This document shows positions 1 to 64,000 of a stretch of 64,000 bases of DNA, one piece after another. How positions within the stretch are numbered: the stretch's first letter is position 1; every line of letters starts with the position of its first letter. The stretch lies in the NCBI RefSeq assembly GCF_021869535.1, contig NW_026262668.1, forward strand, positions 31,124,001-31,188,000, given 5' to 3'. The DNA comes from Mytilus californianus (lineage: Eukaryota). The translations under genes were made by a program, and so were the position numbers. The notes beneath the pieces are model-generated. The model was not told where the DNA came from, searched no databases, and saw only the letters and a program-made list of their open reading frames with translations.

Positions 1-2850
1 GCAATCTTCTATCAAGGAAATCATGATAGGAAATACAAGCCCGGGAATATCGTATCAATTGGGAGATATATACTCCGTATGCAGGCGCTGCTGGAATGTT
101 GCTACATAGAAATGGAAAGTTCACAATTGGGAAGCTGAAATCATCTCTTTTGTCGTGAAGTTTTGTTTTCAACCGACTCTCATTGTCAATTTCTAGATGT
201 AAGTCAAGATATGAGGCAGACTTAACTGTACCTGTAGTATCCTTTATCTCAAGTTCGATGGGATAGATTCGTTCAACATAGTCACCAAGTTTTGTATTAT
301 TTAGTGAGAGAACATCATCTATATAGCGGAACGTAAAGTTAAAGGATATTGCTAACTTCTTATCTTTCTTCCTAAGAAGTTCCTGTATGCAGTCAGCATC
401 ATAATAATAAAGAAACAAGTCGGTAAGAAGAGGGGCACAATAGGTTCCCATTGGAATTCCGACAGTCTGTTGAAAAACACGTCCTCAAAACGTTACAAAT
501 ATGTTGTCAATCAGGAAATCAAGCATCTTGATAATGTCAGTTTCAGAGAATTTTTTGTTTGAATCAGAGTGATTCTTTACAAAGTAGGATTAATCCCTCC
601 CCAAGACAAGATACTTGTATCTACGTTCGCCATTCCTCTTAATGAAACAAAGTAATACCAACTCTTTCAATTTGTCTTTTAGTTTGGAATGGGGAATACT
701 TGTGTAAAGTGTAGAAAAGTCAAATGTTTTAATACTATTGCAAGATAAGAGAGTCTTAGATTGTATGTACTCTAAAAGATCTTTGGAATTTTTTATTATC
801 CACATCTGATTCACGCCACCCCTAGAATAGGCAGTTTCACAATAACTTTGGAGCCCGGCTTTGATTGCTGATGAAATAGATGTTAATACTTTAGAAAGAG
901 GTTTCGTGGAGCACTTGGAAGACCCAGCAATATACCGTTCTTTGTAAGGACACTTATGTAGTTTAGGTATCCAATACAGTGATGGAAGATCCAGTTCTTC
1001 ATCTTTGGTTGTATTCTAAAGGAACATAGAACAGACCTATGATTATCCCGGATTTCCTCTTTGGTGAGTGTCGTGATGTTATATGTTGAGTTTCCAAATG
1101 AATTGTCAATACCTAATTCATTTATCAAGCAGTTTATGTAATGATATTTACACACAAAACGATGTTGTTTGGGGCTTTATCTGCGGGGACAACAACATAT
1201 TTGTCATGGAGGTAGGACAAGTGTTTTGCAACATTTGGGTCTTTAAAAATTGACGTAGCGTGGGTATTGATAGACCCATTTAGTTTCTTAATTCGGATTT
1301 GTATCAACGACCTGACAGCCTTAATCCATTCGGAAAGAGTATCTACGTCTTCTTTCTCGCGTTTAGCCCATTGCCTGGCATAATCCTTGACTGAACCCAT
1401 CAGTATTTTGAAGTTGTATTTCCAATTGATGGATTTAGGCTCACGATATTTCGGACCTTAGGATAACAAAGGACAAGGTACGATAAGGCCTGTTTTTGGC
1501 CCCCCATTTTCTCATTTTTCGAATTCTGTTTTGGAAAGCTACTTATTATGTTAAAACATTCCCTGAGGTTTGAAGTTTGTTTGGATGAACTTCAAAACCA
1601 CTAATTTTAGCAACTGGGTGAAGTGAGGGGGGTTAACTTTCTGTTATTATTAAAATATTGTAATTATTATTCATTTTGCAGGTGATTTTACAACATTTTT
1701 TTATTTTTTTAGTGCCTGCGCCAACGTGACCCAGGAATTTTTTTATTCCAATGTCATGAAAACTGTTTTTGCTGTCTAAATCGCCATATTTTTTTCTGGG
1801 TCACGTAGGCGCACGGTATTAAATTTTAAGAAGCAATGGCCAAAAATCGTTATATATCCTTCTTTTGACGTTTTTGATACCCTTTTACCCCCCTAACCTC
1901 ACCCATTTTCTGAAATTAATGGTTTTGAAGTTCATCCAAACAAACTTCAAACCTAAGGGAATATTTTAACGTGATAAGTAGCTTTCCAAAACAAAATTTA
2001 GAAAATGAGAAAATAGGGGGGCCAAAAACGGGCCTTATCGTACCTTGTCCTTTCGCAGTGAAGTGTTATTGACAATGTTGAGGTCTCCGGTAATAACGTG
2101 GCCGGCCGGATTATATGTGAATTGGGAACTAGCACAGGTGCAATCAGGAGGTTTAGACTTGAAGTCGTCAATGTTTAGATCCTGCAAAAAGTGTTTGTAA
2201 TTGAAAATTTTAGTTGCAATTGGTTTGGTATAGGTATAAGAAATTATTGGTACAGACATATCTTTAAAATAAGGAGGTATTTTCGACTGAACTAATTTAT
2301 GATGAAGGATATTGCCTAAGTTGACGCCATCGAGACCTTTGTTGGAAAGTTTAAGAAAAGATCTTTTCTCTTTTTCATCTTTTCCAATGCGAACTGGTTT
2401 GGAAAGTCTGTGACTAGCAATATCCGAAATGATAGCTGTAAGTTTGTATTGGTTTGAATGAGGGTTTGTAACAAGTGGTTTCCAAACATAAATTGAACAG
2501 AGAATGAAGTTTTGAAAGGGGTAATGAATAAAGTTGCGTGCGAATGTGATGAATACCTAACGGCTTTTGTATAAATGGCAGCAAGTCATTAATAGAGACA
2601 TCATGCAAAGAAGGTGATGTATAATGACAATGACCATGACTGCGTCTACGTCGAGGAGTAGAGTTGAAAATATTCATCACATTCACCGAGCTACAAGAAG
2701 GACTAGATAGAATACCTATACCATCAATTTTGTCATTGCAACCATATGGTGTCGCAGTTCCCAATTGTCGAATCCACTAGTCCTCTTTTTGTCTACGGAG
2801 AGGCGTTGCAAGTTGAGGATTGTTAGTTTTGTGGTATATTATAAACTATA
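1..2850 (-). mobile_element. Penelope-like retroelement relic with GIY-YIG N-terminal to RT (Naiad-type); frameshifted, 5'-truncated, runs off the window start
   Basis: Minus-strand translation gives TFDFSTLYT (RT motif A), GIPMGTxCAPLLADLFLY (motif B'), FRYIDDVL (YIDD at 314-325) and YGVYISQLIRYSRAC. Upstream, at ~2740-2830, RRQKED*WIRQLGTATPYGCND matches the C-terminal end of a PLE GIY-YIG domain. Confidence 0.85.
1471..2050. mobile_element. 580-bp non-autonomous TIR element (Spy-like MITE) inserted at AAA|TTT without TSD
   Basis: Terminal inverted repeats of ~165 bp (GGACAAGGTACGATAAGGCC... / ...GGCCTTATCGTACCTTGTCC). Flanks are AAA and TTT. Removing the element rejoins the PLE reading frame (TSLRNLLS*GPKYRE). 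Confidence 0.85.
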
Positions 2851-4009
2851 CCTCCTCTTGTTTCTGTTTTTTAATGTTGAAAATCTTAATAAGATATCTG
2901 AAGATGCATTATTGTACAAAATTCAGCAATTTGAAGCATAAAAATGTTATTTTTTTATGTGTATTGCATACCAAAGTCTTGATTGAGAAATTTGATTTCG
3001 AACAGTGGAAAGAACTATCCATTTAGTTTATGCCAAAATGTAACATGAAACCTTTTAAAAATAACCATTTGATATATTCGCAAGAAAAAATACAAAGCGT
3101 TCAATACTAAGGCTTCTACATACAGTGAAATTCTTCAGTAGCAGGGGTTAAACCAATAGAGTACAAATATAAGCTTTTGGTCAAAATGTATAGTTTTGGT
3201 TGCTAAGGACTGTAAACAATAAAATTGACATGTATTGTCATTCTAAAACACTTTATATCCTCAGAAATTGATTTAGAATTTAAATATCAATAGATTTAGG
3301 GTATGAAAAGTCTCAAGTTATGCAATTCTGAGCTTTGTAAGTATGCCAAAAGGTAGCAATATACAGTTAGGAAATAAAATTAAAATTTAACCTCATGAAT
3401 TTTAACATCCCCTTTTCCTTTCTTTCTCACAAATTAAGCTTACTGTTTGTGTCATATATGTGCATATTTATATAATCGGTATCTTCCATAGATTTGATAT
3501 CTAGGAGTTAAAATGGTCAAATATAATTTCTTTTTGGTGTATCCATGGCAACAATCTGCCTTTGTTTGCAATAAAATATTGCAAAATTGGTGGTAAAGAT
3601 GTCACATATTTGACCAAAATTTGGCCAAAATTAGAATTTCAATCCATTGGAGTGACACATTTTCTGAAACTGTATAAATATATCTTTGAAGAGATCAAAT
3701 AAAAATCATATGTCTTTCGTCTCATTTTTTTTGTAAAATTGCGTCAAAAAGTTCGTGTGAAAAAAAAAGTGCTTGTAAACATTACAACAATTTCTGGACC
3801 TATGGCCTTCTGGCTATAAAAATATGGACAGTCAATCAGAAAATAGCCCATAAAACATGTAAACAATAATATTTATGTTCTTATAAACCCACTTTGAAGG
3901 CTAAATTACTCATCAGCTGTCTAACAATGAATCTTATTGCACAATAACTTTCATATTTGAAAAATCCACAGGGGCCAAAATGCGAAACCACACTCCTAAC
4001 TGTGTATTG

Positions 4010-4712
4010 CTACCAAAACCATACGATGACACCATGTTACGGGTTCGCCGACTGGAACGGGCTCAATAACACCTAACCTGACGTCTTGATCTAAGGATGC
4101 TTTCACGTCGTCCTGTCAGTGGAAAGGAACTGGAACCGGAGTATGGCATGCAACTCCCGTCGCGTTAGGGTCGATTGCAAGTTTCAAAGGTAGACCTTCA
4201 ATTAATGGCGGTTATTTATGTTGACAGGTATTAAAAGTGCTCGACTTGTAGTGTTCAAGTATAAAGTCTCTGATTTTCGGTACGTTCTCCTCTGTTGGTT
4301 GGAACGGAAGTTTCATTGGTATCGAAAGAGGTGTTTGCTCTGTAGACAGTTCCATTTAGCCTGTTCTTATCATTTGTCGGAAATAAAGTATCAGTGTCGC
4401 TTCCGGTATTTTTACACATAGGAGGGATGTTCCCAGATAGTATTAAAGTGTAATGCAAGTCTCTTTGCTGAGAAAGAACTTTTCTGAGCTGTTTGTGATG
4501 TACACAATTCGTCTAGTTTTAGTTCGTGGCTATCTCGGTCCTTTTCTGAAAGTCTGAAAATGACGGTCCGAAGTATAACAATGTCTTGTTGTTAATGACG
4601 TGAATCTGCATGATCACTGGTATGAGGTCACATTTTGTTCATCCAAATTTGCTAAGCATTGTAATCCCAACTAGACAACTTTGACAACCAGTGTTAGTCA
4701 TTGCAAGGATGA
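4010..4712 (-). pseudogene. Ty3/Gypsy pol relic (aspartic protease and start of RT)
   Basis: LAMTNTGCQSCLVG (degenerate DTG protease site), then YKSSTFNTCQH and HTPVPVPFH*QDDVKASLDQDVRLGVIEPVPVGEPVTWCHRMV, with stops and frameshifts. Confidence 0.8.
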
Positions 4713-6794
4713 TTGTATTTTTCTGTTCACACATTAAAAAGTTTTGAAAACTAACGACATCATTAATAAGTATGTTGATGAACGTTTTCAAATGCATATC
4801 CTTATTGTTGTGTTTTTTATCTTTAATACTTGTAAAAACTGGAAAGGTATACATCTTCAAAAATATATATAAAACTTTATAAACTACCCTAAATAATGTC
4901 ATTTATTAACTTAATATTGTATTTTTTATATTATTTTTGTTTGCCCACCGTTTTGTTATGTCCATGTATGTACTGTATTATGATGTTAATGTTATCTTAG
5001 TATGTAAATGTCAAATCATATATGTATGTTCATGTTAAATGTATTGTTATTTCGGTGTAATAATATCACTGTATAAACAAAATTCAAAAACGTTATATTT
5101 GTATTGTTCATGATAATATGGCATGTGCGGCGCAATAAATATTCTTGTCACGATCGAGTAAGCAAATTACTACAAACCTTTAATAGTGGTTACCGATTGT
5201 CTGCCACATGACATTTCTGATTGTAAATATACGAAGTGCTCTAATAATAAATTTGCGGGCAAACGCAAAACTATTTTTAAAATAATATATGAAAAATAAA
5301 AGTACTTTTAGTCAAACAAAACTCATATATGTTACGCCATTAAAAAAAGCAATTTAATTTTAGCGGATTAGGTTTAAAAAATAAATGCAATCGTATATTT
5401 CAACGGTTAAGTAATAGAAATAACGACATCATATGTTTACAAGAAACTCATTCTTGTAGAGAAACAACTGAATAATGGAAAAGGGAATGGAAGTGATGGC
5501 AATAGAACTTGGAACTGCAGTTCAAGTGACTCCCGTGGTATTGCTATATTATTGAAACAAAAATGCAGTTCAATTTTACCGAGTGCCTTCAAGTATTTAA
5601 TGAAGAGATAAAATTATCATTACGATGTATTTATTACCCAAATAGCGAACTCAGAACACGTTTTTTTTTTTAAATCACTTTCATTTGATAATTCCACTGA
5701 AAATGGTATATTCTCGTAATGACATAGGTCACGATGAACTGAAATATTTCATTGATAAAAACAATTTATGTGACGATTGGAGAACCTCAAACCTTGAAGC
5801 TAAAAGGTATACCTTTAATAGGACTAATACGAAATCAAAAATTGATTATATGTTAGTCAGCAAAGATCTTCTTCATAAGATGACAAAGGTAAAAAAGTAC
5901 TCACTTTCCGTTTAGGGACCATGATTTAGTAAGTGCTAAAATAAGTTTGAATGAAATAGAAAGGTGGCCAAGTGTATTGGTTTTGAATGAAAATACTATT
6001 AAGAGTGAAAAATTCAAAAACGCTTTTCTCACAATGTTGGAAGATCGTAAATCTGAAACTGTTCATTACAAAAATAATAAGAAATTGTAGGAGCGTGTTT
6101 AAGCACTATATACGGGCATTATGTATGGAGATATCCGCAAAATTAAATGTAAATGATAAAAAACTACTACAAATGGAATATGACATTGACCATCTCAAAT
6201 CTGACACTGTCAATAACAAATTATCAAAGACTAATGAACTTGAAAAAAAACATTAAAGAAATTTACGAAAAGAAATCTGAAGACGCTTAGATAAGATCTA
6301 AATGTAAATGGTTTGAAAAAGGGGGAAAATCTACGAGATATTTCTTTGAATTAGAAAAATCTAACGGGCAAAGTAAATTATGAAATAGGACACAATGTGA
6401 AGATGGAACATTTTAAAATTGATCTCGATTCTATTCTAGATGAAGAGCCAAAAAATACGAAAAATTATTTAAAAGCGAAGGTTGGGACGAGAAAAAGGGT
6501 AACTGGCTACTACAGTTCGTTGAAAGCACATTAGATGAAAACGAAAACTCAAATTTAGAAAAATAGACTATTAAGAGATTTTGCAAACTGTAGAAAGTCT
6601 TAAAATCTACAAGTCATCTTGTGAAGATGGTATTATAGCCATCTTTTATCAGATATATTGGGATGTTTTAAGGAAAAATTAACTGATTTAGTAAATTCAA
6701 AATTTGAAAGTGGCTCGCTTTGTAAATCACAAATTAGAAGGATGATATCCTTTTACTTTTTAAAGGGGCGAACACAAGAACGTAGAATATTAGA

Positions 6795-7192
6795 GATCAT
6801 TAACTGTACTTAAAAGAGGGGCGAAAGATACCAGAGGGTAATTCAAACTCATATGTCGAAAATAAACAGACAACGCCATGGCTAAAAAGAAACAAAACCA
6901 ATAGACAATCAATAGTACACAAAACACAACATAGAAAACTAAAGACTGAGCAACACGAACCCCACCAAATCTGGGGGTGATCTCAGGTGCTCCGGAAGGG
7001 TAAGCAGATCCTGCTCCACATGTGGCACCCGTCGTGTTGCTCATGTTATTACAAACCCGGTCAGAAGTCTAATTCGATAGGTCAAATTCGGAAAATGGTA
7101 CGGGATTGTAGTTACGACATTAGGAACATATCCGTTATCATCTGTGAAACGGATATTCCATAACGGTCAACCAACTCGTGATGGCGTCCATA
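6795..7192 (-). mobile_element. 3' end of a Naiad-type PLE (RT C-terminus plus structured 3' region) nested in the LINE
   Basis: YGRHHELVDRYGISVSQMITDMF followed by a region closed by a 12-bp stem (TGAGCAACACGA 6947-6958 / TCGTGTTGCTCA 7032-7043). Confidence 0.75.
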
Positions 7193-8340
7193 TAATTTTG
7201 ACTATAAAATGAGAGCTATAATCTGTAATCTTACCTAATTTAATACATCCAGACCAAAACGGTTTCGTAGGAGTAGAAATATCAGTAAAACAAACAAACA
7301 AACAAACAAAGATACAATACATTACATTTATGTAGAAGACGAAGAGGATGTTATTTTTTCTTACATCGCGAAACGCTTTCGATCGAATAAATGGATATGG
7401 CTCATAGCTTGTTTGGAAAAATTCTATTTTGGACCGAAATTTTGTATGTGGATAAACATGTATTAAAACAAATGGATTTGTTTCTAAATATGTTACAATT
7501 TCACGATCAGCATGGCAAGACTGTCAAATAACATCTCTGATTTATGTTATTCAAGCTGACCCAATGGGTAGCACAATAAGGGCTAATAAAGACATTGAAG
7601 GAATGAAGATACCCGCCAATACATATACTCATGAAACAAAAATCAGTCTTTAAAATTAACTACGATAAAAAAAAAAAACAAAAAAAACCTGCTTATAGGG
7701 AGGTTAAAAAGCAAAAACCCTAGGTTTACTAAATTTAGATGGGTGAAACACATTGCAAAAACTCTAGAGGTCTAGATGGCTAAGATAATATGATTAAGAG
7801 TGATACAATAAATAAATAAAAAGTTTTCTGGAGGTCTGTAAAACCAGAAACCTGATCTTCACCGGCAAACACTCATTGTTAAATGTATGATTTTGTCCTT
7901 AATAGGGTTTGAAATTGACAGTCGTGGGATTTCAAAGCAATATTTAAACGAAATAAACAAACTTATTTCGGTGTTTATTTGGAATAATAAAGTTAGCCAA
8001 AAAGATAGGATCGTGTGTTGCTTCGATACTAAAAAGAGGGGATAGGTATGAATATTTTTTTTTCTTTTGTAAAGAGTAGACAAACAAAATTTTTATACAA
8101 GAAAATTCACTCGGATGAAGAAACTTGGAAATTTCTTTGTAAAACTGGTTAAAAAAATGACATAATAATCGATGAAGAGTACTCACTATGTAGATGCACA
8201 GATCTATCTAAATTTAGTCTGTTCATTCCATCATTCTATATATATATATATATGCCCTCTTTATCATAACTAGGAAAAAATATATACCGCTAATACGGAG
8301 GAAGAAATACTGAAAATAAACACATCATAGATACCAAGAT

Positions 8341-8392
8341 TGTGTACGTCAGACGCTCGTTTCCTCTACAAAAGACACATCAGTGACGCTCG
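8341..8392 (-). ncRNA. Degenerate minimal type I hammerhead ribozyme motif (PLE/retrozyme-type repeat)
   Basis: Reverse complement: CGTCA CTGATGT GTC ttttgta GAG GAAAC gagc GTC TGACG. Stem I is intact but the core is mutated (CUGAUGU). Confidence 0.6.
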
Positions 8393-9614
8393 ATTCAAAA
8401 AGTTTAAAGGACCAAATAAAGGATGAAGTTGAAGAGAATTGAGGACCCTAAATTTCGAAAACTAGACTTTTCTGTAACTCTGATATTAGATTTGAAAGAG
8501 AATCTCTATGTTTTAAATCGTTTACTAAGAGTAAAATAACAACTGTTGGTTACATATGGAATTTTGAAATGGCAACTTTCCAAAACTGTAATTCTATAAA
8601 TAAACGACTTATTGATCAAAGGAATTGTGCAGCCGAATATTCAAAAATTAAAAATGCTATACATTAAAATAATATAAATATACTAAAGGGTGTACACATT
8701 TTACCCAACCAGCAGCCCAATTTGATAATAAAATTAGACAACTTAGATTACACAATTAAAGGTATTAAAATAATACAAAAAAAAAAAAAAATTAAAACCG
8801 AAAGATATTCGACACGTACCTTATCGAAATACCTTAACTTATAGCACAATTAAAATGGGAAACTGAGTTTATTGTACGTTTTGACTGGAAATCGGTTTTG
8901 GGGTAATTTATTAAATCTACGTATGTAGAATACAATTTGTGAATTCCATTGGAAGTCCATGCATTATTTACACCGAATCTAGACTACATCAATTTGAGCA
9001 TTCTTTAGTTCAAGGTAACTGCCATTTTTGCAAAAATTTTTTTTTTATAACTGTAAACAGATCTACCCATTAATACATTGTAATAGTAGAATTGAAAAAG
9101 TATATTCACAAAAGTACACTTGACACAATCAATTCTATGAAAGAAATATGATCCTCGGTTTTTATGACAGGCAAAATCATATTTAGCATTATCCTAATAT
9201 GCATGGCCAAAATGGATAATTTAGAAACTTCGAAATCAAATAAAATTTGAAAACATCACTTGCCATAATCAACGAATTGTTAGACAATTGTATTGTGAAC
9301 TAAAAGAAAACATCGTTTTACGTTTAAATTATTTACAAAATAAAGAACCAGATATCAACAATGATGAGGTACACTTATTAGTTTAGATATGTAATTGTTA
9401 ACGTTAACAGTTTTTAGTTAACGTATCGATATATTCAATTATAAATAAGATGGTAATTATATCCACCAACTTATTTACATTTACATTGATTATCTACAAA
9501 AGGGTATCACTGTTTAAAGATCTGGAGTAATCGAATTAAGTATTGTGCTAGGTGTATTTGACTTTTGTTTTAATTTGATATAAGAAAGTAGAGAAAGGAA
9601 AAAAAAAGAAAAAA

Positions 9615-10500
9615 AAGTTTATTGATCAACGGCTGCGGCTGTGATGGTCGTTTAACCCGTGTGTTATACATCTGCGAATAAAGATGATGGTCAAGTTGGA
9701 TGAAACTTTTCCCTTGAGGGACACAGTTACCACAAAATCGAATACAAACACTTTTGGCTTACTGTTATTGCTACCACATACCGGTTTAAAGAGGTTTTCG
9801 GGTACACAGTTTTTGCAAGTATCTACTTATGATGCAATTCTTTCCTCCTTGTCTTTGGTGGAGCACTTTTTCCGTGTCCTTTTTACCACAGTAACCACAC
9901 AATTAAACCTTGTTATCATGTTTTCGTGTCTTTTGCTATACTGGCATTTCGTCTTCGACAGTACGAAGTAGAGTGGGTTCAGTACCTTGCGAATCAAGAA
10001 GGTGTGATGCAGAACGCTTACCGGCTTCCTTAGCTTCAACGAATTTGAAGGCTTCATCTCGTGTCTTGTGCTGTTGTTTTGTCTCATAAGAGATCTAATG
10101 AATACCAGGGTCACTTTGTCCGCGGATAAGAACATCGAGTTAGATGGTTTCTGTGTAGATGATCACATCCTGGACATTGTAATGTGAATTTACAAACGCT
10201 GGCTTGGCCTCAAGGATTGGCTCCAAATGAACGAACTATCTTGTTGCGTTGATTGCAAGTACTCCCTGTTCAGATCACAACAATCAATTAGACGAATATC
10301 AAGGTTTTTTTATGATGACCTTAGTATCTTGAACGTAGTCTTTTTATAGAGAGACAAATTATGTCTTATCTTCACTGGAACTACTTTTTCCATTTCGATG
10401 AGACCAGTGGCTTCCAAATTAACTGTTGCCTGAGTTGTAAGTAACGCTTCAACCACACCAGCGTCGAGATCATCTGTATCGTACTTTCAATTCGGTACTG
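9615..10500 (-). pseudogene. Ty3/Gypsy gag relic
   Basis: VRSFGANP*GQASVCKFTLQCPGC, DVLIRG, FKFVEAKEAGKRSA, zinc-knuckle remnant CGYCGKK, ending LDHHLY...KRPSQPQPLIN, which is the pre-protease region. Confidence 0.7.
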
Positions 10501-11770
10501 GGCAATTCACTACGAGCAAAAGACACCTCAATCATAAATGAGTATAACACTGATTTCTCATATCTTTTATTGACATCAAATGATAGAGAACTGAAACAAA
10601 AAATCAATCAATTAACAATACTGATATTGATATTCCTCTAATTGACTTATTTGTTTGACAGATAGTTTGATAAGTTTCAGGTGCATTGTAGACAACTGAA
10701 GCTCGACATTAGCTCAGTAATCAGTACTTTGGTACTGAAATTATAACAAACGTTTCTTAAATTGTCCATTTATAAATTAAAAAAATATTAAGAAAACAAG
10801 GTTTCAATTCCCATCGACAAATTTGACCTTATATGGATTTGGCTGTTATTTTTATGTCCCTTTTTGTCTTATGGATCTTCAACTGTTTCTTTTTTTTTTC
10901 AACTAAAAAGTTCATATTGAATCAAAAGACACACCACTTTTCTGGATCGGGGGTTGCGGCCAAAGTTTACTTCCAGTATTCTTAAAACTGTTATGGAAAA
11001 TTGGACCAAAATTGAAATTACAGCACAAATAAGGCATTATTAAGGGGTTATATTAACTTTGCAATATATAATAGGATGCGCTATAAAAAGAAGTACGTTT
11101 ATATAAATTGTTATATCACAACCATTTCTATGCAATATTGGAAGTATTCTGGCCAGATAAAAAAATATTAAAATCTTGTGGCAAACTGTAACCCTGCGTG
11201 AACCTATTCCGTTCATGAATTTGTATATTTAGTGGATTACTGTTGAAAATATCTTTCAAATAATGTGCCGTTTGGTCATCGGATACTTTTGCCAAACCCT
11301 ACTGCATATAATAGTTGAAACACATATCTACACAATTACACAGTTGGTCGGCATTTGAATATCATTCATTATTTGTCTGAACATATTAGATCCGCAAGGT
11401 TTTGAATCGATTATCAATTATAAATAAGCCTGAATATCAAATATATTTAACTAATTATTAATTAAGTCTTGTATGTTTGTATTTTTAAAAGTCAAGACAA
11501 CAGAAGATACAATTACATTCAAATTTATCGCACGTATATCTTTTTTAAACAAAATCTGTCTTTTGTAATAGAGTTGTATACAGAGTTATTGTCAATTTGA
11601 ATAAGCTAACCTTCAAAAGAACATTAGCATACAACAATTCAAAATAACTTAAGACTATTCAAATAAAAATTGACATTGACATATATTTATCACTGGTTTA
11701 AACGACATACTAATCGGTGTAATTTTCAACCCCAATGCAAGCAAACAGTAGTCACTGTGATAGAAATATA

Positions 11771-13258
11771 CACTCCAAAAAAAAAAAATGAAACACATAA
11801 TGGATTTTTAAGAATTTCAGTACATGTATTTTTAATGGAAATTTTACAATTACTAATGAAGATATTCCCTTAAAACGTGTTTGATTGAGAAGAGGACAGT
11901 CTATTCCTTCGAGATTGATAAATAAAAGTCAATTTATCACAATTATAGTTACTTCCGGTGCCATTAAAGTACCGTGTATGACCACCTCTCTCTGCTAAGA
12001 CTGCTACGCATCTCCTCGGCATGGATGCTATCAATGTTCTAATGTTGTTGCGTGGAATTGCTCGCCTTTTCTGTTGCAATATTTGTCGGAGCTGATCCAG
12101 GGTCTAAGGCGGGGGTTGACGCTGGCTCACACGTTTATCCAGTTGGTCTCGTAGATGCTCAATAGGATTCAAGTCCGGTGATTTGGAAGGCCAAAGTAGC
12201 ACATTGATGTTATTCTGCTGAAGATGGTCCATTGTTAAACGCGCTGTGTGAGGCCTAGCATTGTCCTGCTGGAATAACTCTTCCTGACGGTCAATAGCAT
12301 GCATAAGGTGAGGTTGGAGAATTTCGTCTCTGTACCTTTGAGCCGTTAAATTACCCGGAACATGTACCAATTTCGTTTAACGGTCATTAGAGATAGCCTC
12401 CCACATCATGACACTTCCTCCACCGAAGCTGTCCACTTCTTGGACACAGGAGGAAGCAAAACGTTCATTCATGCGCAGGTTACGAGTTCTTCCATCACGT
12501 TTCTTAAGCATAAAACGGGACTCATCACTGAACCAGATTCTGCGCCAGTTGCGGAATGTCCAGCCCCCGATCTGTTGCGCCATCGGACTCTATTCCGTCT
12601 ATGTAACGGCCTCAAACGTGTCCAAAATACGACCTCCTTGGTCGAATGCCATGTTGTTGCAGTCGATTACGGACTGTTTGTGAGCTGATTCTTCTCAATC
12701 CTTTATCCCAACTGCAGTGGCTGTTGCGGCAACGGTTTCGTAGATAAAATACCCGGATGAAGCGATCTTGGCCAGGAGTTGTTTGGCGAGGTCGTCCGCT
12801 CCTCGAGCGGTCCTTAGTACAGACAGTCTGCTGGTAACTGTTCCAAAGTCGCGAAATTGTGCTCTGGTTAACATTTTCAGTTCTATCTACTTCTCATTGG
12901 GACACTCCGGCCTGGAGACGGCCGATGACGATATTTCGAAGAAAAGGGTCCAACCTTGGCATGACAGCGTTTTAAAATGTGATGAATTAAATCTTTAAAC
13001 AAGGTCATTATATGCGCAAAAGTGTAACAGTTGAGTTGACCACAAAATTCTCGTGAATAAAGTTAGCAAAAGTTCTCGGGGAGAAAGGTCATATGCACTT
13101 TTAGCGACAGAGAGCTAAATCAAAACAACGGGCATTTATAGTTTAAAGCTTACCTGTAAAAATTCGAAGATGCAATTGACCGTTTCATTTTACCTTGTAA
13201 AATATATATTTTGGATTTTGAAAAATTCAACCCAGCTAGGCGTTTTATTTTTACAGTA
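11771..13258 (-). mobile_element. Tc1-family (DD34E) DNA transposon, ~1.5 kb, transposase pseudogene at ~11968-12962
   Basis: MPRL... N-terminal HTH region with RSGRPR, then WFSDESRF, QQDNARPH and WPSKSPDLNPIEH (34 residues between D and E). TA precedes CACTCC at the left end; the right TIR is degenerate. Confidence 0.9.
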
Positions 13259-15060
13259 CACTTATACGACCATTATGAATTTAAAAGCGTAGTCGTATTT
13301 AATTAATATCAGTAAATAATAAATTTCTACAATTTAGTAATCCAAATAAAAGCTATCAAAGTATAACACTTAATTTTTGTTAAAGTATTAAAAACATGAT
13401 AGAAAAAATAACTCTTTGTGCTAGCTATAGGATTATAACGATAATTGTTACATAGGTATGATATACTAAGGTGGTTAGGTTGTTGCCCTTTGTTATATTT
13501 CAATGTTGTTTTTTTTTTGTTTGTTATTTGTGTAATTCGGTGGTAACACAAGTTCTTTGATAGTTATCTATTCAATTATTCACAACTTTTACACCCGGGG
13601 CAATTTAAATGTTTACTTATGAAAAGACACCTTTCTATTGTTATTGACCGCAACTATGTTTACCTCTACATGTAAAATGTTCATTTATATGTCTTTTGAT
13701 TTTATATCTCGTTTGTTTGCTGTCTAATGGACATATCCGCAAAATTTTTATTCATGTATCCGTATTAACACAAAAATGTCATGGTCTTTGAAAATGAAAT
13801 CAGCCCAGAACAAAAGTATTACTTACAAGACATATAATGTTAAACACAATAATAACCCTTAATGTTCATGACCCCTTCTGTAGCCGTGTATATTTCGAAA
13901 TTTTCAAAGAGCAATAGTATCAAAACAGCAAAGATAATGAATAATAGAGATGTGCCATTTTAGACATATACCAGAGTGAAACTTCGTTCAAACCAATATA
14001 TTTTCTTGTTTTATTGACTTCAATAGAAAACGAGGATTTTGTGGCAAATAAAGCCAAGATTTTGCAGAAAATCCACCGACTTTAATACAGAGATTTTAGT
14101 TATAAAATTTAAAACAGATTACTCACTTGTTTTTTCATGATGTGCTAGCGTTTATTGTTTACCAAAAGTCCTAAACAACCTTTACATTCCAAAAATCCTC
14201 GTGTAGAGTGACTAAAGTCGAGATCACACTAGAAGGTGTACTTGAATTGGTCCATATTTATATTTTTTAACCAATATCTTAACTTATAAACTTGTTTTAA
14301 GGAAATCATTTCTAGCAATGCATGCAATAATACTCTATCTATCAAGCACCGGATTGTCAAAAATTAGGGTACAAGGGTAAAGGCTGTAGATTTTCTATAA
14401 AATTTCCATATGTTTAGCATTGAAACAACAGAATGGTACATTATCCTTAATAACTCTTTAATTTTAGCTTATGTACTTTGGCTATATGCCATTTAGTGTT
14501 TCTTTTTTGGAACAGTTATTTGTTTTTATAGTGATTAAAATTATACTACAATGTTGCCTGCTGTGTCTTAATTTATGACATTTTTACCTATTATGTCTGG
14601 TTGTTTTCAATATAATGGAATTCTATGCGACTGTCATACAAGTGAGAGGTTTAGCTAGCTAGCTATAAAACCAGGTTTAATCCACCATTTCCTACATAAG
14701 GAAATACCTGTACCAAGTTAGGAATAAGACAGTTGTTTTCCATTCATTAGATGTGTTTGAGCTTTTCATTTTGCCATTTTATAAAGGTCTTTCTGTTTTG
14801 AAATTCCCTGGGAGTTCAGTATTTTTGTTATTTTACCTCATATTACGCCTTCATGAATTAAAGGTGCAAATAGTACCTAAATGTGTTTGTTTTAAATCAA
14901 AAATTTATATCTAGATGGGGGTGCGTGACTGTGCTGTTGTAATTGTAGATAATTTTTTTAACATTGAATTGCAGCACAGCATTTCAGAAAAACCGTACTA
15001 CTTTTCAAAACAAAATGTTTCATTGCTTTAAGGAATTCAGATGGAATGATCAAAGTGCTG

Positions 15061-15068
15061 TATAAAAG
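15061..15068 (+). promoter_or_regulatory. Candidate TATA box of the HEPN-STAND-ankyrin gene
   Basis: TATAAAAG lies 48 bp upstream of the ATG at 15109. Confidence 0.35.
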
Positions 15069-15108
15069 ACGAAAAAGCTGACGATACAAGATTCAAGACA
15101 CTGACAAA

Positions 15109-15313
15109 ATGTCGACATTATCGGACAAAGAAGAAAATTATCTTCAATTGATCAGGCTGTTAAACAATTTTGCCATGCCAGCTTTGAGATTAAAATTTAA
15201 TCAGTATTTTCCTCCATCATTACTGACTGCCATATTAAAAAGAGAAGAGTCTAGACTTAAAGCCATGAGAATATTAACTGGAAAGCAGATGAAACTATTG
15301 TATCCAGCAACAG
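15109..15313 (+). CDS. HEPN-STAND-ankyrin protein, exon 1 (N-terminal part of DZIP3/hRUL138-like HEPN domain)
   Basis: ATG at 15109; MSTLSDKEENYLQLIRLL...QMKLLYPAT-G; phase-1 donor GTATAT at 15314. Confidence 0.8.
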
Positions 15314-15419
15314 GTATATATACTTTAAGTTATCTGATTAAAATCGTCCACCTGTGTCAATATTTAGGAAAAAATCAAATTATGAGGCAGACTTTTAAGT
15401 GTCGGTAATATCCTCTTAA

Positions 15420-16600
15420 ATGCATTTGGTATAGGTTATTGAGTAACTGGACATTATCATTGTATCTGTAAAGGTAAATTCAAACACTTTGAAAGATTTG
15501 TTTTGTCATTGAGAAGGTTTTGTATGAATTCTGCTTCACATGAGTATAAAAAACAAGTTAGTCAGTAGGGGTACACAACGAGCACACATTGAAATACTTC
15601 TGTCTGTTGAAATATCAATCCATCATACACAAATATATTGTCGAAGAAGAATTCAAGAATTTTGATGGTACCCTGTATCATCTTCGGTGTATTTGCTTTT
15701 GGAATCGGTGCGGAAAGAAACTGCAACGTTTTAAAAAGATTGTGACTGAAAAATTTTGGGCGACCTTTTTTTTAGAATTTAAAGAATCCACATCTGATTG
15801 ACACCACAGGTTGTATATACCTCATCACAAAATTCCCGACGGACATTTTTTTTACTATAGAAAGAATTGTGGAATGAACTTCAGGAAGATGTTTATTCGA
15901 ACATATTGACGACATGGCTACATGTATATACTATTCTTTCTAAGGTTTTTGATAAGGGTTGAGGTTTAGGTACCAAGTATAAAGACAGGATTTTTATCGT
16001 CCTTTTTATGTTAAAACCAAAGGAAATGAGAAATGATTTGTGATTTTTGGTAAATCCTTACTTTCGTTAATTATATTGGAATCCCAGTTTGATGTGAATT
16101 CCCAGTTCTTATGATTCAAAATAATGATGCATGCATATTAAAACAATATTGTTGGAGTATTTGTCTGCTGGAACATCATCATATTCGTCCTAGATGCATT
16201 GGAGCATGAACAACCTAGGGTTTCTTAAAAGGGTATGTCGTATTTTTTTAATGTGCTTCTGAAAGAAGACCGAACAGCTTTGATCTTTTAAGATAAAGTG
16301 TCCAGTTTTGGTTCATCTGGCTTGCGCTTTTCCAATTTTCTAGCATCGTCATCAACAGCATCCATCATTAACCTAAAGTTCTTCTTCAAGTTGGATAACA
16401 ACTCTCTAACTTGTTCGCTGTTTACGATACTAATGTATACAGTAATAACATGACCGGCGAGACTATATTTATTTGGGGACGAAGTATAAGAGCAAACAAG
16501 AGGTTTGGATTTTACATCCTTGAGGGTATAGGTCTCTTATAGCATTATTTAAGAGAAAGAATGGTCTCCTTGAAGGAGAATATTTAAAAAAAACTATTGT
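15420..16600 (-). mobile_element. Heavily decayed Naiad-type PLE RT in intron 1
   Basis: Residual FEFTFRYNDNVQLLNN (from FNFTFRYIDDVLSLNN), a degenerate CAPLLxxLFLYSxEAEFIQNL and VPADK. Confidence 0.55.
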
Positions 16601-17201
16601 CCATTAAAGATAATTTTCTTTTAAGAGCTCTTAGTCTTAAAAAAACCAATGTAATCTTTAAAAAGAGAAGAACCACTCTTGGTGATATGATGGTATACAT
16701 TATCATATGTATTCCATGTTTTGATACTATTACTTTTTATGGTTAGTAATTTGCGTGCGTTTTGTATTTTTGCAAGTTTGTTCGTCTTTTGTGTCAATAA
16801 AGATTTTTGTTTTGAAAAAAAAAACCAGTAACTCACTATGAGACCGATGTATGAAACACGACGTAAAACGATTACCATTTCTGACCAGATTTTTCTGATA
16901 TTGACCATAATGTACGACAGGCGTTTCAACCTAATGCAATTGCCAGTAATTGAAAGAAAAATTAAGCGGTCAATAATTATTTCATGTTAAAGAAATCATT
17001 ATTATACAGAAGGATAATATGGTAGGAACAAACTGCTGTTTAGGATAAAATAAATAAAAGTAAGAATTACTAGAATCGCGATCACAATTATAAAGCTCTT
17101 AATATAGGGTGCTCGGGGAAAACTATTTGCATTCAGTAAGCATCAGATCCTAAACTTTGTGATCAATTCATATTTACTTATTACTTCTGTCTCATTTAAA
17201 G

Positions 17202-17431
17202 GTGTGTCAGTTTCTGACGACTTCGACATCACACTAATGGTATGTCTCTTGCGTAATCTAACAAACATTGTACCACCAGTCAATGGATTTGATGTTCTTC
17301 CTCCAAATCATGATGTATGTGAAGGAGCAGACCTAGCAAGAATAAAATATTACCGGAATTTTGTATCCCATGAAAACAGAGGCAAACTTCCAACACACCA
17401 GTACAACGATATATGGGCAGATTTAGTGTCG
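17202..17431 (+). CDS. HEPN-STAND-ankyrin protein, exon 2 (HEPN core with RxxxxH)
   Basis: Acceptor TTTAAAG, phase 1 matching exon 1; FDITLMVCLLRNL...ADLARIKYYRNFVSH (RNFVSH at 17354-17371); phase-0 donor GTATGT at 17432. Confidence 0.85.
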
Positions 17432-18519
17432 GTATGTTTTGTCTGATATAAAGTGACACAAACAACAATATCAGTTGGCCTGTTATTGTCCTTTGATGTT
17501 TGTCCTCCAAAAAAAGTCCCTGGTGTAGACCGTGTATTTCTTTTTTTGTTTTTGTACACCTTCCTTATTTAATTCCAAATGTTTTATGCCTCGAAAAGCA
17601 AGTATGGGATGTAAGTACACTGTAAAAAACAATGGGTCATTGCCTTTTGGTTCTCATTGGTGGTTGTCTCAAACGTTACAATTAGAACTGATGTGATTGA
17701 AATATGCCCTATAACACGATTCCCCTGAGTTTGTTAGGTGTCCTCAACTAACAAATGACGAAAAAAAAAATCTTACATCCTTCTCCAAGTCAGAAGTGAG
17801 TATCGACAATATAAGCGTCTCCTTCTAGGCATATTCAACACCGATCTTATGTTTAATAGTTTAATGCATAACTATACTTGTATTGTTATCCAATTTTCAA
17901 TACATATGGTCCTACATCCTGTCCATATTTTAGCATTGTATAAGGTTCTGGGTGGTACGACCAGTTTTGAATGAATTCTCTAACAGGGACTTGGTGAGCT
18001 GAATTTAAAATCAATTTTGGCATTTGGGTCAACTGTCTACTTCATGATTCAAATATTCAATTTTCAAAATGGCAAATATTTGTAAAACCTTTATCAGTAG
18101 ATATATATAATTTTTGTCTGACCTTAAAAGTAAAGAACCACTAATTAGGGCCCAGTAAGAAAGAAGATACAAGAAAGTAGTACATATTGTAAACAAAATA
18201 GTTCCTGCGCATAGCTGTAACTTTGTCAAAATATTTGGGTAATCTTGGTATCAAATGAAAGCTTGAGGACTTGGGATCACTGTATAAATAAAGGCAACAG
18301 TAGTATACCGCTGTTCGAAATTCATAAATCGATTGAGACAAAAACAAATCCGGGTTACAAACTAAAACTGAGGGAAACACATCAAATATAAGAGGAGAAC
18401 TACGACACAACAGAAACACAACATTAAAATGTAACACCCACAGAAACGAACTATAATATAACAATGGCCATTTTCCTGACTTGGTACAGGACATTTTAAA
18501 AAAAAAATGGTGGGTTGAA

Positions 18520-20440
18520 ACAAGTACAAAGTTGAAGAGCATTGAGGACCAAAAGTTCCAAAAAGTTGTGACTAATACGGCTAAGGTTTTCTGTCTGAGA
18601 TAAGAACATCCTTATTATCTAGAATAATTCATACTTTTGCAAACAGTAAATTTATAAAAATGACTATATAATAGATATACATGATAACACCGAAGTGGTG
18701 ACTAACTACAGAATAAAAACGGATACATAAAACAACATAAACCAGCACATAAAAATTCACAGCCGAGTTAGCCAAAGAAACCAACGCACAAAGCGACGTC
18801 ACATTTGAATTTCTAAAAATTTCCCCAAAATAGGATAAAATTAGGATAGAATTCAAGATTAGGTTTGTAATACTCATATAACATTTATTATTAACAATGA
18901 AAATTACAATACTAATTAATATAAAATTGTGGTAGTAATTAGATAATTAATTGTATTATCTAGCTATGTCGGTGTTTCTTCTAAATCAAACTGTAAACCA
19001 AATATATCGTATAAGTTTAGTTGACCCAAACTAAAATCTAATAAATGAACTGGGTGATTAATTATCTTTACCATAACACCCGAATACAACAGAAGAAAAT
19101 AAGATTTACAACTACAAACGATAAGACAATTGACAAAATCCGATGAGAATAACAAATATAACATCAAAACTAAATACATGAATTTTGGATAGAAAAGTAC
19201 CGTGACACGTACCCGCGTCTTATAGCAATGCGAATTCACACTCAGCAAAACAGTCACAATCGGGAATAAGTCACGTTCGGTAATTAAAAGATCAGACGAC
19301 GTAATGTCAAACCACAATCTAACACGTGGTAAAAATGTCCTTAGTTAGTTTGGACAAAGACAAATCGTATGGATCAACCTATTCGTGATGGTGTCCGTAA
19401 AATTTACGGAGTGTCATTTTTAATCTGTCCTCCTCATAACTTTGTTGGAGCAGTTTCTGCGTTAGGAGCACACTCCTGTATATGAAGTCCGTATAGTGTG
19501 AACATGCACGAGCATAACGTATCAACTGAGATATGTAAACACCATACGAAGGGGCAGAGGGTATGTTACTGCTGAGAAATGGGAAATTGATAATTGGGAA
19601 GTTGAAATCGTCCCGTTTATCATAGATTTTCGTGTAAAGTCGTCCATCTGTGTCAATATTGAGGAAAAGATCAAGGTATGAAGCAGTCCTTCTTGTATCA
19701 GTAGTATCCTTAATTTCAAGTTCACTGGGATATATGAGATGTAAGTATTTCGCAAGGTGCTTTTTCTTTTTGCCTTTTAGAAGGTTCTGAATGAATTCTG
19801 CTTCATACGAGTACAAAAACAAACCGGCCAGTAGGGGTGCACAATTAGTACCCATTGGAATACCGACTGTCTGTTGAAATATAAATCCTCCAAACTCAAC
19901 AAATATATTGTCGATCAAAAAGTCCAGCATTTTGATAATATAATCTTCAGTATATTTTCTGGTAGATTCAGTGTGGTTCTTCACAAAATATGAATTATTG
20001 TAACCGAAAACAAGAAATTTGTATCTACGATTCCCATTTTTTATAGAAAAAGCTCTGTTTAATGAGATGGTGAAGTCGATCTTTCAATTGAGCATGGGGA
20101 ATAGTAGTGTAAAGCGTAGAAAAATCAAAAGTCTTTATGTTGCTGCAAAATTGCAAAGATTGTGATAGAAAATTAAGCAGTAGATCTTTCGAATTTTTGA
20201 GAATCCACATCTGGTTAACACCACTATACACATCACAATATTTTTGAAGCCCATATTTAACTGTAGAAAGAATAGTACTTTAGAAAGATGTTTAGTCGAA
20301 CATTTTGATGACCTAGCTATGTATCGTTCTTTATATGGAGTTTTGTGAAGTTTTGGTATCCAGTATAATGATGGTAAATTTTCTTCGTTTTCTTTGATGT
20401 TGATACCCCTTGTTGAAAGTTTGTTTTGATAATGAAAAAT
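18520..20440 (-). mobile_element. Second Naiad-type PLE in intron 2: 5'-truncated RT (19319-20440) with the YIDD motif deleted, plus 3' region
   Basis: YWIPKLHK, TFDFSTLYT, GIPMGTNCAPLLA, YGVYISQLIRYARAC. The 3' region ends in sequence (18520-18720) shared with the hammerhead-bearing repeats. Confidence 0.85.
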
Positions 20441-21129
20441 ATATAAAATCTTAATAGTAGGGTACATTTTCCCTGTTGTTTAGATCGGAAGTACATGTTT
20501 TTGTACTACCAAACTTCCAGGAACCAGTGCGCTCTAATATGCATTTAAAGCAAATTAAAGGTATGTTGAATTTTCCAGCACAAGCCATTAATAAGGTATA
20601 GTTTTGAAATGAAATGACTGCCACTTTATTTGAACTTAACGAGTCTTGTGTAGACAAAAGGCACGTTTGTAATTATATCTTTTATATTATTGTCAAATAA
20701 TGTGTTTAATCTAGATAGAGATTTATGAAACCTACTACATGTAGGTACTATTTCAATCGTTTAATATGTAAACAGAATAATGTTTAAAGTCCTTCACTGC
20801 AAATGCTTGGTCTATGTCTGACTTCAAACAATTAAGATCATAGTGGAGAGTTTAACGGAAATTTTGGGAATTTTAAAACAGAAACGAAATCCATTTGCAT
20901 ACATGTTTATTTAGATTGATAGTCTTTATGTTTTAACAAATTAAATATATACATAAATAACTTGAAACAAAATGGAGCGGCGTCACTAAAATGAGATAAT
21001 TTTTAAAAAGCAAAATAAAATATGCTATTTTTATGGAAAACGAATGATTTCCTTTTGTGACAAAGTATGTTAAGATTGTGTCGTATTTTATACACTAGTT
21101 TTCATCAATTATGAAACATGTACTTATAG

Positions 21130-21214
21130 GCTGTGGCTCGTCTCAATCCTACTATGCAAGTACTTTGTGATAGGTTGAAATTAGAGAAGCTGAAAACAGA
21201 GTGTCAGTGTCATG
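21130..21214 (+). CDS. HEPN-STAND-ankyrin protein, exon 3 (end of HEPN domain / linker)
   Basis: Acceptor TTATAG, phase 0; AVARLNPTMQVLCDRLKLEKLKTECQCH; phase-1 donor GTAAGA at 21215. Phases match exons 2 and 4. Confidence 0.75.
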
Positions 21215-22345
21215 GTAAGAAATATATAGCTTGAAAACAACAACAAAATTAAACACGTCGATAAAGTTTCGCTTATTGAGACCTGCCGAATTGCATTTCG
21301 GGAACTCAATTTGATTTCCGTTACTTTCCCTAATTTTCCGACGCCTGTGCCAATCATGTTTTCTAGATTTATGTTGATTTATGGTAAGAAAAAAGACATT
21401 CATAAATCTTCGGTTATATGATGCATAACTTCCTTCTGATGACTTACCGAGGTAGTTTTACATAGGTGTCATTTGTAGTAAAAGAACTGCTGAATGCACT
21501 CTGATGTTGTTGGTGGTGCTTGTGTTATTCACAGTCTAGTTTTTTGTGGAATGCTGATTGTCTTTCCGTAGTTTTACTTTTAAGCAATCCAGTCGTTTGT
21601 TTTGATACGGCTTATGGTTCTTTTTGTGTTTCCTCCCTTGGGATATTATACTTTTTAGGGGTTCAACTTGGGATTTGATTGACCGATGAATTGTATGGTC
21701 ATCTCATGATTCGAAGTATTATGGGGCGCTTTGTATACAAAGATCTGTAATTCAATGTATACTTGGCAGTGACTCATAAATTACATGCTTAAAGAATAGA
21801 ATAAAAAAGGATATTTAATGCTTTTCTACGACATTAACGAAGAATTACAAATTTGTCCTCTAACCGATGATAATATACTCTTAGCACACAGTCTATCATA
21901 AAACCATTGCAAAACAGTCCACAAGGGTATCATCCGATTTGATTGAAACTTAGTGTGCTTAAACGACATTATGAAATAAGTCCATTAAACAAATGTTTCA
22001 TCTGGTTCCCATCACTGGAAGTTTAGAGATGCTATAAAGCATCAGGAACCAGTTTATCCCTGTTGAAAAAAGTATTGACAAACCCACCAAACTCCAAGGT
22101 AAATTCAAAAAGGGGAAGCCTATAAAACCCGACACAATCAAAAGTTAGGTAATATCAACCAACGGAACGAATGGAAAACAACTGCCATATTCCTGATGAC
22201 TAGGTACATGTATTTTTCGAAGAAATGTTTTGTTAATCCTGAATATATAGCTAGCTAAACTTTCCACTCGTATGTCAGTTGTTTATATTTCTAATTATAA
22301 TAACAATCTTTATTGTCATATAAACAAATGAAACATGTTAGTGAC

Positions 22346-22520
22346 AAAAACATACATATATATATATATGAATGCAATATAAATTGAACATGGATTATTA
22401 ATCATTAATGCAGTCAAGAAATATATATATATATATATATATATATTTAAAATATACTTTTTCACTTTTTTGGTGTTTTGGAAAATGTTTTTTGTGCTGT
22501 ATTTAGATATATATATATAT
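22346..22520. repeat. (TA)n microsatellite tracts at the 3' end of the intronic LINE
   Basis: Three TA runs near 22346-22360, 22411-22446 and 22507-22520. Confidence 0.8.
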
Positions 22521-25500
22521 AAAACATGAAAAATTAAGCTGCTTCTGTCCTCAGTTCTAATGACTGTTTAACAAAATAGCCGATTAGTTTCACATGTTCT
22601 GTAGATATAGGGTTTAATATTTTAATAACTTTTTGGTCTTTTGGAAGTGACATAAATTCGTTTTCCCATTTTAATTTTGTAAACAGATCCAATCTTAATT
22701 TATTATTTATTCAACACTCCACAACTCTAAATTTTACAAAAGTTTAAATGAACTTTTTCAGTGGGAGTTTTGTCTATAAAATAGAATGGATCCAAATTTT
22801 TCCCACTTTTTTCAGCCCGAATTGTAGCCCTGTGATAGGTCAAATAACTATTCATATATGAAATTTCTGAGTTGTAAGTCAACACAGGGCGTACTAATGT
22901 GTCAAAAAGATTATTTGACACATGCATAGGAAGATTTGCCAGAGAGGAAGATTTAGCTTTTATAGAAAACACGTCAAGACTATTTTGGCCTTTCTAGCAG
23001 ATCCTCTAAACTATGATTCAGGGTACCATTACTTTTAAGTAGCGAACCTAAAAACTTGTATTCAGTAACATTTTGTAAAAAAATATTTTTATAATTAATA
23101 AATGATTCCACATTACTATTACTGTAATGTTGAATAACCATACTTTTGTTTTTTTTAATATTGAGCGTGAGCTTCCAGTTATCACAAAAAACACTCAGGT
23201 TATTTACACTGTTTTGAAGACCTTCTTTACTCTCTGAGAGTAAAATTAAATCATCAGCAAATAAAAGGGATCCAACGTTTAAATCAACTAATTTAGGTGG
23301 CTTAGAGTCTTCATTTGTAGTGACTTGCACTTAATCATTAATAAAAATATTGAAAAGAGTGGTACTGATAGAGTCCCCCTGTTTGACTCCTCTGAATGTT
23401 TTAAATGAGCTTGTACAAAGATTATTCAGTTTCAGAGCTGTTTCAGTTCTAGAAAATTGATTTTTTATTACATTAAATAAATTCTTCCAAACCCCAATTT
23501 TTGCTAATTTATTAAGCAATCGATTTCTCCATACTGAATCAAATGCTTTTTGTAAATCTATAAAGCATATAAAAAGTTTTCTTTTATTCTGATGTATATA
23601 TCTATTAATGATAGTTTTCAAAATCAATAAACTGTCTGAGGTTTTGTGATCTTTCCTGAATCCAAACTGAGAGTTTGAATATTTATCTTTCATTAAAGAT
23701 GTTAGCCTCTTATTCATGACAGCACTAAATAATTTTGAAATACAATTCACAAGTGATATTCCTCTATAATTAGATGGGTCAGACTTACTCCCAGACTTAT
23801 GAAGAAGAGTTAAATAAGATTTATTCCACTGTGCTGGATAAATTCCAGTTTTCAATATCAAGCTAAATAATTTTGAAATAGAAGTCAATGTAACAAGCCT
23901 GCTGTGTTTAATTATTTCATTTATGATGCAATCTGGTCCACTGGTTTTCCCTTTCTTTAATTTATTCAATACAAGCTTAATTTCCATTATTGTTATAGAT
24001 TTATCTGTCTCAGAATTGTATGAGAGACTTTTTTCAAAGTTAAGTAAACTATCATTTATAGTAATTTCAAAATTTTTATTTTCATCAACACAAATTCCTT
24101 GATCTTGAACATGTTTTATAGTTTTATCAATATCTTCAAGTAATTCTTTTATACCGTCCTCTTGGTCTTCATCTTTATCTTCAAGAGATCTCAAAATTTT
24201 CCAAAATTCTGCGGAATTGCTCTGTAGAGTATTTAAAGGTTTAGCACACTACAGTTCTTTATATTCCCTCTTTTTCTGTTTAACATTTTTCTTGAAAGAC
24301 TAAGTTATAAAAGTATCTCTGTTTTAGATTGTTATTAAATGGCTCTATCCTTATTTGGCTTGAAAGTGAGTTAGGAACTTTCTTTTGTTCATAAATAGAA
24401 TAATTTGACCATTTTTGTTTTATTATTTTCCTTTTCTTTTCTTTTTTCTTTTAGGTCTTACCATTTTACAAGACTCATCCGCTATATCACAAAACAATTA
24501 ATTTAGATCTTCTGTAGCTTCGTCGACTCCTTTTTGATTTTCAGAAAAAGAATTATTTTCAAAATCAATAATTTTTCATTGCATATTTTCACTAGAAAGT
24601 GCATCAATAATTTTATAACTTGATTCATTTGACCACTTATAACCTTTGGTTGCATTCCAGCCAGTAAAAATTTAGTGTTTAAAATTTTCTTGTTTGAAAT
24701 TGCATTTTACCATCACTTTAATTTGAGCATGGTCGGACAAATAGTTAAAATCTTGAGTAATAAAATAAAGAACTGAGGAAAGAAGACTTTCACTTATTAT
24801 GGCATAATCAACACTACTTAAGCCATTTTGAGTCAAACAAGTTAAAAATCCTAATGAGTCACCTAAATACCTGCCATTTAGTATTCTGAGTCTAGAAGAC
24901 ACACACATATCTAATAAATGTTTACCATGATTATTAAATTTTTTGTCTTGATTATTTCTTTTCAGGACTTAATCTATAAGATAATTTTGCGGTAATACAT
25001 TTCTTTCACAAAAATCATTTAAATCTATAGAATCATTTGTGATATAACCAGGATTTAGACTTGTTCGTGAATTAAAATCACCAATGAAGAGAATTTTCCC
25101 TCTATTTGCAAAAAAAACCTAATTTCATTTTCTAAAGATTCGAAATAATTTTCATAATGATTTGAATTTGATGGGGGTATGTAAACTGTACATAAATATA
25201 AATCTTTATCAAAACCAAAAATGTTTCTATCAAGTTTTAACCAAAGTCTATTTTCAGATGTGGTTCCTTTTTCTACATATGTTATACCTTTAGATAATGT
25301 TTTTCTGTATAATACAATTATACCACTACTATTCCTTCTTGCTTTCTTTTTTTTTCTTTCTACATTTAGATATTGAAACATAATCTGGTAGATTAGTTTT
25401 TTGATTAACTCCAGTCCATGTTTCTGTAAGAATATTAATATCACTGTTTAATTTTTCCAAAAATAATTGATCATTCATTTTATCACCCAAACCACGAACA

Positions 25501-26900
25501 TTCCAGGCAGATATAGATAGCTGACTCAAGTTTGTATTCATATTTAAACGATTTAGTATTAAACTTGTAATGGACAAGAAATCAAATATGACTGAAATCT
25601 ATTAACCTATTAATTTTTTGTATACATTCATTTTTATACATATAAAGAGAGATAACTCTGTTTTTCTATTTGTTAAGTAACTTGGTATGTTTTGAGTAAT
25701 TTATGAATATTTTTTTTAATTAAACAATTAACCATAAAAGAAATGTGATTACAAAATTATAAAATACAAACACTTTGAAAGAGGTTTTCCTACATTTCAA
25801 ATCATCATGATCATACCATGGTGATTATTTCCTCTCAAGCTAAAATGCTATAAAAATATATATGTTTTTTTTATTTATTTCTCAATTCGAACATCTATTA
25901 TTATGTAATTTTCTTCCCTGAAATATTTTTGTTCTGCTCTTTCAGAGCCGTCTCTGGATATAAACATAGTATGTTCTAAATTGTTGAAAATGGGGAGTAC
26001 AGTGTATTTATTAAAACAAAGCAAAATAATGTTAATACAAATGTCTATACCTTTACACATATAAACTACATTTACTTGTTATTTCTATATTGGGTTTCTT
26101 AAAACAATTATTTAAGCATCAATCCCTGAAAAAGTTATCAAATTTATAAAATGACATGTTTAAATGTTTAAAGAAAATTAACTACTAACAAAACTGTCTT
26201 GTAACACATCTTAAACACAAGCAAAACTATAATTTTCTATCTTGACCCATGCCATTTTCTGTCATGTAATAATATTTGAAGTAAGTTATAAATGTTATCA
26301 TCGTTACTACTTCCCGAATACTGATTTCTAGTGTCATACGTGTTCCTCCAATTCTGGTGATTTTAGCTCCTACTAGATAGCGGCACTTGTTTTAGCCTAT
26401 TATCATATGTAGTGTAGCCTTTGTCTGCAAAGTTCTGATTTGTATAATTGTTTGCATAGAAGAATGGCTTTCCATAGCTTTTTGAGTTCTTGGTTTGGTT
26501 TACCACAGACTTCAAGTTTCTAACATAGTTTTTTATACCATTTTCATTTAGGTGAATTCCATCATAGTAGTCCCTTTGATGCATGTCTTCAAAATATATC
26601 AGTTTCAAATCCCTATCATGACATTTTTTTAACAGGATATTAAATTGACATCGTTTAATTTCATATTCTTCTGTTTTGTAATGTTCCCTATAAAAACGGT
26701 GTAAAATTTGTCCAAGAACAATTTTGGACTCTGGATAATTTCTAGTTATTTGTTCCACTAAGTCTTCATATTGACCAATTACCTCTTCAACGTCACCTTC
26801 TTCCGGGTCATTTGACCCTATCTGTAGCATTATAACACTTGTCTCATTGTTTATTATTATAGTTCCGTTTCATTGACAAAATTGGATGAGAAACCCAAAC
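22500..26900 (-). mobile_element. Near full-length decayed LINE (RTE-X/CR1-group) with SGNH esterase-like ORF1 and APE-RT ORF2, in intron 3
   Basis: ORF1 remnant has QIGSND...YDGIHL. APE: SISAWNVRGL, LTETW, SSVDYAI, SDHAQI. RT: NYRGISL, FIDLQKAFDSVWR, GVKQGD, LLFADDL. Several frameshifts. Clade assignment is tentative. Confidence 0.85.
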
Positions 26901-27439
26901 CAACAAAAGGTAATATTTTACATGAACACTACCAATTTATGAACCTTTAAATTCATGAATGAGGAAACCAAAAAAATGTGAGTTATTTAAAGGGAGGTAA
27001 TCCAGTAAAAAATAATTTAAGAAAATCGCAAAAGTACATAGTTTTGAAACTAACCAGTCTTTGGTCCATTAAACATACAAAAATTATACATCCATTTGTT
27101 TTTTTTAAGAAGAGTTAATAATACATGTACCTAATAAAATGTGTGTGCTCTAGTTTAAGTACTTTCTAGAATTTTCCTTATAAAATGCCTAAAGTTACAA
27201 TTTCACTCGATGAATAAATAAATTTATATCAATCTGTAGATAATTTTGGAAATGTAAGTGTAACTTGCTCAAACGCATTGTTTAATTAACCAGGTTAGTC
27301 AAAGCAACAATGAACATATTACAATAGCAATATCTGATGCAATACATATTGATTTTCTATGGTACATTGGATCAATCAATTAATCGTAACCGCAATTCTG
27401 TCCTCTTTTTTTCGAATGTGACCTATCGATTTGACTTAA

Positions 27440-27690
27440 TATCAGGTTTGTACTCAAATAAGCAACACGATGGATGCCACATATAAAGCAAAATTAGCAT
27501 TCCTTTCCGGATTACCAGAGATCACCAGCGGATTTCGGTAGGGTTCGTGTTTCTCTGTCTTTAGTTTTCGTTGTTGTATTAAGCTATATAAAGTGTTCTG
27601 TTGTTTGTCGTTTGGTCGGTTTTCGTTTTTTGCAATAGCATTGTCGGTTTGTTTTCAACTTATGAGCTTGAATATCCCTTTCGATACTTT
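27440..27690 (+). repeat. Diverged copy of the Naiad-type 3' region (same family as 6795-7192)
   Basis: AGCAACACGA...GAGATCACC...GGGTTCGTGTT...GTCTTTAGTTTTC aligns by eye to the reverse complement of 6830-7100. Confidence 0.65.
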
Positions 27691-28263
27691 CTCCATTTAT
27701 TTATTAAAATTCATACATTTACAATTTCTCTAAATGAATCATGAATTTAAAATATCAATTTGTAGATAATTTTGGAAATGAAATGTTATTTTTTTTTAAT
27801 CATTTGAGTATTTAACAAGGTCAAAGAACCTTTATTTGTTGATCTTGTGTTCCCAATGATTTTTGAGGTTATAGTTTCTGACTTTTTATATAGTTTTTCA
27901 TTCAATATGATAAGCAAATAGAATACACTTCGTTTCAATTCGTCATCTAATGAGTCAATTTATGGTGTTCGTTATATCGTCGTTGTTGCAGATGTACTGC
28001 TGGTCACATTTCGTTTATTTGTTAATAAGATTGGTGTTTAATTTCTTAAAAATGGTTTTAATGTAAAATGGCAAAAACTTCAAATTGATTAAAATTACAC
28101 ATTTATGTGCAATGAATCTAACAAGAAGTCGTCTGAAAGTTTGCTAAAATAAAAAGTTGGTTTGAGCAAAATATTACGTCAAATTTATATGTATATTCGT
28201 CTCAGCAATGTGAGTACATTATTATAATCATCATTAAAGCAATTATTTTGTTTTTATTTACAG

Positions 28264-31200
28264 ATTCCCATCAAGTAGAAATTAACGCCTGGGAAATTAA
28301 AGATAAGTGCTTTGTTCCAACGTCTGCAGTTGAATATATATGTAATCATTTGCAAGTGAAAAATTGTATAACCGTCACAGGATTAAGAGGAATTGGAAAA
28401 TCTGTTACAATACATCATGTAGCATTAAAACTCCGAGATACAAAAGATTACATAATCATTCCTTGTCGTAGTCCTACCGAGATTCCACTTCATTTTAGAA
28501 AGGAGAGAAAAACACTTTTTGTAGTGGACGATATCTGTGGAAAATATAATATTGATATTAAGGAGGTCAATGAATGGCAAAAACATATATCAGACGAATT
28601 ATCTATTGTAAATTCAGGTGATATAAAAATTTTGACGTCAAACTGTTATAATGTCATTCAAGACCCTAGCTTCAAAACATTAAAAGTCTTAAATGACTAT
28701 GTCTATGATTTGTCTATTTCTGTTGAGGAAAAAGAAAATATTGCATTAAAATACTTACCACAAGATACTTATGAAGAAATTAAAGAATATATAGGACAGC
28801 TGGATTATTTTCCTCTTATGTGTGAGCAGTATACAACACGTCCGATAACTGATGCATTACATTTCTTTACTTATCCTTTCGACATTTTTGAAAAAGAAAT
28901 ATCTGCTATGAGAGAAGAGGACAATCTGAAATATTGTGCATTGTTTATATGTGTTCTTTTGAATGGTTTCATAAGAAAAGCAGATGTATTTTTGGATGGT
29001 TATACTTTTGCTGATGATGTTAACGCTCACAAAACAGAAATTTACGGAGCTCATTATGGAATTTCAAGAAATAAACTCCAAACACTGTTCGATCTATGTG
29101 AGCTCAATCGAGGAACATCCACTGAACGTTTATTTAAGCAATATGATTGTCTATTAAATACATACATGAAAAAGACGGGTATTTATTACCAATGTGTGCA
29201 TGACAAAATGTTTGAATTTCTGTGCTTCTACTTTGGAAAACATATGCAAAAGGATGTAATTTTACATTCCGACAGTAAAGTTATTAGGGACCATACACAT
29301 ATATTTTCCCTGAATGAAAATCATGATTTGTTTTCGATTTCAGTAGAACCAGATAATGAAAACCTATTTTTCTCCAGGATTATTAATGACATATCACAGG
29401 GAACAATTTATGATGTTTTCTGTAATAATCAAATGCAATTTAGTAGCTTTAGATCAAAATTTATAAATTTTCTTCAGTCCAATCATCAGCCAAATCTAAA
29501 AGCGTTATTGATGAACAAACAAGAAATACGGGACAACAGAACGGAACCAGTTACATCATTATATATAGTATGCAATAAAGGTTACCTGGATTTGGCTGTA
29601 TTCATATTAGACCAGACGGATAATTATTTTGACCAAAAGTTTTATCCTCTGAATGCTGCGGCTTCCGCTGGTCATTGTCATTTGATTGAGTTGATGATAT
29701 CTAATGGAGCAGATGTTAATTACCGGGATCAAAGTGGCCATACCCCTATGACTATTGCATGCATAAATAAACACAAAACAGCAGTGAAACTGCTCATCGA
29801 CAAAGGAGCTGACTTAAACAAAAGAACAAACAAAGGCCCAACTCCTTTGATGTGGGCATGCTCAAATGGTAACAAAACAATTGCCGAATTGCTTCTTACC
29901 CATGGCGCTGATATCGACAAATCTGATTACGAAGGGAAAACACCTGTGATGTGGTCCCGTAAACGCGCTGTGCATAACTTGTTCGGTTTTTTAATTTATA
30001 AAGGGGCTGATCTAAATAAATGCGACAATAATAGATGGACAACTTTGATGTGGGTATGCTTTTACGGGCTAACTGACATTGTAGACATTCTTATCTTAAA
30101 TAATGCTGATATTTTCCAGGTCAGCAACGAAGGCTGGACATCTTTCATGATAGCGTGTAAAAGTGACAAAGTTGATATTATAAAACTTCTAATTACAAAA
30201 GGAGTTGATATAAACATGAGAGATAACTTTGGTCAAACAGCATTAATGATGGCATGCACGGAAGGACACGTTAATGTAGTCAATATTTTAATTGAAAACA
30301 AAGTCGATATAGACTGTTGTGATAAATATGGAGTTACTCCATTGATTGCAGTATGCTCTCAAGGACAATTACTTTTAGCAAGTATACTATTAAAGGGCAA
30401 GGCTGATTGCAATAAAGCTGATAATGAAGGCTGGACTCCTCTAATGGCATCCTGTTTTAGTAATAATTACAAACTCACAAAGTTATTAGTTCAACATGGA
30501 GCTTATCTTAATCAAAGCAACAAGGACGGTGAAAGTGCTCTTTTGGTTGCATGCATGGGTGTTATAAACAGAAAAATTGCGTTTTTCGTTGACACAGGAG
30601 TTTACCTGAAGTCTTACGACAATGTTGATAAACGTGACCCCTGCAATAACGATGTTGCACTGTCAATTATCAAATTTCTACTAAAAAGAGGGGCCAATAT
30701 AGATCAAGCAGATAAGGACGGTTGGTCACCATTAATGTGGGCTTGCAAAAACAATTATTTAGAGATAGCGTCTTTGCTCATTGAAAAGGGGGCTGATATG
30801 AATAATGTTTCTTCTGATGGAAACACGGGGACGTCGATTCTACAAATGGCATTAGACGAAGAAAAAATGGATATGGTTAAATTGCTCTTTAATAGAGAGA
30901 TAAATGAACTGAAAGAGCTCATACAAGCAATCAAAAGCAACGACATGAACACGCTCGAGTTTTTAATTGATGATAAAATAAGATGCTTTCAAGAAAATTA
31001 TGAGAATGCTAGATTTTGGTGTCAATTAAACCTTGTTAACAAGAAAAGTTTGAATTTGATAAACGGGTGTGATGATCAAGGTAACAGCCCTCTTTATATA
31101 TCTTGTCGAGAAGGAAATATTGAAATAACAGAGTTCTTAATCAACAGAGGGGCCAACGTTAACTTGTCTTTCTGTGACGGCTCAACAGCTCTGGGAGCTG

Positions 31201-33032
31201 TGTATTCACAAAATACAGAACTTGTAGAACTTTTGATAAAAGCCGGGGCACATGTATACCCAGCGCTAGTACGTGCATTTAAATTACAACAAACAGCCAA
31301 AATCAACCTCTTACTTGACAAAATGCCTAAAATATGTTTGAATGATATGGTCGATAAATATTGTAAATATCACAAAACTGGTTCTGATGATTCGTTAATA
31401 GAAAACGGAACAGATATTGACTACAGCATTGTAAAAAAAATACACTGGTTAGCAGAGTCCATTGAACCCTCAACATGTTCAACAGCTCTAATATTATCAT
31501 GTCAAAATAGTAAAATAAATGTTACCAGAGCTCTGATCGAATTTGGAGCAGATGTTAATATTTCGTCAGAAAATAAAATAACTCCATTAATGTATGCAAG
31601 TTGTTATTCAAATGAAGCTATTGTACGTATGCTTGTAGAAAGACAGGCGAATGTCAATGACATTGATTCGAATGGCTGGAATGTTTTAAGATGGGCATTT
31701 CAAGGACAAAATATGTATAATGTGGATTACTTAATTGATAGTGGTGCCAATATTGAAACAACTTTTATATGTGCAATAAGAAACCAGGATTCGTGGATCA
31801 TTGATACGTTAGTGAAAAGAGGTACGCATTTAGACAGATTACTAGCTATCTCATGTGAATATGGAGATACAAGTTTGGTTGATTTATTACTTTGTAATGG
31901 TGCTAATATTCATTATCAAAATGACAACATGATGACACCTTTAATGACAGCTTGTAAGTTCGGAAACAAAGCCATCATTGACATATTGGTTGAACGAGGG
32001 TCTTCTGTTAATAACGCTCTTCTGACTGCAGTTAGATTAGGAGAAAGTTCCTTAGCAAAATGTTTAATTGAAAGTGGTGGAGATTTAAATTACATTTTTC
32101 TTGAATTGTGTGACAGAAAAGACAGAAGAGCACAAAACCAACTACTTTCACACGGTGTAAATATAAATAAAGTTCTCCATACCGCATGTTGCTCTAATGA
32201 TGTCCATGCTGTGAAACAAGTTCTGACTTTTGAAATTGACATCAATAAATGCAATAAAGAAGGTTTCACTCCTTTAATGACAGCTTGTTGGTATTCAACC
32301 GACGAAATATTTCAGATTTTAGTGAGGGATGGTTACGCCAACATTTTTCAATCACTTGTTTGTGCTTATGATAAAAAAGGGTTTTCCTTTTGTAAAATAC
32401 TATGTGCAAAATGCAAAAATGAAGATTTGGTCAAAACACTATTTGAGGCATCAGAAATTGGACATTATGAAATCATGCAGCTTCTAATTGAAAAGAAAAT
32501 TAACTTGAATCAAAACAATGAAAAGGATGATTCGCCTTTAACGATAGCATGTAGAATCGAGTATAACGCTCTTGTAGAATTACTGATAAAAAATGGAGCG
32601 GACACTGGTATGGCATTTATATCGGCTTTCAGACTAAATAAAGTGAGCACAGCTAAGTTATTGATAGAATGTGGTGCTGATGTAAACAAAGTTGATCCTA
32701 TTGAATGGAGTCCGCTGATATGGGCATGTTTTATCAGACAAGAATACATTACGAATGGCGAGAGTGTGTCGTCAGATTTTGATAGTATAATCGATCTTCT
32801 TATTTCACATGGCGCGGACGTTAACCTTGCTCTAAAAAAAGTATGTGAGAAAAAATTCGAAATTGATAGAGACAGCACTATCGAGTTACTTATTAACAAA
32901 GGAGCTGACATAAACCACCGTGACGAAAATGGTTGCAAACTGCTGACATTGTTGAAAAGAGATGGCAATGAACAATGTTTGAAACTTCTTGCGTTATACG
33001 GACGAAAAAAGAAAACATGCATCATAATGTAA
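28264..33032 (+). CDS. HEPN-STAND-ankyrin protein, exon 4: STAND-type NTPase (nSTAND3-like), more than 20 ankyrin repeats, polybasic CaaX terminus
   Basis: Open for 4.8 kb. Acceptor TTTACAG, phase 1. Walker A GLRGIGKS (28380-28403), Walker B LFVVDD (28515-28532), VHDKMFEF (HD-type) motif, repeated TPLMxAC...GADxN units, ends GRKKKTCIIM*. Confidence 0.92.
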
Positions 33033-33739
33033 AATAGAAACCTAACTATTTTATGATTTTAGTATTTTAATATCATTATATAATAGCATTTGTTTTTGAG
33101 ATAGGGATTAAGTCATTTTTTTTTAGTTAACATTTCATTGATTGATAATATATAATTACTTTTTTATTAACGTTATTTTCGAGGCAAAATAGAATACGAA
33201 CATGAAGAGCATTGCTGAAACATAATCCTAATGGTTTAAAAAAAAAGAACAGTGACATCCGCATTTTTTTAATAGTTCACGTGTGTTTCATTTTAATTAT
33301 CACCGAGACCAAGCAGTGACTATTAAGTGTTACAATTCAAATTGAGACAGTAACCGAAAAGGTACCGCCATTTGATATAATATGCTGATACAAATGAAAT
33401 AAAATATACACATACAAAATAAGGAGAGGTGGTTTACATGCCGATTAGACAACTATCCATCTACCAAAAACAAAGATGAAAACAATACCAGCCTGGGCCT
33501 TAGCCGGTCAACAAGTCATATACCTGCTCCGATTTGAAAAATAAATGACAAGGACTTGTCAGGACTGAGACGTTGTTATTGGTAACGTTGCTTTACGTTT
33601 TGTTTTAACTTTGGTTTTATGATGTTATGTCATTGTTAAGAGTATAATTGTAGTGATACTTAGCATCAAGGTAAAATGCTTCAATAAAGAAGTGCTCCAT
33701 GTCTTCCCGGTTTAAATCTCTTTCTTTGTAACATTGAAA

Positions 33740-33900
33740 TATAAAATAAGGAGATTTGGTATGATTGCAAATGATACAACTCCTAAGCAGATACCAATGA
33801 CGTAGATGATAGCAACTATAGGTCACCTTACGGCCTTCAACAATGACCCAAACTAATACCACATAGCAATCTATAATAGGCCTCGACATAAACAAAATGT
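33740..33900 (+). repeat. Dispersed short repeat family (GAGATGTGGTATGATTGCCAATGAGACAACT core)
   Basis: Related copies at ~33415, ~40450 (+), ~43270 and ~57690-57780 (-). Confidence 0.6.
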
Positions 33901-34299
33901 GAACAATCTAATTAAGAAAACCAATTTCCTGATTTATGTACAAAACAACTAACGAAAAACAAATATAATATATAGCAACAAACGAAAACCACTGCATAAC
34001 ATTACTTGACTTTTTGTGCTTTTGCTATGCATGTACTGATGTTGTGTCATATACTTCCTTTCTATTATATATGCTAAATACGTAAAGAGGCGCCTCCCCT
34101 CATCTGGGAAAGTGATGCAATAACACACCATTAGAACAAACTATAGAAATCAATTGAAAAGGGCTCAACTCATCAGATCGATACAAAGCATAAAACCAAC
34201 TATAAATGACGTTAGCAGTTACTGAAAGCTAGTTCCAGAGCAATAACAACAAATAAGACAGGTGATGAGCTGTCAAATTGAAATCAAACTGGGTTTTCT

Positions 34300-34790
34300 C
34301 TTTTTGGAAGGCGCTTGCAGGTTTTTGTGACCATCCGAATTTTATACATATCAAATCTATCCAGGACCATAACTCCTGAACAGCAAAAATGAAATCGTCA
34401 CACTTGACTACCATTTTGTCATCATTAACAGCATGTTGAAATTTAAAAATTGTATGAGTATTGATTGAACGGTTCATAAGTTATTACACCAAAATGACAT
34501 ACAGTGCCATTTTTCTATGTATCAAAAACCATAACTTCTGGACAGCGAACCTGAAAATCATCAATATCAAACTTGACCTCCATTTTGTCATCATGATCAG
34601 TAACAATATATTAAAATTTTGGAAGCATTGGTCATGAGGAACTACTTGAAGTGTCATTGTCCAATGGATAGAGGACCACAACTCCTGAACGGTAGACAGG
34701 AAAATCGTCAATACTAAACTTGACATCCATTTTGTTATCATTAACAACATATCACAATTTGAAAACCATTGTAAGAAGAGCTCGTTTGTA
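34300..34790 (+). repeat. Three diverged ~150-165-bp tandem units of HINE/satellite type
   Basis: Repeated ACCA(T/C)AACT(C/T)CTG...CTTGAC...CCATTTTGT(C/T)ATCAT at ~34366, ~34530 and ~34676. Confidence 0.65.
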
Positions 34791-35648
34791 CGTTATTGAG
34801 GGAAAACGGAAACTGTTGGAAGTTCCCGGCTCACCCGCCCGCCTTACTTCACCTATTTAATAAATGGATTTTAATTACTTCGGAAACCCCATTTAAAAGT
34901 CATGCATCCAAGACAAAATATCAATCAGTTCGAATCCAATGAATTTAATGTAATGACGTCATAAACTGTCTAGGAAAATGCAATTTTATGCAATGCCTAA
35001 ATATAAATATCTACAGAATGTAGAACTATAAGCGTTAATAGCTGTATAGCAATACAAAATAAGTTATGTTTTAATTTATTTATGAGAAAATCCAAGAACG
35101 AAATGATCTAAAATTTTCCATTTTCACAGCAATCCTAGTGGAATTTTCCGATATTATGCATGTTCGGTTTGTTCTTTGTGGACACGAAACCCTTCACAAA
35201 CATAATTGGTCTGACCTAGATAATATTTTTGGCAATTCAAACAATTAATGCAATATACAAAATGAATAACTTACAGGTCATATTTGCGTTTCTATGGAAT
35301 GTTGTCCACATGCACTCAGAACACGTCTGTACTGCCAGTTTCTTATAATTGTAAAATAAACTACACATTACTTTAAATTACTTTTCAATTTGTAATTAAT
35401 TACATGTAATTGTAAATACATTTTTTTAATACCCCAGGTTTGGTCGAAGACGTATGGCATAAACCTGTACGACTGAGAAGATAAAACACGGAATTGAGAT
35501 CAAATTACAACGGAATGACCTTTTTTTTTTTAAATTGTTAGATGGAGTAAGTTCCTTTATAGCAACAATAGATAATCAGTTCAAGGTGAAATTTGGGTCC
35601 TCAATGCACTTCAACTTTATCCTTTTTGTCCTTTTAATTTTTTTTTAT

Positions 35649-35697
35649 TCGAGCCTTACAAATGAGTCCTTTCTAGACAAAACGCGCGTCTGATGTA
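35649..35697 (+). ncRNA. Degenerate minimal hammerhead motif
   Basis: CAAATGAGTCctttctaGACAAAACGCGCGTCTGATG; both CUGAUGA and GAAA are mutated. Confidence 0.5.
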
Positions 35698-35850
35698 CAA
35701 ATGTTTTAGCCTGTTATGTTTAATGAGTTTATTGTCCTTGAAGGGTTATTATATTCATCTTCTGCTACACCAGTCGTTTTGGCCACATGTGAAGATCCAC
35801 ATTGAGTCAAACAAGTTGAAGCTTGAAAAATATGAACATTATATAAACTA

Positions 35851-35977
35851 CACAAAGCTGAGAGGCTGATAGAGCAGATTGTTACCCAGAGAAAACATTG
35901 TCAACTGAGGCGAAGCCGAGGTTGACAATGCTTTTTCGAGGGGAACCAATCTGCTCAATCACCCTCTCAGCTATGTG
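35851..35977. repeat. Long imperfect palindrome with GCGAAGC apex
   Basis: Arms AGCTGAGAGG..GAGCAGATTG..CATTGTCAAC / GTTGACAATG..CAATCTGCTC..CCTCTCAGCT around GGCGAAGCC (35909-35917). Confidence 0.8.
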
Positions 35978-36484
35978 CTATTTGATTTATTATACTGAAT
36001 GTTCAATCATTATTGTCTTTTACTGTTACATTTTATATTGAAAGTATGTAACTATGACGTCAAGTACACAACAACGTAACAGTTATTAGAAAAACAACAG
36101 AAGTGAAGCAAGACATTTTTTTTTTAATTTGACAGTCTATGAAAAAGTTCTTCTGAGGCCAAAACGTAGACCTTGAGCATTGTCTTTAATTTATTGATGT
36201 TAATTCAATTCATTGTCCTTCAAATTATCGATTTTTGATTGGTCTGCACTAGAGGATGACATTCAAAAAATTGTCTCCCGCTGAGCCATGGGATAGAGTT
36301 AATTATCACCCTCGTATTATTCAACCAAAATCTTGCATTTTGACGTGAAATATAATAAATTTCAATTATCGCACATTAATTTGATATACAATAACCATTG
36401 TGACTGTTAACCGTGTGTAGGTAGTAAAATATTGTAGGCAGAATACATTGCACAAAGGGCATAACACTCTCTTAATTAGTATAG

Positions 36485-36646
36485 AATCGATCCTGCTTAT
36501 AAATATCTCTATGTTTTTCTTTTTGTTTTGATTATATATAATAAATATCTAAGGGAATCATTCAAAATCGATCCTGCTTATAAATTTCTCTATGTTTTTC
36601 TTTTTGTTTTGATTATATATAATAAATATCTAAGGGAATCATTCAA
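36485..36646. repeat. Recent 81-bp tandem duplication
   Basis: Two copies starting at 36485 and 36566, differing at one position that I could see. Confidence 0.9.
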
Positions 36647-36774
36647 ACTTCAATAGTTTAACCCTATTAGGTTGTTTTATGTTCAGATGAGCTTTCAATA
36701 CTTGGCGTACTGAATGAAAAATCTTCTTTGAAACATTTCGCGCTAATTATTTAAATCAATATGATATGCAAAAA

Positions 36775-37105
36775 TATAAAACAAGATGTGTTGGAACAAC
36801 AGGAATGGTCCAGCTGGCAAAAAAGTCGTGAAGCCATTTTTAGGAGTGTAAATTTGAGAATTAAAGTCTGTATAACTGTTCCACAAAATTTTAAAAGTCC
36901 AAAGCCCGTAATTTCAGCAAAGATCAGCAGAGAGGAACCAAACGTGAACTCGATCTGTAACTCATCATAGAAGACTCACATACTAAAAGTCAGCTCAACA
37001 TGTGAAGGCAATTAGAAAACAAGTCCGTATATCTGTTTGTTGTGGAATGACGGAATGACGGATACGGGGAAAACTATATAGCCCTGACACTGTGTGGCGG
37101 GGCCT
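36775..37105 (+). mobile_element. Short Helentron-like non-autonomous element (HINE)
   Basis: ACAAGA start, one satellite-like unit, GGAATGAC microsatellite and a 3' GCCC...GGGC hairpin. Confidence 0.5.
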
Positions 37106-37129
37106 TAGCAATGATAACATACATATATA

Positions 37130-37577
37130 GGTTGCAATTCTGTAAATATAGACAATGCTATTTCCCATAGGAACTCTCTTTGTGGCTAAAACTATGACAC
37201 TTTTACTATGAAGTTTCGTGAAAAATAATATCCCAGAACATAAAGTTTATATGCACTACCATTTAATTCAAAGGTCAAAATATAGGGCTGTGCGGCATAT
37301 TTTCAACATTTATATGCCCTGAACTTCTAGGAGTTTAAACTTATACTAAAATTCTATACTACCCTTACCTTCATATTTTGACCTCCTAAGAATTAAAATT
37401 TAGGCGCTACCATGTTTTTTTATACTGGTTACATTCCCAAGTGATGTCTCTATGAGATGAAACACAGAGATCATAAATGGGAACCAGTACATTAACAAAT
37501 TAACATATCTATGAATATTATATATCTCCCCAAAAGAGGCGTGGTTTGAGAAACAGCTGTATTTACAAAGTGCAACC
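37130..37577. mobile_element. MITE with ~18-bp TIRs and TA flanks (Tc1/mariner-type)
   Basis: TATA|GGTTGCAATTCTGTAAATA ... TATTTACAAAGTGCAACC|TATA. Confidence 0.7.
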
Positions 37578-39218
37578 TATAATCATTACAAAAATCTGAA
37601 GTGAAGCATTCATTGCTCTCATTTACTAGAGAACAATCCTGAAAAAGATGCAATGCAGTATCAGCTATTGCTAATGGAAGGGTGATTTAGTATTTATTTG
37701 TTTATACAACAATTGTCATTCAACCTACTTTTAGACCAAAATTGTATTGTTTGGTCCCTTTATTCATTACGATATCTCTTCATTCAAAAATAACAATCAA
37801 TATTGACTATTTGCAATGGTATAGTTCATATACTAGTATTAACTTTGATAGAGTCGATTATCTGACAGGAATGTTTCTTAAATTTATGTAGAATGAGAAC
37901 ATATTAAATCATATGTAGTCTAACAGATGCAGTAACGTTATGACATGAATATTTGTGGCGTTTAAAAACGGTTTTAAACGTATGGTTTAATAAGTTGATA
38001 AAACGTTTAAGTGCTTGTCTCACTAACAAGGAAAACATCTTCATCTCGAAGACTGTATAGTTATCGGTTGTCGGCAAAAGGGGAATAATTTTATTTTAGA
38101 TTTTTTTGTTACCAGTGACTAAAAGATTCCGGATAGCCATGCTTTTTCGGCCCTAGGTGGTTTATCAATAACATCGAGGACGGACATACAGTTGTGAAAA
38201 GGACTGATTATGAAATTGTAAAAGTAAAGTTAATGAAAATGTATCAATATATATCAATATATATATCACCGAGTTAAGCTTTGCCTATTAAATTCATCTT
38301 TCAAATTGGCACGCATTTACCACAAACATTAGAAAACTATCGTTTTTTTTCCACACAGGATAACTTGCCTTAACAAAGCTTAAACGTTAAAATATTTTTC
38401 CTAATTTGTTTACTTGGATGCCTTCTCTTGCAACAGTTTTATTCGTTAAAACCGAATTTTTTCTGTCTTTAATGTAATGAACATCAAGAGTTGCAACTGG
38501 TACATTATGTCAAGCTCAGGACTTATAAATATGCTTGAGTAAATTTGAGTTGTCTCCCCTAAAGAACAGTTTGTGTGGTTGTAAAATTTTTTGTAAGCTA
38601 TATTTTCATCAGATAACTGTAAAGCTTCTTCAATGTAACTTTATACAGGTATAACGGTCTAATAAATGAACCTGCTCCGAAAAATGCTGTTTATGTTTTA
38701 TTTCATAATCGAAAAGTACGGTTCTCGGTCAAGGTGTTTTCGTAAAATATTCTCGACCAATCGATAACGTCCGATACAATCATGCAATATCATTTATGAA
38801 ATCGTCAACTGTTATAATCTACTCTTGTTCTACCAATATTAATGTATTATCTAACATCATATTCTTCACATCCGGATTTGTAATTCAGCCTCTTGGAAAA
38901 TCTGTTGATGTATTGGCTTACTGTGCAAGACTAAAAGGATTCAAAAAAAAGATCCGAATTAACTAAGCAGACAAAATGACATAACTTGAATAATATTTAT
39001 GTGTAATCAATTATTACATTTTTTACCTAGATATCTGTGTAAATTTAGCGTGGCGAACAAAATTTTAATCCTGGTTTCTATTAAGAATTTTTTTATGAAA
39101 GTATTTGCTCAAAAATGAGTTTATGGTTCTCGACAATTAATACAGGATTCGAATAGACATTTGACATACACTCATTAACAAAGTAAGAACTCATCAAAGA
39201 TACCAGGCGTATAATTGT

Positions 39219-39266
39219 GTACGCCAGGCTTGCGTTTTGTCTACATAAGTCTCATCAGTGACGCCA
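39219..39266 (-). ncRNA. Degenerate minimal hammerhead motif
   Basis: Reverse complement: CGTCA CTGATGA GAC ttatgta GAC AAAAC gcaa GCC TGGCG. GAAA, stem II and the cleavage triplet are mutated. Confidence 0.55.
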
Positions 39267-39641
39267 GATAAGAGTTAAAAGGCCAATTCAAATACGAACT
39301 TGAAGAGCATATAAATACCGAAAATTCCAAAAAGTTGTTCCAAAAAACTTAAAGGCTGAGGCAGAAAAACCTAAGTATTTCGAAAAGTTCAGCATTTTCG
39401 AAACAGTAAATTTATAGAAGATATCAGTTAAAAACGTAGAACACCACGAACAAATGAACAAAATGCGACAAAACGAAAAAAATTTATAAAAAAAATCGCT
39501 TTAACATTATATATAGAGAACTTGTTCCCATCTTAAAAATTATGGCGGATTTATTTTTTGAGTTGAAAATGAAAATGCGGTGGTAAGTTGCACCTGTTCG
39601 CAGCCAACATGTATTGTGTAATTTAGAACCAATGATTATAA

Positions 39642-39977
39642 GTTATATGGTTCGATACTGACCCCTACGGATCCATAGAGGGTTAGTAAAATTCATAGGG
39701 GTGAGACCGAAGGCCGAATCTCCTATGGATTTTACTCACCCTCTATGGTCCGTATAGGGTCAGTAGTGGACCGTATAACGAATTTATTGCACGCGGGATT
39801 TTTCCTGCTGCGTTTTGTAAAACAAAAACAATGAAATACAACAACCCCAATAGATGACGTCACCATTGAAGGTAGACGTGACGTCATGAACCCCCTATGC
39901 AATTTACTAACCCCCTACGGATCCATAGGGGTCACGACGTGACGGCGTTAAACCATAACTTACCCGCGGTGCGATAA
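39642..39977. mobile_element. Palindromic non-autonomous element: 138-bp hairpin with CCGAAGG apex plus a second IR-bounded module
   Basis: Hairpin at 39642-39779. The module 39783-39977 is bounded by TTATTGCACGCGGG / CCCGCGGTGCGATAA and contains a further CCTACGGATCCATAG copy and two TGACGTCA sites. Confidence 0.7.
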
Positions 39978-41994
39978 GCAGTCTTATTCTTGTCCTAAAC
40001 ATATTAGTCGAAAGGAAAAAAAACAGGACCACGACCAACAAACAACAGACCAACACATCACTTTATAAAAAATTAACGGTTGGGCAAAACAACCCCCCCC
40101 CCCCCTCCCCCATAGAAAAAAAAAGAAAACAAACATTGGTTAACAACTCAGTGTTACGGCCAGAAATCACCTTTAAATGATAGCCAACAAAAGACACAAA
40201 TCAATAATAAAATTTAACAAGATTTATTATACACAAGTTAACAAGTAGTATTACACAAATAGAAATGTCAACTTTACTGACAAAATATAAGTCGGATCCT
40301 TTATCTTTTCTATATCCAGAATCCTTCTCGTAACTGTACGGAAATCCAAACAGAATATTACGTCCAATAAGTCACAATCTAGTATGATGTTGTTCGTAAA
40401 TAAAAGTGTTTAACAACTCCAGAGAACTTCTGAGAATCCAATGTCTATAGATATAGGAAGATGTGGTATGAGTGCCAATGAGACAACTCTCCATTCAAGT
40501 TACAATTTATAAAAGTAAACCATTATATGTCTGAAAGTTTAACTTTAGTGTCTGTATATATATACCTAGCAAACATAAAAACATCTTTAAAATGTTTTTA
40601 AAATGTTGTGTCTAATGTCATGAAAATATCACAAAAAACGTGAGAAAAATATTAAATGTATGGTAGAATATATATCGCTAAAACGTTTTCTAATATATTT
40701 TCTAAAAATATTTGCATAATATAATTAAAATGTTGTAAAGAAATATCATGATAATGTGAAAAACAATGGCGTATAAAACATTTTGATAATCTTTTAAACA
40801 ATATTTTCTAGAAATATTTTCTGAACGTTGAAAAACATCATGAACATCAAATAATGTTATAAAAATGTTTTTTGGATGTTTTCTTGCAAATGAGACTGTG
40901 CCTAAAAAATGTTTTCAAAATGTTTTAAGAAGATGTTTTTGGTTGATATCTAGATCATATCAATATAAAAATTTCTGTACTTTTGATTGAGTTTCCTGCT
41001 TTTTTAAATAACAAATCATTAGTTAAATTAATTTATACACAGTGATTAATTCTTTATACAAACAAGAATAAATCAGTTGTTTTGCTAAGCATATGAAATT
41101 CACAATTCAAAGTCTCTAAAAACAAGAAGTATCTACAAATGTTGACGCATCCAAAAATGGCAGACACAACTCATCATGGTCAAGCCGCTTACCAAATATG
41201 AAGTCATTCTGTTCATCAGCGTTACTAATTAAAGTAATGAAAAATTTGAGAACATTCAACATTTTGAAATACAATGTATAAGCAAACAGGAAACAGGTGC
41301 CAGATACAAAAATGTTTACACATCACATTTCATCACTATCAAGCAGCTCATTAAATATGAACTCATCTTTATCAGCAGTTTTGGGAAAAACAGTGATGAA
41401 AATATTTGTTGGACAAAATCCGACAAATATAGGTGGACAGACGACAGACAGTGCAAGAAAGCCCACATTCCAACCACAATGGTATAATGTTTAGTTTTTC
41501 ACTCTCAACTTTTATTACCTATCTTATACACATCATGCATATGTCAACCTGAACATGCATGACATATATGCCATTGGACATTATGCAAACATTATACACA
41601 TTTTTAAGTTCAAGTTACACTGACTAAAACTTGTGTCCTAAATTCAGATTTTTCAATACAACTTCTCTTTCTAAACTAAAACGCTACACTTCTAATAGGG
41701 TTACATCTTAAGTCAATAATCATTGATAATTGGCTGAAGAGATGAGAACAAAACACCATTTTACATCAACTATTTGATTTATTTAAGAATACATTGAAAA
41801 AGTCAATCAATTGTCTTATTCAAAATCACTTGGAATGTCTTGTAGTGTCTTGTATCTTTTTCTTGCTGTGCCATGCTTCTGAAAAACAAATTAATCTTAC
41901 ATTCATATATAAACTTCTTGCACATTCCTTTATTATAGAACGATTCACGTTGCCTGAAGGATATACATCCCCTCCCCTTTAAAGTTTTGAAACA

Positions 41995-42060
41995 AATAAC
42001 GATGATAGTCTGTCGGAAGGGGACAATAAATGGCTGACCGTGTTAAGAGAGAGCAATATG
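41995..42060 (+). repeat. Possible SINE core fragment (Meta/MESC-like)
   Basis: GTCTGTCGGAAGGGGACAATAAATGGCTGACCGTGT resembles invertebrate SINE core domains; recognised from memory only. Confidence 0.3.
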
Positions 42061-43397
42061 CCACGCTGAACTTCATTTAGTTATTAAAAAAAAAAACACA
42101 TAAAATACTTTAGACTAGATATGTGTCCAGTCAAGAGTCTTATTTCATTATACTCGTAGATTGTTGTCTATCATATTTTTTTTCTTTTATTGTTTTGTAT
42201 AAATCAGGCTGTTGTTTTTCTTGTTTTTTTTAGTTTTCATTAAATGCATTGTATCATGTAGGGGCCTTTAAAAGCCCTGCTACATAATGTCATTAAACAT
42301 CTTATTGTCCTTTTTAAGTGTTAAACTCTGTAGAGTGACATAGTTTATAACTTGTCATTTGTATCTAAGGGCATATGATACAGTCCTAGTAGTATACTAT
42401 AGGCACATAATAACTTATCGAAGTGTTACGCATTGTTTTCGCAATGATGATAATAATATAACTTAACTTCCGAGAAACACACAGATGTCATTAAATGAGT
42501 TGTTTATATGTATTTGAAATACTTCAAAGGAAAGCAAATATGTTGTTTATGTAAGCACACTGTTGAACTAAAAGATTGATTCAAATAAACAACTTGTTTC
42601 TATTTTGTCACAAAAAAAATAATTTATTCAAATTTCCAGATATCTTTTCTGTATTGTATGCCCTCAATCTTGAATGTAATGCATTGTTTATGCTAAATAT
42701 TTGAATTAAATTTGGAATAACAGTAATTCTGTATAAAAATCTTACTTCAAAAAAAAATTCTCCTGAAAGGTTGTAGACATTCCAAAGAACCTGCATATTG
42801 AAGTTGTCTTTTGTGGCTTTTCTTTTAGCCCCTGTTGAAAAAATAAAAGATACATTGTATGTACATTGTGTGTATGAAGCAATAAATATAATTTTAAGCA
42901 ACAGTTTATATTATCTTGCTTGTACTGAAGTCTTACATAGTCTTTGTAATGTTCATAAAGCTGTTAAGGGAAATTTAATTTACTGTTTTGTAAATACATA
43001 CTCATACACTGATTTTACTAGAAAAAAAATATCCATATTCAAATGGTGCTTATATTAGTGTTATTGTAACTTGTTTGTGTGCCTCGGAGACAAGGTAATG
43101 AGTCATGCTTATTGCAATAGTTGTTGGTTTAAGTCTGTCAAATTTCTTTTTCATAATGTGTATTTACTGTAGGCAGTTAGTTGTTTTGTTTCAATCGTGT
43201 TGAGACAAATTTAACATTTGTTTGTCAAGGCTTCAAAGTGGACTATATGTTATTGGTTTTCTCAGTTTTGAAAGCCGTACAGCGACCTATAATTTCTTTT
43301 ATCCAAGTCATTTAAATTTTGGTGGATAGCTGTCTCATACACCTTATTTCGAAATCTGTCCCGCTTGAACTTTTTACGTCAGCATACGTCATACAAT

Positions 43398-43690
43398 AAT
43401 ACACCTTATCGCTATTCCCGCTTGACCCGAGAATCTATCCTGCTTGAACTTTTGACGTCAAACAACAATCACTTTTCCATTGTGGCATCAGATATTTTTT
43501 ATGATGACATCAAAATTTTAAGGGAACTTGTGACAGTTGTGTGATGTCCAGTAATGGCGGACAAATAGCAATAAGGTGTATTACTTTCAATTGTGGTGTC
43601 AAATATTTTCTAATATGACGTCAACATTTTACAGGAACTTTTGTAATGTCCATGGCCAGTAATGGCGGACAAATAGCGATAAGGTGTATT
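43398..43690. mobile_element. Small TIR element with a duplicated right end
   Basis: Left AATACACCTTATCGCTATT (43398); right AATAGC(A/G)ATAAGGTGTATT at 43564-43582 and again at 43672-43690. Confidence 0.65.
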
Positions 43691-45599
43691 GGCAATCAAA
43701 CACATAAGCCACATATCCTTATAATTTTTTTATATCAATGAACAAATTCATAATTGGTGTACGTAGATGCTTGAACAGTGGTGGATTTAGGGGCCCCGAC
43801 CCCCTTATGGAGCTACTTATAAGATAAATGCATAGACTATTTACAAGTATCACTCCAAACGTTTGCTTGCCTTGGGCAGGGCCCCCTTTTTTCAAAACCT
43901 TGATCCGCACCTCCAGAAACAGATGTAATTTGGTTCCGATTATGATTGAACACACACAATGAATGCACAAGTTTCATCTTAACAGATTATAGTAATCATT
44001 CTTACCAAGTGAGTATATATCGCGTAACAAACAATTTTCTTGGCTCTCTTTGTTGATATCCTGTCTTCGTTTCGAAATTCAAATTTCAAAATCATTTCCG
44101 GTGATAAAACAAAAGTCGATTCCGGAAAAGGTCGGTTTTCCGTAAGGCATATAAACGATACGAAAATTGAACTTAGTACAGTTACAGTTTTCATTTCTTA
44201 ATTTCTAAAATATACACGAACGAAATGAATAAACATTAAAGAAAGGTGATTGTTTATTAATACATTATTGCTTAATTTAATGTTGACTCTTTTGAATATT
44301 AATATAAGAAGGAATAAAATTTGACTTCAAGGATCTTCAAGATATCAATTAAGGATTTCAACCATAGTATCTTGCTTGTCATGATATTGATGAAATGTAG
44401 TACTATATCTTATCCTGAAAAGAACGAGCTAATTCCACAAATCGTTGTTTGTGGGGTTTTGAATCAAGTTTAAATAAAATGTTATTTTTATATCCGTAAA
44501 ATGTTGAATAAAATATCAGTAAGACTATTAAGTAATGTGTATGTCAGAATATTTTATAGAAAACATTTAGCTGATATTTTTATTTTATTTAGATTCAAAT
44601 TGAGATAGCTTTGCTTATAATCTCTAATTGCGAGATATAAGCTGTAGTGAATTTCTTTGGTGTAATATAGTTAATAATCAATCTCCTTTTTTAGAAGTTT
44701 TTTTTACCGATTGCGAAAAAAATCTTCTCAGAGATGATACCTATAAGTGTGTCTATTTGGTATCTTTTAATTATACATTGATCTCGTTTTTAGAAGTTTT
44801 TTTCTATTTCGAAAAAAATCCTCTCAGAGATGATGTCTATAAGCAATAATCTTATTTCTTTGAAATTTGCTACATCGGTCTCGTTTTTTAGAAGTTTTTT
44901 TCTATTTCGAAAAAAATCCTCTCAGAGATGATGTCTATATGCAATAATCTTGTTTCTTTGAAATTTGCTAAGCACTTACGAGTACGCTAACATTGCGCGG
45001 GATAAGAACGTGTATATACGTGTTGGCTTGTGATTGGTTCGTGAAATATATTCATAAATTGTTGTAGAGCAAAGGAGAAAGTTGATTGGTTAATGAAAAA
45101 GCATCATATGTTGAACAGAACTACGTCACACAGCGTATGACCTAACCTCTCAAATACTGAAATATTTCGTCATGTAATGTAATTTCCAAATATCTTAAAT
45201 TATATCTAATAAAGATGCAAGCATAGTAGTATTTTATATAATTTAATGCAATAATATGAATTAGTAACAGTAATATTACATGTGAATATAAATATATCAG
45301 CTCTTAAAGAATCTCACATCTGCGTACTAGTTGGTAAAAATTAACAAATTGTCCGAGACGGACATAATCTTGAAACTTTATAGTCTTTATAAAAATAAAA
45401 TAGAATGTAATACTAGTATCATTACCTGCTGAGTTAAACTAATTATGAATTCCAGATATTTTAGTACCAGCTGTGTCCATAAATTAATCCAGTTTTCATA
45501 AATATTATATATAATTATGTCGTAATGTTCCCTGAATTTTAATTTTGAGCACTTTGAGCACTGAGTATTGTTGTGTAAGTGTAATAATATGCAGTGTAG

Positions 45600-46418
45600 T
45601 TAATATTCGAAGTGGCGACGTCTTCCTCTGAACGATCCTCTGTTGTTTCTGCTGTTTCTATTGTCTCTCATACTGTTTTTTAACTCATCCATTTCCCTTC
45701 TGAGTTTTGCAAGTTCTGTTTCTTCTTCCCTCTGGGATTTCCTTTTTATCTGACCAACTTCATTTTTTAACTTCTGTACATCTCCTCCTCTCTCGTTTTT
45801 GATTTCCTCTTTACTAATTGGTTTTAGCGCTGCCTCTCTATATTTTTCTGCCCACTTTTCTTTGACTTCTTGCACTTGATTATTCAGTTTAGTAATATTT
45901 TTTCCGTTTTTGATTTTTGTACAGGCTTCCCTCCATATCTGTTCGCTATTAGTTTGCATTTTTTCCGAATGCTCCGTGGCTGCTTGTAACATTGTTTCCC
46001 GGAAACTTGTTCTAATGTTTTTATTGAGATCCTGAATTTTGCCTCAAAAGAAAAGTTCAGTGTCACTAGATCCTAGCTGTGGATTAAATGATGCCTTTTG
46101 TATCCTGGCATAGTCTGGTAATTCATCTCCTTTAAAACGTCTAAGGTCCCTTGTCAAGGTGGCGGTGTTGTGTCTCCTCGATAGCATTCCGTTAATGTTT
46201 CTAATACAGTTATTTATTTCTTGACTGTCATTGTCGTTCTCAAATTCTTCATCAAGATTCCCAAGATTGAAGTTGATTAGTATTATCTGGGGTAGAGTTA
46301 TTCTTTGTCCCGATGGTATCTCGTCATTCATGTTCCCTAATTCCAGGTCGGACTCTGTGTTTGACATGTTGTTCTGGTTACTAGGTTTTTTCTTTAGAGT
46401 CAGTTTGCTTCTATCCAT
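45600..46418 (-). pseudogene. Coiled-coil ORF of copy A with one premature stop
   Basis: Colinear with 50431-51249 except for a few substitutions, including CGA>TGA at 46044-46046. Confidence 0.85.
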
Positions 46419-47452
46419 GTGAATTCAGTAGAGTATTCTGTCAGATATAGTCACTGTCTAGGCGTATTTGTATTGCATCAAAGGTTTCCGCTGCATTGTT
46501 TTAGCACAAAGGACATTTCCTAAATGGTTTTACAGATTCCCATCAATGTTGTACCCATCAATAAATCTACATTTGATACGTTTTTGCGGTAGGTATATAG
46601 AACTTTGCAAGTGTGCTTTTATGGCTCAAATTATAAATTGACCATTTAATAATGTGATTTTAATTCCATAATTACTTGTATTCTTTCCGTCTCCGAGGTC
46701 TGCATTAAATATGCGAATCGACGTTATATTTAAAAAAAAACCAAACCATATTTTTTATAGATTGCTTTTTAAATAGAATTATTTTAACTTCAATTTTCAT
46801 CTGTAATGTAGTATTTAGGATATTATTTCAGTTCATATCACATCCCATTGTTCAATAATGCTGATTATCAGTATAATAGAGACAATGCATTAATAAGTCT
46901 ACTAGGAGATTACCAAGATTCACAAAATCAAGGCAATACGGAGGTTGGACAACGTGTGAAGCAGAGACTTCGAACATACAATTTATAAATAGCCGTGTCC
47001 ATTACCAATCCCAGCAAAACATTTGTCAATAGGTGAAATATATCGATTTCTGTATAGACTTTTCTAAAGTTATGCTGCGTATACTATACATTTATTTTGT
47101 GGTTATTTCTATCGTAGCCTGATTTGACCTTTTATAAATAGCCGTGTCCATTACCAATCCCAGCAACACATATTAACACCTTTGTCAATAGGTGAATTAT
47201 ATATCGATATCTGTACAGACTTTTCTAAAGAAGTTATGCTGCATATATATTTATTTTGTGGTTATTTCTATCGTAGCCTGATTTGACCTTTCTTATGTAA
47301 AATAATTACTGTTAGAAAGGTGTGTGTCTGTGAGAAGATTATCTGGTTTTACTCATTTGCATATAGGCAATGGTTATTCATCTGTAATGATGTGTGGTAA
47401 TTAAGTAGAAGTCTTCGATTTTCAATGATTTAAAAATGATTAAGCTGCACCT

Positions 47453-47610
47453 GGTGTTTCGGATATCATTTAGGTCATTTTTGACCAAGGCCGTAAATCT
47501 TCATCAGGTACCCTAGCCTTGTATAATTATAATTACTATGTAATTACAATTCGATTAGTTCTTGCTGTGGTAACATATCAAATGTAGTAGTATTTTTAGG
47601 GCACGACACC
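47453..47610 (-). ncRNA. Type III hammerhead ribozyme, copy A
   Basis: Same fold as 54405-54562, but the first stem II pair is A-C instead of G-C. Confidence 0.75.
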
Positions 47611-47682
47611 TGGTGAATCTGCAATATCATTATTATTTTTGTGTCCTTTCTTATCTAATTACTATTTAATTGTTTACAGTGA

Positions 47683-49653
47683 TTATAATTTTGCCGAGGT
47701 CAAGTACTCCTTCACGTTCTTATGTTTACCATAAGCAATCATAGGTGGTCTGGGAAATAAATTCTTAGCAATTATATCATTTTCAATTAAATGCCAATGT
47801 TTTCTTATTCGTCTTCCCAATTGTTTAAAGAGTGGATTGAATTTAGTTGCTAGTACTAGTGGTGGACAGTTTTGTTTATTTCTTTTTTTATAACATAATG
47901 TATTCTGTCTGTTTTTTCTCAGTGTTTTATCTATCAACGGATTAATTTCAGTTTCCAAGTATCCTCTTAGTGTAAGTTTTTGTTTGAATACTTCTATCTG
48001 TGTGTCGAGGTCATCTCTGTTACAACACGATCTAATGAACCTTGTAATTTCACCAATTATAAATCCTTTGAATACAGATGCTGGGTGAGCAGACGATTTT
48101 TCTAAGTATTGGTAATTATCTGTAGGTTTGCGATATAATTTGACATCTAATATCTTTTCTGTTTCAAATCGGGTTCCTTTAAATATTGTTACATCCAAAA
48201 ACTGTATTTGATTATTAGAGATTTCATGAGTAAATTTTAATAGTGGGTGAATACTATTTGCAATTTGGTAAAATTCCTTAAGAGATTGTTCGCTTCCTTT
48301 AAATAATAAGAATCCGTCATCTCTGTAGACAGAAAGAAGAGAAATGTCCGACGAGTATGGAAAGCGTTTCAATATTTCAGAAACGATTTCGTATATTCTT
48401 ATATCTGTTAAACTAGGCGACATTGGGGATACCATTGGAACCCCAATTTTCTGTTTGAAAATTTGCCCGTTGAATTCAAATTCATTATTTGCAAGGGCAA
48501 TTTTAAGTAATTCCAGTAAAGCCTTTTTGGGTGGCACTGGGATGTCAAATTTACACTGCATTATTAGTGGCCATGCTCTGTCAATTGCATTAATAATTTC
48601 AGTATGATGTAGATTGGTGTACATACTTGAAATGTCAAATGAGCTCATTAATATGTCCGCAGGTGCTCTTATTTTTTCCAATTTGTTTATGAAGGAAGTT
48701 GTATCTTGTGTGTATGTCCAAAATTTATTGACAACTGGTTTAATAAAATAATCGATCTATTGTGCAATTTTTTCCAATGGGCTATTACATAAGGATACGA
48801 TCGGTCTTCCTGGAACGTTTACATTCTGTAAATGATTGATATCAGTTTTAATCTTTTGTTTATCCGATTGATTAATTTTATGAAGTTTTGGTAGGAAGTA
48901 TAGTCTCCCTAATCTATTTCCCTGGTCATTTATTAAAAACTTAAATGTAACTTCATCAATGTAGGATTCATTGTGTAGACGATGAATAATAGTGTTGATA
49001 CTTTCTAGTATTTCCGTTGTATGAGATTCGTTAATTCTTTCATAGTGTACATTGTCATTTAATTGGTCTTTTGCCATTTTTATATATAGCTCTTTATCAA
49101 GAACAACTGTTGAGGAGTTTTTATCTGCCTTTTTGATAATGATACGATCATTTGAACGTAGTGATTGTAATGCTTTTCTTTCATTTTTAGGCAGGTTGTC
49201 CTTAAATGATTTAATTTGTATTTTTTCCAATTCAATTCTTGTCGAAAATAAGTAATTTTTAATTGCATTATTAGCCCAGTTTGGCTTATAACCACTTTTG
49301 GAAAGAAATGGATGACGATTGTATTGGTGAGATCCATCATCAAAATGATATTTGCATCTCATTTTACGGGCTAGTTCATTGAAGTCATTTATGAGAGTTT
49401 TCTTAGCGTTTCGAAGATTTGGACTAGGAATGAATTTAAGTCCTTTCGCTAGAACTAGAATTTCAGCATTACATAACTTTTCTTTTGTGAATATATCAAC
49501 ATATTTTGCAGCTCTCTGTACTTTTTCCGTGTGTTTATATTGTCGTCTCTTATGTTGTCGGTTTATATTGTATATTTTCCTTTTTTCTTTATTTTTAGTA
49601 ATTTTGCGTTTCTTATCACTAGCTTTGAACGATCTATTCTTTCTATTAGACAT
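47683..49653 (-). pseudogene. PLE reverse transcriptase (656 codons) with one in-frame TAG, no GIY-YIG
   Basis: LAKGLKFIP, KKADK, LPKLHK, GRPIVS, SFDISSMYT, VYRDDGF. TAT>TAG at 48757-48759; the two track ORFs are in the same frame. Confidence 0.9.
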
Positions 49654-50430
49654 GATTGGATGATTAGTCTTCCTTGTGTGCTTCTTCTTATATATATAAT
49701 AATTTACGTCTTTGAGTTTGAATTGATATGCTTAGTTCAGATTCAAATTGAGATAGCTTTGCTTATAATCTCTAATTGCGAGATATAAGCTGAAGTGAAT
49801 TTCTTTGGTGTAATATAGTTAATAATCAATCTACTTTTTTAGAAGTTTTTTTTAGGCTATTTATAAATTGTATGTTCGAAGTCTCTGCTTCACACGTTGT
49901 CCAACCTCCGTATTGCCTTGATTTTGTGAATCTTGGTAATCTCCTAGTAGACTTATTAATGCATTGTCTCTATTATACTGATAATCAGCATTATTGAACA
50001 ATGGGATGTGATATGAACTGAAATAATATCCTAAATACTACATTACAGATGAAAATTGAAGTTAAAATAATTCTATTTAAAAAGCAATCTATAAAAAATA
50101 TGGTTTGGTTTTTTTTTAAATATAACGTCGATTCGCATATTTAATGCAGACCTCGGAGACGGAAAGAATACAAGTAATTATGGAATTAAAATCACATTAT
50201 TAAATGGTCAATTTATAATTTGAGCCATAAAAGCACACTTTCAAAGTTCGGTATACCTACCGCAAAAACGTATCAAATGTAGATTTATTGATGGGTACAA
50301 CATTGATGGGAATCTGTAAAACCATTTAGGAAATGTCCTTTGTGCTAAAACAATGCAGCGGAAACCTTTGATGCAATACAAATACGCCTAGACAGTGACT
50401 ATATCTGACAGAATACTCTACTGAATTCAC

Positions 50431-51249
50431 ATGGATAAAAGCAAACTGACTCTAAAGAAAAAACCTAGTAACCAGAACAACATGTCAAACACAGAGTCCG
50501 ACCTGGAATTAGGGAACATGAATGACGAGATACCATCGGGACAAAGAATAACTCTACCCCAGTTAATACCAATCAACTTCAATCTTGGGAATCTTGATGA
50601 AGAATTTGAGAACGACAATGACAGTCAAGAAATAAATAACTGTATTAGAAACATTAACGAAATGCTATCGAGGAAACACTACACCGCCACCTTGACAAGG
50701 GACCTTAGACGTTTTAAAGGAGATGAATTACCAGACTATGCCAGGATACAAAAGGCATCATTTAATCCACAGCTAGGATCTAGTGACACTGAACTTTTCT
50801 TTCGAGGCAAAATTCAGGATTTCAATAAAAACATTAGAACAAGTTTCCGGGAAACAATGTTACAAGCAGCCACGGAGCATTCGGAAAAAATGCAAACTAA
50901 TAGCGAACAGATATGGAGGGATGCCTGTACAAAAATCAAAAACGGAAAAAATATTACTAAACTGAATAATCAAGTGCAAGAAGTCAAAGAAAAGTGGGCA
51001 GAAAAATATAGAGAGGCAGCGCTAAAACCGATTAGTAAAGAGGAAATCAAAAACGAGAGAGGAGGAGATGTACAGAAGTTAAAAAATGAAGTTGGTCAGA
51101 TAAAAAGGAAATCCCAGAGGGAAGAAGAAACAGAACTTGCAAAACTCAGAAGGGAAATGGATGAGTTAAAAAACAGTATGAGAGACAATAGAAACAGCAG
51201 AAACAACAGAGGATCGTTCAGAGGAAGACGTCGCCACTTCGAATATTAA
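50431..51249 (+). CDS. 272-aa coiled-coil protein with Arg-rich C-terminus (PLE accessory ORF), intact
   Basis: Uninterrupted ORF with charged heptad-like segments (KLNNQVQEVKEKW...LAKLRREMDELKNSM) and tail RNNRGSFRGRRRHFEY; conserved in copy A. Confidence 0.75.
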   Translation: MDKSKLTLKKKPSNQNNMSNTESDLELGNMNDEIPSGQRITLPQLIPINFNLGNLDEEFENDNDSQEINNCIRNINEMLSRKHYTATLTRDLRRFKGDELPDYARIQKASFNPQLGSSDTELFFRGKIQDFNKNIRTSFRETMLQAATEHSEKMQTNSEQIWRDACTKIKNGKNITKLNNQVQEVKEKWAEKYREAALKPISKEEIKNERGGDVQKLKNEVGQIKRKSQREEETELAKLRREMDELKNSMRDNRNSRNNRGSFRGRRRHFEY

Positions 51250-51892
51250 CTACACTGCATATTATTACACTTACACAACAATACTCAGTGCTCAAAGTGC
51301 TCAAAATTAAAATTCAGGGAACATTACGACATAATTATATATAATATTTATGATAGCGATATATTTATAAAAACTGGATTAATTTATGGACACAGCTGGT
51401 ACTAAAATATCTGGAATTCATAATTAGTTTAACTCAGCAGGTAATGATACTAGTATTACATTCTATTTTATTTTTATCAAGACTATAAAGTTTCAAGATT
51501 ATGTCCGTCTCGGACAATTTGTTAATTTTTACCAACTAGTACGCAGATGTGAGATTCTTTAAGAGCTGATATATTTATATTCACATGTAATATTACTGTT
51601 ACTTATTCATATTATTGCATTAAATTATATAAAATACTACTATGCTTGCATCTTTATTAGATATAATTTAAGATATTTGGAAATTACATTACATGACGAA
51701 TAATTTCAGTATTTGAGAGGTTAGGTCATACGCTGTGTGACGTAGTTCTGTTCAACATATGATGCTTTTTCATTAACCAATCAACTTTCTCCTTTGCTCT
51801 ACAACAATTCATGAATATATTTCACGAACCAATCACAAGCCAACACGTATATACACGTTCTTATCCCGCGCAATGTTAGCGTACTCTTAAGT

Positions 51893-52180
51893 GCTTAGCA
51901 AATTTCAAAGAAACAAGATTATTGCATATAGACATCATCTCTGAGAGGATTTTTTTCGAAATAGAAAAAAACTTCTAAAAAACGAGACCGATGTAGCAAA
52001 TTTCAAAGAAATAAGATTATTGCTTATAGACATCATCTCTGAGAGGATTTTTTTCGAAATAGAAAAAAACTTCTAAAAACGAGATCAATGTATAATTAAA
52101 AGATACCAAATAGACACATTTATAGGTATCATCTCTGAGAAGATTTTTTTCGCAATCGGTAAAAAAAACTTCTAAAAAAG
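51893..52180 (+). repeat. About three ~97-bp tandem units upstream of the RT (mirrored at ~44690-44975)
   Basis: Repeated CATCTCTGAGA(G/A)GATTTTTTTCG(A/C)AAT...AAAAAAACTTCTAAAAA. Confidence 0.85.
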
Positions 52181-52360
52181 GAGATTGATTATTAACTATA
52201 TTACACCAAAGAAATTCACTACAGCTTATATCTCGCAATTAGAGATTATAAGCAAAGCTATCTCAATTTGAATCTGAACTAAGCATATCAATTCAAACTC
52301 AAAGACGTAAATTATTATATATATAAGAAGAAGCACACAAAGAAGACTAATCATCCAATC

Positions 52361-54332
52361 ATGTCTACTAGAAAGAATAGATCGTTCAAAGCTAGGGATA
52401 AGAAACGCAAAATTGCTAAAAATAAAGAAAAAAGGAAAATATACAATATAAACCGACAACATAAGAGACGACAATATAAACACACGGAAAAAGTACAGAG
52501 AGCTGCAAAATATGTTGATATATTCACAAAAGAAAAGTTATGTAATGCTGAAATTCTAGTTCTAGCGAAAGGACTTAAATTCATTCCTAGTCCAAATCTT
52601 CGAAACGCTAAGAAAACTCTCATAAATGACTTCAATGAACTAGCCCGTAAAATGAGATGCAAATATCATTTTGATGATGGATCTCACCAACACAATCGTC
52701 ATCCATTTCTTTCCAAAAGTGGTTATAAGCCAAACTGGGCTAATAATGCAATTGAAAATTACTTATTTTCGACAAGAATTGAATTGGAAAAAATACAAAT
52801 TAAATCATTTAAGGACAACCTGCCTAAAAATGAAAGAAAAGCATTACAATCACTACGTTCAAATGATCGTATCATTATCAAAAAGGCAGATAAAAACTCC
52901 TCAACAGTTGTTCTTGATAAAGAGCTATATATAAAAATGGCAAAAGACCAATTAAATGACAATGTACACTATGAAAGAATTAACGAATCTCATACAACGG
53001 AAATACTAGAAAGTATCAACACTATTATTCATCGTCTACACAATGAATCCTACATTGATGAAGTTACATTTAAGTTTTTAATAAATGACCAGGGAAATAG
53101 ATTAGGGAGACTATACTTCCTACCAAACCTTCATAAAATTAATCAATCGGATAAACAAAAGATTAAAACTGATATCAATCATTTACAGAATGTAAACGTC
53201 CCAGGAAGACCGATCGTATCCTTATGTAATAGCAACATTGGAAAAAATTGCACAATATATCGATTATTTTATTAAACCAGAGGTCAATAAATTTTGGACA
53301 TACACACAAGATACAACTTCCTTCATAAACAAATTGGAAAAAATAAGTGCACCTGCGGACATATTAATGAGCTCATTTGACATTTCAAGTATGTACACCA
53401 ATCTACATCATACTGAAATTATTAATGCAATTGACAGAGCATGGCCACTAATAATACAGTGTAAATTTGACATCCCAGTGCCACCCAAAAAGGCTTTACT
53501 GGAATTACTTAAAATTGCCCTTGCAAATAATGAATTTGAATTCAACGGGCAAATTTTCAAACAGGAAATTGGGGTTCCAATGGGATCCCCAATGTCGCCT
53601 AGTTTAACAGATATAAGAATATACGAAATCGTTTCTGAAATATTGAAACGCTTTCCATACTCGTCGGACATTTCTCTTCTTTCTGTCTACAGAGATGACG
53701 GATTCTTATTATTTAAAGGAAGCGAACAATCTCTTAAGGAATTTTACCAAATTGCAAATAGTATTCACCCACTATTAAAATTTACTCATGAAATCTCTAA
53801 TAATCAAATACAGTTTTTGGATGTAACAATATTTAAAGGAACCCGATTTGAAACAGAAAAGATATTAGATGTCAAATTATATCGCAAACCTACAGATAAT
53901 TACCAATACTTAGAAAAATCGTCTGCTCACCCAGCATCTGTATTCAAAGGATTTATAATTGGTGAAATTACAAGGTTCATTAGATCGTGTTGTAACAGAG
54001 ATGACCTCGACACACAGATAGAAGTATTCAAACAAAAACTTACACTAAGAGGATACTTGGAAACTGAAATTAATCCGTTGATAGATAAAACACTGAGAAA
54101 AAACAGACAGAATACATTATGTTATAAAAAAAGAAATAAACAAAACTGTCCACCACAAGTACTAGCAACTGAATTCAATCCACTCTTTAAACAATTGGGA
54201 AGACGAATAAGAAAACATTGGCATTTAATTGAAAATGATATAATTGCTAAGAATTTATTTCCCAGACCACCTATGATTGCTTATCGTAAACATAAGAACG
54301 TGAAGGAGTACTTGATCTCGGCAAAATTATAA
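52361..54332 (+). pseudogene. PLE reverse transcriptase of copy B with one +1 frameshift (~53230), no GIY-YIG
   Basis: AGCAACATTGG versus AGCCCATTGG in copy A. Motifs SFDISSMYT, GVPMGSPMSP and YRDD are present. The ORF ends PPMIAYRKHKNVKEYLISAKL* at the same position in both copies. Confidence 0.9.
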
Positions 54333-54404
54333 TCACTGTAAACAATTAAATAGTAATTAGATAAGAAAGGACACAAAAATAATAATGATATTGCAGATTC
54401 ACCA

Positions 54405-54562
54405 GGTGTCGTGCCCTAAAAATACTACTACATTTGATATGTTACCACAGTAAGAACTAATCGAATTGTAATTACATAGTAATTATAATTATACAAGGCT
54501 AGGGTACCTGATGAGGATTTACGGCCTTGGTAAAAAATGACCTAAATGATATCCGAAACACC
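54405..54562 (+). ncRNA. Type III hammerhead ribozyme, copy B (core intact)
   Basis: GGTGTC (cleavage after 54410); stem I GTGCCCTA/TAGGGTAC enclosing 81 nt; CTGATGA at 54508-54514; stem II GGAT/ATCC; GAAA at 54555-54558; stem III GGTGT/ACACC. Confidence 0.85.
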
Positions 54563-54725
54563 AGGTGCAGCTTAATCATTTTTAAATCATTGAAAATCGA
54601 AGACTTCTACTTAATTACCACACATCATTACAGATGAATAACCATTGCCTATATGCAAATGAGTAAAACCAGATAATCTTCTCACAGACACACACCTTTC
54701 TAACAGTAATTATTTTACATAAGAA

Positions 54726-55043
54726 AGGTCAAATCAGGCTACGATAGAAATAACCACAAAATAAATATATACGCAGCATAACTTCTTTAGAAAAGTCTGT
54801 ACAGATATCGATATATAATTCACCTATTGACAAAGGTGTTAATATGTGTTGCTGGGATTGGTAATGGACACGGCTATTTATAAAAGATCAAATCAGGCTA
54901 CGAAAGAAATAACCACAAAATAAATGTATAGTATACGCAGCATAACTTTAGAAAAGTCTATACAGAAATCGATATATTTCACCTATTGACAAAGGTTTTA
55001 ATATGTTTTGCTGGGATTGGTAATGGACACGGCTATTTATAAA
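54726..55043 (+). repeat. Two ~158-bp direct repeats downstream of the ribozyme (mirrored at ~46985-47290)
   Basis: TCAAATCAGGCTACGA...GGACACGGCTATTTATAAA occurs twice (TCA at 54729 and 54888). Confidence 0.9.
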
Positions 55044-55559
55044 AAGTAAACTCCTAGAAAACTTAGGAACGGAAGCTTCTAGAATACGATAGAAGTTTGA
55101 ATTACACATCGTAGATTATGATCATTCCAGAATTATTATGTAAGTCAAAAAAAGAAAGTTCTAATCATTTCATCAGTCTCTATGATTGTTCCAGTGATTT
55201 CTAAACTACACAGTTACAATATTTTATTTTGTAAACAACTATAAGGCCATACAAAACAAATTAGGCCAATATAAATAAATATAATAATTACAATATCATA
55301 ACATCAGGTATGCATTGAAAGTAACAACTGCATACCTCATCACACAATTACGTTAAAAAAAGGTAAAATACAAATTTGCCTGATAACCCCTACTTTTCTT
55401 TTCTTAATTTTATAACAAATAGTTTAAAAAAAACATATTTGAAAATCTAAGTTAATCCTTGTTATTTTTCATAGTTTTTGAAAGAAAAAAGGTGCCATTA
55501 GACTAAATTTGAACACAGATTGTTCTGAAGGATAATAGTTCCGGTCATACTAGGAGAAC

Positions 55560-55860
55560 CTGTTGTGCTACTAACTGCATGCAAAAACTACATGTATGAT
55601 AATTGTTACAATAAAGGAGAAGATAGCTACGACAAGTATAGCATTTCCTTGTCATCTTCCCCAAAAATATTCCGTAACGGTTATTTAAATCATGATTGCA
55701 TCCGTAAAACTTGCGTTTATATCATTGTGATCTTGTGATTCAAAAGAATTCTTTAATGCAGCAAAGCTGTACAAAGGAAATCTTTACAAGAAACAAAACA
55801 TCTAGAATATTGTAACAGCTGGAAGATATATACTCCATAACAATTTTGTAGGCGGAACTT
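55560..55860 (-). mobile_element. Old Naiad-type RT C-terminal relic
   Basis: YGVYIFQLLQYSR and KFYGCNHDLNNRYGI on the minus strand. Confidence 0.5.
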
Positions 55861-57351
55861 GAAGAAACTACAAATGTTTGCAAAGTATGGTAGGTACACG
55901 TACGCGTCCTTTTGTTACATTTTGTAACACTGTTTATGAGTGTATGGTGGTTATTTTTTTTTATGGAACAAAAGCACTTACTGTACTAGTACGCAGGAGG
56001 GTTAACGTACTGATTTTATGGAATCATCACCATTACGTCATTTTTCAATCTATGCTTAATCTGATTTGCTAGATCAGGTATGTATAGAATTTTATTGCCA
56101 TCGAATGTTATATTCATATATGTGCAATAATGGTAATTTTGTCGCATCTATGCACAGAAAGTAGAACATAACGAAAGTATTTATCTATGACAATTGTTCC
56201 GTCTACGTCAATGTTGAGCTTTATACGCCATAGCATGACCAAAACCTGATCTAGCAACTTTGCCTTGATGGAAGTGTCTATTGAAAATATCCCGTTGAAA
56301 AAAATAAATTTCCGTAGATAATAAGGTAAGTTTGTTGAAAATTATTACCTTTTACTGCCGAAGTACGCATTTTTTCAGAAGTATTTTTTTCTTTAAAAGG
56401 GATTGCTTCTTTGTTACTTGTCTTGCTGCAACAAAACGCCAAAGGATACACTTTTGAATACGTTTAAGTAACCTAAAGTTGTTTTATTCCTGTTAAAGAT
56501 AATAACAGAAAGGATCAAGAGAAAATATCATAATTATGTATAAAGGTATCCTGAAAATTTAAAATGATTCCTAAAAATTTAGAGCATTTATCTTTATATA
56601 TGAGATGTAAAAAGTAGTAAATTATTATTTTTTATAGCCTTTTGTAAACACAATCCTATATTCTTAAATCTGATATCATTATTGTAAATTAAATATTTCT
56701 TTTGTTACGAATAACAGTATTTGAATATGATTTTTTATGGATAATGTTTACATTACTAGGTATTTGATTTTTCTGCAAGTTTTTATTACGTTGTATTGCA
56801 AATTATAGAAACATTTTTGTTAAGCAAACGACACTTTTCTCTATGGTTCATGGTTTTGACATGTTTAATGTTAAAAAAGGATAATATGCAACATGTTTTA
56901 ATTCTTTTTACTATATGATGCGTAATACGCATGCAACTTATATTGGCTAATTTTTATTTATTATTGTTTTTTTCATTTGCAGAATGCTTTATCAGCCAAC
57001 ATTAAAAAATTCTTTTCTTCAGCTCAGACGAAGAAACAAATTTTAATAATACCAAACATTCACATCACACCTAGGGTAAATAATTTTACAATGAACATGA
57101 ACTCTTAGAGGTTCATCCAAATAACTGTCTATTAAATATAGAACTATTCTACTCGGGTAGTGGTGTATTTTCTCAGGAGCAAAATGAAAATATCTTCAAA
57201 CATGTGCTTAAGTTTTTTAGAGGGTCGAAGAAATTCCTTATTGTTTAGATAATAAAACATGACCACACGTACATCATCATCTAAGTTTAATTTTTCATTT
57301 TGTGTATTTGTTGGTTTTTATTTTGGTTTTTGCGTTTTTGTTGTAATTTTG

Positions 57352-57430
57352 GCTCTCCGGCTACTCCACCAATAAATACTGAACGCCATGAAATAGCGGA
57401 AGGGTACTGAAAGTGGCATTAAACAGCAAT
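57352..57430 (+). repeat. SINE-like 3' fragment
   Basis: CTCCACCAATAAATACTGAACGCCATGAAATAGC...GAAAGTGGCATTAAACA resembles a common mollusc SINE tail; recognised from memory only. Confidence 0.35.
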
Positions 57431-58406
57431 CAATTTTTAAAATCAATCAATCGGATAAAGAACTGATAATGTTTTAAACGCATTTTGCCATTTAGAAACA
57501 TAAAATTAGATCGTGTTGCTCAGTCTTTAGCTTTCTATGTTGTGTTTTGTATACTGTTGTTTGTCTTTAGGCCCTTTTCTTTTTTTTGACATTTTGTTGT
57601 CAGTTTATTTTCGACTTATGAGTTTAAATGTCCCTTTGGTAACTTTTGCCTCTATTCAACAAGTTTGAGTGAATTTTGTTGAAGGCCGTACGGTTGCCTA
57701 TAATTGCTTACATCCACTTCATTTGAACTTTCGTCGATAGTTGTCTCATTGGCAATCATACCACATCTCCTTATTTTTATATTGAAAGGCGGAGATGCAT
57801 TCATATGAGTAAGCGCGCGCTTAACCAGGCAATATGCCCTATTTCGCTCCGTTTTAGTTCATGCAATCCCCTCATATTTCTTTCCTTTTCGATAGTGGGG
57901 TCCATGGCGTTGTCAGTTTATTTTCGACTTATGAGTTTGAATGTCCCTTTGGTATCTTTCTCCTCTCTTTTACCAAGCGCAAATCGTGAAAATATTTATT
58001 ATTGTTCCTAACCTATAATCTTGACGTGAACGAATAATTTGCACTTATCAGATAATACAATCTAGAAGTTACTGAACCCAGGAGTCTAAAAACAAAACTT
58101 AAAAGAAATGTTGCATAACACTATAATTGAAAATAGCAAAGATTCTACGAATGATTTAGGAGCAAGGTCGTCATACCTTTAATTATACTGAATTGTGAGT
58201 GCGAACTACAACTGCATATCAGGGCTATTGAGCCTTAAGTAAGACGAAAAGCTAAGATACCCTATATCTTTGGTTAAGTGAGTAAATGGATTTTATGTCC
58301 TAAATTAATACGCTATTTCATTTCTCTGCAATTGTTATCTTACATTGAAGTACTTAAAACGGACAAATATATAAACTCATCAAAGATACTAGAATTAATA
58401 TTTTGT

Positions 58407-58453
58407 GCGCCAGACGCACGTTTCGTCTATAAAAGACTCATTAGTGACGTTCG
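58407..58453 (-). ncRNA. Minimal type I hammerhead motif with a G5A core substitution
   Basis: Reverse complement: CGTCA CTAATGA GTC ttttata GAC GAAAC gtgc GTC TGGCG. Confidence 0.65.
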
Positions 58454-61309
58454 AATAAAAAAAGTTAAAAAGGCCAAATAAAGACATTGTTGAAAAGCAT
58501 TGAGGACCCAAAATTCCGATTTTAACACACCGATTACCGACATCCAGTTGTTCTTTATCTTACATACGTGACATAATGTTAAATTGTTGCCGTTCGAATT
58601 CGTTCGGGAAATGACATGAGTACAAGAAATATAAAATCAAAGCCTAAGTTGAATGTATTTGATACAGGTGTATACGGAAATTAACCTTTGGCAAAAGTAA
58701 CTAGAATGATAAAAGTAGAATAAGAAAAATGATAACTACATACCTGACCTTTGGGGCATAAGGTTATCTGGTTACAATGTTCTGGATGATCAGTTACAGC
58801 ACAATGAAAACAAAAATGGCCGCCACTTAAATGTAGCTCTGCATTAATAAACAGAAGTTAAGCATATAAGTATATAACCAAAACAGTTCAGATTCAAATA
58901 TTGAAAATGTATTTAGAAAAGAGGGTAAACGATTAATTTTTTCTTAAATTCCAACAATATGACTGTACATGCACTGATGTTTTTCTTTTCGTTCTAATGC
59001 ACTACACTGCGTTTTGACTGTTATGCGTTTATCTGTGTCAGAAACGATCAAAGATAAATTCCACTTGTCATTGCGACAATTCCTTCCTGTTTCCTCTAAT
59101 GTTACATTACCGAATAAAAGTCATCACCAAATTTTACTTGCCATGAACATCACCACTGGTGTCACAAGAAGTTCAAGAACTGCCGACCTTGCCGCCAGAC
59201 GTATGTTCACTCATAGTTTTATTTTAAACGGTTTAGCGATTTTCTATAGGATCTGTCTCACATTAGCAACTATTTGTACGTTATGTTTGTATGGTATAAC
59301 TCATAAATCGTGTTTTGTAAATACCTAAGATTACTGACATCGGATGTTATTGTTAGTTTCTAAATTATTATTGTTACACTACTCGAATATCTTAGAAATA
59401 AGTATTATACTACAACTTCTTAAATGTGTTACGGTAAATTGACATCATGATATACATTTTAAATTGGTGAAATCTTCTGCATATAGTCAATAAAATGAAT
59501 GAAAACTTACATCGATATCTCTACATCCCAAAGAAAAATATTTATATCCATCAGGTGTAACAAATCTTATCTACAAAGCAATCCTGTAAAATATAATGTA
59601 CAATCTCATCTGAAATGCAGTTTAAATTATTACTATGTCGTGGTTTTGATTCATCTGCTGTTTTCATTAATCTTTATTTAGATGTGAATTAATTTTTTGT
59701 AATTATCATGAGTATCTTGATATGTCATGAGAGGCAAAGCAAAAAAAACCACACAATTAGCAAAGGAACAGCGGTTTGTATGCTGTTCTTCATCTCAAAG
59801 TCACAGTAAGGCCTTCAATACGGAGCAAATAAAAAATTAAAAAAACTCTAACCTCAATAATTGTTTCTATTGTATTTTGCGTATATACATGACACATTGA
59901 TCTGTTTATAAGTCATGCAATACATTAACTTACCCAAATTGTTTCAACAATGTTAAGCAACAATTAACATACTTGAATTGATGTGAACCAATACATGTAT
60001 TGAAAAAGTCCGACATTAATGATAGTTTTAAAAATGATAACATCTGGAATAAGAATTAAGCTTACCAAAGTAAAACAACGAATCCTTTCTACTTTAATCT
60101 CAAACAAATATTTTTCAATGTTCTTGACTCACCATTTATCCCACTATAACTCACATCTTTTTGTAATTACAAATGTCAAATGTTTGATAAACCAACTTAT
60201 AAGGTAATCAAATTACAACAACTATCGCTATATTTTGCGAGATAGTAATTTATAATACTTGCGTCAACAAAATATAACACCATCAATTATCAAATAGGTT
60301 CTTTGCTATGTGTATATAGTACTAACCTCGCGGGTTCCACACCTAATAACACGTCAACATTTCTGCGGGGTTGTCACATGGTCACAACATAAACACAGAT
60401 TTCCACCTTCCGCTGACGAAATTAATGATACGGTAATAAGAAATCGGAATATTTTCCTGAAGTGAATGATATTGTTTGTTATCTGAAAAGCATACTTGTT
60501 TTATTGGAATGAACACAAGGTTTGGCTTTTCTGAAGATATTGTGCATTATACACGGATATGCTAAACACAATCTTTATTCTGTCTCACTTATTTAGAATG
60601 CAATCCTTTAGCCACCCTTCCAATTAAAAAGTAAAGCACCAGATTCCCAAAAAAATACCGGAGATGAACTAAGGTCAGCTCTCGAATGGTTTAATGCTTC
60701 ATTTTCAACACCGGTACTGTTGTGTTGCCCATTAAAAGTAAAAATCCGTTAATCAGTCGGAAGTTGCATTCGATGAAAAGCCATACATAAGGAAATGAAG
60801 TGGAATTTAGTTATTTTTTTAATCATTGTAACTCAGTAGACCGAAGACAAAATCATTGTAACTGGAAAAAAACTTTTATAAATTTTGTCCATCCTGCGCA
60901 CTTCACTAGATAAACCCTTATCAGGAACGCTTAAACATAAACATTTGAAAGCCAGGGATGTTTAAAGATGTTGGAATGTTTATTTTTGATCTTTGACCTT
61001 GATTTAACGACAATTGCATCGTACAATTTTCGGGCAAAACAGAAATTGCAGCTTTCCAATGGTATATAATACAGCCGTGTATTAGGTAGGTGTATTGCTT
61101 TTTGAAAAAAATGTCACTCGCCTATCCCGAAGCGCTTATCTGGATTTACTTTGTTTAGGTATGCTTAAATAACGCTTAAATATAATCACATAAAAGCCAG
61201 GAAAATAAGAAATGTGAAAGTCGAACACAGAAAAGGAAGAAATATGAAAAGATAAACAAATCCACGGACAACTAAAAATATCTAAATATTGAGCAAGATA
61301 AGTCCCATA

Positions 61310-62354
61310 AACTAGAGGCTCTCAAGAGCCTGTGTCGCTCACCTGTATTTACTGATGCTTTGGAAATCATGTAAAATAAGGTTAAAATCATAATTAATAG
61401 TATTAGATATTAGATATTATAATGATATCTAAGATATTAACAAAAAACTGCAAAATTTCTGTAAAATTACTAACTCAGAGGCAGCAACCCAACAACAGGT
61501 TGTCGGATTCGTCTGAAATTTTCAGGGCAGATAAATCTAAATCTGATGAACATTTTTGCCACCCGTCAGATTTGCACTAAATGCTTTAGTTTCAGAGATA
61601 TAAACCAAAAACTGCATTTTACCCCTATGTTCTATTTTTAACCATGTCGGCCATGATGGTTGGAAGGCGGGGTCATCGGACAAATTTTTTAAACTAGATC
61701 CCCTAAAAATGATTAAGGTCAAGTATGGTAAAATTTGTCTCAGCAGTTTCAGAGAAGAAGATTTTTGTAAAAGATTACAAAAATTTACGAAAAATTGTTA
61801 AAAATTGACTATAAAGGGCAATTACTCCTAAAGGGACCGACTGGCAATTTTGGTCATCACGACTTATTTGTAGATCTTACTTTCCTGAACATTATTGCTG
61901 TTTACAATTTATCTCTATCTGTAATAATATTCAAGATAATAACCAAAAACTGCAAAATTTCCTTAAAATTACCAATTCAGTGGCAGCAACCCAACAACGG
62001 GTTGTCAGATTTGTCTGAAAATTTCAGGGCATATTTCTTGACCTGATAATGAGTTTTACCCATAACAGATTTACTCTAAATGCTTTGGTTTCAGAGATAT
62101 AAGCCAAAATCTACATTTTACCCGTATGTTCTTTTTTAAGCCATTGTGGCCATCTTGGTTGGTTGGCGAGGTCATCGGACACATTTTTTAAACTAGATAC
62201 CCTAATGATGATTGTGGCCAAGTTTGGTTAAATTTGGCCCAGTGGTTTCAGAGGAGAAGATTTTTGTAAAAGTTTACGGACGACGGACGACGGACGATGT
62301 ACGCCAAGTGATGAGAAAAGCTCACTTGGCCCTTTGCGTCAGGTGAGCTAAAAA
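61310..62354 (+). mobile_element. Complete Helentron-like non-autonomous element (HINE / pearl-like)
   Basis: Subterminal IR GCTCACCTG (61337-61345) / CAGGTGAGC (62340-62348), internal ~505-bp duplicated unit, (GGACGAC)n at 62277-62297 and a 3' GCTCAC...GTGAGC hairpin. Confidence 0.75.
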
Positions 62355-62489
62355 ACTAGGTGTTAATTACCACTTTTTATCACATTCCTGCAGGTGGAAT
62401 TGTTCTTCCACAATATATCTTAATATTTGTGATTAAAAGTATTTTGATCAAATGATGATCTTTAAAATTAATGTGGATAGTGTCCACAT

Positions 62490-64000
62490 GTGGACACAGA
62501 TGATGCCCCCGCTTGCATATCATATAGTTATAAAGGGACATAACTGAAGAACGATAAAAGTGACGCTACCCAAATTTGAACTTGATCTGAGTTTTGTGGT
62601 AATAAGCATTGTGTGTAAGTCTCATAACATTTGGTTGAGGCTAACTTAAGTAGAGAACAGAAACTAAAAATTCAGCAATTTTTCTATTTGTAAACACGCA
62701 TAGAACGGTTGTGTATAAGTTTTATAACATTTGGTTGAGACAAACTAAAGTTAGAGAAATGAAACGAAAAATTCAGAAATTTTTATGTTTTAAAGGGACA
62801 TAACTCAAGAATGGTAAAAGTGTTGCCACCAAATTTCGTACTTTCTGTATTATGTAGTAATAAGCATTGTGTATAAGTTTCATAATATTTGGTGGAGGCA
62901 AACTAAAGTTAGAAATCGGAAACAAAAAATGTGTACTTGATCTTAGTTTTGTGGTAATGAATATTGTGTATAGGTTTCATAATGTTTGGTTGAGGAAAAC
63001 TTAAGTTACAGAATGGAAACTAAAAATTAAGCAATCTTTCGATTTATAAAGGGGCATAACTCAATAATGGTTAAAGTGACACTACCTAAATTCAACTTGA
63101 TCTGTGTTTTATCAGTGGAAGTTAAAATTAAACATTGCATTGTATAAAGCATTGATTGTAGTGGATTCAACTGTCATCATGGACAAAGGAAGATAACTCC
63201 AATTTTAAAAATTACTTGATATTTAGAAGAAAATAAAAATTTAGCAATTTTTCCATTTATAAAGGGGCATAACTCTAGAACGGTAAAGGAGACGCCACCA
63301 AAATTAAAACTTGATCTGTGTTTTGTAGTAATAAGCATTATGTATAAGTTTCATAACATTTGGTTGAGGCAAACTAAAGTTAGAACACGGAAACGATAAA
63401 TTCAGCAATTTTCCATTTGTAAAGGGCATAACTCTAGAACAGTGAAAGTGACGCCACCAAAATTCAAACTTGATCTGTGTTTTGTGGTAATAAGCATTGT
63501 GTATAAGTTTCATAACATTTGGTTGAGTCAAACTTAAGTTAGAGAACAGAAACGAAAAATTCAGCAATTTTTCCATTTGTAAAGGGGCATAACTCTAGAA
63601 CGGTAAAAGTGACGCCACCAAAATTCAAATTTGATCTGTTTTTTTTTGTGGTAATAAGCATTGTGTATCAGTTTCATAACATTTGGTTGAGGCAAACTAA
63701 AGTTAGAGAACAGAAACTAAAAATTCAGCAATTTTTCCATTTGTAAAGGGGCATAACTCTAGAACGGTAAAAGTGACGCCACCAAATATCAAACTTGATC
63801 TGTTTTTTTGTGGTAATATTACTAATAAACATTGTGTATAAGTTTCATAACATTTGGTTGAGGCAAACTAAAGTTAGAGAACGGAAACGATAAATTCAGC
63901 AATTTTCCATTTGTAAAGGAACATAACTCTAGAACGGTAAAAGTGACGCCACCAAAATTCAAACTTGATCTGTGTTTTGTGGTAATAAGCATTGTGTATA
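62490..64000 (+). repeat. ~160-bp tandem (satellite-like) array beginning in a HINE-like head, running off the window end
   Basis: About 9 units of AAGGGCATAACTCTAGAACGGTAAAAGTGACGCCACCAAAATTCAAACTTGATCTG...CAGCAATTTTTCCATTTGT; units become more homogeneous after ~63260. Confidence 0.9.

Follow-up and report, generated by a model that had tools for sequence, protein, structure and literature searches.

Positions 15109 to 33032 of the window (the whole 64,000-nt stretch of Mytilus californianus DNA under analysis) appear, judging from the sequence, to be a real, intact, single-copy gene of four exons encoding a HEPN-STAND-ankyrin protein of 1762 amino acids. The explanation that fits best, and which by analogy we hold to be probable, is a cytosolic HEPN-nSTAND3-ankyrin protein of an expanded bivalve family, which would act as an RNase receptor switched by oligomerization.

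Structure of the gene

The gene lies on the plus strand. Exon 1 (15109-15313, 205 nt) supplies 68 1/3 codons from the ATG on and encodes the N-terminal HEPN helices; an in-frame stop is located 10 codons 5' of this ATG. Exon 2 (17202-17431, 230 nt) encodes the core of the DZIP3-like HEPN domain including its Rx4H motif RNFVSH. Exon 3 (21130-21214, 85 nt) encodes the last HEPN helix and a short Cys-rich linker and ends in phase 1, and exon 4 (28264-33032, 4769 nt) the STAND NTPase module, the ankyrin array, the polybasic CaaX tail and the stop codon. All three introns are canonical GT..AG introns in phases 1, 0 and 1, with pyrimidine-rich tracts at the acceptors. The donors of exons 1, 2 and 3 read CAG/gtatat, TCG/gtatgt and ATG/gtaaga, and the acceptors of exons 2, 3 and 4 ttaaag/G, cttatag/G and tttacag/A. 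The joined coding sequence has 5289 nt or 1762 codons, and its sole stop is the terminal one. Thus the exon borders, GT-AG sites and phases given in a preliminary description of this DNA, and the length of about 1762 amino acids, were all recovered. As was also pointed out there, an open reading frame track loses the effector domain; the HEPN head lies in three small exons.

The stop-free frame of exon 4 comprises 1588 codons, which at the local base composition has a chance probability of about 3e-57. The first in-frame Met of this exon is residue 359 of the model, downstream of both Walker A and Walker B. Since no in-frame ATG precedes the P-loop, exon 4 depends on upstream exons. Its acceptor coincides exactly with the onset of similarity to the paralogues L001, L002 and L003, at the residues DSHQ. 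L001 and L002 are transcript contigs of close paralogues; both are unspliced and carry intron sequence 5' of DSHQ, and they were therefore rejected as spliced transcript evidence and support the acceptor position only.

L003 is a 75% identical M.californianus paralogue from NCBI (protein P0003). Its small exons measure 205, 224 and 85 nt, against 205, 230 and 85 nt here, and have the same phases; P0003 starts at the homologous Met, its exon 1 being also of 205 nt, and the introns of L003 are unrelated to those of the studied gene. In the NCBI annotation of L003 the HEPN exons are joined to the big exon. The NCBI oyster and mussel proteins P0004-P0007 combine PF18738 and PF20720 with ankyrin repeats in a single chain, and their alignment across exon junctions 1 and 2 is free of indels. 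Together, the Pfam matches, the exon structure of the paralogue and these contiguous proteins bear out the effector-STAND-repeat layout that had been claimed. In tblastn, exon 2 was matched by four NCBI mussel and oyster proteins (E 1e-13 to 1e-26); the search with homologue proteins found no further homologous exon in the 64,000-nt window. In homologues that are more distant, HEPN and STAND are separated by a coiled coil; intron 3 was searched for an exon encoding such a linker, and none was found.

NTPase, ankyrin array and C-terminal tail

The whole STAND module (28266-29615) consists of nucleotide-binding, helical and winged-helix-like domains and extends up to the first ankyrin unit. Its P-loop domain (28311-28757) was identified by Pfam as nSTAND3 (PF20720; E 8.8e-20, 71.4 bits against a cut-off of 27.2, profile positions 1-153 of 155). 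Both NTPase motifs claimed earlier are located within this match: Walker A GLRGIGKS at residues 213-220 (28380-28403) and Walker B LFVVDD at residues 258-263 (28515-28532). Pfam gave no match to NACHT (PF05729) at E <= 0.01, and the NTPase is called nSTAND3.

A sequence search of the PDB found no solved relative of the STAND region. The AF2 model of the module (450 residues; pLDDT 76, pTM 0.74) had 177 Foldseek matches in the PDB at E <= 0.001. The best of them was NOD2 (E 5.9e-7), and the other top matches were SAMD9 (9zjs, E 2.2e-6), NLRP3, NLRC4, a wheat resistosome, Apaf-1 and CED-4; EfAvs5 (9jap) was matched with E 1.4e-5. For all of these, the plant resistosome included, the Foldseek probability was 1.0; differences in domain orientation kept the TM-scores at only 0.36-0.41.

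The ankyrin-repeat array, the putative sensor, spans 29550-32921 on the plus strand. Pfam Ank_2 matched with E 1.9e-143 in 11 stretches and Ank with E 7.7e-122. With a self-built repeat HMM we counted 31 units between residues 603 and 1726, mostly spaced by 33 residues, and 20 of the 31 had E < 1e-10; 'more than 20' repeats, as first reported, is therefore correct. C-terminal to the NTPase, Pfam found only ankyrin families and no leucine-rich repeats. Calling the protein NLR-like is thus appropriate for its layout and not for its domains, which are nSTAND3 instead of NACHT and ankyrin instead of LRR.

The array is followed by a polybasic stretch and a CaaX box (33000-33032, plus strand), which reads GRKKKTCIIM and then stop. 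The C-terminus RKKKTCIIM conforms to the K-Ras4B-type pattern of a polybasic stretch plus Cys-aliphatic-aliphatic-X, prenylation itself being predicted. The two closest paralogues end in RQKTKCIIT (P0001) and RKKKKCIVM (P0002). This conserved tail and the Avs5-type nSTAND3 core are the least ordinary features of the protein.

Avs5 (AVAST type 5) has the composition SIR2-nSTAND3-TPR/Sel1/PPR (bioRxiv 10.1101/2025.07.08.663546; PDB 9jap). The prokaryotic protein and ours share the nSTAND3 family and the order of effector, NTPase and helical-repeat sensor. Here, however, the effector is HEPN and not SIR2, the sensor is ankyrin, and the gene is eukaryotic and spliced. PADLOC found no match to any Avs model, and only a weak match to the candidate family PDC-S73 (E 9.7e-7). 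Human SAMD9/SAMD9L, the effector of which is a tRNA-Phe anticodon nuclease (PMC10246899), are large cytosolic antiviral proteins with a STAND-like NTPase core and an RNA-cutting effector, and they are a fold match to the STAND model. Yet their nuclease domain is not HEPN, they have no ankyrin array, and no relationship was detected at the sequence level.

The HEPN head and a possible mechanism

The DZIP3-like HEPN domain with an intact RNFVSH motif, as initially described, was found by Pfam as HEPN_DZIP3 (PF18738; E 9.7e-32, 110 bits against a cut-off of 27) at residues 36-171 of the spliced product. The HMM search suggested at the outset thus returned both this family and nSTAND3. The match covers profile positions 1-141 of 144 and spans all three small exons; such end-to-end coverage is obtained only with exons 1-3 joined. 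RNFVSH occupies residues 120-125 (17354-17371), an intact Rx4H with Asn after Arg, and R120, N121 and H125 are invariant in an alignment of six mussel and oyster sequences. An Asn following the Arg is typical of active HEPN RNases.

The AF2 model of the HEPN region is all-alpha with 8 helices (pLDDT 75, pTM 0.71). Foldseek found no match to it in the PDB at E <= 0.001, and a sequence search of the PDB no solved relative of the HEPN profile. In the VIA wide search, the best match was a HEPN domain of Csm6 with a Z of 7.0 over 111 residues; this value falls short of the caution threshold that the tool sets for helical bundles and is within their noise range. The same range holds the Z values of Cas13, AbiF, sacsin and other HEPN domains among the VIA top 50.

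A possible mechanism can be drawn from analogies with STAND receptors (NLRs, Apaf-1, Avs) on the one hand and HEPN RNases (RNase L, Ire1, Cas13, Csm6) on the other. The ankyrin array would keep the NTPase closed and ADP-bound until a pathogen-derived or danger ligand binds and releases it. NTP-dependent oligomerization would then bring the HEPN heads together, and RNA (host tRNA, rRNA or mRNA, or viral RNA) could be cut at a composite Rx4H active site made up by the paired heads, leading to translation shutdown or death of the infected cell. The C-terminal tail is probably farnesylated and would keep the protein on a membrane. By these analogies, the ligand-triggered, oligomerizing, RNA-cleaving immune receptor that had been proposed can reasonably be inferred. 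If this mechanism holds, bacterial defence proteins of the effector-STAND-repeat layout would have a direct counterpart in animals, with cleavage of RNA as its output, and both the DZIP3 HEPN domain and a very large bivalve gene family that evolves fast would receive a first function.

A more specific proposal, which is doubtful, takes the CaaX tail as functional. The subfamily to which the protein belongs would then be a farnesylated, membrane-resident nSTAND3 receptor of the Avs5 type, the RNase head of which could cleave RNA right at the compartments in which viruses replicate or at membrane-bound pathogens. This can be likened to the prenylated GBPs, which patrol membrane surfaces. If this proposal is true, a biochemical activity would be assigned to the DZIP3 HEPN family for the first time.

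RNase L, built of ankyrin repeats, a pseudokinase and a KEN/HEPN RNase, is dimerized or oligomerized by its ligand and shuts off translation as an antiviral response. It shares an ankyrin-repeat array and a HEPN-superfamily domain with the protein studied here, for which the roles of sensor and RNase are assigned by analogy. In contrast to our protein, it has the reversed domain order, no STAND NTPase, a different HEPN family and 2-5A as the ligand. The KEN domain is listed as HEPN in Table 1 of PMC3710099.

It is also conceivable, though unlikely, that the gene model is right and the HEPN head is no nuclease but an RNA-binding or protein-interaction module, which would make the protein a signaling scaffold with recruitment as its output. 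This alternative is modelled on proposals for the HEPN domains of human DZIP3 and sacsin. Human DZIP3 (hRUL138), the founding member of the same HEPN Pfam family, is an E3 ligase composed of HEPN, TPR and RING and, unlike the protein studied here, has neither a STAND NTPase nor an ankyrin array. To our knowledge, it has been characterized as an RNA-binding E3 ligase and not as a nuclease. None of the papers searched describes a DZIP3-like HEPN domain as active in RNA cleavage; the isolated sacsin HEPN domain is reported to bind RNA (PMC13669270), and the structural matches of our HEPN model are weak. On the other hand, the R-N-x3-H pattern does not vary among the mussel and oyster homologues, including the Asn after the Arg, and 194 of 202 pearl-oyster family members retain Rx4-6H (PMC9646362). 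Conservation of the catalytic residues to this extent is unexpected for a mere binding module and argues for the RNase reading.

Family, expression and intron contents

The family to which the gene belongs has undergone a lineage-specific expansion in bivalves and has already been described by computer analysis. Fusions of DZIP3-HEPN to ankyrin (in Table 1) and to NACHT, together with an oyster expansion, were listed by Anantharaman 2013 (PMC3710099), and more than 50 HEPN-NACHT proteins were reported for the pearl oyster (Takeuchi 2022, PMC9646362). A role as immune RNases has been proposed for the DZIP3-like HEPN family in both papers and in a study of coral genomes (PMC10236652). Thus the novelty implied by the preliminary description was overstated, since the family and this role are present in these three papers and in the NCBI annotation. 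With the DZIP3/hRUL138-like HEPN-STAND proteins of bivalves and cnidarians, mostly HEPN-NACHT, our protein shares the N-terminal PF18738, a STAND NTPase and a repeat array. Further likenesses to the HEPN-NACHT family are the lineage-specific expansion in bivalves, the retained Rx4H and the proposed antiviral or anti-transposon RNase role. It differs in having nSTAND3 (PF20720) and not NACHT, ankyrin and not LRR, TPR or WD40 repeats, and a polybasic CaaX tail. This exact combination is not described in the three papers; HEPN-nSTAND3-ankyrin is already found in P0004-P0007.

In the public protein collection there was no identical or near-identical protein, the best match being 58-66% identical, and therefore the locus seems to be unannotated. 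This gives the gene a value for annotation, as it seems absent from public protein sets and views based on open reading frames lose its effector head. The closest annotated paralogue, L003, is C-terminally truncated and its public model skips the P-loop; the family includes decayed copies. The copy studied here is clean and intact, its linker is short and its tail complete, which makes it a candidate for bench work.

In a fast-turnover family, a copy like this could be silent or newly dead, i. e. an unexpressed duplicate that looks intact and now has no function. We consider this quite unlikely. In its favour are the missing near-identical public protein, the truncated nearest annotated paralogue, the retroelement debris filling introns 2 and 3, and the RNA reads. 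The latter come from a test of 15225-21224 against three RNA assemblies from molluscs and 6% of one RNA-seq run of the same species, or about 10 million reads. Neither source gave any depth on exons 1-3, and the junction reads called for earlier (15313/17202 and 17431/21130) were absent from this sample, in which a transcript at 1 TPM would be expected to yield roughly one fragment, a low sensitivity. However, a test with 6% of one library has little power at low expression. Moreover, the frame of 1762 codons is free of stops, which is hardly a chance event for exon 4 alone, all six splice signals and the catalytic and NTP-binding motifs are intact, and dN/dS against the L003 paralogue is well below 1 in the HEPN (0.34), STAND (0.24) and ankyrin (0.36) parts, at a dS of 0.6-0.8.

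It is highly improbable that the HEPN exons form a small gene of their own and that exon 4 belongs to a second, STAND-ankyrin gene with another 5' exon: although no junction read links the HEPN exons to exon 4 in the 15225-21224 test, intron 3 is 7 kb long with a retroelement in it, and HEPN-only proteins are abundant in the pearl oyster (PMC9646362), exon 4 lacks an in-frame ATG until past the P-loop, exon 3 is stop-free and its phase 1 end is complemented by the start of exon 4, the paralogue has the identical, joined arrangement, the homologues in oyster and mussel have HEPN, nSTAND3 and ankyrin in a single chain, and the window contains no alternative homologous exon.

All RNA signal in the reads test fell on a multi-copy repeat in intron 2 (18025-20800, no strand assigned; core unit 18285-18518), which lies outside the gene product. 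The reads on it were mostly 95-99% alike, and their loose ends piled up at 18284-18287 and 18518/18519; a 95% identical copy of the repeat is present in L003. Intron 3 harbours a degraded LINE-like retroelement on the minus strand, antisense to the gene (22727-26830), in which one open reading frame (23331-24194) matches RVT_1 (E 1.3e-24) and another (26363-26830) a GDSL esterase-like family (E 2.8e-6).

Gene model and domain composition

The gene lies on the forward strand and consists of four exons: exon 1 (15109-15313, 205 nt), exon 2 (17202-17431, 230 nt), exon 3 (21130-21214, 85 nt) and exon 4 (28264-33032, 4769 nt). All exon borders are canonical GT..AG with phases 1, 0 and 1, and the acceptor tracts are pyrimidine-rich. 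Joining the exons yields a CDS of 5289 nt, or 1762 codons, in which the sole stop is terminal; the window contains no N runs. These splice signals and the open CDS bear out the four-exon structure of about 1762 amino acids proposed in the preliminary description, and the RNFVSH, GLRGIGKS and LFVVDD motifs that it had claimed were all located in the translated model. The open frame of exon 4 comprises 1588 codons (P ~3e-57 at the random-codon stop rate of 7.9% in this DNA). The first in-frame Met of exon 4 is model residue 359, well beyond Walker A and Walker B, and exon 4 therefore requires upstream coding exons. No further homologous exon was found in the window by tblastn with all family proteins as queries. 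The gene model is beyond chance on several independent lines.

The three small exons encode a DZIP3-like HEPN domain, as had been suggested from the sequence: 173 residues of exons 1-3 matched Pfam HEPN_DZIP3 (PF18738) with E 9.7e-32 at profile positions 1-141 of 144. Its RNFVSH motif occupies residues 120-125 (17354-17371, +). Six sequences from mussel and oyster, once aligned, showed no variation in the R-N-x3-H site or in the ADLARIK helix ahead of it. The AF2 model of the domain from a 6-sequence alignment is all-alpha with eight helices (pLDDT 75, pTM 0.71). Foldseek with this model gave no significant match. In an exhaustive VIA search the HEPN domain of S. mutans Csm6 came first (Z 7.0, 111 residues), and the top 50 also contained Cas13a/b/d-type HEPN, AbiF, E. 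italicus Csm6, AF_0298 and sacsin HEPN, all with Z values within the chance range for helical bundles. It is the sequence that places the domain in the HEPN family; the predicted fold agrees with this, though not decisively. With fold evidence of this kind on one side and the invariant R-N-x3-H site on the other, a non-catalytic, RNA-binding head seems an unlikely alternative.

The STAND module contains Walker A GLRGIGKS (residues 213-220; 28380-28403, +) and Walker B LFVVDD (residues 258-263; 28515-28532, +) and matched Pfam nSTAND3 with E 8.8e-20. Its 450-residue AF2 model (pLDDT 76) had 177 PDB matches at E <= 0.001, led by NOD2, SAMD9, NLRP3, NLRC4, a wheat resistosome, EfAvs5, Apaf-1 and CED-4. 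Profile and fold matches thus confirm the STAND NTPase claim. The protein had no match to NACHT, and PADLOC matched only the candidate family PDC-S73. Residues 603-1726 form about 31 ankyrin units, in line with the "more than 20" estimated before. The protein ends in the polybasic CaaX tail GRKKKTCIIM (33000-33032, +). Its two closest paralogues have similar C-terminal ends, RQKTKCIIT in P0001 and RKKKKCIVM in P0002, so the subfamily has kept a polybasic CaaX tail of the K-Ras4B kind. The more distantly related proteins P0004-P0007 of the family and the shortened paralogue P0003 lack it.

Homologues, coding constraint and RNA evidence

P0003 is an annotated M. californianus paralogue, named [quoted passage not shown] by NCBI; its locus, L003, is on JAKFGE010000017.1 (assembly GCA_021869535.1). 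In this paralogue three exons of 205, 224 and 85 nt precede a large one, their phases agree with those of the gene studied here, and the acceptor of the large exon is at the same position, before DSH(Q/K). DNA similarity between L003 and the window is confined to exons and transposon copies. Nei-Gojobori comparison of the two genes gave dS values of 0.6-0.8 and dN/dS of 0.34 (HEPN), 0.24 (STAND) and 0.36 (ankyrin array). Thus all three parts evolved under protein-coding constraint.

The public P0003 model splices exon 3 to an internal acceptor (L003:23937), which omits the P-loop. From the conserved acceptor 23395 the L003 frame is open, with Walker A and Walker B intact. The P0003 stop is about 95 residues early (L003 around 28000), and the CaaX tail is missing. 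Annotation error, an alternative isoform or decay of the copy may each account for these oddities.

RNA-seq junction reads had been proposed as a check of the splicing. We mapped about 10.3 million reads, 6% of the raw M. californianus run X4, to 15225-21224 (exons 1-3) and compared the same region with three "mollusc metagenome" RNA assemblies. In this subset and these assemblies, exons 1, 2 and 3 had zero depth and no joints occurred at the predicted sites. Since at ~1 TPM roughly one fragment is expected on the 379 exon bases, zero depth neither supports nor refutes transcription. Exon 4 was found as RNA in no run of the searched index. That the window copy is silent or newly dead is rather improbable, given the frame that is open throughout.

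Exons 1-3 and exon 4 could also be two separate genes, but this is very improbable, as exon 4 needs coding sequence upstream. That exons 1-3 belong together is supported by the HEPN_DZIP3 match, which is complete only with all three joined. In the NCBI proteins P0004-P0007, which come from Saccostrea echinata, S. cucullata and M. californianus, a single chain combines PF18738 and PF20720 with ankyrin repeats. Their alignment to the window gene runs through exon junctions 1 and 2 with no insertion or deletion, and they share with this gene a W...F..T...C.(I/V)(T/V)G..G.GKS stretch that begins just inside exon 4. P0004 and P0007 have a coiled-coil linker of 60-90 residues between HEPN and STAND, whereas the subfamily of the window gene has none. 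The public protein collection holds nothing more than 66% identical to the STAND region of exon 4, so the window locus appears unannotated.

Possible mechanism and published relatives

The analysis shows the domain architecture of this gene, catalytic and NTP-binding motifs that are intact, constraint on its coding sequence and a STAND fold. The proposed ligand-triggered, oligomerising, RNA-cleaving receptor is plausible by analogy with the named families. Ligand sensing by the ankyrin array would relieve autoinhibition, and the STAND module would exchange nucleotide and then oligomerise. Brought close together, the HEPN heads would pair up as an active Rx4H RNase, and RNA cleavage could lead to translation arrest or cell death. 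A farnesyl group and the polybasic tail may hold the protein at a membrane, as in K-Ras4B and prenylated GBPs.

Proteins of the HEPN-STAND-ankyrin kind have already been described computationally and are annotated in public databases; of the features seen here, the nSTAND3-type core and the CaaX tail conserved in the subfamily are the only ones that reach slightly beyond published descriptions. Anantharaman et al. (2013, PMC3710099) listed fusions of DZIP3-type HEPN to ankyrin and to NACHT (ankyrin fusions in their Table 1), pointed to expansions specific to the Nematostella, oyster and Capsaspora lineages, and argued that such architectures couple HEPN RNase action with apoptotic or defensive responses. 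Pearl oyster has 202 DZIP3-like HEPN proteins; 194 of them have Rx4-6H, and more than 50 join an N-terminal HEPN to NACHT, a combination called "overrepresented in the bivalve lineage". The authors suggested that RNA of viruses or transposons is degraded (Takeuchi et al. 2022, PMC9646362). DZIP3-like HEPN on NLR-like proteins also appears in coral (PMC10236652) and Aplysia surveys, and the NTPase family of bacterial Avs5 is nSTAND3 (bioRxiv 10.1101/2025.07.08.663546). A literature search turned up no paper in which a DZIP3-like HEPN-STAND protein had been assayed at the bench.

Repeats in and near the gene

By ORF family matches, a decayed LINE-like retroelement lies in intron 3, on the strand opposite to the gene (22727-26830, -). 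Its reverse-transcriptase ORF (23331-24194, -) matched RVT_1 with E 1.3e-24 and is preceded, in minus-strand direction, by a GDSL esterase-like ORF (26363-26830, -; E 2.8e-6). An esterase ORF1 layout is known from CR1/L2-type elements. Further retroelement reverse-transcriptase ORFs lie on both strands within 44591-55043, at 47683-48681 (-) and 53238-54332 (+) (RVT_1, E 1e-6 to 8e-10).

All RNA signal in 15225-21224 fell on a multi-copy repeat in intron 2 (18025-20800), whose core unit of about 235 bp lies at 18285-18518. Most reads on it were only 95-99% alike, and their sharp loose ends piled up at both unit borders. The repeat resembles a short dispersed element, SINE-like or of another type, whose transcripts would arise at many loci. 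RNA from the core is highly abundant, at a depth of ~150x in the raw run and in the hundreds in the assemblies, and a 95% identical copy lies at L003 33101-33336.

What the first reader, a model, noticed from the sequence alone, without database searches (positions are those of the whole stretch)
33000..33032. K-Ras-like polybasic CaaX box on the HEPN-STAND-ankyrin protein
Seen: the protein ends GRKKKT-CIIM-stop. Known: C-aliphatic-aliphatic-Met is a farnesyltransferase substrate, and an adjacent lysine run directs prenylated proteins to the plasma membrane (K-Ras4B ends KKKKKKSKTKCVIM). Inference: the sensor end of this NLR-like RNase is lipid-anchored at the inner membrane leaflet. I do not know of this combination being described for animal STAND receptors.
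Basis: partly seen in the sequence, partly recalled or inferred. Interest (0 to 1): 0.75.

Follow-up and report, generated by a model that had tools for sequence, protein, structure and literature searches.

The report
Conserved prenylation tail on mussel STAND protein
A mussel gene for a large immune-receptor-like protein (RNase-type head, ATPase switch, about 30 ankyrin repeats) ends in a lipid-attachment signal identical to that of human K-Ras4A, and relatives keep this signal, so these proteins probably work tethered to a membrane, though no experiment or transcript yet shows it.

Summary
Window 33000-33032 reads G-RKKKT-CIIM-stop, at the end of an intact 4-exon, 1762-codon gene: DZIP3-type HEPN, nSTAND3 NTPase, about 30 ankyrin repeats. 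The genome is Mytilus californianus-like.

The box is probably not chance. Seven tails of this clade, from at least four Mytilus sources, keep Cys at -4, an aliphatic a2, X = M or T, the same stop position and 3-5 basic residues. These copies are 58-67% identical, with dS up to 0.8 and synonymous changes inside the box. A deeper relative ends CVLQ at the homologous place.

A second clade with the same architecture ends CC-[ST]-I-[TSI] after a fast-diverging 45-residue linker. That is a palmitoyl-Cys second signal in place of the basic one, as in Ras isoforms.

CIIM is K-Ras4A's proven CaaX box. The basic patch (net +3 to +5) resembles K-Ras4A or Rho tails, not K-Ras4B, so "plasma membrane inner leaflet" is over-specific.

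No RNA support was found for the window gene, and two own-genome paralogues carry a frameshift or a nonsense codon. Lipidated STAND receptors (NOD1/2, NLRP3) and prenylated immune proteins (GBPs, OAS1 p46) are known. I found no report of a CaaX-prenylated STAND NTPase.

Verdict: new variant of a known kind, untested at the bench.

The parts
15109..15313 (+). Exon 1: start codon and first part of the DZIP3-type HEPN domain; donor GT at 15314
   Evidence: tblastn with the N-terminus of the M. californianus paralogue P0004 gives 55% identity over residues 1-69. Pfam HEPN_DZIP3 profile positions 1-36 match here. Donor GTATAT.
17202..17431 (+). Exon 2: main part of HEPN_DZIP3, with the Rx4H motif RNFVSH at 17354-17371
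   Evidence: Pfam PF18738, 78.5 bits against a cut-off of 27, profile positions 39-114. Motif coordinates verified. AG acceptor and GTATGT donor.
21130..21214 (+). Exon 3: short linker exon (AVARLNPTMQVLCDRLKLEKLKTECQCH)
   Evidence: tblastn to P0004 residues 144-170. AG acceptor, GTAAGA donor, and the phases fit.
28264..33032 (+). Exon 4: nSTAND3 NTPase, helical region, about 30 ankyrin repeats, basic patch, CaaX box and stop
   Evidence: Open frame of 1588 codons. The spliced CDS of 5286 nt has no stop. Acceptor tttacag|AT.
28311..28757 (+). nSTAND3 P-loop NTPase domain, with Walker A GLRGIGKS at 28380-28403 and Walker B LFVVDD at 28515-28532
   Evidence: Pfam PF20720, 71.4 bits against a cut-off of 27.2. 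Motifs verified.
29559..32999 (+). Ankyrin-repeat solenoid, about 30 repeats
   Evidence: Pfam Ank_2, Ank, Ank_4 and related models, E down to 2e-143, with 9-11 stretches of up to 3 repeats each. The AF2 model of the last 200 aa is a helical repeat stack with pLDDT 85-96.
33003..33017 (+). Basic patch R-K-K-K-T directly before the CaaX cysteine
   Evidence: Homologues have 3-5 K/R and no acidic residue in the same six positions.
33018..33029 (+). CaaX box C-I-I-M (Cys1759 of the 1762-aa model), the predicted farnesylation site
   Evidence: Cys and a1 are invariant in the 6-row alignment. TGC/TGT and ATC/ATT synonymous variants occur inside the box. The last 7 residues have pLDDT below 50, i.e. 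a flexible tail.
33030..33032 (+). Stop codon TAA, at the same position relative to the Cys in all homologues

Best explanation
The last ten residues, RKKKT-CIIM, are a functional two-part membrane-targeting signal. The gene is Mytilus-specific and encodes DZIP3-type HEPN, an nSTAND3 NTPase and about 30 ankyrin repeats. Inferred mechanism: cytosolic farnesyltransferase attaches a C15 isoprenoid to Cys1759. The -IIM tripeptide is then probably removed and the new C-terminus methylated. The weak farnesyl anchor acts together with the adjacent +4 basic patch to hold the ankyrin end on acidic cytosolic membrane faces, either the plasma membrane or endocytic and other endomembranes. The NTPase switch and the HEPN head face the cytosol. 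Shown here: the motif, its exact position, the gene model, its conservation, and its recurrence in related clades. Inferred: lipid attachment, which membrane, and any immune or RNase role.
For: (1) The motif is exact and canonical. CIIM is the CaaX box of K-Ras4A, a proven FTase/Rce1 substrate (PMC5874806 table 1). K-Ras4A also has a short basic KIKK motif directly before it that helps membrane targeting (PMC8479197).

(2) It is conserved in every clade member whose end is readable. Own-genome paralogues end RIKTK-CILM and RKQKK-CIIM. Two Logan genomic contigs end RQKTK-CIIT and RKKKK-CIVM. M. coruscus ends RKKKK-CIIM. NCBI XP_063415818.1 ends RRKQKK-CTVM. These copies are only 58-67% identical.

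(3) Six nucleotide differences fall within the five terminal codons, and all of them preserve a prenylation box and the stop. Only 44-56% of single-base changes would do so. With dS of 0.26-0.83 between copies and a gene-wide dN/dS of 0.31-0.36, I estimate about 10 motif-breaking hits under neutrality.

(4) A deeper relative, P0282 (41% identity in the NTPase region), ends CVLQ at the homologous place and groups with the window clade at 100/99 support.

(5) There is an independent replicate. A second HEPN-nSTAND3-ankyrin clade ends CCSIT in M. edulis, M. galloprovincialis and one own-genome copy, CCSII in a second own-genome copy, and CCTIS in a Logan protein. The 45-residue linker before the box diverges and carries a 20-residue indel. 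This is the Cys-next-to-CaaX arrangement of yeast Ras2 (its CIIS box: PMC5874806 table 1; the preceding Cys is from memory).

(6) The tail is predicted to be flexible, with pLDDT below 50 for the last 7 residues.

(7) The genome encodes prenyltransferase beta subunits at three loci, alpha-subunit PPTA repeats, and ICMT.

(8) Gnomon models of two homologues (P0001, P0280) use this same terminal exon and end at the CaaX.
Against: There is no direct evidence of lipidation. No transcript was seen: the one raw RNA-seq run of the species label gave essentially zero depth on exon 4, though only 6% of the run was read and the tissue is unknown. The window's protein is absent from the 5.8-billion-protein collection, so it appears unannotated. 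An alternative 3' exon cannot be excluded for this copy.

In the last 88 columns, 47% of positions are invariant. The invariance of Cys and Ile is therefore only modestly above the local background. My rough estimate is P about 0.04 against the protein's own average constraint.

Two of the three own-genome copies are damaged: a frameshift in C79a, and an in-frame TAG 88 codons before the tail in C79b. The M. coruscus copy is only a 3' fragment, and the M. edulis copy is degraded and lacks the tail. Part of the conservation therefore comes from possibly dead genes.

Most other nSTAND3 proteins lack a CaaX. Rce1 was not detected by the exon-wise Pfam search (inconclusive).
Confidence: 0.6

Rival explanations
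1. Phylogenetic inertia or chance. The CaaX-like end is an unused by-product of the last ankyrin repeat's sequence. It persists only because the copies are young or the whole C-terminal region is constrained for folding.
For: 47% of the last 88 alignment columns are invariant. A CaaX-like tetrapeptide occurs at 0.26% of positions in these proteins. Several copies that carry the tail are damaged genes.
Against: dS between copies reaches 0.65-0.83, yet every change in the five terminal codons keeps a valid box and the stop. The tail lies outside the confidently folded repeat. A second clade keeps CC-aaX at the end of a rapidly diverging, indel-bearing linker. P0282 keeps CVLQ at 41% identity.
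Confidence: 0.15
2. The tail is functional, but not as a farnesyl anchor to the plasma membrane. RKKK could act mainly as a nuclear localisation or protein-binding patch. The Cys could be geranylgeranylated or only S-acylated, which would send the protein to other compartments.
For: RKKK fits a monopartite NLS pattern (my own knowledge). An upstream polybasic region increases dual FTase/GGTase-I specificity (Hicks et al. 2005, listed as ref 42 in PMC11121372). Farnesyl alone gives only weak, non-specific membrane affinity, and the reference plasma-membrane charge probe is farnesylated with net charge +8 (PMC11392533 introduction and results; PMC8479197). Net charge here is only +3 to +5, and P0282 has no basic patch at all.
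Against: X = M or T with a2 = I/L/V is the classical FTase class (PMC11121372 introduction). The basic residues shift position but never include an acidic residue, and they always abut the Cys. That pattern fits an electrostatic second signal better than a fixed NLS.
Confidence: 0.15
3. The window copy is a silent or recently dead gene. The signal matters, or mattered, in the family, but this locus makes no protein.
For: No RNA-seq cover. No matching protein in public collections. Both paralogues in the same genome carry a disabling lesion. The introns are packed with retroelement ORFs on the opposite strand.
Against: The CDS is 1762 codons over four exons without a stop or frameshift, in an AT-rich genome. 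It has canonical GT-AG sites with matching phases, and intact Walker A/B and Rx4H motifs. dN/dS against relatives is about 0.33. Only 6% of one RNA run of unknown tissue was read.
Confidence: 0.2

Closest known systems
K-Ras4A C-terminus (KIKK-CIIM) and other Ras/Rho hypervariable tails
   Same: The CaaX tetrapeptide CIIM is identical, and a short basic motif sits directly before the cysteine. The logic of farnesyl plus a second signal is the same. The sister clade uses a Cys next to the CaaX, like the palmitoylated Ras isoforms (PMC5874806 table 1; PMC8479197; PMC11392533).
   Different: The tail sits on a 1762-aa STAND/ankyrin protein, not on a small GTPase. No palmitoylatable Cys lies near the box in the window clade. 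There are far fewer basic residues than K-Ras4B's hexalysine. There is no homology outside the last few residues.
Prenylated innate-immune proteins: GBP1/2/5 and the OAS1 p46 isoform
   Same: These are cytosolic defence proteins whose activity depends on a C-terminal CaaX box that places them on pathogen or replication-organelle membranes. Human GBP1 also needs a triple-arginine patch just upstream. The CaaX box is gained and lost between lineages (PMC7082077; PMC10683996; PMC12091997).
   Different: GBPs are dynamin-like GTPases and OAS1 is a nucleotidyltransferase. Neither is a STAND NTPase with repeat arrays or a HEPN domain.
Lipidated STAND receptors: S-palmitoylated NOD1/NOD2, and NLRP3 (polybasic region plus S-acylated Cys130)
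   Same: These are animal STAND NTPases whose function needs lipid-mediated membrane recruitment. NLRP3 combines a polybasic stretch with a lipidated cysteine (PMC8385166; PMC11392533).
   Different: There the lipid is a reversible thioester acyl group added by ZDHHC enzymes at internal sites. Here it would be an irreversible C-terminal isoprenoid at the repeat end. The NTPase clade also differs: NACHT there, nSTAND3 here.
DZIP3/hRUL138-type HEPN fusions in lineage-specific expansions of marine invertebrates
   Same: The same HEPN family is already catalogued as fused to ankyrin repeats, NACHT ATPases, DEATH/CARD and LRR domains, with expansions in oyster and Nematostella (PMC3710099 table). 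HEPN, STAND and ankyrin combinations in bivalves are discussed as immune or apoptotic modules (PMC8195603).
   Different: Neither paper mentions prenylation. PMC8195603 has 0 occurrences of 'prenyl'. PMC3710099 was searched only for DZIP3, hRUL138 and STAND.
Legionella AnkB (F-box, ankyrin repeats, CaaX)
   Same: An ankyrin-repeat protein anchored to a membrane by farnesylation of a C-terminal CaaX, carried out by the host (PMC2916131; PMC5506055).
   Different: AnkB is a small bacterial effector with no NTPase or HEPN domain. The mussel gene has introns and is an endogenous animal gene.

Membership tests
CaaX-box prenylation substrates (farnesyltransferase class) | Cysteine exactly four residues from the free C-terminus | tested here: met
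   TGC at 33018-33020, followed by three codons and TAA. The spacing is the same in all seven clade tails.
CaaX-box prenylation substrates (farnesyltransferase class) | a1/a2 aliphatic, and X = M, S, Q, A, C or T (FTase) rather than L or F (GGTase-I) | tested here: met
   The window has I-I-M. Homologues have I-L-M, I-I-T, I-V-M and T-V-M. CIIM is the K-Ras4A box (PMC5874806 table 1).
CaaX-box prenylation substrates (farnesyltransferase class) | Accessible, unstructured C-terminal tail | tested here: inconclusive
   In the AF2 model the last 7 residues have pLDDT below 50 and the preceding 20 about 62. Only about 9 residues follow the last ankyrin helix. Low confidence does not prove disorder.
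CaaX-box prenylation substrates (farnesyltransferase class) | Processing enzymes present in the organism | tested here: inconclusive
   The prenyltransferase beta family is found at 3 loci, PPTA alpha repeats at 2-3 loci and ICMT at one locus. Rce1-like PF02517 was not found by the exon-wise search, which does not show absence. I did not establish which beta locus is FNTB.
CaaX-box prenylation substrates (farnesyltransferase class) | Covalent isoprenoid on the cysteine | not testable with these tools
   This needs metabolic labelling, an in vitro FTase assay or mass spectrometry.
K-Ras4B-type polybasic second signal | A long lysine run (six contiguous Lys, net about +8) next to the farnesyl-Cys | tested here: not met
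   There are four basic residues in the window tail and 3-5 in homologues. K-Ras4B has a hexalysine (PMC8479197). The tail resembles K-Ras4A's KIKK instead.
DZIP3/hRUL138-type HEPN domain | Pfam PF18738 above its gathering score, with the Rx4-6H motif | tested here: met
   78.5 bits against a cut-off of 27 on exon 2, with exon 1 supplying profile positions 1-36. RNFVSH lies at 17354-17371. RNase activity itself was not tested.
STAND NTPase, nSTAND3 clade | Pfam PF20720 above cut-off, with intact Walker A and Walker B | tested here: met
   71.4 bits against a cut-off of 27.2. GLRGIGKS and LFVVDD are intact. 882 relatives were found at E<=1e-3.
NLR in the strict sense (NACHT or NB-ARC plus LRR) | A NACHT or NB-ARC NTPase domain with a leucine-rich-repeat C-terminus | tested here: not met
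   Pfam finds nSTAND3 and ankyrin repeats only, with no NACHT, NB-ARC or LRR. The protein is NLR-like in architecture, not a member.

The most novel reading that the evidence does not exclude
Mytilus mussels may have evolved a set of prenyl-anchored STAND NTPases with HEPN RNase heads. These would use Ras-style two-signal address codes: farnesyl plus a basic patch in one clade, farnesyl plus a palmitoylatable Cys in another, and a bare CaaX or a CaaL-type box in others. The codes would station different paralogues on different cytosolic membrane faces, such as the plasma membrane, endosomes, Golgi, or virus replication organelles and pathogen vacuoles. That would be a membrane-patrolling arm of invertebrate cell-autonomous immunity, analogous to prenylated OAS1 and the GBPs, but built on a STAND switch.
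Probability: 0.3. Interest if true: 0.8.

Novelty: new variant of a known kind. Interest (0 to 1): 0.55.

Why it matters
Where a cytosolic immune receptor sits decides what it can sense. NOD1/2, NLRP3, the GBPs and OAS1 p46 all depend on lipid-mediated membrane recruitment. If these mussel proteins are farnesylated, they would be the first CaaX-anchored STAND NTPases that I could find any trace of.

Sister clades with a 'polybasic' and a 'CC' version would form a natural experiment. It would show how address codes diversify within an expanded invertebrate immune gene family of at least 616 nSTAND3 candidate loci in this genome.

The idea is cheap to test, with GFP-tail fusions, C-to-S mutants and farnesyltransferase inhibitors. 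It also gives a handle on the otherwise uncharacterised HEPN-nSTAND3-ankyrin proteins of bivalves.

Tried and rejected
1. RNA evidence. The look-up of sequencing runs found no RNA holder. I laid one raw RNA-seq run (6% read) and three contig sets on 27900-33800. There was no cover of exon 4 and no joints. The only signal was a roughly 39-nt dispersed repeat at 33743-33781. This says nothing for or against an alternative last exon.

2. Word-index protein search with the NTPase region returned only 3 proteins. The exhaustive representative search was needed to reach relatives.

3. M. edulis hit P0122/L013 turned out to be a frameshifted, rearranged copy that ends in a different repeat. I count it as a broken homologue, not as an intact gene lacking the motif.

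4. M. coruscus P0121/L014 is only a 155-codon 3' fragment with stops upstream. It shows sequence conservation but is weak evidence of function.

5. The Rce1 Pfam search of the own genome was blank. This is likely a limit of exon-wise scoring for a membrane protein, so I rate it inconclusive.

6. 'K-Ras4B-like' is rejected in favour of 'K-Ras4A/Rho-like' on charge count.

7. A single origin of the CaaX in the family is rejected by the tree, which needs at least 3 changes and places the CaaX rows in separate starred clades.

8. Only 21 of at least 616 nSTAND3 candidates were scored by the tool. The genome-wide frequency of CaaX ends could therefore not be measured.

9. Complex prediction was not used, because no protein-protein binding claim is made.

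Full report
**Observation**

Window 33000-33032 on the + strand reads GGA CGA AAA AAG AAA ACA TGC ATC ATA ATG TAA, that is G-R-K-K-K-T-C-I-I-M-stop. It ends a 1588-codon open exon.

**Gene model**

- The big exon begins at a polypyrimidine/AG acceptor at 28264.
- I mapped the N-terminus of the NCBI paralogue P0004 (named Mytilus californianus). This located three upstream exons: 15109-15313, 17202-17431 and 21130-21214.
- All four junctions are GT...AG and the phases fit. The spliced CDS is 5286 nt, or 1762 codons, without a stop.
- Pfam gives HEPN_DZIP3 split across exons 1 and 2 (profile positions 1-36 and 39-114; 78.5 bits), which supports that join.
- On exon 4 Pfam gives nSTAND3 (71.4 bits) followed by about 30 ankyrin repeats.
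- The HEPN Rx4H motif (RNFVSH), Walker A (GLRGIGKS) and Walker B (LFVVDD) are all intact.
'NLR-like' is true of the architecture only, since there is no NACHT, NB-ARC or LRR.
- This architecture class is already catalogued for DZIP3-type HEPN domains in oyster and cnidarian expansions (PMC3710099 table; PMC8195603).
- The genome is 1.65 Gb in 175 contigs, and the paralogues are named Mytilus californianus in NCBI.

**Is the tail more than chance?**

Taken alone, it is not clearly so. In 282 proteins of this family, a CaaX-like tetrapeptide occurs at 0.26% of positions. With a basic, acid-free patch before it, the rate is 4.5e-5. The test is conservation.

| Source | Tail |
|---|---|
| Window gene | RKKKT-CIIM |
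| Own-genome paralogue C79a | RIKTK-CILM |
| Own-genome paralogue C79b | RKQKK-CIIM |
| Logan genomic contig L011 | RQKTK-CIIT |
| Logan genomic contig L012 | RKKKK-CIVM |
| M. coruscus P0121 | RKKKK-CIIM |
| NCBI XP_063415818.1 (P0280) | RRKQKK-CTVM |

- Overall identity of these copies to the window protein is 58-67%.
- In the five copies with DNA in hand, the five terminal codons differ at six nucleotide positions: TGC/TGT, ATC/ATT, ATA/TTA/GTA, ATG/ACG and TAA/TAG. Every variant keeps a valid box and the stop.
- Only 44-56% of single-base changes would keep the box.
- Pairwise dS is 0.26-0.83 and dN/dS is 0.31-0.36.
- With a summed neutral tree length of about 1.5, I estimate about 10 motif-breaking hits under neutrality (P about 1e-4). 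Under the protein's own average constraint I estimate about 3 (P about 0.04). These are rough hand estimates.
- The basic residues move about but always number 3-5 of the six positions, with no acidic residue. That is what selection on charge rather than on sequence looks like.
- AlphaFold2 on the last 200 residues gives a confident ankyrin stack, with the last seven residues below pLDDT 50.

**Wider family**

This part changed my view most.

- An exhaustive HMMER search with the NTPase region found 882 relatives.
- Among the 150 best representatives, two had a strict CaaX. Both belong to one other clade with the same HEPN-nSTAND3-ankyrin architecture.
- Its tails are ...HSCCSIT in M. edulis XP_071178430.1 and M. 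galloprovincialis VDI12374.1, and ...NACCTIS in a Logan protein.
- Two tandem own-genome copies on C154 end ...QSCCSIT and ...YSCCSII.
- In this clade the box ends a 45-residue linker that is poorly conserved and carries a 20-residue indel. The CC-x-I-x end is nevertheless invariant in place.
- A cysteine next to the CaaX cysteine is the classical palmitoylation second signal. Yeast Ras2's box is listed as CIIS in PMC5874806; the preceding Cys is from my memory. The general logic is set out in PMC11392533 and PMC8479197.
- A cluster mate of a closer relative, P0282 (41% identity in the NTPase region), ends ...QESKCVLQ. Its tail aligns with the window clade's tail.
- One of 15 other intact own-genome nSTAND3 ORFs that I sampled ends ...SRRCTFL.
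- On a maximum-likelihood tree of the NTPase regions, the CaaX-bearing rows fall into three separate well-supported clades. At least three changes of state are needed. The window clade plus P0282 has 100/99 support and all four rows are CaaX.
- Prenylation boxes therefore recur in this family with different second signals. That is hard to explain unless they are used.

**Machinery**

| Component | Result in own genome |
|---|---|
| Prenyltransferase beta-subunit family | Three loci (my own knowledge: three is the number expected for FTase, GGTase-I and RabGGTase) |
| PPTA alpha-subunit repeats | 2-3 loci |
| ICMT | Present |
| Rce1-like family | Not picked up by the exon-wise scan; no evidence of absence |

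**Limits**

- *Expression is unproven.* No indexed RNA run holds the stretch. The one raw RNA-seq run of the species label, with 6% of it read, gave no cover of exon 4. The window's protein is absent from the protein collection.
- *The family turns over fast.* C79a has a frameshift inside the big exon. C79b has an in-frame TAG 88 codons before its intact CaaX tail, so the NCBI model P0004 stops there. The M. coruscus copy is only a 3' fragment. An M. edulis copy is frameshifted, rearranged and without the tail.
- *The local background is high.* 47% of the last 88 columns are invariant anyway.
- *Most nSTAND3 proteins lack the box.* That covers 0 of 117 distant ankyrin hits, 148 of the 150 nearest representatives, and 14 of 15 sampled own-genome ORFs.

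CIIM is K-Ras4A's box (PMC5874806). K-Ras4A has KIKK directly before it, which contributes to membrane targeting (PMC8479197). K-Ras4B's signal is six contiguous lysines (PMC8479197). Farnesyl alone gives weak, non-specific membrane affinity. A farnesylated +8 probe goes to the plasma membrane (PMC11392533).

With net +3 to +5, the mussel tails sit between these cases. The destination could be the plasma membrane, endocytic membranes or other endomembranes. Oligomerisation of a STAND protein would multiply the anchors and raise avidity; that is my inference.

'Lipid-anchored' is therefore reasonably supported. 'Inner leaflet of the plasma membrane' and 'K-Ras-like' in the 4B sense are not.

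**Known relatives of the idea**

- S-palmitoylated NOD1/NOD2 (PMC8385166).
- NLRP3, with a polybasic region plus S-acylated Cys130 (PMC11392533).
- Prenylated GBP1/2/5, where human GBP1 also needs a triple-arginine patch upstream of the CaaX (PMC7082077; PMC12091997).
- Prenylated OAS1 p46, whose CaaX is lost in some lineages (PMC10683996).
- Legionella AnkB, a farnesylated ankyrin protein (PMC2916131).

Full-text searches for CaaX or prenylation together with NLR, STAND or NACHT returned no natural CaaX-bearing STAND receptor. The bivalve/STAND paper does not mention prenylation.

**Verdict**

This is a new variant of a known kind, namely lipid-addressed cytosolic immune-type receptors. The comparative evidence for it is moderate. 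It is untested biochemically, and the window copy has no expression evidence.

Noticed in passing
G000:C79:8906985-8906987 (L003/L004, L018) and G000:C79 about 8725245-8725254 (L017): Both own-genome paralogues of the window gene carry a single disabling lesion. C79b has an in-frame TAG 88 codons before an otherwise intact CaaX tail, and NCBI model P0004 ends there. C79a has a frameshift inside the big exon, so NCBI model P0001 is ankyrin-only plus CaaX. This could be birth-and-death turnover, or natural CaaX-less and NTPase-less variants.
   Followed up: partly
L019 (G000:C154:97321015-97324668) and L020 (G000:C154:97290695-97294333): Two tandem genes about 30 kb apart belong to a second HEPN-nSTAND3-ankyrin clade. 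They end ...QSCCSIT and ...YSCCSII. This is a CaaX with an adjacent Cys at the end of a diverging linker, and it is conserved in M. edulis and M. galloprovincialis.
   Followed up: partly
L031, L032, L035, L036, L037 (G000:C35 26.12-26.43 Mb and 45.87 Mb; G000:C57 10.54 Mb): Other nSTAND3 ORFs end in other possible membrane-directed tails. Two are strongly basic without Cys (...KRSRRNFKKSKH, ...RKRRRRNSKKK). One is a CaaL-type box (...SRRCTFL). Two are very hydrophobic (...LSLCVICISTFYILLYFD, ...LLLWFWDILSLFL). The hydrophobic ends may be read-through into introns; the exon ends were not checked.
   Followed up: no
window 33743-33781: A roughly 39-nt element downstream of the gene draws very high depth in the RNA run and in contigs of two organisms (summed depth 300-430), with loose ends on both sides. 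It is a dispersed short repeat, not part of the gene.
   Followed up: no
window 31523-32268 (contigs of runs X1/X2, 'organism A'): Contigs about 94-95% identical to exon 4 come from another organism label. One contig has an extra T behind 31762. That would shift the frame in that organism's copy if it is real, but the depth is only about 5.
   Followed up: no
window 19379-20496 (-), 22534-25577 (-) and 12104-12583 (-): Introns 2 and 3 and the upstream flank hold ORFs on the opposite strand that look by eye like retroelement or transposase remnants: reverse-transcriptase-like ORFs at 19379-19984 and 23331-24194, an endonuclease-like ORF at 25055-25577, and Tc1/mariner-like pieces at 12104-12583. 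None was run against Pfam.
   Followed up: no
G000:C88:31365151-31371634 (-): A multi-exon prenyltransferase beta-subunit gene lies about 180 kb downstream of the window on the same contig. This is probably coincidence. Which of the three beta subunits it encodes was not determined.
   Followed up: no
L013 (M. edulis CAJPWZ010001777.1:546249-559348, reversed): This is a degraded clade-a copy. Pieces matching residues 323-724 and 1370-1509 of the window protein are present and the middle is missing. After a frameshift near the tail, the reading frame continues into a different ankyrin repeat and there is no CaaX.
   Followed up: partly

What the first reader, a model, noticed from the sequence alone, without database searches (positions are those of the whole stretch)
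44591..55043. Two different circular permutations of one ~5.15-kb retroelement, joined back to back
Seen: copy B (+) runs leader-CC ORF-spacer-RT-ribozyme-repeats and starts and ends with the same 13 nt. Copy A (-) runs RT-ribozyme-repeats-leader-CC ORF-spacer, reads straight through the end-to-start junction (at ~46985, GGACACGGCTATTTATAAA|TTGTATGTTCG) and has ~115 bp of terminal redundancy. Each is one unit long (5148 and 5176 bp between redundant ends) but opened ~2.3 kb apart on the map. They meet 5'-to-5' at 49854/49855 and I see no TSD. Known: PLEs form partial tandems and inverted 5' segments, and hammerhead retrozymes replicate through circular RNA. Inference: the template was a circular or multimeric RNA. 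One ribozyme per unit could release monomers for ligation, making this a protein-coding, RT-encoding circular-RNA retroelement with no endonuclease.
Basis: partly seen in the sequence, partly recalled or inferred. Interest (0 to 1): 0.88.

Follow-up and report, generated by a model that had tools for sequence, protein, structure and literature searches.

The report
Penelope-like retroelement pair, head to head
Two decaying copies of a mussel Penelope-like jumping gene that lacks its own DNA-cutting enzyme lie head to head. Their permuted look is the normal architecture of this element class, so it does not show that the element copies itself from a circular RNA.

Summary
Copy B (+, 49855-55043) is one unit that starts and ends with the same 13 nt. 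Copy A (-, 49854-44591) is [unit 2306-5189][unit 14-2421], reads through the end/start junction and has a 116-nt terminal redundancy. The two meet 5'-to-5' at 49854/49855.

The element is a Mytilus Penelope-like element (PLE): a helical ORF1, a 656-aa RT without GIY-YIG, and a real hammerhead ribozyme.

- Sixteen distinct junctions in the genome end at exactly the same 3' base.
- Head-to-head pairs and partial tandems are the family norm.
- DNA tandem arrays exist (C87, C121, and a 16-kb array in a relative).
- A's 3' end is unique in the assembly.

Many copies start exactly at the predicted ribozyme cut. They are joined to 3' ends of other RNAs, once to a different subfamily. That fits template jumps between linear RNAs.

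A conserved 150-nt block spans the junction, which fits internal initiation on more-than-unit RNA, the published PLE model.

A circular template for PLE tandems was already proposed in 2014 and remains untested here, because no RNA reads mapped. What may be new is the ribozyme-defined 5' ends, the permuted hammerhead, and an interstitial EN-less PLE.

The parts
44591..49854 (-). Copy A: partial tandem [q2306-5189][q14-2421], 5264 bp
   Evidence: 98.4-98.6% identical to B
46982..49854 (-). Copy A, upstream 5'-truncated unit (q2306-5189). It holds RT remnants 47683-49653 with a TAT>TAG nonsense change.
44591..46981 (-). Copy A, downstream unit (q14-2421) with broken ORF1 (45600-46418). Its 3' end at q2421-2424 is unique in the genome.
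46870..47021 (-). Block of about 150 nt spanning the end/start junction (junction at 46982-46994). It is about 90% conserved between subfamilies whose flanks cannot be aligned. Candidate RT binding and internal initiation region.
44591..44706 (-). Terminal redundancy of A, 3' copy (q2306-2421)
49739..49854 (-). Terminal redundancy of A, 5' copy. A's 5' end at q2306 is shared to within 1 nt with locus L002 (C121:49857774).
47448..47615 (-). Hammerhead of copy A (cut between 47605 and 47604). It carries a G>A change at the first helix II pair.
49855..55043 (+). Copy B: full unit q1-5189. Its first 13 nt are the last 13 nt of an upstream unit.
50431..51249 (+). ORF1, 272 aa, predicted long helices with a basic RG-rich tail. 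No Pfam family.
51896..52180 (+). Three tandem repeats of about 98 bp just upstream of the recurrent 5' end q2306 (52160). Possible internal promoter region (inferred).
52361..54332 (+). RT gene, split in B by a 1-nt insertion near 53235. Intact as 656 aa in other copies. No GIY-YIG domain.
54400..54567 (+). Hammerhead ribozyme with helix III open (type III topology), a loop 1 of about 85 nt and a long helix II. Cut GUC|G at 54410/54411 (q4556/4557).
54724..55043 (+). Two 159-bp tandem repeats ending in the fixed 3' terminus ...GGCTATTTATAAA
41588..44581 (+). Left flank: 3' end of an abundant, 5'-truncating repeat (over 200 copies, 94-99% identical). It lies tail to tail with A, 9 nt away.
55048..55303 (.). 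Right flank: an abundant repeat of about 256 bp that begins 4 nt after B's 3' end

Best explanation
This is a complex but typical insertion of an endonuclease-less Penelope-like element (PLE) of Mytilus.

Unit order: leader, ORF1 (helical, RG-rich tail), spacer with 98-bp repeats, RT (656 aa, GIY-YIG deleted), hammerhead, 159-bp repeats.

The 'end' and 'start' of the unit are not free ends. They are the two sides of an RT initiation site that lies inside a conserved 150-nt block of a more-than-unit RNA transcribed from tandem copies.

- Copy B is a cDNA started at that canonical site and copied for one unit plus 13 nt.
- Copy A is a cDNA of a read-through RNA. It was started at a non-canonical place (q2421, with 2 nt of microhomology to a T-rich DNA end) and copied back across the junction to an RNA 5' end at q2306.
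- The two cDNAs, primed from the two sides of one break, were joined 5'-to-5'.

Elsewhere in the genome, RNAs cut by the hammerhead serve as linear templates, and the RT jumps from their 5' ends to the initiation site of further RNAs. This builds tandem runs.

Shown: the anatomy, the fixed 3' end, the ribozyme-site 5' ends, the DNA tandem arrays, the conserved junction block, and purifying selection on the RT.

Inferred: two-sided priming in a single event, internal initiation, a transcription start at q2306, and how an element without an endonuclease gets its DNA break.
For: PLE identity:
- The RT has a RVT_1 domain.
- It is 34% identical over 534 aa to RT-GIY-YIG proteins. The GIY-YIG segment (residues 578-660 of P0079) is missing, while the C-terminal motif may be retained, though that second alignment piece is weak (E = 1.5).
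- RT dN/dS is 0.14 between the two subfamilies, with the same stop codon.

Fixed 3' end: 16 different junctions end at ...GGCTATTTATAAA.

Copy gradient: DNA depth in another individual rises from 11-35 (5' half) to 145-367 (hammerhead to end).

Head-to-head pairs occur at roughly half of the 15 or so young-family loci mapped, for example L001, L003, L005, L008, L017, L027, L036, L044.

Tandem arrays: C87 with at least 2 full units at period 5185, and C121. A related element fills a 16-kb contig with 4.4 units.

Hammerhead:
- One descriptor hit in the unit and 0 in 300 shuffles.
- The older subfamily keeps the core and changes only the free position 7, uses a GUA triplet, and turns a G.U pair into G-C in helix I, while loop 1 and the flanks diverge.
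- Four relatives carry a hammerhead core 25-48 nt after the RT stop.

Linear cut templates: copies start exactly at G4557, next to flank DNA, to 3' ends (with no filler, or with TT, the first two leader bases), or to a different subfamily's unit.

The junction lies within a conserved block.

Literature:
- PMC8557442: partial tandems plus an inverted 5'-truncated copy are typical of PLEs.
- PMC11167929: a PLE protein extends both strands, initiates inside the RNA, and uses multi-copy mRNA.
Against: - A's 3' end at q2421 has no second example, so its origin is a single-case inference. A later deletion cannot be excluded.
- Both copies are close to one unit long (unit + 13 nt and unit + 116 nt). 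Random 5' truncation of long linear templates does not predict this, but a circle would.
- No RNA evidence was obtained.
- Whether the two arms arose in one event is unknown. No empty site was found.
- No TSD is seen here. One other locus (L001) has a possible 6-9-bp TSD, so the source of the DNA break is unclear.
Confidence: 0.72

Rival explanations
1. Circular template. Hammerhead-cut unit-length RNA is ligated into a 5.2-kb circle. Reverse transcription starts at different points and stops shortly after one round, which gives two different permutations, each with a short terminal redundancy.
For: - Both copies are one unit plus a short overlap.
- There is one hammerhead per unit, and tandem arrays could supply two cuts.
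- Mussels accumulate small hammerhead circRNAs, so the ligation machinery exists (PMC7229834).
- The idea was proposed for PLEs in 2014 (PMC4209133).
Against: - Only one permuted copy was found among the dozen or so young copies spanning that region. All others share the 3' end q5189.
- A's 5' end is shared with an unpermuted copy, L002, which points to an RNA 5' end and not to a stop after one lap.
- Cut 5' ends are captured as free ends and joined to other RNAs, including another subfamily.
- DNA tandem arrays explain read-through junctions without circles.
- No copy ends at q4556.
Confidence: 0.1
2. Copy A is a full-length cDNA of a terminally redundant transcript of a tandem array. Transcription starts at q2306, behind the 98-bp repeats, and ends at q2421 one unit later. 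The RT was primed from the RNA's true 3' end instead of the internal site.
For: - The 5' end at q2305/2306 recurs in two independent insertions that share 6 private substitutions, so they come from the same source lineage.
- A TATA-like TTTATAGG lies about 40 nt upstream.
- Priming from the template's 3' end is a minor product of a PLE RT in vitro (PMC11167929).
Against: - No canonical poly(A) signal lies before q2421, and there is no A tail.
- The 3' end is seen only once.
- No RNA data.
Confidence: 0.25
3. Two separate insertions, or a later DNA rearrangement. One copy landed at the edge of the other, or A lost its 3' part (q2422-5189) by deletion when or after the neighbouring repeat arrived.
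For: - A's 3' end lies 9 nt from the 3' end of a young abundant repeat.
- Other loci also show internal ends and nested copies, such as q1395 in L005 and q3053 in C121.
- PLE proteins nick AT-rich DNA, including their own sequence (PMC11167929).
Against: - The missing part of A is nowhere in the 64-kb window.
- Head-to-head joints are too frequent in the family to be chance neighbours.
- A and B belong to one source lineage and have similar private divergence, 8 and 11 changes in 1.7 kb.
Confidence: 0.2
4. Assembly artefact: a false inverted join of repeat copies.
For: PLE inverted and tandem structures are known to confuse assemblies (PMC8557442).
Against: - The arms differ at 1-1.5% of sites, are offset by 2.3 kb on the unit, and carry different inactivating mutations.
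- The same architecture recurs at many loci.
Confidence: 0.03

Closest known systems
Canonical EN+ Penelope-like elements (Penelope/Poseidon, e.g. PAc of Anolis; PMC11167929, PMC8557442)
   Same: - RT homologous over most of its length.
- Partial tandems (pseudo-LTRs) and an inverted 5'-truncated partner.
- Strong 5' truncation with a fixed 3' end.
- A hammerhead in the repeated terminal region.
- Signs of internal initiation on more-than-unit RNA, including a short 'tail' (TT).
   Different: - No GIY-YIG endonuclease.
- A separate ORF1.
- The hammerhead has helix III open and a loop 1 of about 85 nt, not the minimal type I form.
- Genomic copies begin exactly at the ribozyme cut. For PAc, no reads beginning or ending at the cut were found.
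EN-deficient PLEs Athena and Coprina (Gladyshev and Arkhipova 2007, as cited in PMC8557442)
   Same: No endonuclease, an ORF1 of coiled-coil type in Athena, and a hammerhead near the 3' end.
   Different: - Those elements sit at chromosome ends and carry reverse-complement telomeric repeats.
- This copy is 31 Mb inside a contig of at least 126 Mb and has no such repeats.
- This RT looks like an EN+ PLE that lost the GIY-YIG segment.
- No phylogeny against Athena or Coprina was made.
Animal non-LTR retrozymes (PMC7229834; bioRxiv 10.64898/2026.07.22.740005)
   Same: Tandem repeats bounded by hammerheads. The hammerhead-to-3'-end piece of this element (about 633 bp) forms such tandem runs (C87, C24, C1).
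   Different: - Retrozymes are non-coding, 170-400 nt, and shown to be circular RNAs.
- Here the unit is 5.2 kb and coding, and no circle is shown.
- The run junctions are 3' end joined to cut site, and not a re-sealed cut site.
LINE-1 twin priming and endonuclease-independent L1 insertion (from general knowledge)
   Same: Inverted 5'-joined arms from priming on both sides of a break, non-canonical 3' ends, and no TSD.
   Different: In twin priming the two arms are non-overlapping parts of one RNA. Here they overlap by 2.4 kb and one arm crosses a unit junction.

Membership tests
Penelope-like elements | RT of the PLE type (homologous to RT fused to GIY-YIG) | tested here: met
   The protein has a RVT_1 domain. 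It is 34% identical over 534 aa to P0079, which carries RVT_1 and GIY-YIG. More distant hits in the search also carry PF01541.
Penelope-like elements | Partial tandems forming pseudo-LTRs, strong 5' truncation, fixed 3' end | tested here: met
   Every full-length copy is preceded by a partial unit (13 nt up to more than 3 kb). Sixteen junctions end at q5189.
Penelope-like elements | Inverted 5'-truncated copy adjacent at the 5' end | tested here: met
   Seen in the window and at roughly half of the 15 or so young-family loci mapped.
Penelope-like elements | Hammerhead motif in the repeated terminal region | tested here: met
   The motif, its conservation and the genomic 5' ends at the cut site were checked. 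Cleavage was not assayed. Rfam models miss the motif.
Penelope-like elements | GIY-YIG endonuclease (canonical EN+ clades only) | tested here: not met
   No PF01541 domain. The ORF ends at the same stop codon in both subfamilies, and the hammerhead follows 78 nt later.
Athena/Coprina (EN- PLEs) | Telomeric location and reverse-complement telomeric repeats at the 3' end | tested here: not met
   The copy is interstitial (C88 at 31 Mb, with matches on C88 up to 126 Mb). The only CCCTAA is part of helix I and is absent from the older subfamily.
Athena/Coprina (EN- PLEs) | Phylogenetic placement of the RT within those clades | not tested
   No named Athena or Coprina sequences were on hand.
Retrozymes | Non-autonomous, non-coding unit | tested here: not met
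   The unit encodes ORF1 and an RT under purifying selection.
Retrozymes | Circular RNA intermediate | not testable with these tools
   Two RNA runs gave 0 reads on the stretch. No RNase R data.

The most novel reading that the evidence does not exclude
The family really does pass through unit-length, hammerhead-processed and ligated 5.2-kb RNA circles. That would make it an autonomous, protein-coding counterpart of retrozymes. The two 'one unit plus a little' copies would be single laps begun at different points.
Probability: 0.1. Interest if true: 0.75.

Novelty: new variant of a known kind. Interest (0 to 1): 0.36.

Why it matters
The flagged architecture is ordinary for Penelope-like elements, so it should not be counted as evidence for a new circular-RNA retroelement.

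The family is still useful for three reasons:
- Its genomic copies record, base for base, RNA 5' ends made by a hammerhead. They also record RT jumps from those ends to an internal start site. This is natural evidence that ribozyme-cut RNA is used as a template. The one biochemical study of a PLE did not see this.
- The hammerhead-to-end runs show how retrozyme-like tandem repeats can bud from an autonomous element.
- The family is an endonuclease-less PLE that spreads inside chromosomes, which raises the question of where its DNA breaks come from.

Tried and rejected
- Rfam found no hammerhead or any other family at gathering scores over the whole window, or at E up to 10 around the ribozyme and the junction. 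The long loop 1 probably defeats the models. A second, HDV-like ribozyme in the leader therefore has no support.
- RNA reads: two raw RNA runs (4-6% of each was read) gave 0 reads. This is no test of expression, ends or circles.
- Homology of older relatives seemed to stop at q2444, which suggested a true 3' end near A's. It is only a divergent gap, and the RT follows.
- If the left-flank repeat had been inserted into A, the rest of A should lie nearby. It is not in the window.
- Empty-site search in the assembly found none.
They were mapped from loci already held and from pattern hits.
- Telomeric-repeat idea: rejected.
- ORF1 of a relative is not detectably homologous (E = 0.85), although both end in an RG-rich tail.
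- The ORF1 model is of low confidence (pLDDT 48), so 'coiled coil' remains only plausible.
Natural intact copies were used instead.
Full report
**Coordinates.** I number the unit by copy B: q = window position minus 49854.

**Observation.** Repeat finding and BLAST show four inverted arms of 98.4-99% identity. They resolve into two copies:
- Copy B (+, 49855-55043) = q1-5189.
- Copy A (-, 49854 down to 44591) = [q2306-5189][q14-2421].

- B begins and ends with GGCTATTTATAAA.
- A carries this 13-mer once and reads straight through it.
- A's two ends repeat 116 nt with 2 mismatches.
- The copies abut 5'-to-5' at 49854/49855 without filler.
- No TSD is visible.

An assembly artefact is unlikely. 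The arms differ at 1-1.5% of sites and carry different inactivating mutations. B has a 1-nt insertion near 53235. A has a TAT>TAG change 24 nt further on.

**What the element is.**
- The genome is a 1.65-Gb Mytilus assembly. The best protein hit is 93% identical to M. edulis.
- Other copies hold an intact 656-aa RT (L001) with a RVT_1 domain.
- It is 34% identical over 534 aa to proteins that carry RVT_1 plus GIY-YIG, the canonical PLE architecture.
- In those proteins the GIY-YIG domain lies between the RT and a C-terminal motif. Our protein may retain that motif, though this second alignment piece is weak (E = 1.5). Here the GIY-YIG segment is simply absent.
- Dozens of relatives of about 645 aa in mussels, oysters and pearl oysters also lack it.
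- Between the young subfamily and one that is 82% identical, RT dN/dS is 0.14 with the same stop codon. The endonuclease-less protein is therefore the working form.
- ORF1 (272 aa) has no Pfam family. It is predicted, at low confidence, as long helices with an RG-rich basic tail. Its synonymous sites are saturated between subfamilies while the RT's are not.

**The ribozyme.** At 54400-54567 the sequence forms a hammerhead with helix III open:
- Order: helix III strand, GUC cut at 54410/54411, helix I with a loop of about 85 nt, CUGAUGA, a long helix II, GAAA, helix III strand.
- A descriptor finds this one site in the unit and nothing in 300 dinucleotide shuffles.
- The 82% subfamily keeps every core base except position 7, the one free position. 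It uses GUA and turns a G.U pair into G-C in helix I, while loop 1 and the downstream flank are unalignable.
- Four relatives from other bivalves have a hammerhead core 25-48 nt after the RT stop. In two of them it is plainly of type I. The mussel form therefore looks like a permutation.
- Rfam misses it.

3' ends:
- Sixteen different junctions end at exactly ...GGCTATTTATAAA.
- They are followed by unrelated DNA, by the unit start, or by a ribozyme-cut 5' end.
- A's 3' end at q2421-2424 occurs nowhere else.

5' ends are scattered (q538, 961, 1679, 2045, 2055, 2619, 3013, 3027 ...), with two hot spots.

First hot spot, q4557, the first base after the predicted cut:
- Of 36 sites with GTGCCCTAAAAATAC..., 17 keep the upstream ribozyme strand.
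- The rest begin there. They lie next to flank DNA (C1:66139903), directly after a 3' end (C87, twice), or after a 3' end plus TT (C24, the C1 array, and contigs of another individual).
- TT is the first two bases of the leader. The acceptor RNA therefore ran past the '3' end'.
- In L002 a young unit is joined to the cut 5' end of the older subfamily. This is a jump between different RNAs and not a lap round a circle.

Second hot spot, q2305/2306:
- It is shared by A and by L002.
- Together with B, these two share six private substitutions.

**Architecture elsewhere.**
- Head-to-head joints occur at roughly half of the 15 or so young-family loci mapped.
- Every full-length copy has a partial unit upstream, from 13 nt to more than 3 kb.
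- C87 holds [q2055-5189] plus at least two full units at a 5185-bp period, head to head with a run of hammerhead-to-end pieces. C121 is similarly complex.
- A related element fills a 16-kb contig with 4.4 units of RT plus a 226-aa ORF.
- DNA depth in another individual rises about tenfold from the 5' half to the hammerhead-to-end part.

**The junction.** About 150 nt spanning the end/start junction stay about 90% identical between subfamilies whose neighbouring sequence cannot be aligned. The 'ends' are therefore the two sides of one conserved element.

**Reading.** These features match what is published for PLEs:
- Partial tandems, and often an inverted 5'-truncated copy at the 5' end (PMC8557442).
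- A purified PLE protein that cuts and extends both DNA strands, starts cDNA at an internal site of the RNA, and is thought to use multi-copy mRNA (PMC11167929).

On this reading, B is a standard copy with a 13-nt upstream remnant. A is a cDNA of a read-through RNA that began at an unusual place and ran to an RNA 5' end at q2306. At A's start the DNA end ...TTTTATTT offers 2 nt of microhomology.

The flanks are the 3' end of an abundant 5'-truncating repeat (ending at 44581) and a 256-bp repeat starting at 55048. The target was a repeat-rich, AT-rich spot.

**The circle idea.**
- It is not excluded.
- Both copies being close to one unit long is its best argument.
- Mussels do make abundant small hammerhead circles (PMC7229834).
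- But it was already proposed for PLEs in 2014 (PMC4209133).
- RNA evidence could not be had, because two RNA runs gave no reads.

**Limits.**
- The large arrays could not be fetched.
- The counts are lower bounds.
- One event versus two, and the source of the DNA break, remain open.
I used natural intact copies.

**Earlier scan notes.** Notes on this same window (s1-318123, s1-318180) already flagged the type III hammerhead and the endonuclease-less PLE. My checks agree with both.

Noticed in passing
G000 C1:71835025-71852530 (pattern hits only): A higher-order tandem array with a period of about 2921 bp. Each period holds two ribozyme-cut-site starts 511 bp apart, and the second of each pair is joined as TATAAA+TT+GTGCCC. 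It looks like a satellite growing out of the element's hammerhead-to-end piece.
   Followed up: partly
L064 (ENA ERZ26168041 ctg178735, 16011 bp): The whole contig is a head-to-tail array of 4.4 units (RT 642 aa plus a 226-aa ORF, period 3622 bp) of a related endonuclease-less PLE. The contig name ends in _c, which may be an assembler's 'circular' flag. The length is not a whole number of units.
   Followed up: partly
window 54400-54567 versus L059:2259-2400 and L062:5986-6130: The hammerhead is permuted in the mussel family (helix III open, helix I closed by a long loop). Oyster and metagenome relatives have type I forms with a closed 5-bp helix III.
   Followed up: partly
window 41588-44581: A very abundant young repeat (5111 candidates, 94-99% identical) with a fixed right end and variable left ends. 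It is a 5'-truncating retroelement whose 3' end lies 9 nt from copy A. No ORF of 120 aa or more lies in 36000-44600.
   Followed up: partly
window 55048-55303: A repeat of about 256 bp with over 1500 candidate copies at 85-91% identity, possibly a SINE. It starts 4 nt after copy B.
   Followed up: no
L001:1486-1500 and 4834-4845 (C68:3.636 Mb): A head-to-head pair with both 3' ends canonical is flanked by ACTGTGAAA on one side and TACTGTGTAA on the other. This is a possible TSD of 6-9 bp, which would imply a staggered break for an element without an endonuclease.
   Followed up: partly
window 50431-51249 versus L048:1747-2586: ORF1 is far more diverged between subfamilies (63% aa identity, synonymous sites saturated) than the RT (85% aa identity, dS 0.62). 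The two halves of the unit may have different histories, which would suggest recombination by template switching.
   Followed up: partly
window 54567 (contigs of runs X1 and X15): Contigs switch from the young to the older subfamily sequence exactly at the 3' edge of helix III. These are chimeras at the ribozyme boundary.
   Followed up: no
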